From Anaerolineae bacterium (lineage in GTDB: Bacteria > Chloroflexota > Anaerolineae > VGOG01): 64,000 nucleotides of DNA. The DNA is taken from positions 32 to 64,031 of the forward strand of contig JBAWAP010000280.1 in NCBI GenBank assembly GCA_049589355.1, given 5' to 3'. Positions 1 to 64,000 of this stretch are shown one piece after another (within the stretch, counting starts at the first letter, position 1; every line of letters begins with the position of its first letter). The notes below the pieces were generated by a model that did no database searches, had not been told where the DNA came from, and saw nothing but the letters and a program-made list of their open reading frames with translations. The translations under genes and the position numbers were made by a program.

Positions 1-957
1 AGGCGGAGATACAGCGGAGGCTGGGCCGACGTTGCAGCCCATTCGATCCGACACAGGATACTGAAAGGGCATTGCGGCTGCCGACCGGGGCTCAAGAGAG
101 GAAGTTGCAGCCCATTCGATCCGACACAGGATACTGAAAGAGCACATCGGCGAAGGCGTCGTTACATCGCTTCAAGTTGCAGCCCATTCGATCCGACACA
201 GGATACTGAAAGTTATGTGCAAATCTATTTCATCCAAGTCCACCGTGGTTGCAGCCCATTCGATCCGACACAGGATACTGAAAGGCCGAGTGCGAGCCTC
301 CTTAATGCGTGAAATTATTTGTTGCAGCCCATTCGATCCGACACAGGATACTGAAAGCAACAGGGAGGTATTGGGATTCTTGTAGAGTTAGGGCTGTTGC
401 AGCCCATTCGATCCGACACAGGATACTGAAAGTACATCGGCATCTGGTGGTAGCACACCCAGTTTTTCAAGTTGCAGCCCATTCGATCCGACACAGGATA
501 CTGAAAGGCTCATCGCGTGCGACTGAGAGCAGGCGGGAGCGGTGCAAGTTGCAGCCCATTCGATCCGACACAGGATACTGAAAGCCTGGGACAAGGCGGA
601 GATACAGCGGAGGCTGGGCCGACGTTGCAGCCCATTCGATCCGACACAGGATACTGAAAGGACGTCCGGCCGTTCTATCAGTCATCCAGTACGCCGTCGT
701 TGCAGCCCATTCGATCCGACACAGGATACTGAAAGAGCAGCGCGGCCGCCTTCTTGATCGCGTCCGTGATCGGTTGCAGCCCATTCGATCCGACACAGGA
801 TACTGAAAGTCTCCACCTGTTCCTGGTGACGTTGCGTCTCCTCAGGTTGCAGCCCATTCGATCCGACACAGGATACTGAAAGCGGCAACGCTTAGGCGAC
901 CGGACACCCGACTCGCTGACGTTGCAGCCCATTCGATCCGATATAAGAATCCGACTG
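1..957 (+). CRISPR. CRISPR array, distal end: 12 intact 37-bp repeats (first at 31-67, then every ~72-77 bp) plus a degenerate terminal repeat at 921-957; spacers 35-40 bp; array continues beyond the left window edge
   Basis: Direct reading: exact repeat GTTGCAGCCCATTCGATCCGACACAGGATACTGAAAG at 31,104,176,248,321,396,471,548,624,699,773,846. Copy at 921 has a diverged 3' half (..GATCCGATATAAGAATCCGACTG). Spacers are unique except one duplicate. Degenerate repeat at the right end implies the leader and cas genes lie upstream, off-window. Confidence 0.95.
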
Positions 958-1022
958 AGGGATTGAAATTCAATCGGGTGCGGTGATCACTACACAGGTA
1001 GTACAAAAGCCACCTACGTCAA

Positions 1023-1042
1023 CCGCACAGGCGGCTTTTTTG
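1023..1042 (+). terminator. Hairpin (CCGCACAGGCGG) plus T-run immediately after the CRISPR array; candidate rho-independent terminator
   Basis: Sequence ccgcacaggcggcttttttgtg seen directly. Confidence 0.5.
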
Positions 1043-1126
1043 TGTCACCACATCTTGCGCCCAAGACAAGTTCTGGCGCAAGGCGTGGAATCGTGGTATA
1101 CTTGAGGCGCAATTATAGGAGGGGCT

Positions 1127-1382
1127 ATGGTGGGAAAGTTGATCATTGGCGTAGACCTGGGCGGTACTCAGATCCGAGCAGCCCTGGCCGATGGGGAGGG
1201 GAGGATTCTCCTTAGACCCTATCCTAAAATCCCTCTGGGCTTCCATTTTCACGCTTGTTTTTGAGCGCGCGGGGTAATTTTAGGATAGGCTCTTAGTACC
1301 CGCTACCCTCGGCGACGACGTGGGCCTCTTGGGTGCTGTCGCCCTGGTGCTCTTGCGAAATACTACAGCGAATTGGGAATAA
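1127..1382 (+). pseudogene. ROK-family sugar kinase (glucokinase-like) remnant: N-terminal 46 codons (MVGKLIIGVDLGGTQIRAALADGEG..) and a C-terminal tail (..LGDDVGLLGAVALVLLR) in different frames; the middle of the gene is missing
   Basis: Translation from ATG 1127 gives the ROK N-terminal GVDLGGT motif and then a stop. Frame 3 from ~1308 gives a typical ROK C-terminus (LGDDxGLLGAA). A 13-bp inverted repeat (cctatcctaaaat / attttaggatagg) at 1217-1290 sits at the junction. Confidence 0.6.
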
Positions 1383-1472
1383 AACGAATCAAGGGCGAGG
1401 AAATTCGTTTACTTCGACAGGCTCAGTACAGGCCTTTCTCAATTCGATGTAGTTCTATAGGGGGACGCAAAG

Positions 1473-1871
1473 ATGATTGCTCAGTTGGAGATAAACACCA
1501 AGTCGGCTGCAGAGTTGGTGGATATCACGGGAGTAGTGCAGCAAACCGTGAAGGAGAAGGGGATGCAGAGTGGCGTCTGCCACGTCTTCGTGCCGCACAC
1601 TACGGCTGGCCTGACCCTCAATGAAAACTGGGATCCTAGCGTGCGCGGAGATATGTTGATGGAGCTCGATAAGATCGTGCCCTGGCGCGACAACTACCGT
1701 CATGCGGAGGGCAACTCTGCTGCGCACATCAAAGCCAGCCTGATGGGATTTTCCCAAACCCTCCTGGTGGAGGATGGCCGCCTGGTGCTAGGCACCTGGC
1801 AGGGGATCTATCTGGCCGAGTTCGATGGGCCGCGCCGCCGCCGCGTCCTGGCTAAATTGGTGAGTGATTAG
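1473..1871 (+). CDS. yjbQ: YjbQ/UPF0047 family protein (secondary thiamine-phosphate synthase-like)
   Basis: 132-aa ORF; strong family resemblance (..HTTAGLTLNENWDPSVRGDM.., GTWQGIYLAEFDGPR). Confidence 0.8.
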   Translation: MIAQLEINTKSAAELVDITGVVQQTVKEKGMQSGVCHVFVPHTTAGLTLNENWDPSVRGDMLMELDKIVPWRDNYRHAEGNSAAHIKASLMGFSQTLLVEDGRLVLGTWQGIYLAEFDGPRRRRVLAKLVSD

Positions 1872-1872
1872 A

Positions 1873-3726
1873 ATGGACATAACCCAGCGAGTTTTGGATG
1901 GCATTCTACCAAAAGTAGCCAAGCCTGCCCGCTACACCGGCCACGAGTGGAACAGCGTGATCAAGGATTGGGACGAGGTTGATGTCAAGGTGGCCCTGGC
2001 CTATCCGGACATCTACGAAGTGGGCATGTCCAACCTGGGCCTGATGGTCCTCTACGACATCCTGAACAGGGAAGAGGGCGTCCTGGCCGAGCGAGTCTAT
2101 GCACCCTGGATAGACATGGAAGAGGCCATGCGGCGCGCTGGCATCCCCCTCTACAGCCTGGAGTCGCGACGATCCCTGGGCGAATTTGACATAATTGGCT
2201 TCTCGCTGCAGTATGAGCTGAACTACACCAACGTGCTGAACATGCTGGATCTGGCCGGCCTCTCGCCCCTGGCGGCGGAGCGAGGCGACGCGGATCCACT
2301 GATCATTGGAGGGGGTAGTTGTACTTACAACGCCGAGCCTCTGGCCGACTTCTTTGACCTCTTCGCGATCGGGGAGGGGGAAGAAGTACTGTTAGAGTTG
2401 GTACGAGCTTATCGCCGATTGCGGATTGCGGATTGCGGATTGCGGATTGCGAAGGCGGATTTTCTGCGGGAGGCGGCGAAGATAGAGGGCATCTATGTGC
2501 CTAGTCTGTACGATGTTCGCTATCACGACGACGGCACGGTGGCTGCCGTGGAGCCCTTGGTCCCTGAAGCCAAGGTTCGGGTCCGAAAGCGCATCGTGGG
2601 GACTCTGCCCCCTGCGCCAACCAGGCTGGTCGTGCCCTACGTTGGGGTGATACACGACCGTGGCATGATCGAGATCCAGCGGGGCTGTACCCAGGGCTGC
2701 CGCTTCTGCCAGGCGGGCTTCATCTATCGGCCTTTGCGGGAGCGCCCTCTGGAGGAGGTGCTGGAAACGGTGGGTGACATCGTGCAAGAGACGGGCTACG
2801 AGGAGGTGGCCCTGGTTTCCCTGAGCTCCAGCGACCACAGCCAGATCGAGCCCCTGGTGCGACAACTGACCACGCACTATCAGCACCCGCCCTTGGCTGT
2901 TTCCTTGCCCTCCTTGCGCATTGATTCTTTCTCCGTTGAGTTGGCGGAGATGTTCCAGGGGCAGCGCAAGACCGGCCTGACCTTCGCCCCAGAGGCAGGC
3001 AGCCAGCGCCTGCGCGCCGTAATCAACAAGAACGTTACTGAAGAGGACCTGTTGCGCACGGCTGAGGCGGCCTATTCCAGTGGCTGGCGGCGGATCAAGC
3101 TTTACTTCATGGTGGGCCTGCCCACGGAGACTCTGGAGGACGTGGCGGCCATCGTGGATTTGGTGAAGAAGGCGCGGGCTATTGGTCGGCGGCACCAGGG
3201 CAAGAAGGCTCAGGTCAATGTCAGCCTCGGCACCTTTGTGCCCAAGGCTTTCACCCCTTTCCAGTGGCTGCCCCTGGCCGCTGAGGGGAGCCTGGAAGAG
3301 AAACAGGAGCTATTGCGGCGGGGGCTCAGGATGCCCGGCATCAGCTTCAGTTGGCAGGACCCTCGCACCACCTTGCTGGAGGCAGCCCTCTCCCGCGGCG
3401 ACCGGCGGCTGGGCCGGGTCATCCACCGCGCCTGGCAACTAGGGGCCAAATTCGATGCCTGGGACGAGCTTTTCGACGAGGGCCTTTGGTGGCGAGCCTT
3501 CACCGAGGCTGGCCTCGACCCCAACTTCTATGCTCGGAGGGAACGCTCCCTCGACGAGGTGCTCCCCTGGGATCACATTGACGTGGGGGTCAAGAAGGAA
3601 TTCCTGGTCGGAGAGTACCAGCGCAGCCTGTGCGCGGAGGTGAGTCCCGACTGCCGCCAGCATTGCCTCAACTGCGGGATCCTCGATGCCTTCCATTGTT
3701 GCCAGATGAGTAATCAGTTGGGGTAA
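1873..3726 (+). CDS. Radical SAM protein with B12-binding-like N-terminal domain (TIGR03960 family)
   Basis: ORF 1864-3726; ATG at 1873 is the preferred start. Motif CTQGCRFCQAG (CxxxCxxC) and overall TIGR03960-like architecture. Partner TIGR03936 gene at 4824. Confidence 0.8.
   Translation: MDITQRVLDGILPKVAKPARYTGHEWNSVIKDWDEVDVKVALAYPDIYEVGMSNLGLMVLYDILNREEGVLAERVYAPWIDMEEAMRRAGIPLYSLESRRSLGEFDIIGFSLQYELNYTNVLNMLDLAGLSPLAAERGDADPLIIGGGSCTYNAEPLADFFDLFAIGEGEEVLLELVRAYRRLRIADCGLRIAKADFLREAAKIEGIYVPSLYDVRYHDDGTVAAVEPLVPEAKVRVRKRIVGTLPPAPTRLVVPYVGVIHDRGMIEIQRGCTQGCRFCQAGFIYRPLRERPLEEVLETVGDIVQETGYEEVALVSLSSSDHSQIEPLVRQLTTHYQHPPLAVSLPSLRIDSFSVELAEMFQGQRKTGLTFAPEAGSQRLRAVINKNVTEEDLLRTAEAAYSSGWRRIKLYFMVGLPTETLEDVAAIVDLVKKARAIGRRHQGKKAQVNVSLGTFVPKAFTPFQWLPLAAEGSLEEKQELLRRGLRMPGISFSWQDPRTTLLEAALSRGDRRLGRVIHRAWQLGAKFDAWDELFDEGLWWRAFTEAGLDPNFYARRERSLDEVLPWDHIDVGVKKEFLVGEYQRSLCAEVSPDCRQHCLNCGILDAFHCCQMSNQLG
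2417..2451. repeat. Perfect 7-bp tandem repeat (GATTGCG)x5 inside the radical SAM CDS (encodes ..RIADCGLRIAK..)
   Basis: Direct reading; unit length is not a multiple of 3. Confidence 0.9.
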
Positions 3727-3742
3727 CTGCTCAGCCATAAGG

Positions 3743-3832
3743 TGCAACGCACTTGTTCACACGATTTCAATGGCTCGCTTGACCAGATTGCACTTCGAAT
3801 CAGCTTGATTCTGTGGCAAAAGTGCGTTGCAC
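3743..3832. promoter_or_regulatory. 12-bp inverted repeat (GTGCAACGCACT .. AGTGCGTTGCAC) with a nested palindrome GAATCAGCTTGATTC; candidate operator/terminator between the radical SAM and EamA genes
   Basis: Seen directly in the intergenic region 3727-3869. Confidence 0.4.
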
Positions 3833-3869
3833 CTGAGCAGATACCAGTTGGGAATGTAAGAGATCACCT

Positions 3870-4790
3870 ATGCGTAACAGAAAGCTACCTGAGCGCTGGT
3901 TGGGGATCGCTGCCGTGGCCACGGTGATGGTTGTCTTCGGCATCACCTTCGTGGCCATCAAAATAGCCCTGGTGGAAATAGAGCCCCTCACCTTGGCCTT
4001 CGGCCGTTTCCTCATCGCTCTAATCCTCTTTGCTCCTTTCCTGGGGCGGAGGCGAGAAGGGGTGCAGGCCTGGCAACTGGCTGCCATGGGTTTCTTCGGG
4101 GTAACTCTCTTCTTTGCCCTGCAGAACTGGGGATTGGTCTACACTACCGCCGCTGACGCGGCCATCGTTCTGTCGGCCATCCCGGCCCTGACGGCCATCA
4201 TCGGCCGCGTGGCCTTGGGAGAGACCTTAGGGTTTATGCGGGGATCGGGGATTCTCCTCTCCATGGCGGGGGTGGCCGTGGTGGTGACCGGCGGCTTGCC
4301 AGGGGGATCCCACCACGCAGCCGCCGGAGAGTTGGGCTGGAGCAGCACCCTGCTCGGCGATCTGCTGGTGCTGGGAGCTGCCCTCTGCTGGGCGCTGTAC
4401 ACGGTGCTGGGCCGCCGTGTGGTGGCCCGGCTGCCTCATGCTGTAGTCACTGCCCACACCATTGCCTGGGGAACACTGTTCCTGGCACCGTTGGCTTTGT
4501 GGGAGATTTCTTTGCAGGGGGTGTCGTGGCCCTCAGCCAGGGGCTGGGCGGCGCTGCTTTTCCTGGCAGTGGCAGCCTCAGGACTTGCCTTTTTCCTATA
4601 CCTTTTCGCCCTGACCAGGCTGAAAGCTGGAGAGGCATCGGTGTACGTAAATTTGTCGCCGGTGGTAACCCTGGTCGCCGCCCGCTTCGTCCTGGCTGAG
4701 CCAATCGCCTTACTTCAGCTCGTAGGAGCCGCTCTGGTTCTTTCGGGGGTATACTTATCAGAGCGTGGAGCCAGGTCATCAGTCTCCTGA
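3870..4790 (+). CDS. EamA/DMT-superfamily transporter
   Basis: 306 aa, ~10 TM-like hydrophobic segments, duplicated EamA-like halves. Confidence 0.8.
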   Translation: MRNRKLPERWLGIAAVATVMVVFGITFVAIKIALVEIEPLTLAFGRFLIALILFAPFLGRRREGVQAWQLAAMGFFGVTLFFALQNWGLVYTTAADAAIVLSAIPALTAIIGRVALGETLGFMRGSGILLSMAGVAVVVTGGLPGGSHHAAAGELGWSSTLLGDLLVLGAALCWALYTVLGRRVVARLPHAVVTAHTIAWGTLFLAPLALWEISLQGVSWPSARGWAALLFLAVAASGLAFFLYLFALTRLKAGEASVYVNLSPVVTLVAARFVLAEPIALLQLVGAALVLSGVYLSERGARSSVS

Positions 4791-4823
4791 TTCCCCAATC
4801 CCGGAGGTGAGGTAGAGAAAGCA

Positions 4824-5495
4824 ATGGGATCAACGATCCAGCAACGCCTTCGTATCACCTTCGCCAAGGGCGAGGAAATAAAATACATCTCTCACCTGGA
4901 TCTGATACGGCTGTGGGAGAGGGCTTTGCGCCGGGCGCGGGTGCCGCTGGCTTACTCCCGTGGCTTCAACCCCCGGCCCCAAATAGCCTTCGCCGCTCCC
5001 CTGCCGGTGGGCTTCACCAGTCGGGGCGAGGTGATGGACGTCGTCCTGGAGCGCCGCATCTCTCCCTACAACTTCGCCAAGTCCTTGGTGCCCCACCTGC
5101 CGCCGGGCCTGGAGGTGCTGTCCGTGGAGGAGGCTTATCCAAAGTTGCCCTCCCTGCAGTCCCAGGTGCGCTCCGCGGAGTATCGGGTGACGGTGTCCTG
5201 GGATGGGTCACAGGAGGAGATGGAGGGGAAGCTGCAGGAGTTGCTTTCGGCCGAGGGACTGCTGCGCCAGCGCCGGGGTAAAGATTACGATCTGCGTCCG
5301 TTGATCGAGGATCTGTGGGTTGAGGGGGAAGAGGCTGATGGTTGGGTTTTAGGGATGCGCCTTCGGGCCGGGGACGAAGGCGCCGGCCGGCCCGACGAGG
5401 TGTTGGACGCCCTGGGCCTGGCCGAAGAGCCTCATGCTGTGCGAAGGGAGCGGCTCCTATTCGGCCCGGTGGCAAGTCAGGGGGCTAATACATAG
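4824..5495 (+). CDS. Radical SAM-linked protein (TIGR03936 / DUF2344)
   Basis: 223 aa; characteristic N-terminus (RLRITFAKGEEIKYISHLDLIRLWERALRRA..PLAYSRGFNPRP); usual partner of TIGR03960. Confidence 0.75.
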   Translation: MGSTIQQRLRITFAKGEEIKYISHLDLIRLWERALRRARVPLAYSRGFNPRPQIAFAAPLPVGFTSRGEVMDVVLERRISPYNFAKSLVPHLPPGLEVLSVEEAYPKLPSLQSQVRSAEYRVTVSWDGSQEEMEGKLQELLSAEGLLRQRRGKDYDLRPLIEDLWVEGEEADGWVLGMRLRAGDEGAGRPDEVLDALGLAEEPHAVRRERLLFGPVASQGANT

Positions 5496-5520
5496 GGCAA
5501 TCGCAAACTGCGCTAACGTG

Positions 5521-5705
5521 GTCATTGCGAGTCTTCCATGGCGCATCGCGCCATCCGTAGGGGGCAGAAACTGGCGGGCAGACTTCCGAAGTCTCCGAGA
5601 CTTCGGAAGTCTGGTCGCCCCCCGAGTTTCTGAGTAGCCGAAGGCGAAGCAATCTCCAACCTGGTGGGGGATTGCTTCGGCGCAAAAAGCGCGCCTCGCA
5701 ATGAC
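5521..5705. repeat. MITE-like palindromic element with termini GTCATTGCGAG..CTCGCAATGAC and internal GAAGCAATC/GATTGCTTC palindrome; carries an AGACTTCCGAAGTCT palindrome; flanked by outer IR AGGGCAATCGCAAA/TTTGCGATTGCCCT (5494-5752)
   Basis: Seen directly; related copies at 13181-13260, 22612-22843, 31641-31852. Confidence 0.8.
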
Positions 5706-5845
5706 GGAACGTTGGCTGATCTCACCTGCCGAGCGACTTTGCGATTGCCCTACACTTCGCTCATTCGGCCTTGACAAATAAGGGAAAGGCTAGTATAATC
5801 ACATTTGCGAAATTACTGAGATCGTGCAACCGGGAGGCTAGAGCA

Positions 5846-6157
5846 GTGTACGCTGTTGTTGAGGCGGGCGGGAAGCAATACAAAGTTAGCGCGGGCGATA
5901 TCATAGATGTAGAGAAGGTCCTCTGTGAGGTTGGAGAGAGGATAGAGCTGGGCAGGGTGCTCCTGGTGGCCGATGGTGATGAGGTACGTGTGGGGCAGCC
6001 CACCGTCGAAGGGGCCAAGGTATTGGCCACTGTGGTAGGGCACGGGAAGGACAAGAAAGTCATCATCTTCAAGTACATGCCCAAGGAGCGCTATCGTCGC
6101 AAGAAAGGGCATCGGCAGTCCCATACGCAGTTGAAGATCGAGCAGATCATTGTCTAG
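5846..6157 (+). CDS. rplU: 50S ribosomal protein L21
   Basis: VYAVVEAGGKQYKVSAGDIIDVEK..; GTG start at 5846 with GGGAGG RBS. Confidence 0.9.
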   Translation: MYAVVEAGGKQYKVSAGDIIDVEKVLCEVGERIELGRVLLVADGDEVRVGQPTVEGAKVLATVVGHGKDKKVIIFKYMPKERYRRKKGHRQSHTQLKIEQIIV

Positions 6158-6222
6158 CCCAGGAAACCTGACATAAGTAACTCCTGAAAAGTGGCATTTT
6201 TGGTTACAAACCCAGACCCGAT

Positions 6223-6515
6223 GAATAGGGGATTAGACGATTGACGATTACCGATTGTCGAATGCCGATTGGAAACCAGGAATTGGGAATCGGCAATTGA
6301 AAATCGTCAATCGCCAATTGAATAGGGGATTAGACGATTGGTGATTACCGATTGTCGAATGCCGATTGGAGACCGAGAATTGGGAATCGGCAATTGAAAA
6401 TCGTCAATCGCCAATCGAATAGGGGATTAGACGATTGACGATTACCGATTGTCGAATGCCGATTGGAAACCGAGAATTGGGAATCGGCAATCGAAGATCG
6501 GCAATCGAAGATCGG
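6223..6515. repeat. Three tandem ~97-bp repeats (units start 6223, 6320, 6417) filling the rplU-rpmA intergenic region; rich in CGATTG/CAATCG sub-palindromes; 3' end degenerates into GCAATCGAAGATCG x2 and GAAATGG x2 just before the rpmA RBS
   Basis: Direct alignment of the three units (nearly identical). Confidence 0.9.
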
Positions 6516-6541
6516 AAATGGGAAATGGAGGTGTATTATTT

Positions 6542-6802
6542 ATGGCACACAAAAAGGGGGGCGGGAAGACCCACAACAGTCGAGATAGCCAGTCTAAGCG
6601 CCTGGGCGTGAAGAAGTTTGGCGGCCAGAAGGTGCGACCAGGAAACATCATCGTGCGCCAAAGAGGAACCAAATTCAAGCCCGGCAGCAACGTTGGTTTG
6701 GGCAAGGACTATACTATCTTCGCTATCATTGATGGCTTCGTGAAGTTCGAGCACGGACCACGGGGCAAGAAGATGGTTAGCGTGTATCCAGAAACTTCAT
6801 AG
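6542..6802 (+). CDS. rpmA: 50S ribosomal protein L27
   Basis: [31 protein letters not shown].. classic L27; ATG 6542 preferred over the longer ORF. Confidence 0.95.
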
Positions 6803-6814
6803 AGAGGACAACTG

Positions 6815-7246
6815 ATGAAAAAGGATATTCACCCTGAGTACTATCCTGATGCTAAGGTGATATGCAGTTGTGGCAACACTTTTACTGTCGGCTCAACTAA
6901 GAAGATGATCCGCACGGACGTCTGTTCAGCCTGTCATCCCTTCTTCACTGGCGAGCAGCGCCTGGTGGACGCAGGCGGTCAGGTGGAGCGGTTCATCAGG
7001 CGTTTGGAGAAAGGGCAGGAGATCAGGGCCGAGGAGCAGCCTCGCTCGGAGGCTGAGGGGGAAGAGGCGGAGGCTAAGGAGGTCGAACCGAAAGCAGCCA
7101 GGAAAAAAGTCAAGAAACCAGCAGCAGAGAAGAAGGCGGCTGGTAAAGCCTCCGGGGAGAAATCGGCGAAGAAGGCCTCCAAGGAATCATCGGCCGAAAA
7201 ACCCAAGAAGGCCTCCCAAAAGGCATCTCCTGAGTCAGCCGAGTGA
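6815..7246 (+). CDS. rpmE: 50S ribosomal protein L31 (type A, CxxC..CxxC) with ~70-aa Lys/Ala/Glu-rich C-terminal extension
   Basis: [33 protein letters not shown] then low-complexity tail (..[21 protein letters not shown]..). Confidence 0.9.
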
Positions 7247-7364
7247 ACGATCACTTCGACTGGGCTCAGTACAAGGCTTTTTGCTCTGATGGCTCTTGCA
7301 AATTAGTTGATGGTCGGGGGCAGGTCTCTGTATCTGCCCTTCGGTTTTTTGGAGGAGGTAGACT

Positions 7365-7973
7365 ATGTACCAGAGGCAAGGCGGTCCTTCGACAGGCTCA
7401 GGACGCGGTGGCTGGATCGAAGTGATCTGTGGTGGCATGTTCAGCGGCAAGACGGAGGAGTTGATTCGTCGTGTCAGGCGGGCCCAGATAGCCGGGCAGA
7501 AGGTGCAAGTTTTTAAGCCTCGCCTGGACGATCGCTATCTGGTCGAGAAGGTGGCTTCTCACGGTGGCATGCATCTGGATGCTGTCGTCGTGGGGGAGGC
7601 CAGGGATATCCCTCAGTTAGTGGACTCTGACACCACCGTGGTCGCCATAGACGAGGGGCAGTTCTTCGATTGGACTATCGCCGACGTTTGCAGCTTCCTG
7701 GCCGACAATGGTCGGCGAGTGATCATCGCTGGGCTGGATATGGACTTTCGCGGCGAGCCCTTTGGCCCTATGCCTCTGCTGATGGCCCAGGCCGAGATGG
7801 TGGACAAATTACAGGCCATCTGCGTCGTCTGCGGGATGCCGGCCAGCCGCAGCCAACGTCTGATCAACGGCCAGCCCGCTTCCTACGACGACCCCGTGAT
7901 AAGGGTAGGTGCTAGCGAAGTCTACGAAGCTCGCTGCCGCCATTGCCACCAAGTGCCGAAAAAAGATCAATGA
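7365..7973 (+). CDS. tdk: Thymidine kinase
   Basis: ..[19 protein letters not shown].. P-loop, C-terminal Zn-ribbon CxxC; strong RBS GGAGGAGG before ATG 7365. Confidence 0.9.
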
Positions 7974-8005
7974 CCAAATCCCAATGACCAATTGGGTGTT
8001 GTTCA

Positions 8006-8563
8006 TTGGAGGTTGGGATGTTAAACGATGACGTGGGTGAGATCCTCATCACTGAGGAGGAACTGCAGGCCAAGATTGCCGAGTTGGGTAAAGCCATCTC
8101 GGCTGACTATCAAGGCAAGGACCTTCTTGCGCTCTGCATCCTCAGGGGGGGGGTCGTTTTTTTGTCGGATCTTATCAGGCAGCTCACCGTCCCTCATGAG
8201 ATTGATTTTATGGCCGTCTCCAGCTACGGGGGCACCAGCACTGAGTCCAGTGGTGTCGTTCGCATTCTCATGGACCTCAGAACGAACATCGAAAGGCGCG
8301 ATGTGCTCATCGTGGAGGACATCGTAGACACCGGTTTGACTCTGAACTACATCATTGACAACCTCAAGACACGCCGGCCCGCCAGCCTGCGGGCCTGTGT
8401 CCTGTTGAATAAACACGAGCGCCGCAAGGTGCCCGTTCCCCTGGACTACGTAGGCTTCGATATCCCCGACAAGTTCGTAGTTGGCTACGGCCTGGACTAC
8501 GACGAGAAATACCGCAATCTCCCCTTCATCGGCGTGCTGAAGCCGGAGCTTTACAGCGAGTAA
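8006..8563 (+). CDS. hpt: Hypoxanthine-guanine phosphoribosyltransferase
   Basis: ..VLIVEDIVDTGLTL.. PRPP-binding motif; full-length HPRT similarity. Confidence 0.9.
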   Translation: MEVGMLNDDVGEILITEEELQAKIAELGKAISADYQGKDLLALCILRGGVVFLSDLIRQLTVPHEIDFMAVSSYGGTSTESSGVVRILMDLRTNIERRDVLIVEDIVDTGLTLNYIIDNLKTRRPASLRACVLLNKHERRKVPVPLDYVGFDIPDKFVVGYGLDYDEKYRNLPFIGVLKPELYSE

Positions 8564-8763
8564 AAAGTCAACGAGTGATGAGGCATTGCGGTAAAAGTGA
8601 CACGTCGTCGGTTGGTGGTCTAGGATATGTCATTCTGAGCGACCGAAGGGAGCGAAGAATCTCGTTTTGGGAGAACGAGAGTCCTTCGGTGGGCTCAAGG
8701 CAGGCTCTTCGTTTTTCTCATGGCTAGTCCCGAGCCTGACTAAGGAGTGGTAGGGGGAGAGCC

Positions 8764-9051
8764 ATGAAACAGTACTACGTCTACATTATGACCAATCACT
8801 CAGGGACACTCTATGTTGGCGTGACAAATGACCTCCGACGCCACGCCTGGGAGCACAAGCAGAAGTTGATTGAGGGATTCACCAAACGTTGCAACATCAC
8901 GAGGCTAGTCTACTACGAAGAAACTTCTGACGCAGCCGCTGCTATTGCTCGAGAGAAACAAATCAAGGGTTGGCTTCGCAAGAAGAAGATTGCGTTGATT
9001 GAGTCGCTTAACCCTGGTTGGAAAGACCTCAGTGAGGGTTGGTACGGCTAA
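8764..9051 (+). CDS. GIY-YIG nuclease superfamily protein (YhbQ-like)
   Basis: MKQYYVYIMTNHSGTLYVGVTNDLRRHAWEHK.. canonical GIY-YIG. Confidence 0.85.
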   Translation: MKQYYVYIMTNHSGTLYVGVTNDLRRHAWEHKQKLIEGFTKRCNITRLVYYEETSDAAAAIAREKQIKGWLRKKKIALIESLNPGWKDLSEGWYG

Positions 9052-9222
9052 GGAATTCTAGAGGTGAAGCGACGAGAAATCCCGTTCTTGGCAGACGGGT
9101 GATCTGTATGTGAGGAACGAGACCCTTCGCTTCCCCTTCGCTTTGCTCAGGGCAAGGCTCAGGGTGACAAATACAAGTGCGACTTTTTCCTCAATGCGTG
9201 ATGAGGCAACGAGGAAATAGAA

Positions 9223-9265
9223 ACGCCGACTCTGTGGGCTTGTCATGCCTGAGAGTCGGCGTTTT
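9223..9265. terminator. Hairpin ACGCCGACTCT..AGAGTCGGCGT followed by T-run; bidirectional terminator candidate between convergent genes
   Basis: Seen directly. Confidence 0.5.
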
Positions 9266-9449
9266 GTCTAGAGGGAGAGGGTTCTCTGAACTCCCATAAA
9301 CCCTTTGCTCCCCGGATTTTGTGAACCCGCAAAGACGAATGTCTGGGGTCTCTCAGTAGAAACTTGAGTTTCTCGTCCACCCTGCGCTGAATCTTCTCGG
9401 GGAGTGTGTGGTAGTCTTTCTTGGAGCGATCGGTGCGTCGTATCTTCAT
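9243..9449 (-). pseudogene. RelE/ParE-family toxin-like ORF, apparently C-terminally degenerate (68 aa)
   Basis: ..LPEKIQRRVDEKLKFLLRDPRHSSLRVHKIRGAKGLWEFR.. matches the RelE/ParE N-terminal two thirds; the conserved C-terminal (..YRIIY..) segment is absent. Confidence 0.45.
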
Positions 9450-9494
9450 GGCTTTGATGGCCTGGGCTCTTTTAGGCTAGGGAAGCCAAGCGAA

Positions 9495-9737
9495 TTAGCT
9501 CTTTAGCTCCCGAATCAGGTCTTCGACATCCTCGAATTCTTTGTACCTCCCTTGCGCCAGATCCTCTTTTGCCTCGCGGTAGCGCTCTTGCCACCCCTCT
9601 GTCCAGAACCACGACGGGTCTTCCACATCCTTGCTGCGCCACTGCAAGTAACCGATGAAGTCGAGCACTTCTACCATCTGGTCTTCGGATAGCTCATCCA
9701 AAGCTTTGACAACAATGTCTCTGCTGACTACTGCCAT
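9495..9737 (-). CDS. Putative antitoxin / addiction-module component (80 aa, acidic)
   Basis: Small acidic protein directly upstream of the RelE-like ORF (45-bp gap); family assignment uncertain. Confidence 0.4.
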   Translation of the reverse strand: MAVVSRDIVVKALDELSEDQMVEVLDFIGYLQWRSKDVEDPSWFWTEGWQERYREAKEDLAQGRYKEFEDVEDLIRELKS

Positions 9738-9827
9738 CTATACCACCTCCTGTAAGAAGTTCTTCTCGTTATTTTATCACCTGTGCGCTTTCTGGTCAAA
9801 TGAGAGGCTGTGAATCCCTTGCTCTTG

Positions 9828-11303
9828 TCAAGGGAACACCTGTCGCGTCCATTGGAGGGGGTCTACGTAGACGCCACCGACCCTGATCTCCCAGTGCAGG
9901 TGTGATCCGGTTGATAGCCCAGTGCTTCCGACCTTGCCAATAAGATCGCCTCTTTCCACCCTCTGCCCCGCTTTGACCGCGATTTCCGAGAGGTGGTAGT
10001 AGCCACTGTAGACGCCCAGGCCGTGGTCAATGATCACTGCTTTGCCTCGCACGGTCAGGTCCTCAGCCAGGGCTACGCGGCCGGCACCGGCAGCTAGCAC
10101 CGACGTTCCTGTCGCTGCCCCGTAGTCCTGGCCCTCGTGATAGCTTGTAGGTGGCCCGCCGCTGTAGGAACGCCGGGTTCCGAAAGCTGAGGTGACTCGC
10201 ACGTGGTCTCGGAGGGGGACTACAAACAGCCCTTCCCACAATGGTTGGCGACTGGATATCCCCACGATCTGGCTTAGGCGCTCGTTTTCAGCTTTGATCA
10301 GGGCTGGATCGAGCAGCTTGCTCGCCTCTGGCGGGAGGGCTATCTGCTCCGTGACGAAGTCGCCTGCTACTACTTGTACGAGTTCGCTCGCCCTGGTCGT
10401 TTTACCCGTGCCATCGGTGGCTGTGAGTTCCAGTAGGTATGGGCCGACCTGCGCGGTGGCCCGAATGCCCACTAAGGTCCAGTATTGGCCGCCTTCTCCC
10501 ACAAAGACAAGGGGCCTGTTGTCACTTGTACTGAGCCCTGTCGAAGTGAAGGAGCCAGCCAGGTTCAAAGGCACTGTGTCCTGAGCCTGTCGAAGGGCGT
10601 CGGTCTGCACTTTAATAACCAAAGTTTGCCCTTGAATCACCGGGAGGGGCTTTAGCTCCACGGCGATGAAAGGCGAAGGCAGGGGGGTGCTCGGAGTGGA
10701 GCCAGGGATGGCCAGGCGCTGCCCCACGAAGATCAGGGAGGGATTAGCGAGGTCACTAGCCGCGACGATGGCCGAGATGGTCGTCCCATAGCGCAAAGCT
10801 ATTCGAGTCAGCGTCTCCCCTGGCTGCACGACGTGGATTTGAGTCGGCGCAGTGTCCTGAGCTACGTCGCTTGTACTGAGCCCAGTCGAGGTGAAGGGCT
10901 GTCGAAGGGATGGCGCAGAGTCACCAGCGCTGGGGATGATCAATCGCTGGCCCACGTGAATGAGATTGGGGTTGAGGATGCTATTGAGTTCTGCTATGGC
11001 TCGGACCGTGGTGTTGTAACGACGGGCGATGAGGGACAGAGTCTCGCCTAACCGGACGACGTGAACGACAGTGGACTCTGGTGGTGGGGCGGCTTGAACA
11101 GGGGCCACACATAGCGCCACTTGAGCAGCTATCAATATCGCCGCCAGAAGTTGAGTTAGACGAGACTTCGGAAGTCTCAAAAGTGTTCTACCCAGCGGCT
11201 TTTTAGGCGATTTCAAGTCGCTCTTGCCTTCAAAATCCTCGGCTGAAGACTTCCGAAGTCTAACCTCAACCGAAATGAAACGCACCCGATTCAATAGTCC
11301 CAA
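9828..11303 (-). CDS. LysM-repeat (x2) M23 family metallopeptidase, secreted
   Basis: Two LysM motifs (VVHVVRLGETLSLIARRYNTT..; IHVVQPGETLTRIALRYGTT..). C-terminal M23 motifs (HEGQDY.., GSTGLSTGSHLHWEI). The annotated N-terminus overlaps an AGACTTCCGAAGTCT palindromic repeat, so the true start is probably internal (~11.2 kb). Confidence 0.8.
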   Translation of the reverse strand: MGLLNRVRFISVEVRLRKSSAEDFEGKSDLKSPKKPLGRTLLRLPKSRLTQLLAAILIAAQVALCVAPVQAAPPPESTVVHVVRLGETLSLIARRYNTTVRAIAELNSILNPNLIHVGQRLIIPSAGDSAPSLRQPFTSTGLSTSDVAQDTAPTQIHVVQPGETLTRIALRYGTTISAIVAASDLANPSLIFVGQRLAIPGSTPSTPLPSPFIAVELKPLPVIQGQTLVIKVQTDALRQAQDTVPLNLAGSFTSTGLSTSDNRPLVFVGEGGQYWTLVGIRATAQVGPYLLELTATDGTGKTTRASELVQVVAGDFVTEQIALPPEASKLLDPALIKAENERLSQIVGISSRQPLWEGLFVVPLRDHVRVTSAFGTRRSYSGGPPTSYHEGQDYGAATGTSVLAAGAGRVALAEDLTVRGKAVIIDHGLGVYSGYYHLSEIAVKAGQRVERGDLIGKVGSTGLSTGSHLHWEIRVGGVYVDPLQWTRQVFP

Positions 11304-12127
11304 AGCGTGAATGTGCCTCCTTCCTCTGTGAGATAGGTCAGGATACTCTGGTAAGCTGGGTCAGGGCCTATTTCGTTCATGGTCTTTCTCACAGCCTGCT
11401 CCAGGGTCAGTTTTTCCGTAGTTAAGCCGCGCAAAAGGTGTAGGATTGCCTTATCGTTGTGAGATAGGTCCACCCACCCGTTCCAGCCGATGACGGCTGA
11501 GGCTCCCCGTTCGATGAATGCCTGCGCCAGGTCCGGTGTGCCCAGGCTTTGGCATCCACCGATGATGATCAGGGTATCATCGAAACGGCCCACCATGTCC
11601 TGCCTAACGAATCCTGCGACGATGGCGAAGTAGAGAGGAGCGTTGTCGTCGAAGAGAACCCTGGCGCGCCCAATGCGGTTTGCCAGTTGCTCCTTAACGT
11701 ACTTGCCCTTTTCGTAGAGCTCTGAAGTGAAGAGGAACACGGGGCCGCCTGGGAGGGTTTCGTTGAGGATATTCGTGGAGTGAGTGCGAATAAGGATCAG
11801 CTTGTAGCCTTTCGTAGGCAGGGTTCTATAGAACTCAACCGTAATCTCTTCCCCTTCGTAGACATCAACACTGAATCCGGCCTCCTCCAGATAAGCCAGA
11901 GCTTGGTCGGTAAACTCTGGATCTGGATTGGTTAAAGCTATTTGATCCACCAGGGCTGCTTTTCTGACCTCAGGCTCTGGGGTAGGAGTGACCTGCTGCG
12001 GAGAAGAGCAGGTAGTAGCAAAGATGAGCGCGAGAAGGGCCAGGAGCACGGCTATGGGTCCTATCCCAGGGAGGTATGCCCTTCGAGGTTCGGTTTCGTA
12101 GTCTTCTCCTACGCGAGTGTTTCCCAT
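11291..12127 (-). CDS. Hypothetical membrane-anchored protein (N-terminal TM); candidate His/Cys dyad (..IRTHSTN.., ..IIIGGCQSLG..) suggestive of a caspase-fold peptidase; translationally coupled to mvk
   Basis: ATG immediately follows the mvk stop (TAGATG); domain call is inference only. Confidence 0.3.
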   Translation of the reverse strand: MGNTRVGEDYETEPRRAYLPGIGPIAVLLALLALIFATTCSSPQQVTPTPEPEVRKAALVDQIALTNPDPEFTDQALAYLEEAGFSVDVYEGEEITVEFYRTLPTKGYKLILIRTHSTNILNETLPGGPVFLFTSELYEKGKYVKEQLANRIGRARVLFDDNAPLYFAIVAGFVRQDMVGRFDDTLIIIGGCQSLGTPDLAQAFIERGASAVIGWNGWVDLSHNDKAILHLLRGLTTEKLTLEQAVRKTMNEIGPDPAYQSILTYLTEEGGTFTLWDY

Positions 12128-13057
12128 CTAGCTCACCTCGGTGACAATAATGTTCCTAGCCCCGGCCAATCGCAACATCATGTCCACTCGGCTGCGCGTT
12201 TCCGGAGTGACCAGGGCGATGATGTTGCCCCCGCGCCCAGCCCCGGAGAGCTTGGCCCCCAGTGCCCCCCCCCGGCGAGCGGCCTCCACCAGGCCCTCCA
12301 CCTCCGGCGAGGAGACACCAATGAGCCGGAGCAAGCGCTGATTTTCATTCATGAGTTGCCCCACTGTCTCGATCTCTCCCCGTTCAATAGCCTGGCGTCC
12401 CATCTCAGCGATGGTCCCGATCTCATCGAATATCTCCTCGTACTTTTCTCGCTCCCTTTCCCAGGCCCGGCGCACTTGGCCCACGGCTATCTTGGTGGGG
12501 CTGGCTATCCCAGTGTCGGCGATAGCCAGCAGAAAGGGGCTCTTGACCGAAAAGATTTCTATCTTTTGACCCTTGGCGAAATACACTGGCTTCTCGAAAG
12601 CGATGACGGTGTTGTCAATGCCACTGGGCGTGCCGTGGTGGATCTTCTCGGTTTCGTATACCAGATTGGAGATCATCTGGGGGGGCACCAAGCTCTCGAA
12701 GTGCTTGCTGAGGGCGCGGACGATGGCCGTGGAAACCGCCGCCCCGCTGCCCAACCCTCGCGCGATGGGGATGGTGGAGCTGACGGTGATGGTCAGGTCC
12801 GGTTGCGTCCCCACTCCAATGTGCTCCAGGGTGCTGATCACGATGGCTCGCAAAGCATCGTTGGGCGGTGCCTGGTCAAGGGAGTAGTTTTGCTCTAGGT
12901 CTTCGGCGATAATGGTGATGCCTTGGCCTTCAGGACCCGTTTCGACTGTAGCCTTGGCCTTCACCTGAGTTACAGGCACAGCGATGGCGGGCTGGCCGTA
13001 GACTACCGCGTGCTCGCCGAAAAGGATGACCTTTCCTGGGGCGTAGGCGACAGTCAT
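12128..13057 (-). CDS. mvk: Mevalonate kinase (GHMP kinase family)
   Basis: GKVILFGEHAVVYG.., ..GLGSGAAVSTAIV.. GHMP motifs. Confidence 0.8.
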   Translation of the reverse strand: MTVAYAPGKVILFGEHAVVYGQPAIAVPVTQVKAKATVETGPEGQGITIIAEDLEQNYSLDQAPPNDALRAIVISTLEHIGVGTQPDLTITVSSTIPIARGLGSGAAVSTAIVRALSKHFESLVPPQMISNLVYETEKIHHGTPSGIDNTVIAFEKPVYFAKGQKIEIFSVKSPFLLAIADTGIASPTKIAVGQVRRAWEREREKYEEIFDEIGTIAEMGRQAIERGEIETVGQLMNENQRLLRLIGVSSPEVEGLVEAARRGGALGAKLSGAGRGGNIIALVTPETRSRVDMMLRLAGARNIIVTEVS

Positions 13058-13180
13058 CTTTTGCTCCCAGCGGCGTTTTAGTCATCCGCAAATCCAGTAT
13101 ATCACAGGAATGGATTCTACACAAAAAGGCAACCATTCGACGGTCGCCTTTGTTAGGAGCTTCGTAACTGCTCAGCCCGT

Positions 13181-13260
13181 GTCATTGCGAGGAGCGTTTT
13201 TTGCGACGAAGCAATCTCCTCCTTGCGGCTTGGGGATTGCTTCGCTTCGCTCGCAATGAC
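13181..13260. repeat. Short MITE copy (GTCATTGCGAG..GAAGCAATC..GATTGCTTC..CTCGCAATGAC); near-identical (reverse-complement) copy incl. flanks at 22760-22865
   Basis: Direct comparison. Confidence 0.85.
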
Positions 13261-13321
13261 AGCCTGAGTAGTCACGGAACTTCGATCTTTTGGTTGGACA
13301 GGAAGTCACCCAGAAAACGCA

Positions 13322-14746
13322 TTATCCCGACTTGTGGCCGCTATACGCTTTCAGGATGAGTGGCAGGTAGAGTCTGTATGGTGTAGCCGTCGGCGTGGGG
13401 GTGGGCGTGTGAGTGACGGTCGGCGTGGGGGTGGGTGTGTGGGTAGCCGTCGGCTTTGGCGTATCGGTTGGTGTCGGTGTGTTGGTAGGCGTGGGTGTGG
13501 GCGTGGGGGTGACCGTCGGTGTGGGTGTATAAGTTGGCGTTGCTGTTGCAGTGGGCGTGGGTGTAGGGATAGGCAAGCCGTACTTGCTTACCCCACTATA
13601 GGTACCGAACCAAATGTTCCACTCGTTGTCTGTGGCGATGGCACGGACGTCATCATCTGCCAAACCTGAGTTTAAAGTATCATAGGTCGTCCAGGTGACC
13701 CCATCGAACTCGCTCACCCCGTACCCCTGAGTGCCAAACCACTTGTTCCCTCGCCAGTCTATGGCGATAGCGTTGATATCCTTGTCTCCAGGGTTCCAGA
13801 TTGCCCAGCCGCCATCGAATCGGCTCACCACGGCATTGGCGCAGCCTAGGAAGTCACACCACTCATCATATACGCCCTTACACCCTCCAAACCACTTCAC
13901 ATTGGTGCCCTCTATGGCGATGGCCCGGACATGATCACTCTTCAACTCTGGGTCTGGTATATAATAGGTGGTCCATATCTCTCTTGCCACGTCGAATTTG
14001 CTCACCCCGCATCGTTTTTCTGTAACACCTGCACAACAGGCAGAGGTGCCAATCCACACATTGCCGGAGTTGTCTGCAGCGATGGCATTGACAGCGTCAC
14101 ACACTAGCTGTGAGTTCGAGGTATTATAGGTCCTCCAGTTCCCGCTCCCTCTGTCGAACTTGCTCACTCCGTATCCAAATCCATCGCTCACCTTAGTGCC
14201 GACCCACACATTGCCGAAACTGTCTATGGCGATGGCAGAGATACGAGGAGAGGCTAGCCCTGGGGTCGAGGCATCATAGGTGGTCCAGGTGTCATCGCTC
14301 TTGTTATGGGGGGTGCCGTTGTCATCGAGCACACTCACCCCGCCTTGAGTACCAAACCACTTATTACCTTCCTCATCTATGGCTATGGCAGTGACACGTC
14401 CATTCACCAATCCACCGGGGGTCTTCTCATAGGTCGTCCATCTCTCTCCGTCGAATACACTAACCCCTCTATTAGTACCGAACCATTTGTTTCCCCCTTC
14501 TATAGCGATGGACAGGACGACATTAGTCGCCAATCCCGAGTTGGAGGTGTTGTACGTCGTCCAGGTGCCCTCGTCAGTGCGGTGAGAGTTAGCCGCTTGT
14601 GACGAGGAAGCCAGCCTGCTAGGGAGAGCGGAAGGGAGCCCATGCCCAAGGGTGGTCAAAAGGGCTACCAGAAGAGCAGAGGCTGCCATTAAATACAGCA
14701 GTCTGGTGAGTATGGCGGTTATCCACTTGATATTTAGCCTGGTCAT
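13322..14746 (-). CDS. Secreted beta-propeller repeat protein (two-component-regulator-propeller-like W-x-G-T..G-V-S-x-F-D..WTTY repeats) with C-terminal Pro/Thr-rich low-complexity tail
   Basis: ~9 repeats of ..NKWFGTxxGVSxFDGxxWTTY..; signal/TM at N-terminus; PTPTPT.. tail. Confidence 0.7.
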
Positions 14747-14954
14747 AGAAGTTCTCCTTTTGGAACTCTCTCGTTTGGCACGAAGTGTACTAGAGCGAGG
14801 GTTGCTTTTTCAGGCAATGCTTTCCCTGCGATCTATGTTATCATATATTGGGGAACTTGTCAAGGTTCTCGGGGAATTCTTAAGGTTCGTCTTGGGTGCG
14901 ATGGCCACCCCCTCTTTCCCCCCCAACGTTGGGGGGGAGGAAGGGGGGAGGAGG

Positions 14955-15821
14955 TTAGAGGAAGTACAAGACTGCTATCACAGCCAGCCCCCAAAGGCCA
15001 AGAGCTATCATCATGGGCAGATCACTTAGGAATATCTCCTCGGGAGTCCCGCCTTTGTTCTCGATGTGGATCAAGTAGAGATAGCGGAAGAGGCCGTAGA
15101 GGACAAAGGGGATGGTCAGCATCATGGCGTGGTTGGGCGGCAGGTTCGGTGCGGAGAAGGTGTAGAGAGAATAGGCGATAATCGTGGCCGAGGTAACGAC
15201 GGCGGTCATTTGATCCAGTAGAGGGAGGCTATACTCGTTCAGGCTGGCGCGGTGCTCGTTGGCGTTCTCCGCAAGGAGGATCAGCTCGTGGCGTCGCCTG
15301 CTGAACCCGATGAATAGCGCTACTAACGTGGTGCAGACGTAGAGCCAGGGGGAGATGGGGACGGAGATGACCACCGCCCCGGCTACCGCCCTCAAGACAA
15401 AGCCAGCGGCTACCGTCAGCACGTCAAGGATGACGATGTTCTTGAAGACAAAAGAGTAGACGGTCATGGTCAGGAAGTAGGCCAGGGCAACGAAGCCAAA
15501 GTAGAGGTTTAACAAGAAGGAGAGGGGCAGGGTGACGAGAGGGATCAGCACCCCGGCGGCAATAGCTACCGAAGGCTTCAGTTGCCCTGAGGGCAGGGGG
15601 CGCAGGCGCTTGGTCGGGTGCTGGCGGTCCTTTTCGATATCCACCACGTCATTGATGAGATAAACAGCGCTGGACATAAGGCAGAAGAGGACGAAGGCGG
15701 CAATGGTCTTAAGCAGGGGGACCGGCGTGAACAGCTCTTCGACGAACACCAAAGCCGTGAAGATGAACACGTTCTTGGGCCACTGTTTGGGCCGCATGGT
15801 TTTGAGGAGGCTAATTAACAT
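14955..15821 (-). CDS. UbiA-family prenyltransferase (decaprenyl-phosphate phosphoribosyltransferase-like)
   Basis: MLISLLKTMRPKQWPKNVF.., ..YLINDVVDIEKDRQHPTKRLRPLPSG..; preferred start is the internal ATG at 15821, not 16085. Confidence 0.8.
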   Translation of the reverse strand: MLISLLKTMRPKQWPKNVFIFTALVFVEELFTPVPLLKTIAAFVLFCLMSSAVYLINDVVDIEKDRQHPTKRLRPLPSGQLKPSVAIAAGVLIPLVTLPLSFLLNLYFGFVALAYFLTMTVYSFVFKNIVILDVLTVAAGFVLRAVAGAVVISVPISPWLYVCTTLVALFIGFSRRRHELILLAENANEHRASLNEYSLPLLDQMTAVVTSATIIAYSLYTFSAPNLPPNHAMMLTIPFVLYGLFRYLYLIHIENKGGTPEEIFLSDLPMMIALGLWGLAVIAVLYFL

Positions 15822-15825
15822 TTGT

Positions 15826-15859
15826 CCAGTATCCAATATCCAGTATCCAATATCCAGTG
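15826..15859. repeat. 14-bp tandem repeat CCAGTATCCAATAT x2.4 in the divergent ubiA/tlyA promoter region
   Basis: Seen directly. Confidence 0.8.
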
Positions 15860-15953
15860 CACTAGATGATACCAGATTATGGCGATTTGAGCAAATCGGC
15901 CTGTAGCTCGGTCGCAGCTTGACTTTTCGGTAAGTTACGGCTATCCTATAGCC

Positions 15954-16745
15954 GTGAGGAAAAAGCGTTTGGATGTGCTGCTGGTTGAGAGGGGTCTGGT
16001 CGAGAGCCGGGAGCAAGGCAAACGGCTGATCATGGCCGGCCAGGTCCTGGTAAACGGTCAGGTGGTGGACAAGCCGGGGATGCAAGTAGCCAGCGGCGCG
16101 GACATCTGCCTGCGGGCAAAGCTGCCCTACGTCAGCCGGGGTGGGTTAAAGCTGGAGGCGGCGTTAGACAGTTTCGCCGTTCCGGTGGCTGGGGTGGTGG
16201 CCGCTGATGTGGGGGCTTCCACAGGAGGATTCACCGATTGCCTGTTGCAGCGGGGCGCGAGAAAGGTCTATGCCATTGACGTAGGCTACGGCCAACTGGC
16301 CTGGCGTCTGCGCCAGGACCCGCGGGTGGTGGTCATGGAGCGCATGAACGTGCGCTACCTGGAGAGCCTACCAGAGCCCATTGACCTGGCTACCGTTGAC
16401 GTTTCCTTCATCTCTCTGGAGCTGGTGCTGCCCAGCGTCATAGGCTGGCTCAAGCCAGCGGGTGACATCATCGTCCTTATCAAGCCCCAGTTCGAGGCCG
16501 GGCGAGCAGAAGTAGGCAAGGGGGGAGTGGTGAAGGATCCCGAAGTCCACCGTGCTGTCCTGCGCAGAATCCTCGGTTGGGCCCTGGATCATGGCCTAGC
16601 GGTGCGAGGCCTGATCGCATCGCCACTCAAGGGACCGGCTGGCAATGTGGAATGTCTGGCTCACCTGAGCAAGGGCCGCGAGGAGACGAGCATCGAGATC
16701 GAGGAGGCCATAGCTAAGTGCCTTTTAGGTGCCCGGCACTTTTGA
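15954..16745 (+). CDS. tlyA: TlyA-family rRNA 2'-O-methyltransferase (hemolysin A-like)
   Basis: S4 domain N-terminus + FtsJ-like MTase (..[34 protein letters not shown]..); GTG start. Confidence 0.9.
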
Positions 16746-16832
16746 CCGAAACTTCAAAGGCAATGAGGGCTGGAAAGCATCTGAGTGGCTTGCTCCAGGC
16801 GACATCGGCAAGTGCCGGGCACCTCAGCCGCG

Positions 16833-16905
16833 TTTTGACTAACACCTTGGTTGTGGTGTATACTATGTGAAACGTGAAACGCCCAATCACGCTTCACGCA
16901 TCATG
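16833..16905 (+). promoter_or_regulatory. Candidate sigma70 promoter (TTGACT-18-TATACT) followed by GTGAAACGTGAAACG..CGCTTCACG direct/inverted motif, upstream of the C-N hydrolase gene
   Basis: Seen directly; the GTGAAAC repeat motif also recurs at 53575-53600. Confidence 0.4.
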
Positions 16906-16925
16906 TCAAAAGGAGTCAAGTTGCC

Positions 16926-17738
16926 ATGAAAGAGATCAGGGTGGCTGTGGTTCAGATGAACCCTCGTTTGGCCGAGGTCAGTGAGAACCTCGTGCAGATG
17001 TCCAATTTCGTGGAGAAGATTTGCAGCGAGCAAAAGGTGGACCTGGTTGTGTTTCCCGAGCTGGTCACCACCGGCTACGAGTGCGGGATGCGTTTTACCG
17101 AGCTGGCTGAGCGAGTGCCTGGGCCGACGGTTAACTTGTTGGCCCAGCGGGCTGCCGAGTTCAACACCCATATCGCCTTCGGGATGGCGGCCAAGGAAAG
17201 AGTGGAGAGCATCCTCTACAACGTCGCCATCCTGATCGGCCCCGATGGTGATTTGATCGGCCAATACCACAAGGTGCACCTGCGGGGGGAGGAGCGTTTG
17301 GCCTTCCGCCCCGGCTATCGGTATCCTGTCTTGGAGGCAGAGTTTGGCCAGGTAGGATTTCTAATCAGTTGGGACCTGGCCTTTCCCGAGGTGGCGCGCA
17401 GCTTGGCTTTGGATGGGGCAGGGCTATTGATCGTCTGCGCTAACTGGGCCCAGCCGGATGTGGAGGAGTGGCGCACTTATGTGCTAGCCAGGGCGTACGA
17501 GAACTCGCTCTTCGTGGCGGCAGCTAATCGAGTGGGGGAGGAGTACACCTACTCCTTCTTCGGCGAGAGCATGATCGTGGGCCCTCGGGGTGAGCGGTAC
17601 GCCTCCGTTGAGCAGGAGATCGAGGGCTATGGCGTGGCTCGCATTGACCTGGACAACGTCCGGAAATATCGCGAGGAGCTTCAGCTCTTGCAATACCGCC
17701 AACCGCAGACCTACAGGGCTATCGCCAGGAGGTACTAG
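16926..17738 (+). CDS. Carbon-nitrogen hydrolase family protein (nitrilase/amidase superfamily)
   Basis: ..VFPEL.. Glu, ..HKVHL.. Lys, ..CANWA.. Cys catalytic triad context. Confidence 0.85.
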   Translation: MKEIRVAVVQMNPRLAEVSENLVQMSNFVEKICSEQKVDLVVFPELVTTGYECGMRFTELAERVPGPTVNLLAQRAAEFNTHIAFGMAAKERVESILYNVAILIGPDGDLIGQYHKVHLRGEERLAFRPGYRYPVLEAEFGQVGFLISWDLAFPEVARSLALDGAGLLIVCANWAQPDVEEWRTYVLARAYENSLFVAAANRVGEEYTYSFFGESMIVGPRGERYASVEQEIEGYGVARIDLDNVRKYREELQLLQYRQPQTYRAIARRY

Positions 17739-17919
17739 TGGCAGGTACCGAAATCTCGCTATCAGACACTTTCATGAACGGGGCCCAGAAACCAGGTTTT
17801 TGGCTAGAGAAAGCAACTTCTCACAGCGCAGAGAGCCCCAAAAGCAATGGTCTGTCCACTCAAGTAGGGGAAAAACCTGGTTTCTCATTAACACACTTAT
17901 ATCAACACAGGAGGGAAGC

Positions 17920-18960
17920 TTGAAAACCATAGACCTGCGAAGCGACACTGTGACCTTGCCCACACCTGCCATGCGCGAGGCCATGTACCGGGCCGAGGTG
18001 GGCGACGATGTTTTCGGGGAGGACCCGACGGTTAATCAGCTGGAGGAGATGGCGGCCAAGCGCATGGGCAAGGAGGCGGCCCTTTACGTGGCCAGTGGCA
18101 CGATGGGGAACCTCGTCGCCCTGTTGACTCACTGCGGCCGGGGCGACGAGTTCATTGTAGGCCACCTGGCTCATACCTTTCTCTACGAAGCCGGCGGCTC
18201 GGCGGCGCTGGGTGGCATTCACCATCGCACTGTGCTGAACCAGCCCGATGGCACCCTGGACCTGGCCGACGTCGAAGCTGCTATCCGCGCCGAGAACGTC
18301 CATTTTCCCCGCAGCAGGCTGATCTGTCTGGAGAACACCCACAACCGCTGTGGTGGGGCGGTCCTCACGCCTGAGTACACCAAAGCAGTTTGCCAACTGG
18401 CGCAACGTCACGGCTTGGCCGTCCATCTCGATGGAGCCCGTGTCTTCAATGCGGCAGTGGCCTTAGGAGTTGACGTCAAGGAGCTGGTGGAGGACGTGGA
18501 CTCGGTGCAGTTCTGCCTGTCCAAGGGCCTGTCAGCACCTGTGGGCTCGGTCATCTGCGGAGACGAGGAGTTCATCTACGAGGCCCGGCGCAACCGCAAG
18601 ATCGTTGGCGGTGGCATGCGTCAGGCGGGCATCATTGCCGCCGCCGGCATCGTCGCCCTGGAGCAGATGGTAGACCGCTTGGCGGAAGACCACGCCAACG
18701 CTCGCCGCCTGGCCGAGGGCCTGGCCGAGATACCGGGGCTGGCCGTCAATTTGGACCGGGTGCAGACCAACATCGTCATCTTCGAGCTGGCCAGCGAGCG
18801 CCTGACACCGGTGGAGTTCGAGGCCAAGCTGGGCGAGAGGGGGGTGAAACTGCTGGCCATCGGCGGCCGTGGCTTGCGGGCCGTGACCCACTATGGCATT
18901 GAGGCCGACGATATCGAGGTGGCCTTGGCCGTGATGCGAGAGGTGATGGAGCCATTGTGA
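17920..18960 (+). CDS. ltaE: Low-specificity L-threonine aldolase
   Basis: ..[19 protein letters not shown].. PLP fold; TTG start at 17920 after AGGAGGGA RBS preferred over the long upstream ORF. Confidence 0.8.
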
Positions 18961-19595
18961 AGCCCAAGCGCGATGGCGGTGGAAAACTGGACGTCCTGAC
19001 GAACTTCGATCCCTATTTGACCTTCTTGATCTTCGCTGTCATTGGTCTGGGGACCTTGCGGCTAGGGATGGAAGCTCGCTTGCTCATACTTTGGCTGGTG
19101 TTGCTGGGGATCTGCTTGATCTATGCCGAGGGGCAGGCCATAGCCATGCAATACGGGCTGGTCAACCTGGGGCGTGGAGCAGTAGTTGGTCTGGTCATCT
19201 CTTTGCCGCTGCTGTTGTTGGCCAGGGATGCCCTGAAGACTACCTCGGCCAGGCTTTTCCCTTTGACCAGCCAAGCAGCTCTTTTCCAGAGTTTGGTTCT
19301 CCTGGCTGCGCCCATCGAGGAACTGTATTTTCGAGGGTTCCTGCAGCGGGAGCGAGGGCTGGTCAGTGCGGCATTGCTTTACGGCCTGGGCCAGGGTGTC
19401 CTTTTCTTGCCTGGCCTCAGTGGCTTTCCCGCGGTATTGGTTGCCGTGGTAGTGGGTACGGCGCTGTTGGGATTCGTCTACGGTTACGTGTGCCAGCGCT
19501 ATGGCTTGAGCGCCAGCATGAGCTGCCACGCTACGATCAACCTGGTCTTGCTGTTCTTGCCGCTGGCGGTGGGCCAGTGGCTGAGAGCAATTTGA
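18957..19595 (+). CDS. CPBP-family intramembrane metalloprotease (CAAX protease/Abi-like)
   Basis: ..EELYFRGFLQ.. motif, multiple TM segments. Confidence 0.75.
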   Translation: MKPKRDGGGKLDVLTNFDPYLTFLIFAVIGLGTLRLGMEARLLILWLVLLGICLIYAEGQAIAMQYGLVNLGRGAVVGLVISLPLLLLARDALKTTSARLFPLTSQAALFQSLVLLAAPIEELYFRGFLQRERGLVSAALLYGLGQGVLFLPGLSGFPAVLVAVVVGTALLGFVYGYVCQRYGLSASMSCHATINLVLLFLPLAVGQWLRAI

Positions 19596-19630
19596 CGAAA
19601 ACTGATTTCTGTGTTATCATCTATTTGAGT

Positions 19631-19707
19631 GGGGGCGTAGTGTAGTGGCCTAACATATCGGCCTGTCAAGCCGAAGATCGCGGGTCCGAATCCCGTCGCT
19701 CCCGCCA
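19631..19707 (+). tRNA. tRNA-Asp (anticodon GTC)
   Basis: Cloverleaf readable: acceptor GGGGGCG/CGCTCCC, anticodon loop CTGTCAA, T-arm GCGGGTCCGAATCCCGT, 3' GCCA; close to E. coli tRNA-Asp. Confidence 0.9.
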
Positions 19708-19711
19708 GAGG

Positions 19712-19745
19712 ACCGACCTGATCCAAGCAGGTCGGTCTTTGTTGT
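19712..19745 (+). terminator. Hairpin GACCGACCTG..CAGGTCGGTC plus T-run after tRNA-Asp
   Basis: Seen directly; homologous copies at ~21680-21712 and ~28350-28382. Confidence 0.6.
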
Positions 19746-19750
19746 TGGTA

Positions 19751-19779
19751 TTGCAAACCGTGCTCAGGAGTGGTATAAT
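19751..19779 (+). promoter_or_regulatory. Consensus sigma70 promoter TTGCAA-17-TATAAT (copy 1 of 3 of a conserved ~45-bp module)
   Basis: ttgcaaaccgtgctcaggagtggtataat; near-identical at 21719-21747 and 28392-28420. Confidence 0.7.
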
Positions 19780-19799
19780 AGTCGTCAGGGGGAGAGCTA

Positions 19800-20297
19800 A
19801 TGGAGTGGGAGGTGGTCAAACCGTGGGTCAACCGCGTGGGCATAGTGCTCGAATTCCTGTCGTTCTGGCTCGCGGCTCCGGAGATATTGGGAGAGGAGCG
19901 GCTGAGGAAGCTGGAGTGGTGGGCTGAGCAAGGCATAAGAGCGGTGGGGTGTGTGGCACCTTTGGTGATGGCTTTGGGAACGGTGATGTTGCTATCGATG
20001 AAGGACTTGTGGATACGGGGAGCGCAGACAGTGACTCACTTTGTGGAGGCGATAGTTCAGCGTGTAGGGGTGGCGCTGTCGGCAGGCACATTGAGGATAC
20101 TGGCAACAGTGTTGATGCTGGCCTCGTGGGTTCTTCTGCTGTGGATACTGGGGAAGTTGCTGGAGAAGTTCTATGATGCAGTGTCGTTCTTGCTACGGAT
20201 ACTGGCTGACGACGCCCGTGTCCGCCAGCGCTCTCTTGCGGTAGGTGCTGTGCTGTTCGTGGTTGGCTTCTTGTTGCAGTTCATCGCCACGTTCTAG
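19800..20297 (+). CDS. Hypothetical integral membrane protein (165 aa)
   Basis: ORF with 4-5 hydrophobic segments directly downstream of promoter copy 1. Confidence 0.5.
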   Translation: MEWEVVKPWVNRVGIVLEFLSFWLAAPEILGEERLRKLEWWAEQGIRAVGCVAPLVMALGTVMLLSMKDLWIRGAQTVTHFVEAIVQRVGVALSAGTLRILATVLMLASWVLLLWILGKLLEKFYDAVSFLLRILADDARVRQRSLAVGAVLFVVGFLLQFIATF

Positions 20298-20541
20298 GGA
20301 GTGGTGATAGAGGACTGACAATGAGCGAGTACATCAGGGAAGAGATACTGAGGCTAATCGAGGAGAACGGCGGGCCTGAGGGTTTTGCCTTCGTGGCGGG
20401 CAATCGAATTAGGCGGTCGTAGTTTACGGAAGCGAAGTTGTCGGAAGTTCGTTTCGGGGGGTAGCGTAGACGCTGCCATTACCCTGAAAAGCAAACACGC
20501 ACAATGTAAACAGCCTTACTCTAGCAGGGAATTCATCGTTT

Positions 20542-21021
20542 CTACCTTACGCCAATGTTTGATACGATGACAACGATAGCCATTGACGTAGCCAGCACGA
20601 AGACTGTGAAGCCTGCTTTTATGAGCCTGCTTCTGCGCCGAATGACTTTGTTTCTTTCCTGTTCTATTTCATCAACTAGGTCAAGAGAAAAGTGCTTCGT
20701 GACGGGCAGGTAGCCAACGGTGAAAATCACTGAGGCTATGAGGAAAGCAATTGCTGGAAGAGCGACAGTTGCGCCAGCAGCTATTCCGAGAGCATAATTC
20801 TCGGGGAGAATGAAAGCAAGAATACCCAAATAGACAGGTATTGCTCCAGTACTCGTCTTAATCATGAACTGACAGAACTCTCGACCTGTGCTTATCGAGT
20901 CTACAAGCATTGTCTTGCCTGCTTCATAGACTGCTTTGTTATGCGGCGATACTTCTCCGACCTCTACGACCTCGACTTCAGGGGGCTTGTCTAGATTGTC
21001 ATTATGCATTCTCTTGCTCAT
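20542..21021 (-). CDS. Hypothetical membrane protein (159 aa)
   Basis: ORF; AT-richer than surroundings; overlaps upstream Zn-ribbon ORF by 20 bp (operon). Confidence 0.45.
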   Translation of the reverse strand: MSKRMHNDNLDKPPEVEVVEVGEVSPHNKAVYEAGKTMLVDSISTGREFCQFMIKTSTGAIPVYLGILAFILPENYALGIAAGATVALPAIAFLIASVIFTVGYLPVTKHFSLDLVDEIEQERNKVIRRRSRLIKAGFTVFVLATSMAIVVIVSNIGVR

Positions 21022-21307
21022 CGGTTGACTCCGTAACTAGCCCGCTTACTTCTACAGACTCGATTTCTGCGGGGAATCTCTCAGCTATCCAGAAGCGACC
21101 TTGAAAGTCTTCGCCCGTGACAGGACAAGTAAATAGCCTTGTGAAGTATCTTTTGGTCCAACTAGGCTTTTGTGTGCGTTCAGAGTACAGCCCAGACGAA
21201 AGTGTGTTGTAAAGGAAAGCGGAGCGAGTTACCTCTAGCTGATACTCATGAGATTTACCGCATTCAGGACATTCGGTTATTGTCAAGGTGTGACTTCTCG
21301 ATGGCAT
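21002..21307 (-). CDS. Hypothetical zinc-ribbon protein (CPECG..CPVTG)
   Basis: ORF 101 aa with two CxxC/CPxTG pairs. Confidence 0.45.
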   Translation of the reverse strand: MPSRSHTLTITECPECGKSHEYQLEVTRSAFLYNTLSSGLYSERTQKPSWTKRYFTRLFTCPVTGEDFQGRFWIAERFPAEIESVEVSGLVTESTDEQENA

Positions 21308-21646
21308 TTTGGCACACTCCTCCTTGGCACATGGTAAGGGTTTGGAAGCAAGTGCCTACCTATTGAGTCTACGACACGAACTAAGACGCCCGTCTGCCTT
21401 GCGACAGGCCGGCTTCCGTGCTATACCACCCTTTGTCAGGCTGTCGCCACGGTCTGGCCGTGCCTCGATGGTTCCCATCAAACCAGTCGGGGCTTTTCGT
21501 TATTCACCTATTCCTATTGTACTACAGTCCGCGGGTCTGCGCAAGTCCCTCTAGACCCTGGCCTGTCTTTGACTTGTCTGGCGCCCTCCACGCGAAGGAG
21601 CCCTACAGAGGGAATAAGCGCTATCTTGCCTTCATGCGCTTGTCGC

Positions 21647-21686
21647 CGCGGGTTCAAATCCCGTCGCTCCCGCCAGAAGACCGACC
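21647..21686 (+). repeat. Partial duplicate of tRNA-Asp 3' end plus following sequence (direct repeat of 19683-19720, 35/38 identical); att-like site
   Basis: gcgggttcaaatcccgtcgctcccgccagaagaccgacct vs gcgggtccgaatcccgtcgctcccgccagaggaccgacct. Confidence 0.8.
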
Positions 21687-21718
21687 TACTTGAACCAGGC
21701 CGGTTTTTCTTTCTGGGC

Positions 21719-21747
21719 ATTGCAAACTGCGCTCAGGAGTGGTATAA
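21719..21747 (+). promoter_or_regulatory. Consensus sigma70 promoter TTGCAA-17-TATAAT (copy 2)
   Basis: ttgcaaactgcgctcaggagtggtataat. Confidence 0.7.
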
Positions 21748-21914
21748 TAGTCGTGAAATCTTGGTTTTGCAGTTCGGTGAGGGGATTGGGATGGGGGGTG
21801 GGAGAACGCGATTGTCTTTCTCTGGACAAGAGCCGAGTTTTGCAGTATACTAAGCCTCAAATCACTCCCTCCAGCGCACGTTAGCATGGGGGAAAACACG
21901 CGAAGGAGTCAACA

Positions 21915-22565
21915 ATGAAGAAAGCCACATTGCTCGTAGTTCTCATGACACTACTGACTGCTTGTCAGCAGCTTCGGCCGACGCCGGAAATCGTCAGGGT
22001 CACAGTGCTGGTAACCCAACCGCCTCCAAAGCCGATTGAGGTCACGGTGCTTGTGACCCAGCCGCCCCTGCCTACGTATACTCCTTATCCTACTTATACC
22101 CCTTATCCAACTTGCCCACCACCCGCATCCACGCTTCAAGCTACTGAGACGCCAATTCTATCCACGCCCACTTCCCCGCCCACGGGGACACCAGTAGCTA
22201 CTTCCGCTCTTACTTCCACCCTTACTTCCACTCTTACACCCGAATCTCTTGCTGTGCCCATCTGCCCCAATCCTCTAGCCAGGCTCACTTATCCTATGGC
22301 GAACTCCGTTCTGAAGGGGGTTGTGGAAATCAGGGGCTCAGCGCACATTGACAATTTCGACTACTACAAGTTCGAGTTTCGCAGCAAGGGGGCGCTCGAC
22401 TGGGCTTTCGTGCAGAGCTTCAAGGACACGGTGGCTGATGGGCTCCTGGGTGTGTGGGACACTTCGTCTCTTCCCGCCGGCGCTTACAAGTTCCGCCTGG
22501 TCGTGGTGGACAAAATAGGCAATTACCCGAAGCCCTGTGAAGTGGACGTGACCATCGAGCACTGA
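21915..22565 (+). CDS. Hypothetical lipoprotein with Pro/Thr-rich repeats
   Basis: Signal peptide with lipobox LLTAC; internal repeats VTVLVTQPP, PYPTYTPYP. Confidence 0.6.
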   Translation: MKKATLLVVLMTLLTACQQLRPTPEIVRVTVLVTQPPPKPIEVTVLVTQPPLPTYTPYPTYTPYPTCPPPASTLQATETPILSTPTSPPTGTPVATSALTSTLTSTLTPESLAVPICPNPLARLTYPMANSVLKGVVEIRGSAHIDNFDYYKFEFRSKGALDWAFVQSFKDTVADGLLGVWDTSSLPAGAYKFRLVVVDKIGNYPKPCEVDVTIEH

Positions 22566-22611
22566 CCAGCCTCAGTGCCGTCTATTTGATTCTCCAGAAA
22601 GGCTACTCAGG

Positions 22612-22843
22612 CTGTCATTGCGAGTCGGCCATGGCGCGCCCCGCCATTCTAAAGGACAGAAACTTCATCATGTCATTGCGAGGCGACGGTTTTCCGCCGA
22701 AGCAATCCCCAATTAGCTACGTGGAGATTGCTTCGCTCCTGCGGGGCTCGCAATGACAGGTAAGTTTCTGAGTAGCGAAGCGAAGCAATCCCCAAGCCGC
22801 AAGGAGGAGATTGCTTCGTCGCAAAAAACGCTCCTCGCAATGA
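22612..22843. repeat. Composite of three nested/tandem GTCATTGCGAG-type MITE copies
   Basis: GTCATTGCGAG at 22613 and 22670; CTCGCAATGACA at 22747-22758 and 22832-22843. Confidence 0.8.
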
Positions 22844-22881
22844 CACGGGCTGAGCAGTTACCCGGAAAGGAGTGAAAGTAT

Positions 22882-23937
22882 ATGACCCTGGTAGAACGAG
22901 CCGAGGTCGAAGACGCTGTCTTGAAGATGCTCCGCGTTAATATGGGTCTCAAGACCGGTGAGCGGCTGCTCGTCGTCACCGACGTGCCCACCCTGGAACA
23001 ATGGACAACCGGCCCTCAACCCTTCCTGACACTGATGACCCAACGTGCCATGTTGGCCAAAACAGTGGCCGAGGTTGCCCAGGAGCTAATGGCAGGGGTG
23101 GAAGTGGGATTCTTGCCTTTCCCCTCCACGGGGCGCAACGCGGTGGAGCCACCAGCGGAGGTGGCCGAGCGCATGAAGGCTGCCGACGTGGTGATCATCA
23201 TCACCTCGTTCTCCCTCTCGCACACGGATGCTCGGGAAGAGGCGTGTCGCGCCGGGGCGCGCATTGCTTCTATGCCACGCTTTATCCCAGAGATGTTTTA
23301 TCCCGATGGGCCTATGGATGCCGACTACGGCGAGGTCAAACGACTCACCGGGCGCATCGCTGCGGCTCTGACGCCAGCGCGCCAGGTGCATGTCACCTGC
23401 CCGGCCGGGACGGACATCACGTTCAGCATCGAGGGCCGGCCAGGGCAGGTTGACGCCGGGATATACACCCAGCCGGGGATGTGGGGCAATCTGCCCGCGG
23501 GCGAGGCATACTGCGTGCCGCTGGAAGGCACTGGTCAGGGCGTGATCCAGGTCACCCCGGGCTGGCACGCCGATCTCACCGAGCCCATGGCCTTGGTCTT
23601 TGCCAGGGGTGGACTGGTCGAGCTACGGGGTGGCGGGACGGTGGGCGATCAGTTGCGCGACATTCTGCGGCCCGGGAATGATGCCGAGCCTTACAAATCG
23701 CGCCGTAACCTCGGCGAGTTTGGCATCGGCACCAACCCCAATGCCCGGCGGGTGGCCATCACCCTGGAGGCCGAAAAGATCAAGGGCACGGTCCACCTGG
23801 CCACGGGTGACAATGCCCACATGGGCGGCCTAGTCAATGCCGACTATCACCAGGATTTCGTCATCCCCAGGGCGAGTTTCACCCTGGATGGCCAGTTGGC
23901 CATGCAGGATGGGGAGATCGTGCTACGCGATACATGA
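22882..23937 (+). CDS. M29 (aminopeptidase T/S)-like protein, paralog 1
   Basis: ..CPAGTDITFSIEG.., ..LATGDNAHMGG.. resemble M29 family motifs. Confidence 0.5.
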   Translation: MTLVERAEVEDAVLKMLRVNMGLKTGERLLVVTDVPTLEQWTTGPQPFLTLMTQRAMLAKTVAEVAQELMAGVEVGFLPFPSTGRNAVEPPAEVAERMKAADVVIIITSFSLSHTDAREEACRAGARIASMPRFIPEMFYPDGPMDADYGEVKRLTGRIAAALTPARQVHVTCPAGTDITFSIEGRPGQVDAGIYTQPGMWGNLPAGEAYCVPLEGTGQGVIQVTPGWHADLTEPMALVFARGGLVELRGGGTVGDQLRDILRPGNDAEPYKSRRNLGEFGIGTNPNARRVAITLEAEKIKGTVHLATGDNAHMGGLVNADYHQDFVIPRASFTLDGQLAMQDGEIVLRDT

Positions 23938-23988
23938 TGCGTGGTGCATCATGGTACGCAGTGTATGACATTAGAGGGAGGTTATATC

Positions 23989-25053
23989 ATGGAACTGGCA
24001 TTGGGAACCGAACCGACCCGTACCTACCTGGCCTTTGAACTGGCCCGGGGAGCACGCACGTTGATCGAAGACGTTATGCTAACCAAACCCGGCGAGCAGG
24101 TGGTGATTACTGCCGACACGTCCACTGACTGGCGAGTGGTAGAGGCCACGGCTCAAGCGGCCTACGCTGCCAAGGCCACGCCGACCGTGGTGTGGTACGA
24201 GAGCCGGCCTGGACCGGTCATCGAGCCGCCGGGGCCCGTAGCGGGAGCGGTTCGCCAGGCCGACGTGTGGATCGAATACGCTGTGGCCTACTTGCTCCAT
24301 ACCGAGGCCTACAAGCGGGCGCTGGAGCAGGGTTGTCGCTACATCTGTCTGACCGGTATGGATGTAGGAATGATAGTGCGCACTGTTGCCCAGGTGGATT
24401 ATCCGAAGATGATCGAGTTGAGCCATGTGCTGGGAGGCCTGATCGCTCAGGCGGATCACGTCCGGGTCACCAGCCCAGCGGGAACTGACCTGGTGGCCAA
24501 AATGGGCGGACGCAAGATCCGCTACTCCGGCAAGCTGGCCGATACGCCCGGCGAGCCCATCATGCTCGGTGGGCAGATATCGTGGTGTCCACTGGAGGAG
24601 ACCATTGAGGGCACGCTCGTCTTCGATGGGGCGGTCTGGCCGCCCAAGGAACTGGGCCTGCTGCGTTCACCCATCCGGTTGACCCTGGAGAGTGGGCGGG
24701 TGACCAGGGTCGAAGGCAGCAGTGAGGCCAAGGTGCTGGAGCGCTGGCTCGCTTCGATTGGCAATCCCAACATCTGCCGGCTGGCGCACTATTCGCTGGG
24801 CTTTAATCCGGGCGTGACCCGGTGCACCGGTCGCATCGTGGAGGACGAGCGCGTTTTCGGCTGCATCGAGTTCGGCATTGGCAGCCAGGGTGCGCAGATC
24901 GGTGGGTTGACCTGGGACGCGGGCGGGCACACGGATGGCATCGTCCTCAACCCGACGATCTACCTCGATGGCCAGGCTATGGAGGAGGAAGGCCGTTACG
25001 TGCATCCGGGTGTGGTGGCAGCCTGCCGGGAGTTAGGAGTGTCGGGGTATTGA
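23989..25053 (+). CDS. M29 (aminopeptidase T/S)-like protein, paralog 2
   Basis: Parallel motifs (..SPAGTDLVAKMGG.., ..IEFGIGSQG..); ATG 23989 with RBS preferred. Confidence 0.5.
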   Translation: MELALGTEPTRTYLAFELARGARTLIEDVMLTKPGEQVVITADTSTDWRVVEATAQAAYAAKATPTVVWYESRPGPVIEPPGPVAGAVRQADVWIEYAVAYLLHTEAYKRALEQGCRYICLTGMDVGMIVRTVAQVDYPKMIELSHVLGGLIAQADHVRVTSPAGTDLVAKMGGRKIRYSGKLADTPGEPIMLGGQISWCPLEETIEGTLVFDGAVWPPKELGLLRSPIRLTLESGRVTRVEGSSEAKVLERWLASIGNPNICRLAHYSLGFNPGVTRCTGRIVEDERVFGCIEFGIGSQGAQIGGLTWDAGGHTDGIVLNPTIYLDGQAMEEEGRYVHPGVVAACRELGVSGY

Positions 25054-25229
25054 TAAGAGACCGTCGAATGGAATTCGACGTCTGAAGGTGAGAAGGCCCC
25101 TCAGGGCCTGCCCGCCGGCAAGCAGGGCCTGATTTCAGCGCCTGAGGGCGCTTTTCAACTTCAGACGGGGATTTCTAATCCTCGGCTCTGGACGAGATGG
25201 ATGACCGATACATGTTTCCAGCCTGAGGT

Positions 25230-26174
25230 GTGGAGATGGCCTTGAAACAAACCATTGAGGCGTATGAATTGCTGGACAGCGCCACAGTCAGCGGTGAGAC
25301 TGTGGCCGCTGTGCTTCGAGAGCGCGGATTGCGGGTGGAAGTGATCCCCGTCCAGGGTGAGGAGGGAAGCACTGACTTTGTCCGCGCCCTGGTGCCCGGC
25401 ACTTTGGGCAAGCAAGCCAATGGCCAGTCTCCCACGCTGGGCATCATCGGCCAACTGGGAGGCATTGGCGCCAGGCCGGCGGCTATCGGCCTGGTGTCCG
25501 ACGCCGACGGAGCTATCGCGACCATCGCCTGCGCCCTCAAGCTGGCGGACATGGCCAACGCCGGCGACCGGCTGTCCGGAGACGTCATCGTTGCCACTCA
25601 CGTCTGCCCTGATGCCCCCACCATTCCCCACGCCCCCGTGCCCTTCATGGGGTCGCCGGTGGATATAGCCACCATGAACCGGTACGAGGTCCATCCTGAG
25701 ATGGACGCCATCCTGTCGGTGGATACCACCCGAGGCAACTGGGTGATCAACCGGCGGGGCTTCGCCATCTCGCCCACGGTGAAAGAGGGCTACATCCTTA
25801 AAGCCAGTCCTGACCTGCTGCGCATCATGTCCGTGGTGACCGGCCAGGCGCCGGCGGTGTTACCCATCACCACCCAGGACATCACTCCCTACGGCAATGG
25901 CATCCACCACCTCAACAGCATCATGCAGCCGGCCACGGCCACGGATGTCCCGGTGGTGGGCGTGGCCTTGACGGCCGAGACGGCGGTGCCCGGCTGCGCT
26001 TCGGGGGCCAGCCAGGTCATGGACATCGAGATGGCAGTGCGCTTCTGCCTGGAGGTGGCCAAGGCTCTCGGCCGGGGTGAGTGCGCCTTCTACGATGCTG
26101 AGGAATTCGGCCAACTGGTGGCTCTATATGGCTCGATGAAACACCTGCAGACTTTGGGGAAAGGGGAGGAATGA
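25230..26174 (+). CDS. DUF1177-family protein
   Basis: Family resemblance; typical neighbour of AroM. Confidence 0.5.
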   Translation: MEMALKQTIEAYELLDSATVSGETVAAVLRERGLRVEVIPVQGEEGSTDFVRALVPGTLGKQANGQSPTLGIIGQLGGIGARPAAIGLVSDADGAIATIACALKLADMANAGDRLSGDVIVATHVCPDAPTIPHAPVPFMGSPVDIATMNRYEVHPEMDAILSVDTTRGNWVINRRGFAISPTVKEGYILKASPDLLRIMSVVTGQAPAVLPITTQDITPYGNGIHHLNSIMQPATATDVPVVGVALTAETAVPGCASGASQVMDIEMAVRFCLEVAKALGRGECAFYDAEEFGQLVALYGSMKHLQTLGKGEE

Positions 26175-26878
26175 TGCCTGGCTCCCCAATCCTTCGACCA
26201 AGCTCAGGACAAGAGCGTGTGTTGGGCCTGGTGACCATTGGTCAATCGCCCCGGGATGACGTCGTGTCCCAGATGTTACCGCTTTTGCCGGCCGTCCTGG
26301 ATATCCGGCAGGTGGGTGCGCTGGATGGTCTGACCCCCGAGCAGATTGCTGAGCTGGCCCCTGGCCCGCAGGACTACGTCCTCCACACCCGACTGCAGGA
26401 TGGCTCGGCGGCCACCGTAGGCCGCGAACGGATCACGGCGCTTCTGCAGGATTGCCTGAAGCAACTGCAGGGCGAAGGAGCCAACCCCATCGTGCTGTTG
26501 TGCACCGGGGAGTTCCCCGGGTTGCGGAGCGATGCGTTGCTGATCGAGCCGGATCGGCTGCTGGTCAACGTGGTCCGTGGGCTGAGACCACGTCGAGCGG
26601 GCGTGCTGGTGCCGTTGCCCTCGCAGATCGAATCTGCGGCCGCGAAATGGAGGGTGCTGGAAGCCGAGGTGGTGTTCGTGGCCGCATCGCCCTATGGGGA
26701 ACAGATCGAGCTCACCCGGGCGGCGGAGGAGTTGGAGGGGCACCCTCTGGATCTGGTGGTTATGGATTGCATGGGCTACACGTTGGCTCACAGACGGGTG
26801 GTCACGCAGGCGACCGGCAGGCCGGTTATCCTGGCTTCCAGGGTGGTGGCACGTATAGTCGGGGAGTTGGTGGAGTAG
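26171..26878 (+). CDS. AroM-family protein
   Basis: ..VTIGQSPRDDV.. conserved AroM motif; overlaps upstream gene by 4 bp. Confidence 0.6.
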   Translation: MMPGSPILRPSSGQERVLGLVTIGQSPRDDVVSQMLPLLPAVLDIRQVGALDGLTPEQIAELAPGPQDYVLHTRLQDGSAATVGRERITALLQDCLKQLQGEGANPIVLLCTGEFPGLRSDALLIEPDRLLVNVVRGLRPRRAGVLVPLPSQIESAAAKWRVLEAEVVFVAASPYGEQIELTRAAEELEGHPLDLVVMDCMGYTLAHRRVVTQATGRPVILASRVVARIVGELVE

Positions 26879-26958
26879 AAAGGCGCGCATAGCAGGTTTG
26901 CCAAACCCGTCAGGTCTCCAAAATGGAAGAAGGGCCAACGCAGGAGGCGTAGACGCAA

Positions 26959-27879
26959 ATGAAGGGAGCATTCTCGATGACCAAGCCTACCATCGGTTTC
27001 ATCGGTCTAGGGGTCATGGGCAAGCCCATGGCCAGGAACTTGCTCAAAGCGGGCTATCCGCTGGTGGTCCACAATCGCAGCCGTGATCCAGTGGAGGAGC
27101 TGGCCGCCGAGGGAGCCAAGCCGGCGTTTTCCCCTGCAGAGGTGGCGTCCAGGACCGAGTTGATCATCACCATGCTCCCTGATTCGCCCGACGTGGAGCT
27201 GGTCGCCCTGGGCGAGGGTGGCCTCATAGAGGGGGTAAGCGAGGGCGATGTCTATGTGGATATGAGCACCATTGTGCCAACTGTGGCGGTGAAGGTGGCT
27301 GAGGCGATGGCCGAAAAAGGGGTGCGCTGCCTTGATGCGCCGGTCAGCGGCGGTGATGTGGGCGCCCGGGAGGGTACCCTGTCTATCATGGTCGGCGGTG
27401 ACGAGGAGGTCTTCAACGAGGTGCTGCCCATTTTCGAGGTGATGGGTAAGACCATCGTGCGTTGTGGCCCGAATGGTGCCGGGCAGACGGTTAAAGCCTG
27501 TAACCAGATCCAGGTCGCTTTGACCCTGATCGGCATGGCCGAGGCGCTGGTTCTGGGGGCCAAGGCTGGAGTGGACCCAGCAATCGTGGTCAAGGTCCTC
27601 AGTGGTGGTTTTGCTCAGTCACGAGTCATGGATGTGCGCGGGCCGAGGGTTATCAGGCGCATCTTCGAGCCGGGGTTCAGAAGTAAGCTGCATTACAAAG
27701 ATCTCAACATCGTCCGTGAGACGGCGCGGGCCTATGGCATCTCGTTGCCAGCATCGGCCCTGGCTCATGAGCTATTCGGCGCCATGCAGGCCCAGGGGTG
27801 GGGAGACCTCGATCACTCTGCGGTGATGCGGGTCATTGAGCTGCTCTCTGATGTCGAGGTTCGCACGGCGGAAGGATAA
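26959..27879 (+). CDS. NAD(P)-dependent 3-hydroxyisobutyrate / tartronate-semialdehyde reductase family dehydrogenase
   Basis: ..IGFIGLGVMGKPMARNL.. Rossmann, 6PGDH-like C-terminal domain. Confidence 0.85.
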   Translation: MKGAFSMTKPTIGFIGLGVMGKPMARNLLKAGYPLVVHNRSRDPVEELAAEGAKPAFSPAEVASRTELIITMLPDSPDVELVALGEGGLIEGVSEGDVYVDMSTIVPTVAVKVAEAMAEKGVRCLDAPVSGGDVGAREGTLSIMVGGDEEVFNEVLPIFEVMGKTIVRCGPNGAGQTVKACNQIQVALTLIGMAEALVLGAKAGVDPAIVVKVLSGGFAQSRVMDVRGPRVIRRIFEPGFRSKLHYKDLNIVRETARAYGISLPASALAHELFGAMQAQGWGDLDHSAVMRVIELLSDVEVRTAEG

Positions 27880-27923
27880 TGGTATAATATACACATGATG
27901 CGTGAACGGCAAGGAGGTGACTG

Positions 27924-28160
27924 ATGACACACGACCGCATTGAGGTAAATCCAGCAATCATGTTCGGCAAGCCGGTGATCAAAGGCACGCGCATCACCGT
28001 GGAGCATATCTTGCGCAAACTGGCCGGAGGGATGATGATTGACGAGATTCTGGCCGACCATCCGCACCTTACACCAGATGACATATATGCTGCCGCTGCC
28101 TTCGCGGCCGATTATCTGGCTCAGGAAGAGATCGTCTTCGCCGGTGGAGAGCGACTGTGA
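27924..28160 (+). CDS. DUF433-family protein (antitoxin-like partner of DUF5615)
   Basis: ..MFGKPVIKGTRITVEHIL.. typical DUF433. Confidence 0.7.
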   Translation: MTHDRIEVNPAIMFGKPVIKGTRITVEHILRKLAGGMMIDEILADHPHLTPDDIYAAAAFAADYLAQEEIVFAGGERL

Positions 28161-28300
28161 GATTCTTGGCCGACGAATGTTGCGATGCTGCTCTAGTGTA
28201 TGCCCTTCGCAGTGATGGTCACGACGTCTATGCTATCGAATCGCTGCGTGGCGCAACCGATGACGAACTCCTGGCTCGATCCTTATTTAGATTGAAATCA
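28157..28300 (+). pseudogene. DUF5615 (PIN-like) gene truncated after ~47 codons
   Basis: VRFLADECCDAALVYALRSDGHDVYAIESL.. matches the DUF5615 N-terminus, then a premature stop where the downstream terminator/promoter module begins. Confidence 0.6.
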
Positions 28301-28339
28301 TAAAAAAGCTAGAAATCATGAGAAATGCATGATCTTTCC

Positions 28340-28420
28340 ACCTATCAGAAGACCGACTTGGTTGAACCAGGTCGGTCTTTTGGTGTGGGTATTGCAAATC
28401 GCGCTCAGGCGTGGTATAAT
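28340..28420 (+). promoter_or_regulatory. Third copy of terminator-like hairpin + consensus promoter TTGCAA-17-TATAAT module, upstream of the DUF499 gene
   Basis: cagaagaccgacttggttgaaccaggtcggtctttt..ttgcaaatcgcgctcaggcgtggtataat. Confidence 0.7.
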
Positions 28421-28537
28421 ATGCATATAAGACAACCTGCCCGGTAGAGAGATGGGAAGCCAGCGGTAGGGATAGTCATAGGAAGTTGCCAAGGTAGAAC
28501 CCTGGGTGGGCTTTTGGGCTGAGAAGGGAGGGGTTCC

Positions 28538-31500
28538 ATGAGGACAATCTTCGACAGTTGTGAACCGCGATCCGAGGTTCTGAAAGGCGAGCTGCGAGAC
28601 GAAATCTTCGCGGCCCGGTTGAGAGATGTGATCATCGGCAAGGCCGATCCTGTCTATCAGGACCCTGTTATCTTCTTTGACAACACTTATCCCACCGAGG
28701 GCCTCAAGCTGCTGCTGGACGAAGGGCTGGGACGGCTGACTGGCCTCAAACCGGCCAGTAACGCCATCATCCGCCTAGAGACGGCCTTTGGCGGCGGCAA
28801 GACCCACAATCTAATCGCTCTCTACCATGCAACGATGGGCTATCGGCCCAGCGCCTCGCTGGTGGACACGGCACTCATTCCAATGCCGGGCTCCATCCAG
28901 GTGGTGGGCGTTGTTGGCTCGGACCTGCAGCCCTCGACGGGACTGGCTCACAACGGGTTCAGAACCTACACCCTCTGGGGTGAGATCGTTGCTCAGTTGA
29001 CCGATGACCAGGACCCCGCTCTGGTAGAACAAAGTGAGCGGGACAAGGTCGCCCCGGGCACCGGGCTGTGGGAGGAGTTGATCGGCGACGAACCCATGCT
29101 GATCATGCTGGACGAGATAGCCCGCCACCTGCGGGCAGCCAAGGCAGTGCCTACCACTACTGGCAAGTCGGACCTGGCTGAGCAGACGGTGGCCTTCCTC
29201 ATGTCCCTCTTCGAGTTCGCGGCCAGCAAGGAGCGAGTGGTGGTAGTCTACACCCTGGCCGATCCTCAAGATGCCTTCGGCAAGGAGACCGAGGAGCTGC
29301 GCCAGGAGCTGGCCGAAGCCAGGCGCGTCTCGGCGCGTCAGGAGCGTGTCATCACTCCTACAGGCGAGACCGAGATCTCGGCCATTGTCACCCACCGCCT
29401 GTTCCGACGCATAGATCACGCTGCTGGCCAGGCCACGGCTGCCGCCTACGCTGCCTACCTCAAGATGGCCCTGGATCAGAGCGCCGATCTACCCTCTCGG
29501 GCCGCCAGGGCCGAGTACGCCCAGGAGATGGTCAACGACTATCCCTTCCACCCCGAGCTACTGACTACCCTCAACCGCAAGACCTCGACCATTCCCAACT
29601 TTCAGAAGACCCGTGGCGCGCTGCGGCTGCTGGCCAGGGTGATCCGCCGCCTGTGGGAGAGGCGCCCGCCGGACGCTTACCTGATTCATCCCTATCACCT
29701 CGATCTGGCGGTGGAGGATATCGCTGGTGACTTGACCAGTCGCCTGGAGCGGCCGGCCTTTAAACAGGTGATCGAAGCGGACATCGTCAGTCCCAAGGCT
29801 GGCTCGCCAGCCCATGCCCAGTTGATTGACGTCTCCTGGCTGGAGGCCGGCAAACCGCCTTATGCTCGCCGCATCGCCACCACCGCCTTCTTGCACAGCC
29901 TGACCCAGGGCATCGCCACCGGAGTGGACCCGGCCGACCTGGCTCTGGCCGTGCTCCAGCCTGACGACGACCCCACCATGGTGGCCAAGGCTGCCGAGCG
30001 ACTGTACGACATCGGCTGGTTCTTCGAGTGGGATGGGCGCCGCTACCGCTTCAAGACCGAGCCGTCACTCAACAAGATTGTGACCGATGAGATGGGGTTG
30101 GTGGGACGTACCAAGGCCAAGGCTGAACTGGATGGGCGTATCCGTCAGGTGTGGAAAACGGGTTATTTCAAGCCGGCCTATTTCCCCAGCGAAGCCGGTG
30201 ACGTGGACGACGACGCCGACAAGCCCAAGTTGGTGGTCATCCACTACGACGCCGCCACCAGCAACGCTGGGGCAGCGGCTCCACCCGACCTGGTGCGCAA
30301 GATCTTCGACCACGCCGGGGCACTGCAGGGTTACCGTATCTATAAGAACAACGTCTTGTTCCTGGTGGCCGACGAAGACCAGGTGGAGAACATGGTGCAG
30401 GTAGCGCAGCGGTATCTGGCTATCGGGCGCATCACTGGCGACGCCGAGCGGATGGGGGAGTTCCACGAGGAGCAGCGCAAGAAGCTGAAGAAGATGGGCG
30501 AGGCCGCCGAGTTGGACGTGCGAGTGGCTATCACCAAAGCCTGTAAGTACCTCTACTATCCCAGTGCCGACGCCCCGCAGAAACACAGCAACCTGGCTCG
30601 CGAGACGCTACCCGCCCAGGATCAGGGTGAAGTCAACCAGGACCAGAGCAACGTGGTGCTGCGGGTGCTGAAGCAGTTGCAGAAGGTCCTGACAGCCGAC
30701 GATTCAACCCTGCCAGCCGCCTTTGTCAAGGCCAAAGCCTGGGATACGGGTCAGGCGAGCATGTCCACCGAGGATATGCGCCGTGCCTTCGCCCGCCGCA
30801 TGGGACTGCGCATCCTATTGGACCTGAACCAGCTCAAGAAGACCGTCCGCAACGGCATCAGCCAGGGCATCTGGGTCTACTACGACACGCCCGAACAGAT
30901 TGGCTACGGGCCGGAATCCCCAAGTCCCATGGTGCAGATCAGCGAGGATGTTCTCCTGTACACGCTGGAGGAAGCCAGACGGCTGGGGCTACGTATCAAA
31001 GGGGAGCGGGAAGAGGGCATTGGCCTTGAGGAGACTTGCCCTATCTGCCACCGGCCCGTCAGCCAGTGCATCTGTGGCCAGGCCTGTCCGGTGTGCGGGC
31101 AGGACCCGTGTGTCTGCGGAGTGAGGATCCGACTCCACGCCGATGGCGCGCCAGCCCAGGCTTTCCAGGGACTTCTCGATCAGTGTCACGACCAGGGTGT
31201 GACCAGCTTGGGCCGCCTCTTCGTGCGCATTGAGGGGAGGGACAGAGAGGGAGCGATGGAGGCCCGGGCCATGGGGCTGGCCATCCCCCAGTTGGGCAAG
31301 GGGCAATTCCGTGTAGAGCAGTCCTTCAACGCCGAGTTCGGCGAGGCCGAGTCACTGAGCCTGGTCTTTAACGGTGCTTGGGACCGCTACAAGCGGGTCA
31401 AGCAATTGACTGACGCCTTCGGCCACGAGGCCAGCAAGCTGTTGGCCAGGACCACTCTGCGGGCCGATTTCCCCGATGGCCTGGCCGTGGACTCAGACCA

Positions 31501-31588
31501 GTTCCAGACCATCCACGAGGTGTTCATCACGCTTGGCTTCGGGCACATGGTACTGGATGCGGAGCCGTGGATAGAAGAACACTCGTAG
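28538..31588 (+). CDS. DUF499-family P-loop ATPase (1016 aa), defence-island type
   Basis: N-terminus MRTIFDSCEPRSEVLKGELRDEIFAA.. and ..ETAFGGGKTHNL.. Walker A typical of DUF499; Cys-rich insert CPICHRPVSQCICGQACPVCGQDPCVCG near C-terminus. Confidence 0.7.
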   Translation: MRTIFDSCEPRSEVLKGELRDEIFAARLRDVIIGKADPVYQDPVIFFDNTYPTEGLKLLLDEGLGRLTGLKPASNAIIRLETAFGGGKTHNLIALYHATMGYRPSASLVDTALIPMPGSIQVVGVVGSDLQPSTGLAHNGFRTYTLWGEIVAQLTDDQDPALVEQSERDKVAPGTGLWEELIGDEPMLIMLDEIARHLRAAKAVPTTTGKSDLAEQTVAFLMSLFEFAASKERVVVVYTLADPQDAFGKETEELRQELAEARRVSARQERVITPTGETEISAIVTHRLFRRIDHAAGQATAAAYAAYLKMALDQSADLPSRAARAEYAQEMVNDYPFHPELLTTLNRKTSTIPNFQKTRGALRLLARVIRRLWERRPPDAYLIHPYHLDLAVEDIAGDLTSRLERPAFKQVIEADIVSPKAGSPAHAQLIDVSWLEAGKPPYARRIATTAFLHSLTQGIATGVDPADLALAVLQPDDDPTMVAKAAERLYDIGWFFEWDGRRYRFKTEPSLNKIVTDEMGLVGRTKAKAELDGRIRQVWKTGYFKPAYFPSEAGDVDDDADKPKLVVIHYDAATSNAGAAAPPDLVRKIFDHAGALQGYRIYKNNVLFLVADEDQVENMVQVAQRYLAIGRITGDAERMGEFHEEQRKKLKKMGEAAELDVRVAITKACKYLYYPSADAPQKHSNLARETLPAQDQGEVNQDQSNVVLRVLKQLQKVLTADDSTLPAAFVKAKAWDTGQASMSTEDMRRAFARRMGLRILLDLNQLKKTVRNGISQGIWVYYDTPEQIGYGPESPSPMVQISEDVLLYTLEEARRLGLRIKGEREEGIGLEETCPICHRPVSQCICGQACPVCGQDPCVCGVRIRLHADGAPAQAFQGLLDQCHDQGVTSLGRLFVRIEGRDREGAMEARAMGLAIPQLGKGQFRVEQSFNAEFGEAESLSLVFNGAWDRYKRVKQLTDAFGHEASKLLARTTLRADFPDGLAVDSDQFQTIHEVFITLGFGHMVLDAEPWIEEHS

Positions 31589-31640
31589 TAACGACTTTAG
31601 CTCGACATTGTTAAATTCGCTGTCGTAGCCAACAAAGGAT

Positions 31641-31852
31641 GTCATTGCGAGTCTTCCATGGCGCGGTGCGCCATCCGTAGGGGGCAGAAACTTGGGCGAG
31701 GTTCGTAGTAACAGCTTTAGCTGTCGTTTGGCAGCAAAGGCGACTAAAGTCGTCTACGAACCAAGTTTCTGAGTAGCGCAGCGAAGCAATCTCCCGCCTT
31801 CAAATGCAAGCAACGGTGGAGATTGCTTCGTCGCTGCGCTCCTCGCAATGAC
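31641..31852. repeat. GTCATTGCGAG-type MITE copy carrying an internal GTTCGTAGTAACAGCTTTAGC/GACTAAAGTCGTCTACGAAC palindrome; surrounded by further GTAGTAACGACTTTAGTC-type repeats (31592, 31893, 31935)
   Basis: Seen directly. Confidence 0.8.
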
Positions 31853-31968
31853 ACTTGGCCTGGAATCTAACAATGTCAAGTTAGTCGTTAATTGTGAACG
31901 ACTGAAGTCGTTACTACGGCGTTGCTACAACTTGTAGTAATGACTTTAGTCGTTCAAGGAGACCAAAT

Positions 31969-32898
31969 GTGAAGGCGCTTTCCATCCGCCAACCCTGGGC
32001 TGAGTTGATCCTCCAGGGACGCAAGACTATCGAACTGCGCACCTGGCCGACGAGCTACCGCGGCCGCATCGCCATCCATGCCAGCCAGACAGTTCGAGAG
32101 GAGGCTTGCATTGCCTATGGTCTGGATCCGGCCAGAATGGTGCGCGGCGCGCTGGTGGGCACGGTGGAACTGGTGGACGTTTTGCCGCTGGACGAGGCGG
32201 CATGGGAGGCTCTGCGCGATCAGCACCTGTCGTTGAGTGACTTCCCCGGCCCGATGTTCGGCTGGCGGCTGGAGGCCCCCCAACGCCTGCCCCAGCCGAT
32301 CCCCATGCGCGGCCGCATGAGCCTGTTTAATGTGGCCGATGAGGTGATAGCGGGAAAAGCACCACATTCCCCCCTCTCCCAGGGTTGGGAGAGGGGGCTA
32401 GGGGGTGAGGGCTTTGCGCCGCCCAAGGTGACCTATAACACGCGGGCCGATGCGCCGGCCTACGACCCTGAAAAACCCTTCGAGCTGTGGGTGGTTCCCT
32501 GCGATGGCGGCGACTATGGCCTGGCGTTGTATCAGTGGCCCGTGGCGGCCAATCGTGAGATCCCAAAGCCCCAGCGACTGGTGGAGCTGGCTGGCGATTC
32601 GCTGCGGGCTGTGGCCGACCACGTGCTGGAAGCGTTGCGCAAGAGTGACTATAAGGTGACCGACCTGTCTCACAACCGCCAAAAGCCCTTCCGCCTGGAC
32701 GAAGAGACGGGCTTGCGCCTGGGCCTGCTCTTTCTGGCTGTCAAACCATTGACCCGCATGGATCGCGTCGAGGCCATCTCTAGCGGCTTACGCACCATGC
32801 CGTCCGAGGAAGCCTACTATTGGTTCAGCAAGTGCACCGCTGAGGCGAGCGCTGTCAATGCCCAGCGGGCGCTGCGAATTTTGTTGGCTGGAGAGTGA
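31969..32898 (+). CDS. ASCH (PUA-like) domain protein with ~190-aa uncharacterized C-terminal region
   Basis: ..LSIRQPWAELILQGRKTIELRTW.. ASCH signature; GTG start with AAGGAGA RBS. Confidence 0.7.
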   Translation: MKALSIRQPWAELILQGRKTIELRTWPTSYRGRIAIHASQTVREEACIAYGLDPARMVRGALVGTVELVDVLPLDEAAWEALRDQHLSLSDFPGPMFGWRLEAPQRLPQPIPMRGRMSLFNVADEVIAGKAPHSPLSQGWERGLGGEGFAPPKVTYNTRADAPAYDPEKPFELWVVPCDGGDYGLALYQWPVAANREIPKPQRLVELAGDSLRAVADHVLEALRKSDYKVTDLSHNRQKPFRLDEETGLRLGLLFLAVKPLTRMDRVEAISSGLRTMPSEEAYYWFSKCTAEASAVNAQRALRILLAGE

Positions 32899-32969
32899 AG
32901 TGAAGGGAATGACCTGTCCGCTCCCCTGGAGTGTGAGTAGTGAAGTGTTGTTAAATTAAGGAGGATGAT

Positions 32970-33221
32970 ATGTCTGAGCTTTATTCTGTAACCGGCACCC
33001 TGTCGGATGAGCAAACAGTCATACTGGACAGACCTATTCCTCTGCCCATTGGTCGCGTGCGCTTGACCGTTGAAACGTTGCCCGCTGCCAAGCCTGATAG
33101 AACATTCCTCAGCAAGCTGCAGGCAATTCGCCAGGCTCTGCGCGCTAGCGGCTATCGCCCCTGCACCAGAGAAGAAATTGATGCGCAGACTACGCGCCCG
33201 CTATCGCTTCAGAACCCCTGA
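32970..33221 (+). CDS. Hypothetical small protein (83 aa)
   Basis: ORF with RBS GGAGGA; no family recognised. Confidence 0.4.
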   Translation: MSELYSVTGTLSDEQTVILDRPIPLPIGRVRLTVETLPAAKPDRTFLSKLQAIRQALRASGYRPCTREEIDAQTTRPLSLQNP

Positions 33222-33235
33222 CGCAGGAGGCGCAG

Positions 33236-36200
33236 ATGAACCCACCCCCCACCCTCATCGAATCCTGGCTGCCCTTCGAAGCCATTGGCGCGGAGAGCCA
33301 GCGCGAGCGGGGCGCCAGCAGCGCCTTGCCGCCGCTGTACTTCTTGCACGTCTGGTGGGCGCGCCGCCCGCTGACGGTGAGCCGTGCCGCAGTGCTGGCT
33401 GGCCTCTTGCCAGACTTCCGAAGTCTTGGAGACTTCGGAAGTCTCGACCTGCGCCAGAAGTTCCCTACCGAAGAGGCGTACCGCGCCTGGTTCACCCGCC
33501 TGCTGGGCATCCTGGGTGACCCGGTGACTGGCCGCAAGCTGCTTGCGCGTGCCCGTCAGGTCGGAAAGAAGATCCCCAACCCCTACGAGCACGGCCGGGC
33601 GTTCACGTACAATCCCCCGGCTGAGGAACTGGAAACAATGCTCGACCTGCTGGAGCAGGCATGGGGCACCCGCGAGATCACGGTCATGGATCCCATGGCC
33701 GGCGGAGGCTCCATCCCCTTCGAAGCCCTACGCTATGGCTTCACCGTGCTGGCTGGCGAATTGAACCCGGTCGCCGCGGTTATCCTCAAAGCCACCCTGG
33801 ACTACCCGGCTCGCTTCGGCCCGGCCCTGGCCGACGACATCCGCAGGTGGGGCAAGCGTTGGTACGAGTTGGTCAAACCCAGGCTGGAACCCTACTTCAC
33901 GCCGTTGCCACCAGGGGCTGAAGGCGCTGCCTACCTATGGGCGCGCACCGTCGCCTGCCCGACGACCGGCAAGCTGGTGCCTCTTTCCCCCAACTGGTGG
34001 CTGAGCAAGGGCAGCGACCTCGTGGCTGTGCGCCTGCTCACCAACCCCGCCTGGGACGAGCCACGCTTCGAGATCGTGCGCGGCTCTCCCCTCTCCCTGC
34101 CAGGGAGAGGGGCCGGGGGTGAGGGTTGGACCTTCGACCCCGACGAGGGCACAGTTAGCCGAGGGGTGGGACGCTCTCCCTGGACGGGCGAAGCCATTGA
34201 CGGCGACTACATCAAACGAGAGGCTCAGGCCGGCCGCATGGGGCAGATGCTGTACGCCGTGGCGGTGAAGAAGCCTGGTGGTTTCGACTTCCGCCCACAC
34301 ACAGAGGAGGACCTGGCCGCCGTCCGTCGCGCCGAGGCCGCCTTGGCCGAGAACCTGCCCCGCTGGGAGGCGGCCGGGTTGGTGCCGCGAGAGCCGTTCC
34401 CCGGCGGCAACGACCCCCGCCCACTGCTCTACGGCATGCCCACCTGGGCCGACTTCTTCTCTCCCCGCCAACTCCTCTCCCTGGTCACCTTCCTGGGGGC
34501 GCTGCGGGAGGTGGGTGCGGAGATGCGGCGGGAGATGGATGAGGAGCGGGCCGAGGCGGTGGAGACGTATTTGGCCTTTGCGCTGAACAAATGCCCAAAC
34601 TATAGCTCACGAATGTCGGTATGGCATCCGCTGCGTACCTCAATGGCAAATACCTTCAACCGCCATGACTTTAGCTTTGCTTGGAGTCATGGCGAGTTTG
34701 ATGCTGCTCACAACTTGCTACCCTGGGCTGTCAGCCAGATAGAGGATGCCTACAAAGGCCTGGCCATACTGACTGTTTCTGCCCAGATCCCTCTGTGGGG
34801 CAGTGATGGCGGCTCGCCCGTCGAGCGACTGCAAATCTGGCAGGGCTCAGCCACTGACCTCAGCCAAGTTGAGAGCTGCTCCGTCCACCACATCTGCGTG
34901 GACCCGCCCTACTATGACAACGTCATGTACGCTGAGCTCAGCGACTTCTTCTACGTCTGGCTCAAACGCAGTGTGGGCCACCTGTACCCCGAATTCTTCC
35001 GCGATACTTTGACCAATAAGGACGACGAAGCAGTGGCCAACCCCGCCCGCTTCAAGGCCCTCGCTTCCCCCTCTCCCGCTTCCCCCCTAAGGTTGGGGGG
35101 GACCGTGGGGGGGCGGAGAGGGGGGCAGGGGGTGAGGGACCTGGCCAAACGGGACTACGAACGCAAGATGGCCGCTTGCTTCCGCGAGATGCACCGCACC
35201 TTGCGCGACGACGGCGTGTTGACCGTCATGTTCACCCACAAGCAGGTGGAGGCCTGGGATACCCTGGCCACCGCGCTCATCGGCGCCGGCTTCACCATCA
35301 AAGCCTCCTGGCCTGTCCACACCGAGTCCGAGCACTCCCTGCACCAGGCCCAGAAGAACGCCGCTGCCAGTACCATCCTGCTGGTCTGCCGCAAACGAGC
35401 AGACAAGGAGACAAGGGGACAAGGAGACAGAGAGACAATCTCCGTGTCTCCCCCTCACCTTGTCTCCCCCTCTCAAGTGTGGTGGGATGACATCAAGGGC
35501 CGGGTGCGGCAGGTGGCACGGGAGAAGGCGGCTGAGTTCGCTGAACAGGGTGTCAGCGGGGTGGACCTGTACATCAGCACCTTCGGCCCTGTCCTGTCTG
35601 TCATCTCCGAGCGCTGGCCGGTGCTGACCAGCGAGGTGGATGAAAAGACAGGCCAGCCTAAGCCCCTACGCCCCGAAACCGCCCTTGACCTGGCCCGCGA
35701 GGAGGTCATCGCCCTGCGCAAGCGAGGACTGCTGCTGGGACGGGATATCCAGTTCGACCCCGTCACCGACTGGTACCTGATGGCCTGGGATGCCTTCAAA
35801 GCCGAGGAGTTCCCCGCCGACGAGGCGCGCAAGCTGGCCATCGCCCTGGGGTTGGACATCGAGGAGGACCTGGTGCGGCGCAAGCGGGTCATCGGCAAGA
35901 AGGGCAGCTTTGTGGTGCTGCAACAGCCCAAACACCGCCGCCGCAAGCACCTGGCCGACCCTGAGGCTGTGGTCTTCGACACCCTCCTGGACGCCGCCCA
36001 CGCCGCCATGCTCATCTACCACGAAGATGGGCCACTGGCCTGTGAAAGCTTCCTCAAGCGCACTGGCCTGCTGACCGACAGCACCTTCAAGGCCTGCCTC
36101 CAGGCCCTGCTCAACGCCATCCCCCGCACCCAGATCAAGGGCAGATTCGTCCGCCCCGAAGCCGACCTCCTGGAGCGTCTGCGAATGGCCTTCTTTGAGG

Positions 36201-36265
36201 ATTTGGAGGTGCCGGTGGAGGAGGAGGCGGGGGCGGTCATACAACAGCTAGGGTTGGACATCTAG
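33236..36265 (+). CDS. DUF1156-family adenine-specific DNA methyltransferase-like protein (1009 aa)
   Basis: N-terminus ..LIESWLPFEAIGAESQRER..LHVWWARRPL.. (DUF1156 hallmark); DPPY motif (..HHICVDPPYYDNVMY..) at ~34901. Confidence 0.75.
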   Translation: MNPPPTLIESWLPFEAIGAESQRERGASSALPPLYFLHVWWARRPLTVSRAAVLAGLLPDFRSLGDFGSLDLRQKFPTEEAYRAWFTRLLGILGDPVTGRKLLARARQVGKKIPNPYEHGRAFTYNPPAEELETMLDLLEQAWGTREITVMDPMAGGGSIPFEALRYGFTVLAGELNPVAAVILKATLDYPARFGPALADDIRRWGKRWYELVKPRLEPYFTPLPPGAEGAAYLWARTVACPTTGKLVPLSPNWWLSKGSDLVAVRLLTNPAWDEPRFEIVRGSPLSLPGRGAGGEGWTFDPDEGTVSRGVGRSPWTGEAIDGDYIKREAQAGRMGQMLYAVAVKKPGGFDFRPHTEEDLAAVRRAEAALAENLPRWEAAGLVPREPFPGGNDPRPLLYGMPTWADFFSPRQLLSLVTFLGALREVGAEMRREMDEERAEAVETYLAFALNKCPNYSSRMSVWHPLRTSMANTFNRHDFSFAWSHGEFDAAHNLLPWAVSQIEDAYKGLAILTVSAQIPLWGSDGGSPVERLQIWQGSATDLSQVESCSVHHICVDPPYYDNVMYAELSDFFYVWLKRSVGHLYPEFFRDTLTNKDDEAVANPARFKALASPSPASPLRLGGTVGGRRGGQGVRDLAKRDYERKMAACFREMHRTLRDDGVLTVMFTHKQVEAWDTLATALIGAGFTIKASWPVHTESEHSLHQAQKNAAASTILLVCRKRADKETRGQGDRETISVSPPHLVSPSQVWWDDIKGRVRQVAREKAAEFAEQGVSGVDLYISTFGPVLSVISERWPVLTSEVDEKTGQPKPLRPETALDLAREEVIALRKRGLLLGRDIQFDPVTDWYLMAWDAFKAEEFPADEARKLAIALGLDIEEDLVRRKRVIGKKGSFVVLQQPKHRRRKHLADPEAVVFDTLLDAAHAAMLIYHEDGPLACESFLKRTGLLTDSTFKACLQALLNAIPRTQIKGRFVRPEADLLERLRMAFFEDLEVPVEEEAGAVIQQLGLDI

Positions 36266-36292
36266 ATCGAACCGAGAAAGGAGTTCACACTG

Positions 36293-36667
36293 ATGACAGA
36301 GCATAAGGTGTTGATACCGGACCAGATGTTTGCTGAATTGATGCCGATATCGGAGCAGGAAGACAAAGAAATCAGCGATCTGGTTATAGAAGCATTGCAG
36401 CGGTATCTTTGGGAGGCCAAAGAACGCAAGATTGACCGGGAAATGGAGGCGTACCGTATGATGCACGCCGAACTGAAAGGACGTTTCCTAGGCGAGTACG
36501 TAGCTATTCACAATGGCGAGTTGGTGGATCACGACACTGATCGCCGTGCCCTGTCTCGACGGGTGCGACGAGAATACGGGAACACGGTAGTGCTCATCAC
36601 CCCCGTCGAGGATGAGCCAGAACGGGAGTTCTTGATGCTGAGTCCTCGATTTGAACGAGGTGTATGA
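36293..36667 (+). CDS. Small protein, DUF5678-like C-terminal domain (124 aa)
   Basis: ..YVAIHNGELVDHDTDRRALSRRVRREYGNTVVLI..; overlaps next gene by 4 bp. Confidence 0.45.
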   Translation: MTEHKVLIPDQMFAELMPISEQEDKEISDLVIEALQRYLWEAKERKIDREMEAYRMMHAELKGRFLGEYVAIHNGELVDHDTDRRALSRRVRREYGNTVVLITPVEDEPEREFLMLSPRFERGV

Positions 36668-37050
36668 TGCGATATCCTTACGACAGTCGTTACCATCCTC
36701 CGATGCCGGTTGTTGAGGTTGCTTTAGGCGTATCAGAGGGCGATTTCCCGTTGGAGCCGCTTCCTAGCATCATAGATACCGGCGCAGACATCACGATCGT
36801 GCCCAGGGAATACCTAATGCGCCTGGATGCACCGGTTGTTGCCAGTGGGTATCTGCGCAGCCCGTGGGGAGGCCGATCCAGTGTCAAGATATACGAAGTC
36901 AACGTGCGTGTCGGGGAACATGACCTGTATGGTGTTGAAGTTGCGGGTGAACCAGGCGGGCGCGAAGTGTTGTTGGGACGTAACTTGTTGAACCAGTTGG
37001 ATCTACGACTGGATGGGCCGAATGAGACCGTGGTTGTATTGTCAGGTTAG
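36664..37050 (+). CDS. Retropepsin-like (clan AA) aspartic protease, 128 aa
   Basis: ..SIIDTGADITIVP.. D-T/S-G-A active-site motif. Confidence 0.65.
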   Translation: MMRYPYDSRYHPPMPVVEVALGVSEGDFPLEPLPSIIDTGADITIVPREYLMRLDAPVVASGYLRSPWGGRSSVKIYEVNVRVGEHDLYGVEVAGEPGGREVLLGRNLLNQLDLRLDGPNETVVVLSG

Positions 37051-37078
37051 CTAGAGTATCTGTCCAAGAAGACCAACG

Positions 37079-40000
37079 ATGAGACTTCGCGATCATGACT
37101 TCCAGATTTCTTATGGCCCGGCCGATGACCGGCTCCACGACTTCTACATTCCGGCCCTGTCGTGCAGTCTGCGCTACGACCGCACGGCTGGCTTCTTTAG
37201 TAGCAGTGCCTTGGCCGTGGCGGCCGCTGGCGTGGCCCGGCTCATCGCCCAGGGCGGTACCATGCGCCTGCTGGTCGGTGCCCAACTGAGCGAAGCCGAC
37301 GTCCGTGCCATCGAGCGAGGACAGGCGTTGGACGAGGTCGTGGCCGAGCGACTGATCGCAGCCCTCAGCGAGCCCGAGGAAGAAGTCATGCAGCGCCGCC
37401 TGGAGGTGCTGGCCTGGATGGTCGCCGCAGGCAGGCTCCAAATCCGCGTCGTGCTCCCAAAAGGACCCGATGGTCACCCCCTTCCTGCATCCGAGGCCCA
37501 GGACTACTATCACCCCAAAGAGGGCCTCTTCACCGACCACTACGGCGACCAAATTGCCTTCAGCGGCAGCATTAACGAATCGGCCATTGGTTGGCAGCGC
37601 AATTATGAGCAGTTCTCCGTCTACTTCTCGTGGAACGCCACGGCTCCATACCTGGCCCAGGTGCGCTATCGGTTCGAGCATCTGTGGAATGGGCAGGAGC
37701 CGGACTGGATTGCGATGGACGTTCCCGAAGCGGCGCGGCAGCAGTTGCTTCGCTATCGCCCGGCCACGGCTCCTACCTGCGACCCGCTGGAGCGCGAACC
37801 GAAACCCAAGGTGGTCGAGCGTCCGGGCGTTTTCGTGCCTGAATTGCAGCATGAGCGTGTCCTCTTCCAGTTCCTGCGCGATGCTCCCCGTCTCCTCAAC
37901 GCCCGATGGCTGGGCGCGGCAACCAGCGCTGTCACTCCGTGGCCCCACCAGGCGCGCATTGCCGATACCATCGTCACCCGTTTCCCGGAGCGCTTCCTGC
38001 TTTGCGACGAGGTCGGCCTCGGAAAAACCATCGAGGCTGGCCTGGTGCTGCGTCAGCTCCTCTTGTCGGGCTACGTTCGCCGTTGCCTGATCCTGGCCCC
38101 TAAATCCGTCTGCCGCCAATGGCAGGAGGAACTCTACGAGAAGTTCGCCCTCAACGTCCCCTTCTTCGATGGCCACACCTTCCGTGACGTGTTCGGCCAG
38201 GAGCATACGCCGGACGTTCCTAACCCCTGGGACGCCGAGGACGTATTCATCGCCTCCAGCCAACTGGCTAAACGGCGCGAGCGCCAGCCGGATCTGTTGG
38301 CAGCTCGCCCGTGGGATCTGATCATCGTGGACGAGGCGCACCACGCCCGTCGCAAGGACTTTCTGGTTCCCCGCTACCGGCCCAACCGTCTGCTGGAGTT
38401 GCTGATGGGACAGGATGAACAGCCCGGGCTGAAAGATCGCACACTGAGCTTGCTCTTGATGACTGCTACTCCCATGCAGATCCATCCGGTGGAAGTGTGG
38501 GACCTGTTGCGGGTCCTCGGCCTGGGCGGTCGTTGGGGTGCTGACGATAGCAACTTCCTGCGCTTCTTCCAGGAGCTGCGTCGGCCTTTCGACGACGCGG
38601 ATTGGGATTTCGTCTTCGGCATGGTGCGCGATTTCCTGGATACGGGCGGGGAACTCGATCCGACATTTGCCAGTCAGGCCGAGGCCAAACTTGGCCTGGT
38701 GGATTGGCAGCGGTTCAAGATGCTGATATCACCTCAGGAACACGAAGCCAGACCCAAGCAGTTGTTGGCTAAGAATCGTGCCCTGGTGATAGAAATGACC
38801 CGCCGGCATACTCCACTGCGCCGGTATCTCTTTCGCAGCACCCGCCGCCTGCTCCGGGAGTACGTGCAGCGGGGCATTCTCAAGGCCAACGTGCCCCATC
38901 GGGACCCTGAGCCAGTCTGGATTGCGATGCGTGCTGACGAGCAGGATCTCTACCACCGGATCGAGGAGTACATCACCCATTTCTACCGAAAGTATGAGGC
39001 GGAGCGCAAGGGGTTGGGCTTCATTATGACCGTTTACCGGCGCCGGTTGACCAGCAGCTTCTATGCGGTGCGCCGCAGCCTGGAGCGGCGATTGGACTTC
39101 TTACGTGGCCAGACTGCCCCTGGCACGATAGCAGGCTTTGATGAAGACGACCTGGAGCAGGAAGACCTGACCCAGGACATCAGCGAGGAACTGGAAGCAG
39201 AGGAAAGGTCCCGCTTCCGTGGCGAGATCGAATACGTTGAGGATTTCCTGGCCGCGCTGCGCAGCTTGAGTGGCAACGATTCCAAGGTCGAGCAGTTGTT
39301 GGCTGACCTGGAGGAAATCTTCAAACGGCGCGAGACGGTCCTCATTTTCACCCACTACACCGACACGATGGACTTCCTACGCGAACAACTGCGGCAGGCA
39401 TACGGCAGCCAGGTGGCTTGCTATAGCGGACGGGGGGGCGAGGTGTGGAACGGCATCGCCTGGGTGCCGACGACCAAGGAGGAAATCAAGAACGCTTTTC
39501 GCCAAGGCGAGGCGATCAAGATTCTCCTTGGCACCGAGGCGGCCAGCGAGGGGTTGAACCTGCAAACCTGTGGTGTGTTGATCAACTACGACATGCCCTG
39601 GAACCCCATGCGGGTCGAGCAACGGATCGGCCGCATTGACCGCATCGGCCAGATGCACAAAAGGGTCTGGATTCGCCACTATTTCTACGAGGACACGGTG
39701 GAGGCCAGGGTCTACCGAGCGTTGGAGGATCGGATCGGTTGGTTTGAAGAAGTCGTCGGTGAGTTGCAGCCGATCCTTGCTCGAATAGGACAAGCCATCC
39801 AGAGCGCGGCCATGACGCCAGTGGCCGAGCGGGAGCAGGTGTTGACGCGAGAGTTGGAACAGCTACGGGAAGGGGCAGACACCCGACAGGCCGAGGGCCT
39901 TGACTTGGAGCAGTACCTGATCGCTGATGAGCCGTTGCTGGAGTCCACTTCTCCCGTCACCCTGAGCGACCTGGAGCGGGTGCTCACGCGGACATCGTCC

Positions 40001-40819
40001 CTGGTGGATCGTTTCCAACCGCATCCAAAATTCAAGCGGGCCTACTGGCTACGAACCGATGAGGGTGGCGCGGCTGTGACCTTCGACGTGGCCTTGTTTG
40101 ATGCCCACCCCAACACCTTGCGGTTGCTCACGTACGGAAGTGAGCTGCTGACGGCCCTGCTGAAGGCTGTGTCGGAGCCGGCTTCTGGCCCTGAGGGGCG
40201 TGTGCTACGCTGTTGGACGGAAGGCCCCCTGCCTCTTTGCGGCTACTACACCCTTGGCGCCAAGGGTCGCCCGCAGCGGATTGAGCGCCTGGCGGACCTC
40301 GAAGTACTCTATGCTGCGGACCCACATGCGCATTGGTCGGAAGAAGCCATAGCAACAGCGCGCGCCGACTTTCGGCGAGAGGTGGAGACACTGGTGCAGC
40401 GACGGGCGCAGGTGATCGCAGGCCGGCGGCGAGCAGAGCGTCTGGCGCTGGAGGAGCAAGCGCGCCAGACGCTGCTCCAGGCAGCGCTGGTAGAGCTGGC
40501 CATGGGGCAGCAACTCCAACTGTTCGCGGAAGAAGCACTGCCTGTGGCCTTCACCGAGGAAGCGATCACCGGCCTCAAGCGCCATGGTTATCCCTTTGCA
40601 CCATTGCTCAGGCTAGTCAATGTGGATGGCTTGCGGCCCAGCCCCACCGACCCGTTTTACACCGCGGTGCAGGGTAAATCACGAGAAGCCCTCAGGGGCC
40701 ACTTCAACGCGCTGCGGGACGAAGCAGTCCGGCTCTTGGGCCTGCTGGCAAGTGCTCCGGATCAGGAGGAGTCCTCCCAGGACATACAGGATGTCGTTGT
40801 GCAGACATTAGTAGTTTGA
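37079..40819 (+). CDS. PLD-like nuclease domain fused to SNF2-family helicase (1246 aa) with ~370-aa uncharacterized C-terminal region
   Basis: N-terminal HxK(x4)D (..HPKEGLFTD..), ATPase motif I ..LCDEVGLGKTIEAG.., motif II ..IIVDEAHHARR.., helicase-C ..LNLQTCGVLINYDMPWNP..QRIGRIDRIGQ.. Confidence 0.8.
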   Translation: MRLRDHDFQISYGPADDRLHDFYIPALSCSLRYDRTAGFFSSSALAVAAAGVARLIAQGGTMRLLVGAQLSEADVRAIERGQALDEVVAERLIAALSEPEEEVMQRRLEVLAWMVAAGRLQIRVVLPKGPDGHPLPASEAQDYYHPKEGLFTDHYGDQIAFSGSINESAIGWQRNYEQFSVYFSWNATAPYLAQVRYRFEHLWNGQEPDWIAMDVPEAARQQLLRYRPATAPTCDPLEREPKPKVVERPGVFVPELQHERVLFQFLRDAPRLLNARWLGAATSAVTPWPHQARIADTIVTRFPERFLLCDEVGLGKTIEAGLVLRQLLLSGYVRRCLILAPKSVCRQWQEELYEKFALNVPFFDGHTFRDVFGQEHTPDVPNPWDAEDVFIASSQLAKRRERQPDLLAARPWDLIIVDEAHHARRKDFLVPRYRPNRLLELLMGQDEQPGLKDRTLSLLLMTATPMQIHPVEVWDLLRVLGLGGRWGADDSNFLRFFQELRRPFDDADWDFVFGMVRDFLDTGGELDPTFASQAEAKLGLVDWQRFKMLISPQEHEARPKQLLAKNRALVIEMTRRHTPLRRYLFRSTRRLLREYVQRGILKANVPHRDPEPVWIAMRADEQDLYHRIEEYITHFYRKYEAERKGLGFIMTVYRRRLTSSFYAVRRSLERRLDFLRGQTAPGTIAGFDEDDLEQEDLTQDISEELEAEERSRFRGEIEYVEDFLAALRSLSGNDSKVEQLLADLEEIFKRRETVLIFTHYTDTMDFLREQLRQAYGSQVACYSGRGGEVWNGIAWVPTTKEEIKNAFRQGEAIKILLGTEAASEGLNLQTCGVLINYDMPWNPMRVEQRIGRIDRIGQMHKRVWIRHYFYEDTVEARVYRALEDRIGWFEEVVGELQPILARIGQAIQSAAMTPVAEREQVLTRELEQLREGADTRQAEGLDLEQYLIADEPLLESTSPVTLSDLERVLTRTSSLVDRFQPHPKFKRAYWLRTDEGGAAVTFDVALFDAHPNTLRLLTYGSELLTALLKAVSEPASGPEGRVLRCWTEGPLPLCGYYTLGAKGRPQRIERLADLEVLYAADPHAHWSEEAIATARADFRREVETLVQRRAQVIAGRRRAERLALEEQARQTLLQAALVELAMGQQLQLFAEEALPVAFTEEAITGLKRHGYPFAPLLRLVNVDGLRPSPTDPFYTAVQGKSREALRGHFNALRDEAVRLLGLLASAPDQEESSQDIQDVVVQTLVV

Positions 40820-40902
40820 CAGCGATAAATCAGTAGAAACGAGTAGAATTCAACTGAAATAGTCAGAATCAAGCAGAAACATGAGGGACAAAGAGAGGGG
40901 AG

Positions 40903-42165
40903 ATGAAGCAGGAGGTCAAGATGATCAGCGTGGATGAGGCCCTGGAGTATGTTTTGAAGCACTTCGAGCCACTGGAGCCGGAGGAGGTGGAGATCCTCGA
41001 CACTCTGGATCGGGTTTTGGCTGAGGACGTTTACTCCGATATGGACATCCCGCCTTTTGATAATTCGGCGATGGACGGGTATGCTGTACGGGCGGCGGAT
41101 ACGGTTGGGGCTGGCCCTGAAGCTTCTATCACGCTGCGAGTGATCGCCGACCTCGCCGCAGGCTACACCACAGACCTGGTCGTGGAGGCAGGCACAGCCA
41201 TCCGTATCATGACTGGAGCACCGCTTCCCGCCGGCGCTGATGCGGTGGTACGGTTCGAGGAAACTAGCGAGGGATTGTCAGCGGGCGAGAGAAGGGGGGA
41301 TCGGATTGAGGTTTTTAGACAGGTTGTCGTCGGGGAGAATGTCCGGCCAGAGGGGGAGGACATTCGTAAAGGGGAGCTGGTTCTGGCTGAAGGCACAGTT
41401 CTGCGTCCTCAAGAGATCGGCGTGCTGGCTTCGCTGGGGAGGGCCAGGGTTCGGGTGATCCGCCGGCCACGGGTGGCTATTTTGGCCACCGGCGACGAGC
41501 TCATCGCCATTGACGAGCCGCTGGCTCCAGGCAAGATTCGTAACTCCAATGAGTACTCCAACGCCGCGCTTGTCCAGCGCTATGGTGGTATCCCTATTCG
41601 CTTGGGGATAGCGCGCGATGACGTGGAGGAACTGACAGCCAAGATCCGTGAAGGTTTGACCCAAAAGGTTGATCTCTTCATCACTTCGGCTGGTGTATCG
41701 GTGGGAGACTACGATGTGGTCAAGGACGTCCTTGGTACCGAGGGAGAGATGCACTTTTGGCAGGTGCGTATGAAACCCGGCAAACCTTTAGCCTTCGGCG
41801 AGATCCAAGGTGTGCCGCTCCTGGGCTTGCCCGGTAACCCCGTGTCGGCCATGGTTTCTTTTGAACAGTTCGCCCGGCCGGCTATCCTCAAGATGCTGGG
41901 CAAAAGGCGCCTGCGCAAGCCCACGGTAGAGGCCATTCTGGAGGAGGATGTCAAGAGCAGCGGGCGACGCAATTTCAAGCGGGCGGTGATAACAGAACGC
42001 GATGGCGAGTACTATGCCTCGGTCACCGGCCCGCAGGGCTCTGGCATCCTCACTTCCATGGTGAAAGCTAATGGCCTGGCCATAATCCCTGAGGGCATCA
42101 GGCAGATGAAGGCGGGCGAGCGGGTCACAGTCCAGATGCTGGATTGGCCAGAAGACGTTGAGTGA
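40903..42165 (+). CDS. moeA: Molybdopterin molybdenumtransferase MoeA
   Basis: Full-length MoeA similarity (..PFDNSAMDGYAV.., ..GGVSVGDYD..). Confidence 0.9.
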   Translation: MKQEVKMISVDEALEYVLKHFEPLEPEEVEILDTLDRVLAEDVYSDMDIPPFDNSAMDGYAVRAADTVGAGPEASITLRVIADLAAGYTTDLVVEAGTAIRIMTGAPLPAGADAVVRFEETSEGLSAGERRGDRIEVFRQVVVGENVRPEGEDIRKGELVLAEGTVLRPQEIGVLASLGRARVRVIRRPRVAILATGDELIAIDEPLAPGKIRNSNEYSNAALVQRYGGIPIRLGIARDDVEELTAKIREGLTQKVDLFITSAGVSVGDYDVVKDVLGTEGEMHFWQVRMKPGKPLAFGEIQGVPLLGLPGNPVSAMVSFEQFARPAILKMLGKRRLRKPTVEAILEEDVKSSGRRNFKRAVITERDGEYYASVTGPQGSGILTSMVKANGLAIIPEGIRQMKAGERVTVQMLDWPEDVE

Positions 42166-42685
42166 GGCCCTGTTGGTGATACCCATAATCTCTGTGGTCG
42201 GCAAGTCCGGGGTTGGCAAAACGACTTTGTTGGAGAAGTTGATCGCTGAGCTGAAGCAGCGGGGTTATCGTGTGGCTACTGTCAAGCACGATATTTACGG
42301 CTTCGAAATAGACCAACCTGGCAAGGACAGTTGGCGTCTCGCCCAGGCGGGCAGTGACAGCGTGGTTATCGCCTCGCCTAAAAGGTTGGCTCTTATCAAG
42401 CGCCTCGATAGGGAGATGGCCCTGAGCGAGATTGCTGCCTTTCTAACCGATATTGACATAATCCTCACCGAGGGATATAAGCGAGGAAATGCACCCAAAA
42501 TTGAGGTCTCGCGTCGGGAGAAGGGGAGGGAGCTTCTGTGCACCCCAGATGAGCTGGTAGCCATTATCTCTGACCAGCCGTTTGATCTGGACGTCCCTCA
42601 GTTTGGCCTTGATGATACGATGGGAATCGTTGGTTGGCTGGAGAGGAGATTCCTCTCAGGTAGGGGACAGGTGCTTGCTGGGTGA
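42158..42685 (+). CDS. mobB: Molybdopterin-guanine dinucleotide biosynthesis protein MobB
   Basis: ..ISVVGKSGVGKTTLLEKLI.. P-loop, MobB length. Confidence 0.85.
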   Translation: MSEALLVIPIISVVGKSGVGKTTLLEKLIAELKQRGYRVATVKHDIYGFEIDQPGKDSWRLAQAGSDSVVIASPKRLALIKRLDREMALSEIAAFLTDIDIILTEGYKRGNAPKIEVSRREKGRELLCTPDELVAIISDQPFDLDVPQFGLDDTMGIVGWLERRFLSGRGQVLAG

Positions 42686-42725
42686 GGCCAGGGCGGCTCA
42701 TTAAGCTAACCGAGGAGGGTGGACC

Positions 42726-42920
42726 ATGACACGAGTACGGTGTCTGTTGGACGAGTGTGTCTTTTGGTATGAGGGCTTCTGTCGTGCTGAGGAGATTGAA
42801 ATAGATCCTGAGCTGGGTTGTTTAGCCCTTATGGGGAGCGACGATCAGATGAGGAAGAGGGATGGAGCGATGAGGAGCTCTTCGGCCCGGATGAGTGGGA
42901 GGAGGATTTCTAATTCATGA
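42726..42920 (+). CDS. Small Cys-containing hypothetical protein (DUF1540-like?)
   Basis: ORF 64 aa, overlaps start of next gene. Confidence 0.3.
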   Translation: MTRVRCLLDECVFWYEGFCRAEEIEIDPELGCLALMGSDDQMRKRDGAMRSSSARMSGRRISNS

Positions 42921-43729
42921 CCAGCGAGAGAGGAAGTACTGCCTCTATCCGCGGATACGTTCGCTCCGAGGTCTTCCCTACGCCCTTTTGTGCGGGTTGT
43001 GGGCATGGCATCCTGTTAGGAGCCATCCTTCGGGCCATTGATGAGCTTGGCTGGAACATGGAGGAGGTGCTGTTCGTTTCAGGGATAGGCTGTGGGGGTT
43101 GGATACCTAGTCCCCATTTCGTCGCCGATACCCTGCATACCACCCATGGCCGGCCGGTGGCTTTTGCCACGGGTGCCAAGCTCTTTAACTCCAAGCTCCG
43201 GGTAGTGGTCATTGGAGGCGATGGGGATATAGCCTCCATCGGGGGCAACCATCTCATTCACGCTGCCCGGCGGGATATTGATCTCACGGTCATCTGCGCC
43301 AACAATGGGGTCTATGGCATGACCGGTGGCCAGGTAACGCCTACTACGCCTTTGGGGGCCAGCACGGCGACCACGCCAGCAGGCAATCCTGATAGACCCT
43401 TCGACCTTTGTCGCTTGGTGGAGGCAGCCGGAGCTACCTACGTGGCCCGCTATTCGGTCTACCAGGTGCGCCTGCTGATCCGAGCTCTAAAGCGGGCCTT
43501 GGAGCATCGGGGTTTCGCCTTTGTGGAGGTTCTCAGCACCTGTCCGACGCAATATGGGCGGCGCAACGATCTGGCTGATCCGGTGGCGATGTTGCGCGAT
43601 TTGAAAGAGCGTTGCTTGACCTTGAGCCAGGCTGCAAAGATCAGCCCTGAAGAGCTGAAGGACAAGATAATAGTTGGTGAGTTTGTCGGGGGGGATAAGG
43701 AAACGAGATTAATTTCTGTGACTACGTAG
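42917..43729 (+). CDS. 2-oxoacid:ferredoxin oxidoreductase beta (TPP-binding) subunit-like protein; no alpha subunit adjacent
   Basis: ..FCAGCGHGILLGA.., ..GIGCGGW.., ..GGDGD.. TPP motifs. Confidence 0.75.
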   Translation: MTSERGSTASIRGYVRSEVFPTPFCAGCGHGILLGAILRAIDELGWNMEEVLFVSGIGCGGWIPSPHFVADTLHTTHGRPVAFATGAKLFNSKLRVVVIGGDGDIASIGGNHLIHAARRDIDLTVICANNGVYGMTGGQVTPTTPLGASTATTPAGNPDRPFDLCRLVEAAGATYVARYSVYQVRLLIRALKRALEHRGFAFVEVLSTCPTQYGRRNDLADPVAMLRDLKERCLTLSQAAKISPEELKDKIIVGEFVGGDKETRLISVTT

Positions 43730-44455
43730 CGTCCTGGTGATGATGTCGTTTTGTTCGCTCCGGGGAGGTCTCTTCTCGCCCCTCTTTGCCTTCTTCCCTC
43801 TGTTGTTTCTTTGCTGATCGAAGGCTTCTTGGATCGCCAATTCCATGATTGTGGGGAGGGGCTCCTCTCCTTCGATTTCTTCTAGGGGGATTTCTTTCAT
43901 ACTCAACTCGATCTGGCGCTTTCCGCGGTTGACGTTTAGCACTTTTACTTCCACCTCTTCGCCCACTGATACTATTTCAGATGGATCCTCAACGTAGCCC
44001 GGGGCCAACTCACTAACGTGTACTAATCCGTCGCGGCCAATACCAATATCTACGAAGGCGCCGAACGGAGCCAGGCGCGTCACTTTGCCTTCGATAATCA
44101 TGCCTGGCTTCAAGTCATGGAGGGTTCTCTTGGGTGGTTCTATCATGGTTAGGCTGATGCGTCCCCTCCTGCGATCCACTTTCCTTACCCAGACTGTTAC
44201 CTCACTGCCTTCCTTTACGACCTCTGTGACCTTGTTGATTGGATCCTGGCTCAGTTGGGAGATGTGGACCCACCCATCTTGGCTCAAGCCGATGTCCACG
44301 AAAGCCCCCGAGAGCCCTACCTTGGTTACCTTGCCTCTCAGCCTCATACGCGGCTTTAGATCTTTGATGCTAGTTGGCTGCTTTTCATGAGCATCCTCAG
44401 CCTGATTGTGTTGCTCTGTCGTCGCTAACCTTTCTGTGTTGTCAGGCATAGTCAT
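43709..44455 (-). CDS. S1 RNA-binding domain protein (two S1 repeats)
   Basis: ..GKVTKVGLSGAFVDIG..; ..GKVTRLAPFGAFVDIG..; start at ATG 44455 (MTMPDN) 1 nt after the upstream ORF stop preferred over the 44599 start. Confidence 0.75.
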   Translation of the reverse strand: MTMPDNTERLATTEQHNQAEDAHEKQPTSIKDLKPRMRLRGKVTKVGLSGAFVDIGLSQDGWVHISQLSQDPINKVTEVVKEGSEVTVWVRKVDRRRGRISLTMIEPPKRTLHDLKPGMIIEGKVTRLAPFGAFVDIGIGRDGLVHVSELAPGYVEDPSEIVSVGEEVEVKVLNVNRGKRQIELSMKEIPLEEIEGEEPLPTIMELAIQEAFDQQRNNRGKKAKRGEKRPPRSEQNDIITRTLRSHRN

Positions 44456-44456
44456 C

Positions 44457-44756
44457 TTAATCCCATTCTTCCTCAAGGTCTTCTTCGTCGAGATAATCGA
44501 GGTCGTAGGTTTCCTCCGTTTTCTCTTCGTAGGCTTCGATGATTTCCTCGTATGTTTCCTCGCTACAAGGGTTGTATTTATCGAAGCTAGCCGGTTCACC
44601 GCAGATAGGGCAGGGGATGTCCCTGGCTGTGCTGTCGTCCATTTCTTCCTGAGTTACGGCATAGTCGAAAGTGAGATTACATTCTGGGCATTGAGCCGTG
44701 GTTTTGAAGTAGTTCACGTCTTGTTCCTCCTTAACTAGCCAGATAGCGCGATACAT
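44457..44756 (-). CDS. Small acidic zinc-ribbon protein (99 aa)
   Basis: CPECN..CPICG; highly acidic C-terminus. Confidence 0.5.
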   Translation of the reverse strand: MYRAIWLVKEEQDVNYFKTTAQCPECNLTFDYAVTQEEMDDSTARDIPCPICGEPASFDKYNPCSEETYEEIIEAYEEKTEETYDLDYLDEEDLEEEWD

Positions 44757-44995
44757 TATACCACTAATGTAGATTTTTCACAAGGTCAGCCTTGACGTTT
44801 GCTAAAGTTCGTGGTAGTATTAAAGGAGTATGGCTCGCTGCCTCCTTCGCGTAGCCAGACATCCTGGATTTCCAAAAACGTTTATGGTCTGATACAGAGC
44901 TAAACTACGCGAAGTTGAGGAGCATGGGAAGAGAAACTTATGCATCTGACCGGGCCAGACAGGGAAAGGGGTGGGAGGGTCATCGGTAGGGGAGT

Positions 44996-45646
44996 ATGGC
45001 TAGAGAAGCGAATGGGGCAGTGATTTTTGATATGGATGGGGTAATGGTATATACTGCACTACAGCATTTCGCTGCCTGGAGGCAGGTTTTCGCTGAGATG
45101 GGGCGGGAGCTCAGTGAAGAGGAATTTCGAGCCACCTTTGGCTGGCGCAATCAGGAGGTATTGCAGCATATGCTGGGAGACAGGGTCTCAGAAGTCCAGG
45201 TAGAGGAGTTGGGGCGCAGGAAGGAGGAATACTATCGTGCTTTACTACGGGGAGGGGTGGAGGCTACGCCGGGCTTCATGCGTTTGCTTACAGCACTCAG
45301 GGATAATGGTTTCAAGATAGCTGTTGGTACCTCGGCGCCTCGACAGAATGTAGGGTTGATACTAGATGTGTTGAGTATTAGGGAACAGCTAGATGCTGTG
45401 GTTACCGGGGAAGACGTGGATAGAGGCAAGCCTGATCCCAAAACCTTCCTGCTTGCAGCTCAGCGATGCAATGTAGAGCCGAGGAGGTGCTTGGTCTTTG
45501 AGGACGCGGCGGCTGGCATCCAGGCGGCCAAAGCAGCGGGCATGAGGTGCATTGGAGTCGGAAGAATGGATATGGCCCAGGCAGATCTCACGGTGGATAG
45601 TCTGACGAAGGTAACAATTCAAGTCATAAGATCGTTATTAGATTAA
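44996..45646 (+). CDS. HAD-IA hydrolase (beta-phosphoglucomutase-like)
   Basis: ..VIFDMDGVM.., ..GKPDP.., ..FEDAAAGIQAAKAAGM.. Confidence 0.85.
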   Translation: MAREANGAVIFDMDGVMVYTALQHFAAWRQVFAEMGRELSEEEFRATFGWRNQEVLQHMLGDRVSEVQVEELGRRKEEYYRALLRGGVEATPGFMRLLTALRDNGFKIAVGTSAPRQNVGLILDVLSIREQLDAVVTGEDVDRGKPDPKTFLLAAQRCNVEPRRCLVFEDAAAGIQAAKAAGMRCIGVGRMDMAQADLTVDSLTKVTIQVIRSLLD

Positions 45647-45709
45647 GGAGGGATAGCTATCGCTAAGGAAGCAGTATTTACTAACTCGGGTCTCGAGCGA
45701 GGGCTCCTC

Positions 45710-46963
45710 GTGGGGGCGAAGCTAAAAAACGAGCGTGACGGCTGGTCGGTTGAGGACTCGCTGGCGGAGTTGGCTCAGTTGGCCCGTACGGCCGGCGTGG
45801 AGGTGGGCGGCCAGACCTTCCAGAAACTGGATGCCATCAACCCGGCTACCTATATTGGTAAAGGCAAAGTAGAGGAAATTGGGACGCTCAAAGAGGAGCT
45901 AGACTGTGATCTAGTCATCTTCGATGACGAGCTGGCGCCACGCCAGCAACGCGAGTTGGAGGAAGCCTGGGGTGTGAAAGTCTTGGATCGCACGTCTTTG
46001 ATCCTGGACATCTTTGCCCAGCATGCGCATACCAAGGAGGGCCAGCTACAGGTAGAACTTGCTCAATATGAGTACCGCCTGCCGCGGCTGACGCGCATGT
46101 GGACACACTTGGCCCGTCAGGCAGGGGGTGGAGTAGCTCGGGGTGGTGCAGGGGGGGTGGGTCTGCGGGGTCCGGGCGAAAGGCAGCTTGAGATTGACCG
46201 TCGCCGCATTAGAGAGCGCATCTCGCAGCTCAAACAAGAGCTGGAGCAGGTGCGTGTTCACCGGCGCCTTTATCGCCGACGGCGCCATCAAGCAGCCATA
46301 CCCGTGATAGCGATTGTGGGTTATACGAATGCGGGTAAATCAACTTTGCTTAACGCAATTTCTGGAGCTGAGGTGTTGGTAGAGGATAAGCTTTTTGCCA
46401 CCCTGGATCCTATAACAAGGCGGGTGCTGCTGCCACAGGGACAGGTGGCCCTTTTCACCGACACTGTGGGCTTCATCCAAAAGCTGCCCACTCAACTGAT
46501 AGCTGCCTTTCGCGCTACCTTGGAGGAGATTAATGATGCAGCCCTTCTCCTGCATGTAATTGACATAACACATCCCAGCGTGTTGCTGCAAAGTCGGGTA
46601 GTGGAGGACACACTGAAGGACTTAGGCGCTACAGATGTGCCTGTAGTGGTAGCCCTCAACAAAGTTGACCAGTTAGACAGCCCAGATGGGGTTCAACGCA
46701 TGATGCGGGAGTTTCCCAACAGCTTAGCTATTTCGGCCAAAGAAAGAATTGGTTTGGACGAGCTGTTGGCTCACAGTGAAGCTGTTCTCAATGGGAGCTT
46801 GGTGCGTATCAAGGCTTGCATCCCTTACCGGGAAGGCGAGCTGGTCTCGCTTTTCCATCGGCAGGGCTTGGTGGAACGAGAGGAGTACGATCCCGAAGGA
46901 ACCATTTTGGAGGGCCGCCTGCCAGCTCGGTTTCTGAAGGCTTTCCGGCATTGCTTGATCTGA
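45710..46963 (+). CDS. hflX: GTPase HflX
   Basis: ..[13 protein letters not shown].. G1, ..DTVGF.. G3, HflX N-domain. Upstream in-frame codons (..ERGLLVG..) still look HflX-like, so the N-terminus may extend from a non-canonical start near 45656. Confidence 0.85.
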
Positions 46964-47349
46964 TGCCTACCTGACTTTATGAGGTCATCTGAAGTTCAGA
47001 CTATATATGTTATGTACATAAACGGCGCATCAGAGGCTCAATCTTGATTGATAATTCAACGCATCTGGACGTTTGCTGAGATACTCCCCTGAAAGGCTCT
47101 CTAAAAGCCCTTGGAATTGGACCTCAATGATCTTCCTTTTTCTAATTGGTGCTGAGTCCTAAATGGATCTCCGCTAATGGTGGCTCCTTGGGTGTCCTAT
47201 TCATGTTTCCCAATTGTTGAACTTGCCTACACCCATGATATGTGCTAGAATAATCTTAAGTTTGGGCTAATTGCTTGTGGGAGAGCCTGTCCCTTGCAAT
47301 TCCCCAGTATATAGTTATGTCAAATCAAACAGAGGGGGAGTGAGTTTAC

Positions 47350-48570
47350 ATGTCGAAGCTGTTGCACGGTTGTCTCAGATTGACTGTTGTGGCTTTGCTG
47401 GTGGCTTTGATTACCAGTGTGGCTTTTCTAGCGGGCTTTGTAGCAAGGGCTTCCCTACCACCCACCCTTACTGCTGTAGCTGTGGGGCCTGATAGCAGCG
47501 AGGAAGAAGCCTTTCGCATCTTTTGGGAGGCCTGGGATATTCTGGAGCGCGATTTCTACGGTGACTTGCCGGATGCCCAGGAGATGGCCTATAGCGCTAT
47601 CCGTGGAGTGATAGATGGCCTCGATGATAAATACACCGCTTTCCTAGATCCCAAGATAGCTTCCATCATCAGAGAGGATATGTCAGGCGCGTTCGATGGC
47701 ATCGGCGCTGTGATTGACATGAATGACGAGGGCAAGCTGGTGATCGTCCAGACCTTCGATGGCAAGCCAGCAGCACGGGCTGGCCTTAAGCCCGGTGACA
47801 TAGTCCTTGCTGTAGATGATACGATCATTGAAAAAATGAGTATCTTCGAAGCCGTGGGTCTAATCCGAGGACCGGCAGGCAGCGTAGCTCGCCTGACGAT
47901 AAAACGGCAGGGCCTCGAAGATCCCTTCGTTGTCGAAGTAGTCCGGCAGAGAATCGAGGTTCCCGTCGTGGAATCGAGGATGCTGGATGGTGACATCGCC
48001 TATCTCAAGCTTTCCGAGTTCAATAGTCAGGCTACGAGTGAGCTCAAAGCGGGCTTGCGGTCTCTGCTGGCTGAAGAACCGAGGGCCCTGGTCCTCGATC
48101 TGCGCAACAATCCAGGGGGCTTCTTGGATGTGGCCGTAGAGGTGGGCAGTCAATTCGTTAGCGAGGGATCTATCCTCGTGGAGACATTCAAGGATGGCCA
48201 AAGTAGGGATTATCCTGTCCAAGGGGGCGGGCTCGCTACCAATATACCTTTAGCAGTGTTGGTTAATGGTGGTACTGCCAGCGCCTCGGAGATTGTGGCT
48301 GGCGCCATTCAAGACACTAGCCGGGGTCTACTGATTGGTGAGGAGACCTTTGGCAAGGGATCAGTCCAGCTCTCCCATCAGCTTAGTGATAACTCCGAGT
48401 TGCGGGTTACCTATGCATATTGGCTTACGCCCAGCGGACGTGCCATTCACGATAAGGGTCTTGTTCCCGACATCCAGGTGGACATGACCGAGGAGGACAT
48501 TGAGGCTGGCCGTGATCCACAATTGCAACGCGCGGTTGAGTATTTGCGAGGATTAACAAGTGAAGGGTAA
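47350..48570 (+). CDS. ctpA: Carboxyl-terminal processing protease (S41) with PDZ domain
   Basis: PDZ (..[13 protein letters not shown]..), S41 (..[12 protein letters not shown]..). Confidence 0.9.
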
Positions 48571-49030
48571 ACAGAAATTAGTTGCTACCAACCGCAAGGC
48601 ACGCCACGATTACTTTATCGACGAGACCTATGAGGCTGGGATTGTTCTCACCGGCACGGAGATCAAGTCAGCGCGAGTTGGTCGTGTCAATTTGCGAGAT
48701 AGTTATGTCCAGGTGAAAAACGGCGAGCTTTGGCTAATAGATACCCACATCGCTCCCTACGAACAGGCCGGGCACAGCAGCCATGAGCCCAAGCGCCCCC
48801 GCAAGCTGCTGATGCGTCGCCGCGAGATCAACTGGCTAGAGGGCAAAGTGCAAGAGAAGGGCTACACTCTCGTTCCTCTACGTCTTTACCTTAAAGACAA
48901 CAAATGGGCCAAGGTAGAGATCGCCTTGGCCCGGGGCAAGAAGCTCTACGACAAGCGCCAAGCCATCCGTGAGCGCGATGCCCAGCGGGAGATGGAGCGT
49001 GGGCTAGTTAGACGGAGTAAGAGATTATGA
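48560..49030 (+). CDS. smpB: SsrA-binding protein
   Basis: ..[23 protein letters not shown].. canonical SmpB. Confidence 0.95.
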
Positions 49031-49060
49031 CAATACAGGCTGAGGTCTTGGGAGTCCCAG

Positions 49061-49089
49061 TTGCCGAGAATCCAGAAGTGTGCTATAAT
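49061..49089 (+). promoter_or_regulatory. Candidate promoter TTGCCG-17-TATAAT (extended -10 TGtGcTATAAT) for ssrA
   Basis: Seen directly ~14 nt upstream of tmRNA 5' end. Confidence 0.55.
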
Positions 49090-49102
49090 CTAATTGTAAT
49101 TT

Positions 49103-49468
49103 GGGGATGAAAGGTTTCGACAGGGAAGGCTGGCCAGGGATTGCAAGCCGAGGTGCCCTACCCTCGCGAAACAAGGGCAACTAAAAATAACTGGCGAACC
49201 TCAACTCGCTCTGGCTGCCTAAGAGTGGCCACGTCTGTCCAGGTCTTCCCCGATAGACCTGGATCAGATGTCACAGAAAATCAGGGTGCGATGCTCTGGA
49301 TGGCGATAAGGAGCACCAAAGCCAAGCTAACAAGCTTGAATCGCCTAGTTTGAGCCAGACCCTGTCGGTCGGGGCTGACTTGAGCGAAAAGCAAAAGACT
49401 GACTAAGCTTGTAGTACATCCCAGGTCGAGCTCTCTGGACGCGGGTTCGATTCCCGCCATCTCCACCA
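49103..49468 (+). ncRNA. ssrA: tmRNA (SsrA); tag reading frame ends ..ALAA-stop (..gaacctcaactcgctctggctgcctaa)
   Basis: 5' GGGGATGAAAGGTTTCGACAGGG.., 3' tRNA-like end GGACGCGGGTTCGATTCCCGCCATCTCCACCA; located immediately after smpB. Confidence 0.9.
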
Positions 49469-49482
49469 AATACTCCACGAAA

Positions 49483-49540
49483 TAGAATGTCTGTAGGGAT
49501 CCCCTACCCCTACAGACATTCTATTTTCCCCCCTTCTTCC
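49483..49540 (+). terminator. Long hairpin AATAGAATGTCTGTAGGG..CCCTACAGACATTCTATT after ssrA
   Basis: Seen directly. Confidence 0.6.
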
Positions 49541-49657
49541 CTTACTACTATCCTGCCGACCAACCGCTCGTTTCGCATAGTATAATTTACCCCTTTCAGA
49601 ACTTTCAGCGAAGTGAATTTCGTAAAGACCTTGACTACGCGAACCACGCTGCTTCAA

Positions 49658-51625
49658 CTAAGCGCCCACATAGTCCCGCTTCAGAAGGCTACCGCGATCA
49701 ACGCCAAATACACCCAATAACTCCCCTATCAGCAATGCTTTCTGCTCAGCATCTCTTTTGGACCAGGTACGGCTCTTGATCTCTAAAAAGATTCCTTCGT
49801 AAGCTGGCTTAGTTAACCTATCAAGATTAACAGCAAAATGCACCCCCTTGTACCTGATGTGCCAGCGTTGCCGATGCTTATGAATTTCCTTCACAGTGTC
49901 CGGCTCAAAATACTCACAATAGAAGCGCAAAGTCCGATCGGCTTGGGAAGTGAAACGCGAGCGGGAGAGAAGGACTGAATTGTCAAATTCTCGCTCACTA
50001 CCTGACTCAACTAAGGTCAGAGTGTGTATGGACTCAGGCATCTCCTCCTCTTCCCTTACCACGTTATCCTCACGATGGCGGATGTACCCCTGGCTCTTGT
50101 CGGCGAAAAGCAAATAGGTATCATATTGATCCCGAACCGAGGGCCTCCACACCGCAGTAATATCTGGATGAGCCAGCCCTTCCCTGACGGCGGCTTCGCT
50201 TTCCACACGTCCTTTGACTTGCACTTCAAACGTTTCCTTCCACTCCAAACCACCAATAGCCACTAGTTTGTCCAGAAGGCTCTCCTCCCTTCGCATCATG
50301 AAAACGTTTACCCTATCAGCAATGCGTTGGACCTCGGCCATGATCATCTCTACGTCCATAGTAACAAGCTCTCTATCCTTCATCAATAACCGCCCATTCA
50401 CCAGGACATGACGCACATCAGCGCTCTTACCAGCATAAACCAATTGAGAATAGATATTGTCGGCCGATAGATTAAATTTCGGCGTGACGTGAAGGACATT
50501 CAGATCTACGACAGCCAAATCTGCCTGTTTGCCCACCTCAATCGAACCTGTGATATGATCCAGGTACAGGGCCCGCGCTCCCCCGATGGTAGCCATGTTC
50601 AAAGCAATTCGCGCTGGGACAGCCTTAGGGTCACGCGCCAGGCCCTTAGCTAAGAGGGCAGCCAAGCGCGTCTCCTCGAACATATCTTGGTCATTATTGC
50701 TAGCAGCGCCATCAGTGCCAATACCTACGTTCACGCCGAGATCCAACATGCGAGCCACCTTCGCCACACCACTTGCAAGCTTCAAATTGCTCGTCGGGGC
50801 ATGAGCTACGCTGATGCCTCTCTGTCCCAATAGCTTCATCTCTTCCTCAGTCAGGTACACACCATGAATAGCCAAAGCCTTGCTATCCAAGATACCGAAG
50901 CTGTCAAGACAAAATACCGGCGCGCAGCCGTAGAGCTGTTGTGTGCCCTCCACGTCCCCCTCCGTCTCCGAGATATGGATGAGTAGAGGTACATCGTATT
51001 CCTGGGCTAGTCGCGCCGTCTCCCTCAAGATCTCCGGTGTGCATGTATACGGTGAGTGCGGACCGACAGCAGGCACGATCAGGTCATGTCCCTTCCACCC
51101 GGCAACGAATCGCCGACAGTATTCCAAGCTCTCGTCGTAACTAGCCGCATCAGGGGTGGGCAACTTCATGACCGTTTCAGCACAGACCGCCCGCATGCCC
51201 GCTTCCTGTGCCGCCCTAGCCACCTCGTCCTCGAAATAATACATATCGGCAAAGCAAGTCACGCCTGAACGGATCATCTCTGCACAAGACAACAAGGTAC
51301 CGTAATAACAGGACTCCTCGTTGACGAATTCCCTCTCCACTGGCAGCATATAGCCATAAAGCCAGACATCGAGGCGCAAATCGTCCGCCAGACCCCTGAG
51401 CAGGCTCATGGGCGCGTGAGTGTGAGCGTTGATCAAGCCAGGCATAACCACCTGCCCAGCGCAATCTAACATCTGCTCAGTCTCGTACCTTCCAGCTAAA
51501 TCGGCCACTGGCCCTACAGCGACTATCTTGCCATCCCTTATGGCCACTACCCCCTGAGGAAAAACCTCCATGCCCTCATTCATAGTAACCACGGTGCCAT
51601 TTACCAAGATCATATCCGCTTTCAT
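49658..51625 (-). CDS. mtaD: 5-methylthioadenosine/S-adenosylhomocysteine deaminase (amidohydrolase, MtaD-like) fused to a ~215-aa C-terminal domain of unknown function
   Basis: N-terminal 440 aa: ..MPGLINAHTHAPMSLLRG.. metal-dependent amidohydrolase; the C-terminal third (..WKETFEVQVKG..FLEIKSRTW..) has no deaminase counterpart. Confidence 0.7.
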   Translation of the reverse strand: MKADMILVNGTVVTMNEGMEVFPQGVVAIRDGKIVAVGPVADLAGRYETEQMLDCAGQVVMPGLINAHTHAPMSLLRGLADDLRLDVWLYGYMLPVEREFVNEESCYYGTLLSCAEMIRSGVTCFADMYYFEDEVARAAQEAGMRAVCAETVMKLPTPDAASYDESLEYCRRFVAGWKGHDLIVPAVGPHSPYTCTPEILRETARLAQEYDVPLLIHISETEGDVEGTQQLYGCAPVFCLDSFGILDSKALAIHGVYLTEEEMKLLGQRGISVAHAPTSNLKLASGVAKVARMLDLGVNVGIGTDGAASNNDQDMFEETRLAALLAKGLARDPKAVPARIALNMATIGGARALYLDHITGSIEVGKQADLAVVDLNVLHVTPKFNLSADNIYSQLVYAGKSADVRHVLVNGRLLMKDRELVTMDVEMIMAEVQRIADRVNVFMMRREESLLDKLVAIGGLEWKETFEVQVKGRVESEAAVREGLAHPDITAVWRPSVRDQYDTYLLFADKSQGYIRHREDNVVREEEEMPESIHTLTLVESGSEREFDNSVLLSRSRFTSQADRTLRFYCEYFEPDTVKEIHKHRQRWHIRYKGVHFAVNLDRLTKPAYEGIFLEIKSRTWSKRDAEQKALLIGELLGVFGVDRGSLLKRDYVGA

Positions 51626-51781
51626 GTCGCCACCCTTTGTCAGCTATTGCCTTTCATTATAAATGCTTTCGCCAGAATTGACAAGCTTTGACAAGTTTCT
51701 CATAAATACGCAGGTGTGCTATAATATTGGATGTTTTTCAACCAACTATCATCGCCGATGCCAGATCAAGGAGATCCCTAG

Positions 51782-53131
51782 ATGCGCGCTATTGACATCA
51801 TCGCCAAAAAAAGAGACGGCCATCACCTTACCGCCGAAGAGATTGACTTCTTCGTCCAGGGTTTCTCTCGTGGAGAGATACCCGATTACCAGGCAGCATC
51901 TCTGCTGATGGCCATTTATCTAAAAGGTATGGACGTGCAGGAAACCGCACACCTTACTATGTCCATAGCTCACTCAGGTCGGATGTTGGATCTCTCACCA
52001 ATAGCACCCCTCGTGGTAGATAAACATTCCAGCGGCGGTGTGGGCGACAAGACCACTTTGGTAGTCGCCCCTCTGGTAGCAGCCACCGGATTACCAGTAG
52101 GAAAGATATCGGGGCGTGGCCTAGGCTTTACTGGCGGGACGCTGGATAAGTTGGAGTCCATTCCTGGCTTCAAAGCTGACCTCTCTGCCGACGAATTCAT
52201 AGCCACGCTACGCGATTGTGGTATCGTCGTCGTCGGGCAAACGGCCGACATGGTCCCGGCCGATGGCAAGTTTTACGCCCTGCGCGATGTGACGGCCACA
52301 GTAAGCAACATCTCCCTCATCGCTAGCTCCATTATGAGCAAAAAGATAGCCAGCGGTGCTAACGCCATCGTCCTAGACGTCAAAGTGGGCCTCGGAGCTT
52401 TCATACACACCAGGAAAGAAGCGATGGCGCTGGCTCACACGATGGTAAACATCGGCCAGGCGCTGGGCCGCCGTGTGACGGCCGTCATATCCGATATGGA
52501 CCAACCCCTCGGTCGGGCTGTGGGCAACGCCCTGGAGCTTAAGGAGGCCATAGACACCTTACACGGCCATGGTCCCGCCGATTTTCTCGAACACTGCCTG
52601 GTCATCGCCAGCCAGATGCTAATCTTGGCCGAGCGAGTGCGAGGCACCCAGGAGGCCCGCAAGCTGCTGCTGCACGAACTGGACAGCGGCCATGCTTGGC
52701 GTAAATTCCACGATTGGATAGCAGGCCAGGGAGGCGACGAGGCTTTCATTACCGACCCCACCCTACTACCACAGGCCACATTTATTGAGCATCTGTCATC
52801 CCCCCGCTCCGGCTACATAGTTGGGCTCAATGCCATGGAAGTTGGCCTGGCGACGGTCCTTATCGGCGGTGGTCGAACCCGCAAGGGAGATCGAATTGAC
52901 CACGCCGTGGGCGTAGTTCTCGCTAACAAGATCGGCGATTATGTCAAAAAGGGCGAGCCGCTGCTAACTATCCACGCCAACGATGAACAAAAGCTAACCG
53001 AGGCCAAACGAAGACTCCTAGACGCTTACTCCTGGAGCGATGAACCTGTCGAGCGTCCACTCCTCATACACGAGATCATAAGCGACGAAAGTCAAAGCTC
53101 AAAATCCAAAATTCAAAGTTCAATGCGGTAA
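51782..53131 (+). CDS. pdp: Pyrimidine-nucleoside (thymidine) phosphorylase
   Basis: ..IIAKKRDGHHLT.., ..DKHSSGGVGDKT.. canonical. Confidence 0.9.
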   Translation: MRAIDIIAKKRDGHHLTAEEIDFFVQGFSRGEIPDYQAASLLMAIYLKGMDVQETAHLTMSIAHSGRMLDLSPIAPLVVDKHSSGGVGDKTTLVVAPLVAATGLPVGKISGRGLGFTGGTLDKLESIPGFKADLSADEFIATLRDCGIVVVGQTADMVPADGKFYALRDVTATVSNISLIASSIMSKKIASGANAIVLDVKVGLGAFIHTRKEAMALAHTMVNIGQALGRRVTAVISDMDQPLGRAVGNALELKEAIDTLHGHGPADFLEHCLVIASQMLILAERVRGTQEARKLLLHELDSGHAWRKFHDWIAGQGGDEAFITDPTLLPQATFIEHLSSPRSGYIVGLNAMEVGLATVLIGGGRTRKGDRIDHAVGVVLANKIGDYVKKGEPLLTIHANDEQKLTEAKRRLLDAYSWSDEPVERPLLIHEIISDESQSSKSKIQSSMR

Positions 53132-54222
53132 ACGTACGTCTCTGGCTCCACCAAGTCGCCTTTGTCATTAAAAGTGATGGCACCGATCAGGCCTGGATAG
53201 TCTTGGAGAGCGCTCAACTCAGCGACAACACCATCCCTAGTAGGTCTTCCCTGGCACCCGATGGCCCTAGCTAAAGCCTCCAGGAGAACGCGAGTGGCAT
53301 CGTAGGCCATAATCGCCTGGGGGCCAGGCAAGCGCCCAGCTAAGGCCTGGTAGTCAGTCACAAAATCCCCAGAATTGACCAGCTCTTCAATTCTCGGCGC
53401 AGCAGTAATATAGAGGGTTCCTCTAACAGCCTCCCCTCCGATCTGTGCCACGTAGGGGCTGTCCAACCCACTACCTCCCATGAATATCGCCTCAATACCA
53501 GCCTCTCGCGCCTGGGTTATCAACTCCGCTCCCTCAACCGCTCCCCCGCTAAAGAAGACCAGCTCAGCAGACGTGAAACGCGAAACGTGAAACGTGAAAT
53601 CCACGTCAGTGTCTAGCATGATCGTAGCTCCCAACTGCTCAGCCATCAGAGCAAAGGCATCGGCCAGGTCATCGCGGCCGCGCAGGACAGCGAGGCGGCG
53701 CATTCCCAACTCCTTCACAACATGGCGAGCAGCCTCCATTCCCAGAAGCTCGTTGCGAGCATAGAGGCGAAAGACCTCAGGGTAGCCCCGCTCCGTCACG
53801 GCGTCCGCTGCAACTTGAGTAATCAGCGCCAGGCCAACCCGATGATATTCGTCCAGGGCAGCCAGAGCTGCCTCGTCGGAGAAATGGCCGATGACGCCCA
53901 TGACGTCAGGGTCAACGATCATCTTCTTGGCCTGCAATGGCGCCTGGGCCGGATCGTTGCCGTCGTCCAGGGCCACCAACTCAACCTTATGGCCACTTAC
54001 GCCGCCGGCTGCGTTGCGCTCTCGAACCGCCAGCTTCACCGCGTAGAGCACATCGTAGCCCAGGTGCCGATAGAGGCCCTCGAAAGGGGCCACCAGGCCG
54101 ATCTTGACCACAGGTTTGGTGCTGCCAAGCCCGGCGCAACTACAAATCAGCCACCCCAAAATGAAAAGCACGCCAAGCGACAACGCCTGCGTGCACTTCC
54201 CTTTGCTCATACGCCCCATCAC
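53113..54222 (-). CDS. ABC transporter substrate-binding protein (LivJ/branched-chain amino acid type, PBP family)
   Basis: Type-1 periplasmic-binding fold similarity; signal/TM at N-terminus; contains a GTGAAAC tandem repeat in the CDS. Confidence 0.75.
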   Translation of the reverse strand: MMGRMSKGKCTQALSLGVLFILGWLICSCAGLGSTKPVVKIGLVAPFEGLYRHLGYDVLYAVKLAVRERNAAGGVSGHKVELVALDDGNDPAQAPLQAKKMIVDPDVMGVIGHFSDEAALAALDEYHRVGLALITQVAADAVTERGYPEVFRLYARNELLGMEAARHVVKELGMRRLAVLRGRDDLADAFALMAEQLGATIMLDTDVDFTFHVSRFTSAELVFFSGGAVEGAELITQAREAGIEAIFMGGSGLDSPYVAQIGGEAVRGTLYITAAPRIEELVNSGDFVTDYQALAGRLPGPQAIMAYDATRVLLEALARAIGCQGRPTRDGVVAELSALQDYPGLIGAITFNDKGDLVEPETYVYRIEL

Positions 54223-54237
54223 CTTTGGATTTCGGAC

Positions 54238-55335
54238 CTACCGTTGATACTTCTGCTGGTTTTGAAGGTGTTCCTCGAAGGTTCTAGCGAAGGCATGAGA
54301 ACCATCGCCCTTAGCCATGAAGTACAGATAATCGCTCTCCACAGGCTCCAGGACAGCCCGAATCGAAGCCAGCCCTGGATTGCAAATAGGCCCAGGGGGC
54401 AGCCCTCGGTGGAGGTAAGTATTGTAGGGAGAGTTAACGCGGGCGACCTCTTCCAGCGCCAACGGCGTTTTCCACCATTGGCCCGTATCCTCCTGATAGC
54501 CCAAAGCGTACTGCACCGTGGGGCAAGCGTCCAAGGTCATGCCCGCCGTCAGCCGATTCAAGAAGACGCCAGCTATAACAGGGCGCTCCTCTGCCACCAC
54601 CGCTTCTCGCTCCACGATGGAGGCCAGAGTCACCACTTGATGGATAGTCATCTCTCGCTCCAAGGCTACCTGACGCAACTCGGATGTGAAGCGTTGATCG
54701 AAATTGGCCAACATGCGCTCAATTATGTCGAAAGCTGTGGGTTGGACTGGAAGGTAATAGGTATCAGGAAAGAGAAAGCCCTCCACAGTAGCCCCCGGTG
54801 GCCGCCCCTGTAGGAACCCGTAATCGAAATCCCCGCCTTGCACAAGAGCCAAAAACTCCTGGCTGTCCATGCCCATTTCTTCTGTCAACATCTCGGCGAT
54901 CTGCTCGGCTCGCCAGCCCTCGGGGACAGTCACCGCGATCTCCTCGAGGCGCCCGTGCTGCAGAGACTCAATGATCTCCTCCATAGTCATGTCTGGTCGC
55001 AGCTCATACCTGCCAGCCTCCAGCTTGCTATCGGCTTTATGGTAACGAGCTAACTGGCGGAAGAGCTCAGCGTCATTGATTAAGCCCAACTGCTTCAGCC
55101 GCAGAGCAATGTCACCCGCCGTCTCGCCCGGCTCTACGACAAAGACAATCGAAGTGGGATCATCGCTGGCTGGTTTGGAGATATCGCCCTGGTGAAAGGC
55201 CAGGTAGACCCTCAAGAGGAAGTCGTCCAGCGCCTCAGCAGCCGTGCCCCCTCCCTGGCTCAGACCACAACACCCCACCCCTACCAGCATGAGCATCGTG
55301 AGGCCAAGAACCAGCATCGAGGTCCTCTTTTTCAT
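54238..55335 (-). CDS. mltG: Endolytic murein transglycosylase MltG (YceG family)
   Basis: ..[13 protein letters not shown].., ..FPDTYY.., ..LASIVEREA.. YceG motifs. Confidence 0.85.
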
Positions 55336-55350
55336 AACAGGCTTCCCTCT

Positions 55351-55773
55351 CTATTGATTACTATAGTGTGAATCCAGGTAATCTTGCAGGATCACCGCCG
55401 CAGCTACGGCGTCAACTCTCTCCTGTTTCTTCTCGCCTCTCAGGCCCGCTTCCTTCATCAGCCTTTCAGCACTGACCGTGGAAAAGCGCTCATCCCATAA
55501 TAGCACCGGTACAGTAAGAGCCTTAGCCAAATCTGCGGCATAGCGCTCTACCCTCTCGGCCTGCGCCCCAGCCATCCCGTCCAGACTCCTAGGGTAGCCA
55601 ACTACAACCTTCTCTACCTCGTACTCCTCTATCAATCGAGCCACGATAGCAAAACCTTCCTGACGAGAGCCCCCCTGGATAACTTTTAAGCTACGAGCAA
55701 GAGTCTGACTCAAATCGCTGATGGCCACGCCAATGCGCTTCTCCCCAACATCCAAGGCCAAAACACGCATCAT
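55351..55773 (-). CDS. ruvX: Putative pre-16S rRNA nuclease / Holliday junction resolvase-like YqgF
   Basis: MRVLALDVGEKRIGVAISD.., ..LWDERFSTVSAERL..; the start at MMRV (55773) abuts the upstream gene end. Confidence 0.85.
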   Translation of the reverse strand: MMRVLALDVGEKRIGVAISDLSQTLARSLKVIQGGSRQEGFAIVARLIEEYEVEKVVVGYPRSLDGMAGAQAERVERYAADLAKALTVPVLLWDERFSTVSAERLMKEAGLRGEKKQERVDAVAAAVILQDYLDSHYSNQ

Positions 55774-57215
55774 TCCTCCTGGACCAAGACACTGATACGG
55801 AAGCCAAGCCACGGCATCCGTCCTGGCCAAGTGGGTGTGACCTCAATGATAGGGGCTTCCTCCAGGCGCAAGTTCTGACTCAGATAGTCCTCGGCCCAGT
55901 CCAAAGGTCGGCCCCGGATGGACTCTTTGACGGCACTCACATCAATCTGGGCCACTGTTGAGCCAGATCCTCTTACAACGAAGGATACTTTCCCATCCTC
56001 AATGCTGGTGATCTCGCCTCTCTGATATTCCAAGCCTTGGCTCGCCAATGCGAAACCATCTCGCATCTCAGCTTTGAGGGCTGCCTCGATCAGGGCATTA
56101 GCATCCTCCTCCTCAATGGCTATCCCGCCAAACATCACTTCCATCTCCAGGGTGAGAATGTCGGCCTGCTCCTCGACGAACTTGTCATACATTTCAGTCA
56201 CAATATGATCCACAGCCACGGACTCGGAGGACAAAAACTCCCCTTCCCCGAGCTGCTCGCTCAGCCGAGTCTGGACTCCCTGCTGTAATTGCTGCAAGAG
56301 TACGGCTTTGAGACGCTCCTGATCGGCAGTAGTGACCATCCCCACCTGCTTGACGCTGCCTCCCCGCATTTGCTCGGGATTGGTGACCTTAACTTGCAGG
56401 GAGAGAGGCCCCTCAACACTATTAATCAAGTTGGCCCCGACGTTGCCGCTGGGGCCCGGATCAATAGCGACCACCTCCCCCTCAACTGTGCCCCCTACTG
56501 TCTCTGGCAAAGTAACGTCCTCAACGGTAGTAAACCTGATAGTAGATCCGGTTGAGGTAGCGACCACAGTCCCTTTGGGAACGGTAACTGGCTGGTTTAT
56601 CTTGTTCACGAAAAGGACTTTCCCTCCAGCCGGCTCATCAGGGGCATCTTTTGTTCCAGTAGTAGGAATCTGAGCGGTTCCCTCGATCTGAGCTTTTACC
56701 ACCCGGGCTGGGATCTGGCCTGTCTCATAGTTGATCCTTTCCAACTCAGGGTCGGCTTGAACCTGCAGTGTTGCATTAACCGCCTCACCAGCCGGGACCA
56801 GAATGACCTCAGCGCTAGGCACGATCAAAAGAGCACTCGCCAATAGAGCCGAGAGGGCTACGACAAAGACAAAAGCAGCAAATATGCGCTCCCCCCAGCT
56901 CAAGCGCCTCCCCTCCCTCGGAATTGCCTTCGGTCTGCGCCACTTGGCTTTCTGGCCCCGCGTCGCCGAAATGAAGACCGAGAAGCCCAACTGACGAGCC
57001 AGAACCCGTGTCTTGCTGGCCTTGGTGACAAGAGCTACCTCCAAGGCCAGAGACTCCGCGTAACGTTGAAGCAGCTTCAAATCGAGCAAGCTGTCGAAGG
57101 CTTGACATCCTGGCGGCACGACCAGAAGCACCCGTGGGGCCTCGGCCTTTTCTAGACGGGCGCGCAGGGTAGTGATATCGTCGTCAACTTCCAGGTGAAT
57201 AACCTGTGTCATCAA
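55770..57215 (-). CDS. Hypothetical membrane-anchored protein (481 aa) between alaS and ruvX
   Basis: ORF with a single TM (~aa 115-140); no family recognised. Confidence 0.4.
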   Translation of the reverse strand: MMTQVIHLEVDDDITTLRARLEKAEAPRVLLVVPPGCQAFDSLLDLKLLQRYAESLALEVALVTKASKTRVLARQLGFSVFISATRGQKAKWRRPKAIPREGRRLSWGERIFAAFVFVVALSALLASALLIVPSAEVILVPAGEAVNATLQVQADPELERINYETGQIPARVVKAQIEGTAQIPTTGTKDAPDEPAGGKVLFVNKINQPVTVPKGTVVATSTGSTIRFTTVEDVTLPETVGGTVEGEVVAIDPGPSGNVGANLINSVEGPLSLQVKVTNPEQMRGGSVKQVGMVTTADQERLKAVLLQQLQQGVQTRLSEQLGEGEFLSSESVAVDHIVTEMYDKFVEEQADILTLEMEVMFGGIAIEEEDANALIEAALKAEMRDGFALASQGLEYQRGEITSIEDGKVSFVVRGSGSTVAQIDVSAVKESIRGRPLDWAEDYLSQNLRLEEAPIIEVTPTWPGRMPWLGFRISVLVQEE

Positions 57216-59956
57216 CTGAGACCCTCCGCAACCAGATCGGGCACCAGGCGCAGGGCCTCCCCGATGCGACCCGTGTCCCGGCCGCCAGCCTGGGCCAAAG
57301 TGGGCTTGCCTCCCCCACTGCCACCAACTACCTGAGCAACCTGCTTTACGAGCTGACCGGCATGGAGGCCCCGCTCCACCAAATCGGAGGTGATAGCAGC
57401 CACAAAACTGGGCTTAGAAGCCATCACCGCCCCCAAGACAATAACTCCAGACCCCATACGGTTGCGGAACCAGTCACTCATCTCCCGCAAGGTATCCATG
57501 TCGGCCACTTCAACCTGAGCAGCTAAGACCTTTACACCACCCACATCCTGCACCCGAGAGAGCAGTCCCTCAAAATCCCGGTGGGCGATCTCCCGACGTA
57601 GGCTGGCAACCTCCTTGCTCCGTTCCTGAAGTTCATCCAGAAGCGCCAACAGCTTTCGATCAACCTCATCGGGAGAACAGCTAAGGAATGCCGCGCTGGA
57701 TTCCAAGACCCTCATCCGTTCCTGTACCAACTTTTGGGCAGCCCGGCCCGTAAACGCTTCGATTCGACGAAGGCCCGCTCCGATACTCGATTCTGATGCA
57801 ATATGGAAGGACCCAATCTCGCTGGTCCGCTTAACATGGGTGCCACCGCAGAGCTCCTGGCTGAAAGGCTCACTGGGATCACCGATTTTGAGCACCCGCA
57901 CCCGCTCACTGTACTTCTCGCCAAACAGAGCGATGGCCCCTTCGGCGATGGCCTCCTTGTAGCCACTATGGATTACCTCCACGGGGTAGTTGGCCAGGAT
58001 AGCCTCGTTGACCAACCGCTCGACTTCGCTCAGTTCGTCCTGGGTGAGCATGGCCGAATGGGTGAAGTCAAAGCGCAGGCCACCTGGACCCACCAGGGAG
58101 CCAGCCTGCTGGACGTGCTCGCCCAGGACACAGCGCAGAGCATTGTGCAAGAGGTGGGTGGCAGTGTGGTTGCGGGCAATGTCCATGCGCCGTTCGGAGT
58201 CCACCACGGCCTGGGCGCTGTCGCCCACCTGGGGCGTGCCCAACCGCACCTCCCCGATGTGGACGATGAGTCCTGGGAGCGGCTGTCGGACATCGCTGAC
58301 TGCAACCTCCCACCCAGGCTCTCCTTCCCCATCCTGAACGATCCGGCCGGTATCACTAACCTGACCGCCACTCTCCACGTAGAAGGGAGTCGCAGTCAAC
58401 ACCAACTCGACTTCATCGCCCTCCCGCGCCGAGGCAACTACCTGCCCAGCCCGTACTATGGCCGCTACCTTCGCCTTGGCCCCTGTCCTCTCCCCGTAGA
58501 CATGCTCCACCCCAGCCTCAGGCAGCCTTCCTGCCCGCTTCAATTCATCCAGAAGATCGCTGTAGACTTCTAGCTCCTTTCCCTCTTCAAAGGCAAATTG
58601 CTGAGCTGCCCGAGCCAGTTCCCGCTGTTTCTCTAGTGCCGCCGCGAAGCCCGCTTCGTCCACGGTGAGTCCGCGCTCTTTGGCTACATCCCTCGTCAAG
58701 TCCAACGGGAAGCCATAGGTATCGTAGAGCCTAAAAGCCTGGTCACCCGGAATCACGGCCTCCCCCTGCTGGCTCAGCTCAGCAACCAGCTCATCTAGCA
58801 AAGTAAGCCCCACATCCAGCGTGCGCTGAAAGCGTTCTTCCTCCTGGGTGATAGTCTGCAGGATGAACTCCCGCCTGGCCTCTAGCTCGGTGAAGTAGGG
58901 TCCCATAGTTTCGATAACCACCTTGGCGATCTCGCCCAAGAACGGGCCTGTGAAACCGATCTTCCGGCCGAAACGGGCAGCGCGACGCAGGATCATCCGT
59001 AGCACGTAGTTGCGCCCCTCGTTGCCTGGCAGCACCCCATCGCCCACCAAAAAGGTCACTGCCCGCCCATGGTCCGCGATGACCCGATAGCCAACGATGT
59101 CCGCCTCGCGCTCAGCGTCACTGTGACCAAGCATTTCCTGAATACGAGCCATGACGGGAGCAAACAAATCAGTGTCGTAATTGGAAACGACGCCCTGCAA
59201 AACGGACACCAGTCGCTCAAAGCCCATGCCCGTATCAACGTGCTTGGCAGGCAGTTCGTACAGGGTCCCCCTATTATCCTTGTTGTACTGGATGAAGACC
59301 AGGTTCCACAGCTCAAAAAAGCGCCTACAGTCGCCGTTCACACCGCAAACGTGATTGGGATCATCTCGGCAATCACATGCCTCCTCTCCCCTGTCGAGGT
59401 GGATTTCACTGCAGGGCCCGCAGGGGCCGGTATCACCCATTTCCCAGAAATTATCCTTGCGTCCGAAGTAGAGGATGTGCTCAGGGATTATGTCTGTCAC
59501 CTGGGCCCAATAGCGAGCCGCCTCCTCATCGGTTTCCAACTCGCCTTTTTCGTCCTTGAACACCGTGGCCCAGAGCCGGTCCTTGGGCAACCCCCACACC
59601 TCGGTGAGCAGCTCCCAAGCCCAGGCGATGGCCTCCTTCTTGTAATAATCACCGAAGGACCAATTGCCAAGCATCTCAAAGAAGGTGTGGTGATAAGTAT
59701 CGTATCCTACATCCTCCAGGTCATTATGTTTACCGGAAACCCGCAAGCATTTCTGACTGTCTGCCGCCCGCCTGTACTCTCGCTTCTCTAAGCCCAGGAA
59801 GATATTCTTAAATTGATTCATTCCAGCGTTTGTGAACAGCAGCGTAGGATCATCGCCGGGCACCAGCGAGGCGCTGGGCACTATAGCGTGCCCCTTGCTG
59901 GCGAAAAAATCCAAAAAGCATTGCCTGATCTCCGTGCCGGTCATAGACATAGCCAA
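57212..59956 (-). CDS. alaS: Alanine--tRNA ligase
   Basis: ..FTNAGMNQFK.., ..HHTFFEMLGNWSFGDYYK.. class II AlaRS; 914 aa. Confidence 0.95.
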   Translation of the reverse strand: MAMSMTGTEIRQCFLDFFASKGHAIVPSASLVPGDDPTLLFTNAGMNQFKNIFLGLEKREYRRAADSQKCLRVSGKHNDLEDVGYDTYHHTFFEMLGNWSFGDYYKKEAIAWAWELLTEVWGLPKDRLWATVFKDEKGELETDEEAARYWAQVTDIIPEHILYFGRKDNFWEMGDTGPCGPCSEIHLDRGEEACDCRDDPNHVCGVNGDCRRFFELWNLVFIQYNKDNRGTLYELPAKHVDTGMGFERLVSVLQGVVSNYDTDLFAPVMARIQEMLGHSDAEREADIVGYRVIADHGRAVTFLVGDGVLPGNEGRNYVLRMILRRAARFGRKIGFTGPFLGEIAKVVIETMGPYFTELEARREFILQTITQEEERFQRTLDVGLTLLDELVAELSQQGEAVIPGDQAFRLYDTYGFPLDLTRDVAKERGLTVDEAGFAAALEKQRELARAAQQFAFEEGKELEVYSDLLDELKRAGRLPEAGVEHVYGERTGAKAKVAAIVRAGQVVASAREGDEVELVLTATPFYVESGGQVSDTGRIVQDGEGEPGWEVAVSDVRQPLPGLIVHIGEVRLGTPQVGDSAQAVVDSERRMDIARNHTATHLLHNALRCVLGEHVQQAGSLVGPGGLRFDFTHSAMLTQDELSEVERLVNEAILANYPVEVIHSGYKEAIAEGAIALFGEKYSERVRVLKIGDPSEPFSQELCGGTHVKRTSEIGSFHIASESSIGAGLRRIEAFTGRAAQKLVQERMRVLESSAAFLSCSPDEVDRKLLALLDELQERSKEVASLRREIAHRDFEGLLSRVQDVGGVKVLAAQVEVADMDTLREMSDWFRNRMGSGVIVLGAVMASKPSFVAAITSDLVERGLHAGQLVKQVAQVVGGSGGGKPTLAQAGGRDTGRIGEALRLVPDLVAEGLS

Positions 59957-60427
59957 TTCCCCCCTGCAAACTTCAATTACGCTAATACCGTCATTTTAGC
60001 CCAAGTTAGCCATAATGTCAAACCAATTCGCTCTCTACTTCCCGCTAAGCTGAGCTTCTGAGCCATTTTGAACTGCTTTGTGGCGCATACTATACTACAT
60101 ATAGTAGCTTAAATGACGATTGAGCCACTACATACTGTAGTACATGAGCAGACTAGCAGAGACCAGAGTTTGCTCGATTCTCTGTAAAATTGGCTCTTGT
60201 CATTTTAGCTATTTTATGGTATAATTATGTTGATTTGTACGACCTCAATGAGATTGTGCCGGTTTGCTTGCACTCCTGAGAAATTTAGAGAATGGCTGCA
60301 AAACATGGCCGTGCCATTGCGTTTAGGATGAGTAACGAGCAACAAGTGACGAGTGACAAGTATGCCCCGTTCCTCGTTGCAACGTTGACTCGTTAACCCA
60401 TCACTTCCTACTTGAGGTTTTGCTGAG

Positions 60428-63400
60428 ATGAGATACGATGACTTCGAACTGCTAGTAACGAAGGACGGCGCCGACCAGTATTCCACGCGAGTGATATCGG
60501 CGAGCGCAGGTGAGGCGAAGGGGACCCTCGCCTTCAACTCCACCTACGACGACATTCAGCGTGCTCTGGCAAGGATCAAGGCCGAGGAGACCGATGAGGA
60601 ACTCTTCGTTAACCTTGGCCGTACGCTCTTCCAGCACCTATTTAGTGACGAGATAGAGAGCATCTACAGAGCTAGTCTGGGACACGCTAGAGCTCAAGGA
60701 AAAGGTCTGCGTATCAGGCTCAGAATTGAACCGCCCGAACTTAGCGCCATCCCCTGGGAATATCTCTACGATGAACTGAACGATCTCTTCTTGGGTGTCT
60801 CACCGGAAACGCCCGTCACTAGGTACATCCAAGTGGCTGAGCCTCCCCGCTCTATCACCATCCATCCTATACTTAAAGTGCTAGTGGTCATTTCTAACCC
60901 TGTCAACCTGGCTGAATATGGTCTGCGGGAGCTGAATGCCGAGAAAGAGAAACAAGTCCTGAGTCAGGCCTTGGAGGAATGGCAAGAGGAGGGCCTGGTG
61001 GAGTTGGAATTCCTCGATCATGCCATCGCCAGCGAAATCCGGGAGAAACTGCGTCGGTATCAACCGCACATTTTCCACTTTATCGGGCACGGTGCCTTCA
61101 GGGACGATACAGGGTACCTGGTTATTGAGGACGATGATCGCCGATGTCGCTTGATCAACGACAGAACCTTCCGCAAGTTCTTCCTTGGCAGCGACTTCAC
61201 CAAGCTCGTAGTTCTCAACGCTTGCCAGAGTGCGACCACGTCATCAACACAACCCATGGTTGGGCTAGCCCACAATCTAGTGCGCCGAGGGCTGCCTGCC
61301 GTGGTAGCTATGCAATACAGCATCTATGATGACACAGCCATCAAGTTCTCCAGGGAGTTCTATCGTGCCCTGGCCCTGGGTTTTCCCGTGGATACCGCCA
61401 TATCTGAGGCTCGCAGGGGAATCTACATCGACTGTGGGGCGGAAAGACGAGACTGGGGCATCCCTGTGCTCTTCATGAGATCGCCAGATGGGGTTATCTT
61501 GAAGCTACCCAAACCCATCTCCAGGCCCTTGCGATTGGAATCCATCCCCAGGAGTGGCAAGTTCATTGGGAGGAAGAGAGAACTCGATGAGTGCCAAGCG
61601 AAGCTTGATTCTCAGAACATACTTGTCATTGGGGGTACGGCGGGTGTCGGCAAAACCATGCTGGGCGCTCAGATAGCGATTCAGCACCCCCAAAGGAGAG
61701 TCTTCTGGCATACCTTCCATAGAAGCTTGAACGATAACTTGGAGTCGGTCATCTGGGCTCTAGGAGGATTCCTAACGACAGGCGGGGATGACACGCTGCA
61801 GAGATTTCTCGATCTCAATATCGAACAACTGAAGGAGGAGGGATATCAGCTAAGTGAGGCCCTCAACCTCCTCATCTACAGCCTAGAACAGGGCCTTTAC
61901 CTGCTGTGCTTCGATGACTTTCAGGTAGCTGATGAGGACGAGAAGATCAATTCCTTGTTTGAGATATTCAATGACCGACTGCAAAATACCAAAGTCATAG
62001 TGATGAGCCGCCAGGCACCTCGCTTCGCCGATGCACTCGGCCTAGACTATGAACCTCTAACAGGTCTCAATGAAGAGGACGCCAAAGCATTGCTCAACAG
62101 AGATGGTATCCATCTGAATCCAGAGCTTTTCGCCAAACTCTACGCTCAGACCCTAGGAAACCCTAAGCTCCTAGAGTTATTCATCACCTGGATGCAGAAT
62201 AGAGAATGGAAGAGCGATGAGATCAGCGAGTTTATAGACCGAACACTTGGGGAAAGGGTGGAAGAGCATCTGATCAGGAACGTTTACGAAGCCCTGTCAG
62301 CAGAAGAACAGAAACTACTAAAAGCAATCTCTATCTTCAGAGCCCCCGTGGACAAAGAGGCAATTGGGGAAATATTGATTGAGGAAGACATGGAGAACAT
62401 TGATGATCTCCTGGACGCTCTTGTACACAAGTATGTGGTACAAGAATCTGACTACGGGGAGAAATTCCTCCATTCCCTTCTGGTAGAGTTCTGCTATGAC
62501 AGGCTCAGGGCAGATGCGCCCTTTAGAACAAGATTACACAGGAATGCAGGACGATATTACCATGGCCAAGAAGACTATCTTGAGGCAGCACACCACTATT
62601 TCGAAGCAAGGGAATACCAGAAATCGGCCGAAGTCATCATTGATAACTCAGAGCAACTGATCTACGCTGGTCAATCCAGTGCGATAATGGGACAACTGGG
62701 AAAACTCGACTCCGAACTGCTAGATGCAGAAACCTGGGCATCAGTCTGCATAGCTATGGGTGATGCTTGTATGATAGCAGGTGAATACGATGACGCTGTA
62801 GAAAGCTACCAGGCCATTCTGGAAATCGAGCCGCGTCTGCTGGGTCCCCGAAAAGCAGCAGATGTCCGACGAAAGATTGGCGAAGGCTATGACAGAAAAG
62901 GACAATATGATCAAGCCCTAAAGCACTACAATGAAGGAATCCAAATATTGGGTGAGAATGTGTCAGTCGAGTTGGCAAGAATCTATGGGCGACTCAGCCG
63001 GATTTATGCCCATCAAGGAGAATACGAAAAAGCGATCGAAAGTGCCCGGCAGGGCCTCAAAATAGTCAAAGGAACGGGGTATGAAAAGGAGATCTCAGAT
63101 TGCTACGATGCTATCGGGCTGGTCTATTTGCGAAAGGGTGACTACGATAAAGCTATTCAGCATTATAGGAAAGCCCTCAAGGCAAGGGAAAGGATTGGAG
63201 ACAAGCTTGGGCTGGCGCGATCTTACATTCAACTTGGAATCGCGTGCAAATTCAAGGGTCAATATGATAAGGCACTCAAGTACTACACGGACAGCCTGAC
63301 AACCTCTGAAGAAATCGGCGATCTAATGCGCATTGCTGTCTCCCACGGCGAACTAGGCTTTATCCAAGATATCAAGAGCACCTATGACGAAGCAATCTGG

Positions 63401-63970
63401 CACTACAATAAGGGTCTTACATTGTTCAATAGGCTAGGGAACAAACCTCTGGCCGCAATTACACATAACAACTTAGGAGAGGCTTACAGAGGCAAAGGTG
63501 AATATGACAAGGCAATTGAACATCTTAAGATGGCGTTGAAAATGTACACTGATTTCGAGGATAAAGAGGGTTTGTCTGATGTGTATAGAATCCTCAGCGA
63601 AATCAATCTACGCCAAGGCGATATACACCAAGCACAAGAATATGCCCAAGAAGCGCTCCAATTGGCGGCTGAGATCGACTCCAAACCCTACAAGGGTTGT
63701 GCCTACAGAGCACTTGGAAAAATCCAGGCAGCGACGAAGAATACCGACGAGGCTAGAAGGTATCTGGATCTATCTCTAGACATGTTCAGGCAACTTGGTG
63801 ACAAAGCGGAGATAGCGTACACGCTAAACGACATAGCGAACTTTGAGTACGATGCGGGAGACACCAAAACGGCAAGGGAGGTATGCACTGAGGCCCTCAA
63901 GACGGCCGAGGCGTTAGGGATAAGTAAGATCATTGAGCAGATGACCGAACTGAAGCAAAAGTTGGCTTAG
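60428..63970 (+). CDS. CHAT (caspase-like) domain - STAND/NB-ARC-like P-loop NTPase - TPR repeat protein (1180 aa)
   Basis: CHAT His/Cys (..HFIGHG.., ..VVLNACQSA..), P-loop ..LVIGGTAGVGKTML.., >10 TPR-like repeats in the C-terminal 500 aa; locus is markedly AT-richer than neighbours. Confidence 0.7.
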   Translation: MRYDDFELLVTKDGADQYSTRVISASAGEAKGTLAFNSTYDDIQRALARIKAEETDEELFVNLGRTLFQHLFSDEIESIYRASLGHARAQGKGLRIRLRIEPPELSAIPWEYLYDELNDLFLGVSPETPVTRYIQVAEPPRSITIHPILKVLVVISNPVNLAEYGLRELNAEKEKQVLSQALEEWQEEGLVELEFLDHAIASEIREKLRRYQPHIFHFIGHGAFRDDTGYLVIEDDDRRCRLINDRTFRKFFLGSDFTKLVVLNACQSATTSSTQPMVGLAHNLVRRGLPAVVAMQYSIYDDTAIKFSREFYRALALGFPVDTAISEARRGIYIDCGAERRDWGIPVLFMRSPDGVILKLPKPISRPLRLESIPRSGKFIGRKRELDECQAKLDSQNILVIGGTAGVGKTMLGAQIAIQHPQRRVFWHTFHRSLNDNLESVIWALGGFLTTGGDDTLQRFLDLNIEQLKEEGYQLSEALNLLIYSLEQGLYLLCFDDFQVADEDEKINSLFEIFNDRLQNTKVIVMSRQAPRFADALGLDYEPLTGLNEEDAKALLNRDGIHLNPELFAKLYAQTLGNPKLLELFITWMQNREWKSDEISEFIDRTLGERVEEHLIRNVYEALSAEEQKLLKAISIFRAPVDKEAIGEILIEEDMENIDDLLDALVHKYVVQESDYGEKFLHSLLVEFCYDRLRADAPFRTRLHRNAGRYYHGQEDYLEAAHHYFEAREYQKSAEVIIDNSEQLIYAGQSSAIMGQLGKLDSELLDAETWASVCIAMGDACMIAGEYDDAVESYQAILEIEPRLLGPRKAADVRRKIGEGYDRKGQYDQALKHYNEGIQILGENVSVELARIYGRLSRIYAHQGEYEKAIESARQGLKIVKGTGYEKEISDCYDAIGLVYLRKGDYDKAIQHYRKALKARERIGDKLGLARSYIQLGIACKFKGQYDKALKYYTDSLTTSEEIGDLMRIAVSHGELGFIQDIKSTYDEAIWHYNKGLTLFNRLGNKPLAAITHNNLGEAYRGKGEYDKAIEHLKMALKMYTDFEDKEGLSDVYRILSEINLRQGDIHQAQEYAQEALQLAAEIDSKPYKGCAYRALGKIQAATKNTDEARRYLDLSLDMFRQLGDKAEIAYTLNDIANFEYDAGDTKTAREVCTEALKTAEALGISKIIEQMTELKQKLA

Positions 63971-63990
63971 AAACAGCCTGCTGTTTCTAA
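63966..63990 (+). terminator. Perfect 10-bp palindrome TTAGAAACAG-CCTG-CTGTTTCTAA overlapping the stop of the CHAT gene
   Basis: Seen directly. Confidence 0.5.
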
Positions 63991-64000
63991 GCCAGCACAT

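Follow-up and report, generated by a model that had tools for sequence, protein, structure and literature searches.

A 64-kb stretch of an Anaerolineae genome (hereafter, the window) carries beside alaS a long gene whose product joins a caspase-like CHAT protease to a STAND NTPase and an array of tetratricopeptide repeats (TPR). An earlier note on this DNA suggested that the gene was horizontally acquired and may encode a single-gene immune sensor and effector, and saw operator-like palindromes upstream of it. The questions raised by the locus are what kind of protein this is, how its gene came to stand there, and what it may do. We propose, with a probability of about 60%, that the protein is a cytoplasmic NLR-like switch with a protease output and a likely role in conflict or immunity, and that the gene is an old resident of the locus from which a neighbouring C11 gene was deleted.

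Domain organization of the protein

The ORF of 1180 aa claimed for this locus was borne out by the ORF list and the translation (Table 1), and the motifs HFIGHG (H217-G222), LNACQS (L263-S268) and GGTAGVGKT (G402-T410) can all be read in it. The start-codon context, ATGAGATACGA(T/C)GACTTC, is kept in the orthologues, and the sequence further upstream has diverged. An identical protein is present in the databases as 'MAG: tetratricopeptide repeat protein [Anaerolineae bacterium]'. The AlphaFold (AF2) model has a mean pLDDT of 86, with regular helix pairs at pLDDT >=90 in the TPR part. The protein thus combines a caspase-like protease with a switch driven by ATP and a sensor made of TPR, and belongs to a known bacterial NLR-like kind.

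Table 1. Features of the alaS-CHAT region (positions in the 64-kb window).
Feature	Position	Strand	Basis or remark
Divergent sigma-70-like alaS promoter, TTGACA-17-TAAAAT, predicted	59993..60021	-	11/12 consensus match
Palindrome 1, TACTAT-N7-ATAGTA, containing CTAC-ATATA-GTAG	60088..60106	.	
Palindrome 2, ACTACA-TAC-TGTAGT	60127..60141	.	
Sigma-70-like promoter, TTGTCA-17-TATAAT with TG extension, predicted	60197..60225	+	11/12 consensus match
Relic of deleted CLIPPER/Peptidase_C11 gene: start codon and first codons (MAAKH)	60292..60324	+	Alignment to relatives' alaS-C11 spacers and C11 3' ends
Former C11-to-CHAT spacer, within the present ~200-nt leader; long imperfect hairpin	60325..60427	+	
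CDS, caspase-like CHAT protease, STAND NTPase, TPR sensor	60428..63970	+	ORF list, translation
Small N-terminal beta domain and CHAT (clan CD, caspase-like), residues 1-360	60428..61507	+	Pfam, PDB profile, Foldseek
His221 codon, predicted catalytic (HFIGHG)	61088..61090	+	Invariant, 87 homologues down to 27% identity
Cys266 codon, predicted catalytic (LNACQS)	61223..61225	+	Invariant, 87 homologues
STAND NOD (P-loop NBD, helical domain, winged helix), MalT/PH0952 type, residues ~370-700	61535..62527	+	
Walker A / P-loop GGTAGVGKT, residues 402-410	61631..61657	+	
Walker B LLCFDDF, residues 491-497	61898..61918	+	
Helical arm and TPR sensor array, residues ~700-1180	62528..63967	+	TPR_12, TPR_MalT, model

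HMM searches agree with the assignment of the protease. The Pfam CHAT model covers residues 63-337 (E=3.1e-29, 102.8 bits for a cut-off of 24), and the SAVED-CHAT chain 8tl0 matches the module by PDB profile (E=1.6e-26) and by Foldseek (E=5e-9). H217 and R329 are, like the two predicted catalytic residues, invariant in the 87 homologues, whose identity goes down to 27%. CHAT modules at 35-56% identity are joined to other C-termini in many phyla, the fusion partners being EAD7, SIR2_2, Hsp70, PAS, PD40 and plain TPR. Separate nSTAND1-WD40 or nSTAND1-TPR genes sometimes come after these modules, and a Trypco1 (Pepco) gene sometimes stands before them. The fusion studied here seems to exist in split form as the CHAT-EAD7 and EAD7-NOD-TPR proteins.

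The P-loop NTPase claim stands at the level of fold, although all Pfam NTPase models remain under their gathering scores (AAA_16 27.1 vs 32.6, nSTAND3 22.6 vs 27.2, ATPase_2 22.4 vs 33.2). The family profile finds PH0952 (6mfv, residues 374-702, E=2.6e-55) and MalT (8bob, residues 378-780, E=6.4e-16), and Foldseek retrieves the same structures with the model (6mfv at E=2e-21, 8bob with a TM of 0.77). PH0952 is the best PDB match of the AF2 model, over 724 columns, and the N-terminus matches SAVED-CHAT. Profiles and predicted structure thus firmly indicate a STAND NOD. Residues G403, G406, G408 and K409 are invariant in the 87 homologues, K409 is nearly so in 101 NOD relatives, and C494 and D496 of the Walker B motif are nearly invariant among homologues and NOD relatives. 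The NCBIfam MalT model gives E=3.4e-17, its 62 bits being under the cut-off of 537. The NOD region is matched by 2603 representative proteins at E<=1e-3, and related NODs (30-40% identical) follow DUF4062, TIR_2, protein kinase, BTAD, caspase C14, EAD7 and HTH N-termini. The effector logic is therefore modular, with the NOD type and the CHAT module each recombining with many partners.

The TPR claim was confirmed by TPR_12 (E=6.5e-59), which reveals a long array at residues ~770-1165, and TPR_MalT matches at E=3.6e-23; the sensor array comprises about ten TPR pairs. It is the fastest-evolving part of the protein (72% identity vs 86% for CHAT), is under purifying selection (dN/dS 0.17-0.22), and shows no sign of sensor diversification at these values.

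Comparison with known systems

The association of this architecture with cell-death and antiphage signalling is supported by previous works. Ktedonobacter racemifer, another member of the Chloroflexota, has an Avs12 with a fused caspase-like protease that, once triggered by a phage protein, cuts the pore-former EACC1 (PMC12642450). More generally, oligomerization of Avs proteins follows the binding of a single phage protein by their TPR sensor (PMC13581612). KrAvs12 has the same tripartite layout: the caspase-superfamily protease is N-terminal, the STAND NTPase central and the TPR-like sensor C-terminal (PMC12642450). By analogy, one protein ligand would be expected to lead to oligomerization and proteolysis (PMC12642450, PMC13581612). 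The likeness is one of layout and of expected logic. The catalytic Cys is residue 266 here and 152 in KrAvs12, which points to a larger protease module in our protein, and where KrAvs12 has EACC1, the gene upstream is here a C11 gene or its relic, with no EACC1 or Pepco. In contrast to Avs, the gene lies outside a defence island, is vertically inherited with an AlaS-like conservation, and leaves the PADLOC Avs models unmatched.

The best matches in both sequence and structure over residues ~370-780 and beyond are PH0952 of Pyrococcus horikoshii and MalT of E. coli. The common NOD-arm-TPR organization suggests the same double autoinhibition, by the arm and by the sensor, as in the study of these proteins from which we take the scheme of how STANDs with a TPR sensor are autoinhibited and activated (PMC6468293). 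The output of MalT is a LuxR-type DNA-binding domain, whereas our protein has an N-terminal protease and no DNA-binding domain. The inducers of MalT are maltotriose and ATP.

Kaur, Burroughs, Iyer and Aravind (2020/2021) described caspase modules with variable partners, EADs and Trypco, in conflict systems of multicellular bacteria whose functions are predictions from genomic context only; the systems are enriched in filamentous phyla, Chloroflexota included, in agreement with the family studied here (PMC7159879, PMC8195603). As in these systems, CHAT and NOD recombine, EAD7 links CHAT and NOD-TPR proteins, and Trypco1 precedes some of them, but the orthologue group of our gene is fused and lacks an EAD, EACC1 or Trypco partner. 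SAVED-CHAT and the Craspase TPR-CHAT protein (Csx29) of type III CRISPR share with our protein a homologous CHAT and its His/Cys dyad (PADLOC SAVED_CHAT matches residues 178-319 at E=9e-15), and in them the protease becomes active upon assembly or a change of conformation, as we propose here. However, they respond to cyclic oligoadenylate via SAVED or to target-RNA-bound Cas7-11, both lack a P-loop NTPase, and the TPR of Csx29 is N-terminal to CHAT. No CRISPR-Cas genes adjoin the CHAT-STAND-TPR gene. Finally, HetF resembles our protein as the CHAT-containing product of a conserved chromosomal gene in a filamentous bacterium, but is devoid of STAND and TPR.

Composition and inheritance of the gene

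The gene is indeed AT-richer than its flanks (GC 0.50 vs 0.58 in the window), from which the earlier note had suggested horizontal acquisition. Its GC is 0.498 for a window gene mean of 0.579 (sd 0.043), the second lowest in the window, and its GC3 is 0.564 for a mean of 0.677 (sd 0.079), similar to that of the genes at 43-52 kb (0.54-0.62). Part of the deficit is accounted for by amino-acid composition, since GC2 is 0.356 and K, I, Y and N are more frequent than in AlaS. The low GC is common to all orthologues.

The orthologue clade that we sampled comprises about 12 loci and 26 protein clusters. In orthologous loci, where AlaS is about 83% identical, the gene is found at the same place beside alaS, Baseplate_J-like, ruvX and yceG genes, with alaS, ruvX, yceG, hflX-like and peptidase S41 genes as fixed housekeeping neighbours. 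The protein keeps a length of about 1180 aa and is 80% identical among orthologues (AlaS 84%). The dS of the gene is 0.634 vs 0.642 for alaS, and its dN/dS is 0.13-0.17 (0.17 vs 0.14 for alaS). Given the synteny, the alaS-like dS and dN/dS, and the low GC across orthologues, a recent horizontal acquisition is unsupported. The gene is vertically inherited beside alaS, and at most an ancient insertion before this clade is possible. It is absent from the 1-4 kb available upstream of alaS in sister loci with 66% AlaS identity, and at least three orthologue-bearing loci (L010-L012) are among the 80 loci listed from 185,579 GTDB species representatives. With only these three among the listed loci and none beside alaS in the sister loci, the gene is clade-restricted rather than universal.

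The region upstream of the gene

The stretch between alaS and the CHAT gene, previously described as 430 bp of noncoding DNA, measures 471 bp (59957-60427) and contains a promoter and a gene relic. The promoter block, CTTGTCATTTTAGC..TTTTATGGTATAAT, is nearly invariant in 7/7 aligned loci, and that of alaS is kept in the relatives having alaS upstream. In most relatives the CHAT gene comes second, behind a CLIPPER/Peptidase_C11 gene (~4.2 kb, ~1400 aa) and one conserved promoter, so that the counterpart of the promoter at hand probably serves the pair. The description as a single-gene system does not fit these relatives; the window has lost C11. A decayed ribosome-binding site lies directly upstream of the relic, whose counterpart in locus L009 starts with MAGKH, and no other C11 homologue was found in the window. 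The 34-codon ORF at 60292-60396 is chimeric and not conserved in L007, the closest relative. The former spacer aligns with L007 and with the L006 sequence directly after the C11 stop codon. The RNA fold of 60232-60440 has a modest z of -1.8, and the upstream leader has no Rfam match. Two distinct junctions mark the loss of C11, one in the window and L007, the other in L008. Purifying selection persists without it (dN/dS 0.135 for the window vs L007), i.e. the sensor gene is maintained. The supposed operator region is, judging from these alignments, mostly what remained when a neighbouring gene was deleted.

Both palindromes of the earlier note are present. That they are operators of a dedicated repressor silencing a toxic gene is very improbable, even if two related sites, CTACATA-NN-GTAG, occur 33 nt apart in a window with only 4 CTAC-N5-GTAG sites, and if the alignment of the window with L007 shows the sites slightly better kept than their surroundings. 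The upstream region has no excess of palindromes over dinucleotide shuffles (p about 0.1): the 8 arm-5 palindromes (4.2 +/- 2.5 expected) are reached in 10% of shuffles, and the 3 arm-6 palindromes (1.1 expected) in 12%. Neither site overlaps the -35 or the -10; counted from the predicted start site, they lie ~90-140 nt upstream. The indel segment that holds them (~60071-60180) is shared by the window and L007 alone, apart from a diverged form in L001, and is absent from five loci (L008, L005/L006, L002, L009) that kept the promoter and the gene. Each palindrome lost one arm pairing in L007, uncompensated (palindrome 2 reads ACTGCA-TAC-TGTAGT), and both are further degraded in L001. No regulator gene adjoins the CHAT-STAND-TPR gene. 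Hence, we do not retain the term operator-like. A mild oddity is that CTAC-N5-GTAG has 4 sites in the window (0.9 expected), two of them here.

Proposed mechanism and role

At rest, the MalT/PH0952-type NOD would hold ADP, and the arm and the TPR sensor would keep it closed by contacting it. Autoinhibition would be released when a specific ligand (most probably a protein) binds in the TPR superhelix, followed by exchange of ADP for ATP at the P-loop and by oligomerization. The oligomer would gather the N-terminal CHAT domains, activating the His221/Cys266 site, and the protease would cleave at least one substrate in trans. Since no substrate gene (EACC1, Pepco/Trypco, gasdermin) adjoins the gene, the target may be encoded elsewhere or be a general cellular protein. 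The outcome would most likely be a conflict or immune response, with growth arrest or death of the infected or damaged filamentous Anaerolineae cell. The sensor gene would originally have been second in a two-gene unit, behind that of a secreted CLIPPER/Peptidase_C11 protein, and with the latter deleted in this genome, the conserved promoter is now followed directly by the sensor gene.

An immune role is plausible by analogy with the systems above, and the core-like conservation of the gene calls for caution. PADLOC (2023) identified no named defence system, the CHAT part matching SAVED_CHAT and the TPR part generic TPR models only, and the usual defence-gene hallmarks were missing in the sampled orthologue clade. 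The NOD chassis is not specific to immunity, since the same family includes transcription regulators with BTAD and HTH N-termini. In the viral collection, 1 of the 60 candidate stretches encodes a relative.

The vertical inheritance among housekeeping neighbours that are the same in every orthologous locus seen, the conservation near that of AlaS with equal dS, the purifying selection on the sensor itself and the strong, nearly invariant promoter would also suit an endogenous regulated protease, a lineage-core STAND switch whose TPR perceive a signal from the cell itself (metabolite, protein damaged by stress, or developmental cue). CHAT would then process cellular proteins for division, filament differentiation, stress death or envelope remodelling, a role resembling that of HetF, a CHAT protein involved in cyanobacterial cell division and heterocyst formation. 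In relatives, the gene follows, in the same orientation, one that encodes a secreted peptidase. HetF ranks among the better NCBIfam matches (E=1.7e-24, residues 60-352), but its 86 bits are so far under the family cut-off of 1200 that they reflect shared CHAT homology only. EACC1-protease modules with DnaK-like fusions have been suggested for stress responses (PMC12642450). We find this alternative possible but rather unlikely, because the wider family swaps effectors and has the EAD/Trypco partners typical of conflict systems, and the gene is clade-restricted, being absent beside alaS in the sister loci.

It is improbable, in our view, that the sensor works with a large extracellular neighbour, ancestrally CLIPPER/Peptidase_C11, for example in monitoring or processing a precursor or in responding to export, with the window copy as an orphan that lost its partner. 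The C11-CHAT pair does stand behind one conserved promoter, and in independent Chloroflexota lineages full-length homologues are repeatedly found beside co-directional genes for secreted repeat proteins of 1100-2500 aa (C11/CLIPPER; LRR-fn3-LamG; FG-GAP; PKD; sortilin/BNR; P_proprotein). Proteins of at least 1000 aa are encoded by 7/35 immediate neighbours vs 3/152 other genes of the same loci (Fisher p=4e-4, a count that ignores phylogeny and the local abundance of giant genes), and by 11/808 genes in control alaS loci. However, the neighbour families are mutually unrelated, so that no common interaction surface is evident. Their signal anchors make these proteins probably extracytoplasmic, whereas nothing in the Pfam matches or the model suggests that the sensor has a signal or membrane segment. 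Moreover, C11 was lost through two junctions, and the sensor stayed intact and under purifying selection.

Domain architecture of the CHAT-STAND-TPR protein

The window covers nearly all of a 64,031-bp contig from a metagenome assembled genome (MAG) of Anaerolineae (Chloroflexota). The protein studied here gave no hit in an exact-protein look-up but is identical to an NCBI record entitled [quoted passage not shown], and its domains, key residues and fold could be established as follows. The three motifs listed by the earlier note are all found in the translation, HFIGHG at residues 217-222, LNACQS at 263-268 and GGTAGVGKT at 402-410. The CHAT domain that it proposed is confirmed by Pfam (PF12770, residues 63-337, E=3.1e-29), with 102.8 bits for a curated cut-off of 24, and so is the TPR array, since many TPR models cover residues ~770-1165 (TPR_MalT, E=3.6e-23). 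No curated NTPase model of Pfam or NCBIfam scored above its own threshold (AAA_16, 27.1 vs 32.6; nSTAND3, 22.6 vs 27.2; ATPase_2, 22.4 vs 33.2; NCBIfam MalT, 61.8 vs 537). The presence of a P-loop NTPase was settled by a profile built from 36 members of the family, which matched the STAND ATPases PH0952 (6mfv, E=2.6e-55, residues 374-702) and MalT (8bob, E=6.4e-16, residues 378-780). The N-terminus of the same profile matched a SAVED-CHAT chain (8tl0, E=1.6e-26). We therefore assign the protein, from its sequence, to the STAND superfamily, outside the curated AAA_16, nSTAND3, ATPase_2 and NCBIfam MalT subfamilies.

An AlphaFold2 model using 87 homologues has a mean pLDDT of 86, and its sole disordered stretch is a linker at residues 361-368. 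Its best PDB match by Foldseek is again PH0952 (6mfv, E=2e-21, 724 columns), MalT (8bob) is matched with a TM score of 0.77, and the protease part has a caspase-like fold matching SAVED-CHAT (8tl0, E=5e-9). H217, H221, C266, R329, G403, G406, G408 and K409 are invariant across the 87 homologues, which go down to 27% identity, and D496 is nearly so. The Walker A (402-410) and Walker B (LLCFDDF, 491-497) motifs are both intact. From family knowledge of CHAT peptidases, we take H221 and C266 to be the catalytic His...Cys dyad. Given the profile matches, the matches of the model and the invariant residues, the protein is predicted to consist of a catalytically competent caspase-like protease, a nucleotide-binding oligomerisation region (NOD) of the MalT/PH0952 type with its arm, and a TPR sensor.

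Features of the window and of related loci (coordinates are window positions)
Feature	Position	Strand	Description
Partial copies of the 31588-31969 repeat	13179-13219, 22721-22846
Lowest-GC ORF	20542-21021	-	GC 0.467, GC3 0.48, 159 aa
Candidate Hma-type defence system	28538-40819	+	helicase, methylase, ATPase; three large co-directional genes, PADLOC
Repeat-packed intergenic region	31588-31969		~20-nt units GTAGTAACGACTTTAGCTCG and variants, both orientations
Baseplate_J-like ORF	55770-57215	-	481 aa, weak match (E=2e-8), between ruvX and alaS
11-mer GTCATTTTAGC	59990-60000		over the alaS -10 region
Divergent alaS promoter block	59993-60021	-	sigma-70-like consensus scoring and alignment
Variable segment	~60030-60180		alignment with relatives
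Palindrome	60088-60106		TACTAT-N7-ATAGTA (contains CTAC-ATATA-GTAG)
11-mer GTCATTTTAGC, inverted	60107-60117		between the two divergent promoters
Palindrome	60127-60141		ACTACA-TAC-TGTAGT
Sigma-70-like promoter	60197-60225		11/12 match, TG extension; within nearly invariant block CTTGTCATTTTAGC..TTTTATGGTATAAT
11-mer GTCATTTTAGC	60199-60209		over the -35 of the C11/CHAT promoter
C11 relic	ATG at 60292		after a decayed ribosome-binding site; first codons MAAKH (MAGKH in L009)
CHAT-STAND-TPR CDS	60428-63970	+	1180 aa; ORF list and translation
Inverted repeat	63971-63988		GAAACAG-CCTG-CTGTTTC (7-bp stem), no T-run, directly 3' of the CHAT-STAND-TPR stop
Intact C11 gene	related loci L001, L002, L005, L006, L009, L010-L012		~4.2 kb, 1400-1440 aa; CLIPPER and Peptidase_C11 (clostripain-like), N-terminal signal anchor

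Composition and inheritance of the gene

The gene was described earlier as AT-rich, which was taken to suggest horizontal acquisition. The first statement is numerically true: its GC content is 0.498 and its GC3 0.564, against means of 0.579 (sd 0.043) and 0.677 (sd 0.079) in the 38 larger ORFs of the window. Window genes at 43-52 kb have a similar GC3. Low GC is also common to the whole orthologue group (in four other loci, GC3 is 0.60-0.64 for the gene and 0.70-0.74 for alaS and DUF6541), and is partly a matter of amino-acid composition. The orthologues fall in ~26 protein clusters, 71-92% identical to the protein and nearly all of ~1180 aa, and the next clusters drop to 33% identity. In every orthologous locus with enough flanking sequence the gene order is fixed: yceG, ruvX, a Baseplate_J-like ORF and alaS on the minus strand, then a plus-strand gene encoding CLIPPER and Peptidase_C11 domains (hereafter C11 gene), the CHAT-STAND-TPR gene on the same strand, and a convergent DUF6541 gene. 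In the window, the gene is surrounded by housekeeping genes (HflX-like GTPase, peptidase S41, amidohydrolase, pyrimidine-nucleoside phosphorylase, yceG-ruvX-alaS).

The protein has diverged at about the pace of AlaS. Relative to the orthologous locus L005, it is 79.8% identical (CHAT 85.8%, NOD 80.8%, arm 84.7%, TPR 72.2%), with 83.7% for AlaS, 83% for RuvX and 74% for the Baseplate_J-like protein. The dS of the gene equals that of alaS (0.634 vs 0.642) and its dN/dS is 0.17 vs 0.14 for alaS; when the closest relatives are compared, the ratio is 0.135-0.154 for the whole gene and 0.18-0.21 for the TPR part. The alaS block is also present in two sister loci whose AlaS is 66% identical, with neither a CHAT nor a C11 gene in the 1-4 kb available upstream, and the relatives listed by a metagenome scan with AlaS were all at most 66% identical. 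Among 2.9 million viral contigs, 60 stretches fitted our search patterns and one of them encodes a relative, 26% identical. The fixed synteny, the alaS-like dS and the low GC common to the orthologues argue against a recent horizontal acquisition. The gene may have been inserted long ago, at the base of the clade, as the sister loci lack it in the upstream sequence available.

The upstream region and the loss of the C11 gene

The spacer ahead of the gene measures 471 bp (59957-60427) and its make-up can be read by alignment with the relatives. The promoter at 60197-60225 stands, in these relatives, in front of the C11 gene, which precedes the CHAT gene in most of them. In the window it is followed by the relic of the C11 start, and from ~60325 onwards the sequence is the one that follows the C11 stop codon in relatives, i.e., the old C11-CHAT spacer. 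The joining of these two pieces implies that the C11 gene of ~4.2 kb was deleted here, as judged from the alignment. The 34-codon ORF at 60292-60396 is accordingly a chimeric relic, and L007 has no conserved version of it. The relic is visible at the DNA level only: a tblastn search with the C11 protein of relatives against the spacer and the whole window gave only noise, and no C11 homologue was found elsewhere in the window. The conserved promoter is now immediately ahead of the CHAT-STAND-TPR gene, whose leader measures ~200 nt. The closest orthologue (L007, 92% identity) has the same deletion junction, and L008 (89%) has another one, where the C11 ribosome-binding site is joined directly to a GTG start; both also differ in their upstream neighbour. 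The distinct junction of L008 suggests either two separate deletions or one that is secondary.

The palindromes that the earlier note regarded as operator-like do exist, and the role proposed for them is unsupported by the sequence comparisons. The spacer shows no enrichment in short palindromes, the observed counts being reached by 10-13% of dinucleotide shuffles. The two palindromes are located between the two divergent promoters and overlap neither, ~90-140 nt upstream of the transcription start predicted near 60232. The segment that bears them is absent in L008, L005/L006, L002 and L009, which keep the promoter and the gene, and the arms do not vary in pairs: L007 has one uncompensated arm change per palindrome and in L001 both are more degraded. 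The sole residual oddity is the motif CTAC-N5-GTAG, with four sites in the window for 0.9 expected, two of them in the spacer. Lower GC and short AT-rich palindromes were misleading, and the presumed operator region is the scar of a deleted 4.2-kb gene.

An Rfam scan of positions 59800-64000 at E<=1 returned no family, hence no known riboswitch or sRNA in the leader, whose predicted fold is only modestly better than that of shuffled sequences (z = -1.8) and not compelling. An 11-mer occurs three times in and around the two promoters (see table); its recurrence could be due to chance, to promoter duplication or to a shared binding site. The inverted repeat at the 3' end of the gene may be a terminator hairpin common with the convergent DUF6541 gene, itself past the contig end.

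Comparison with known systems

Computational work has for two decades described architectures that combine a caspase-like protease, a STAND NTPase and TPRs, and an experimental example now exists. The protein is no architectural novelty. The nearest characterised case is the caspase-Avs12 fusion of Ktedonobacter racemifer, likewise a member of Chloroflexota, where a phage protein triggers the receptor and the caspase-like protease cleaves the pore-former EACC1 (PMC12642450). The tripartite effector-NTPase-sensor architecture of Avs receptors is present here too. However, the Avs/AVAST models of PADLOC-DB v2 (2023, a library without Avs5 and above) gave no match at E<=0.1, the only PADLOC match in the NTPase region being PDC-S73 (E=1e-5, residues 378-421), and in contrast to Avs genes the orthologous loci show no defence islands or patchy mobile spread but housekeeping neighbours and fixed synteny. 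The two-gene modules of EACC1-caspase or Pepco-protease type have a small EACC1 or Trypco/Pepco gene beside the protease, unlike the orthologue group, whose neighbours are C11 or its relic upstream and DUF6541 downstream; upstream EACC1 or Trypco genes were found for none of the orthologues, and Trypco1 only for a few distant short CHAT-module proteins.

Several other assignments were rejected. NACHT (PF05729), the mark of bNACHT proteins, is missing from the best 25 of the 41 Pfam families at E<=0.1, where the NTPase models are AAA_16, nSTAND3, ATPase_2 and AAA_22; the best structural relatives are instead PH0952 and MalT. In the TPR-CHAT protein of Craspase (Csx29) the TPRs are N-terminal to CHAT and Cas7-11 is a neighbour, whereas here the order is CHAT-NTPase-TPR and the neighbours are alaS and, in the relatives, C11 and DUF6541. 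Of the 498 positions of the PADLOC SAVED_CHAT profile, only 115-251 are matched, all by the CHAT domain, with no SAVED sensor domain. HetF is set aside by its NCBIfam equivalog score (86.2 bits for a cut-off of 1200). STAND transcription factors of the MalT/LuxR or SARP type are rejected because HTH, GerE, BTAD and Trans_reg_C are not listed by Pfam for the protein, unlike some NOD relatives that carry BTAD or HTH, and MalT proper because of its low NCBIfam score and because a DNA-binding output domain was not found. The features shared with MalT and PH0952 are the NOD (nucleotide-binding domain, helical domain, winged helix), the arm and the C-terminal repeat sensor.

Recombination of effectors and sensors in the wider family

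Recombination between effectors and sensors is a signature of NLR-like conflict systems, and both halves of the protein occur in other combinations. The N-terminal module (residues 1-360) is found in many phyla at 35-56% identity: a pattern-based scan covering one genome of each GTDB species revealed at least 529 stretches that encode a relative, among the 600 candidate stretches listed. In these relatives it is fused to EAD7, SIR2_2, Hsp70, AAA, PAS, PD40 or plain TPR C-termini. Some short forms have a separate nSTAND1-WD40 or nSTAND1-TPR gene downstream, and some a Trypco1 (Pepco) gene of ~110-130 aa upstream (L074, L076, L077, L082 and L084), Trypco/Pepco proteins being protease-activated pore formers (PMC12642450). 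With the NOD-arm region alone, 2603 representative proteins match at E<=1e-3, and 199 still do so at E<=1e-30; their P-loops lie anywhere from residue ~27 to ~476. Ten hand-picked N-termini of these proteins, an illustration rather than a census, included DUF4062, TIR_2, protein kinase, BTAD, caspase C14, EAD7 and HTH. EAD7 occurs on CHAT proteins (P0108, P0113) and on NOD-TPR proteins alike, which suggests that CHAT-EAD7 and EAD7-NOD-TPR proteins are a split form of the fused receptor. This pattern is the effector-associated domain logic described by Kaur et al. (PMC7159879, PMC8195603).

Possible function

We favour a function in biological conflict or immunity, with a probability of around 0.6 that covers this role together with the molecular mechanism, which is built by homology. 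A ligand would bind the TPR sensor and release the autoinhibition exerted by arm and sensor, a resting state established on PH0952 and MalT (PMC6468293). ADP would then be exchanged for ATP and the protein would oligomerise, as TPR sensors of Avs proteins in general do after binding one phage protein (PMC13581612). Proximity would activate the CHAT protease, which would cut a substrate encoded elsewhere than beside the gene. The locus has features atypical of defence genes, namely its fixed position, AlaS-like rate and constrained sensor, and PADLOC assigned no system to the protein, while the same library readily found a candidate Hma system in the window. A physiological, self-directed role is a serious rival to immunity, even if we hold it to be the less probable. 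A more specific proposal, which we consider rather unlikely, is that the orthologues form a domesticated lineage-core "bacterial apoptosome" answering an endogenous or envelope-derived cue rather than phage proteins, perhaps tied to giant secreted neighbours. On this reading the receptor would have been kept in a single chromosomal position, under AlaS-like purifying selection, throughout a clade of filamentous Anaerolineae; if true, bacteria would here have put an NLR-like protease switch to a physiological use, outside immunity.

The giant neighbours are recurrent. Full-length homologues in independent Chloroflexota lineages (L013, L015, L017, L083, L091, L092, L093), like the orthologous loci, lie next to giant genes in the same orientation, which encode secreted repeat proteins of the unrelated C11/CLIPPER, LRR-fn3-LamG, FG-GAP, PKD/TSP3, sortilin/BNR and P_proprotein families. 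Genes of at least 1000 aa make up 7 of 35 immediate neighbours, against 3 of the 152 remaining genes of these loci (p=4e-4, one-sided Fisher test without correction for phylogeny), 3 of 93 for short CHAT-module proteins and 11 of 808 in control loci. The giant neighbours of distant homologues have no detectable homology with each other. A functional link to such a partner is not obligatory, because the C11 partner was lost here while the sensor gene stayed under purifying selection.

In bacteria, fusions of caspase-like proteases with STAND sensors correspond to the logic of the apoptosome and the inflammasome; few of them have been studied. With its fixed synteny, AlaS-like divergence, constrained sensor and invariant promoter, this gene offers a clean case of an NLR-like protease receptor with the behaviour of a stable core gene, not that of a mobile defence gene. 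Such core-like inheritance bears on the question of whether all bacterial NLR-like proteins are immune receptors.

Other elements of the window

The Baseplate_J-like ORF is an odd occupant of a housekeeping operon. It overlaps ruvX and alaS by a few bases, and its position is constant in all relatives, including the sister loci at 66% AlaS identity. The ORF with the lowest GC lies within a GC trough at 20-22 kb and had no match in Pfam. The candidate Hma system is located 20 kb upstream of the CHAT-STAND-TPR gene, not adjoining it, in a stretch whose GC content (0.62-0.65) is the highest of the window. It includes a DUF499 ATPase (HmaC, E=3e-96), a DUF1156 adenine methyltransferase (HmaB, E=3e-74) and a 1246-aa SNF2/ResIII helicase similar to BrxH, DrmD and HmaA (E=1e-61 to 3e-79); a 309-aa ORF between the first two genes has no PADLOC match. 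The repeat-packed intergenic region also contains a hairpin element of ~85 nt, AGCGAAGCAATCTCC...GGAGATTGCTTCG, with flanks GTCATTGCGAG/CTCGCAATGAC. Another genome (L001/L011; L001 9903-9985) carries a 93% identical copy in its C11-CHAT spacer. The whole resembles a small dispersed repeat of REP or MITE type, common to these Anaerolineae.
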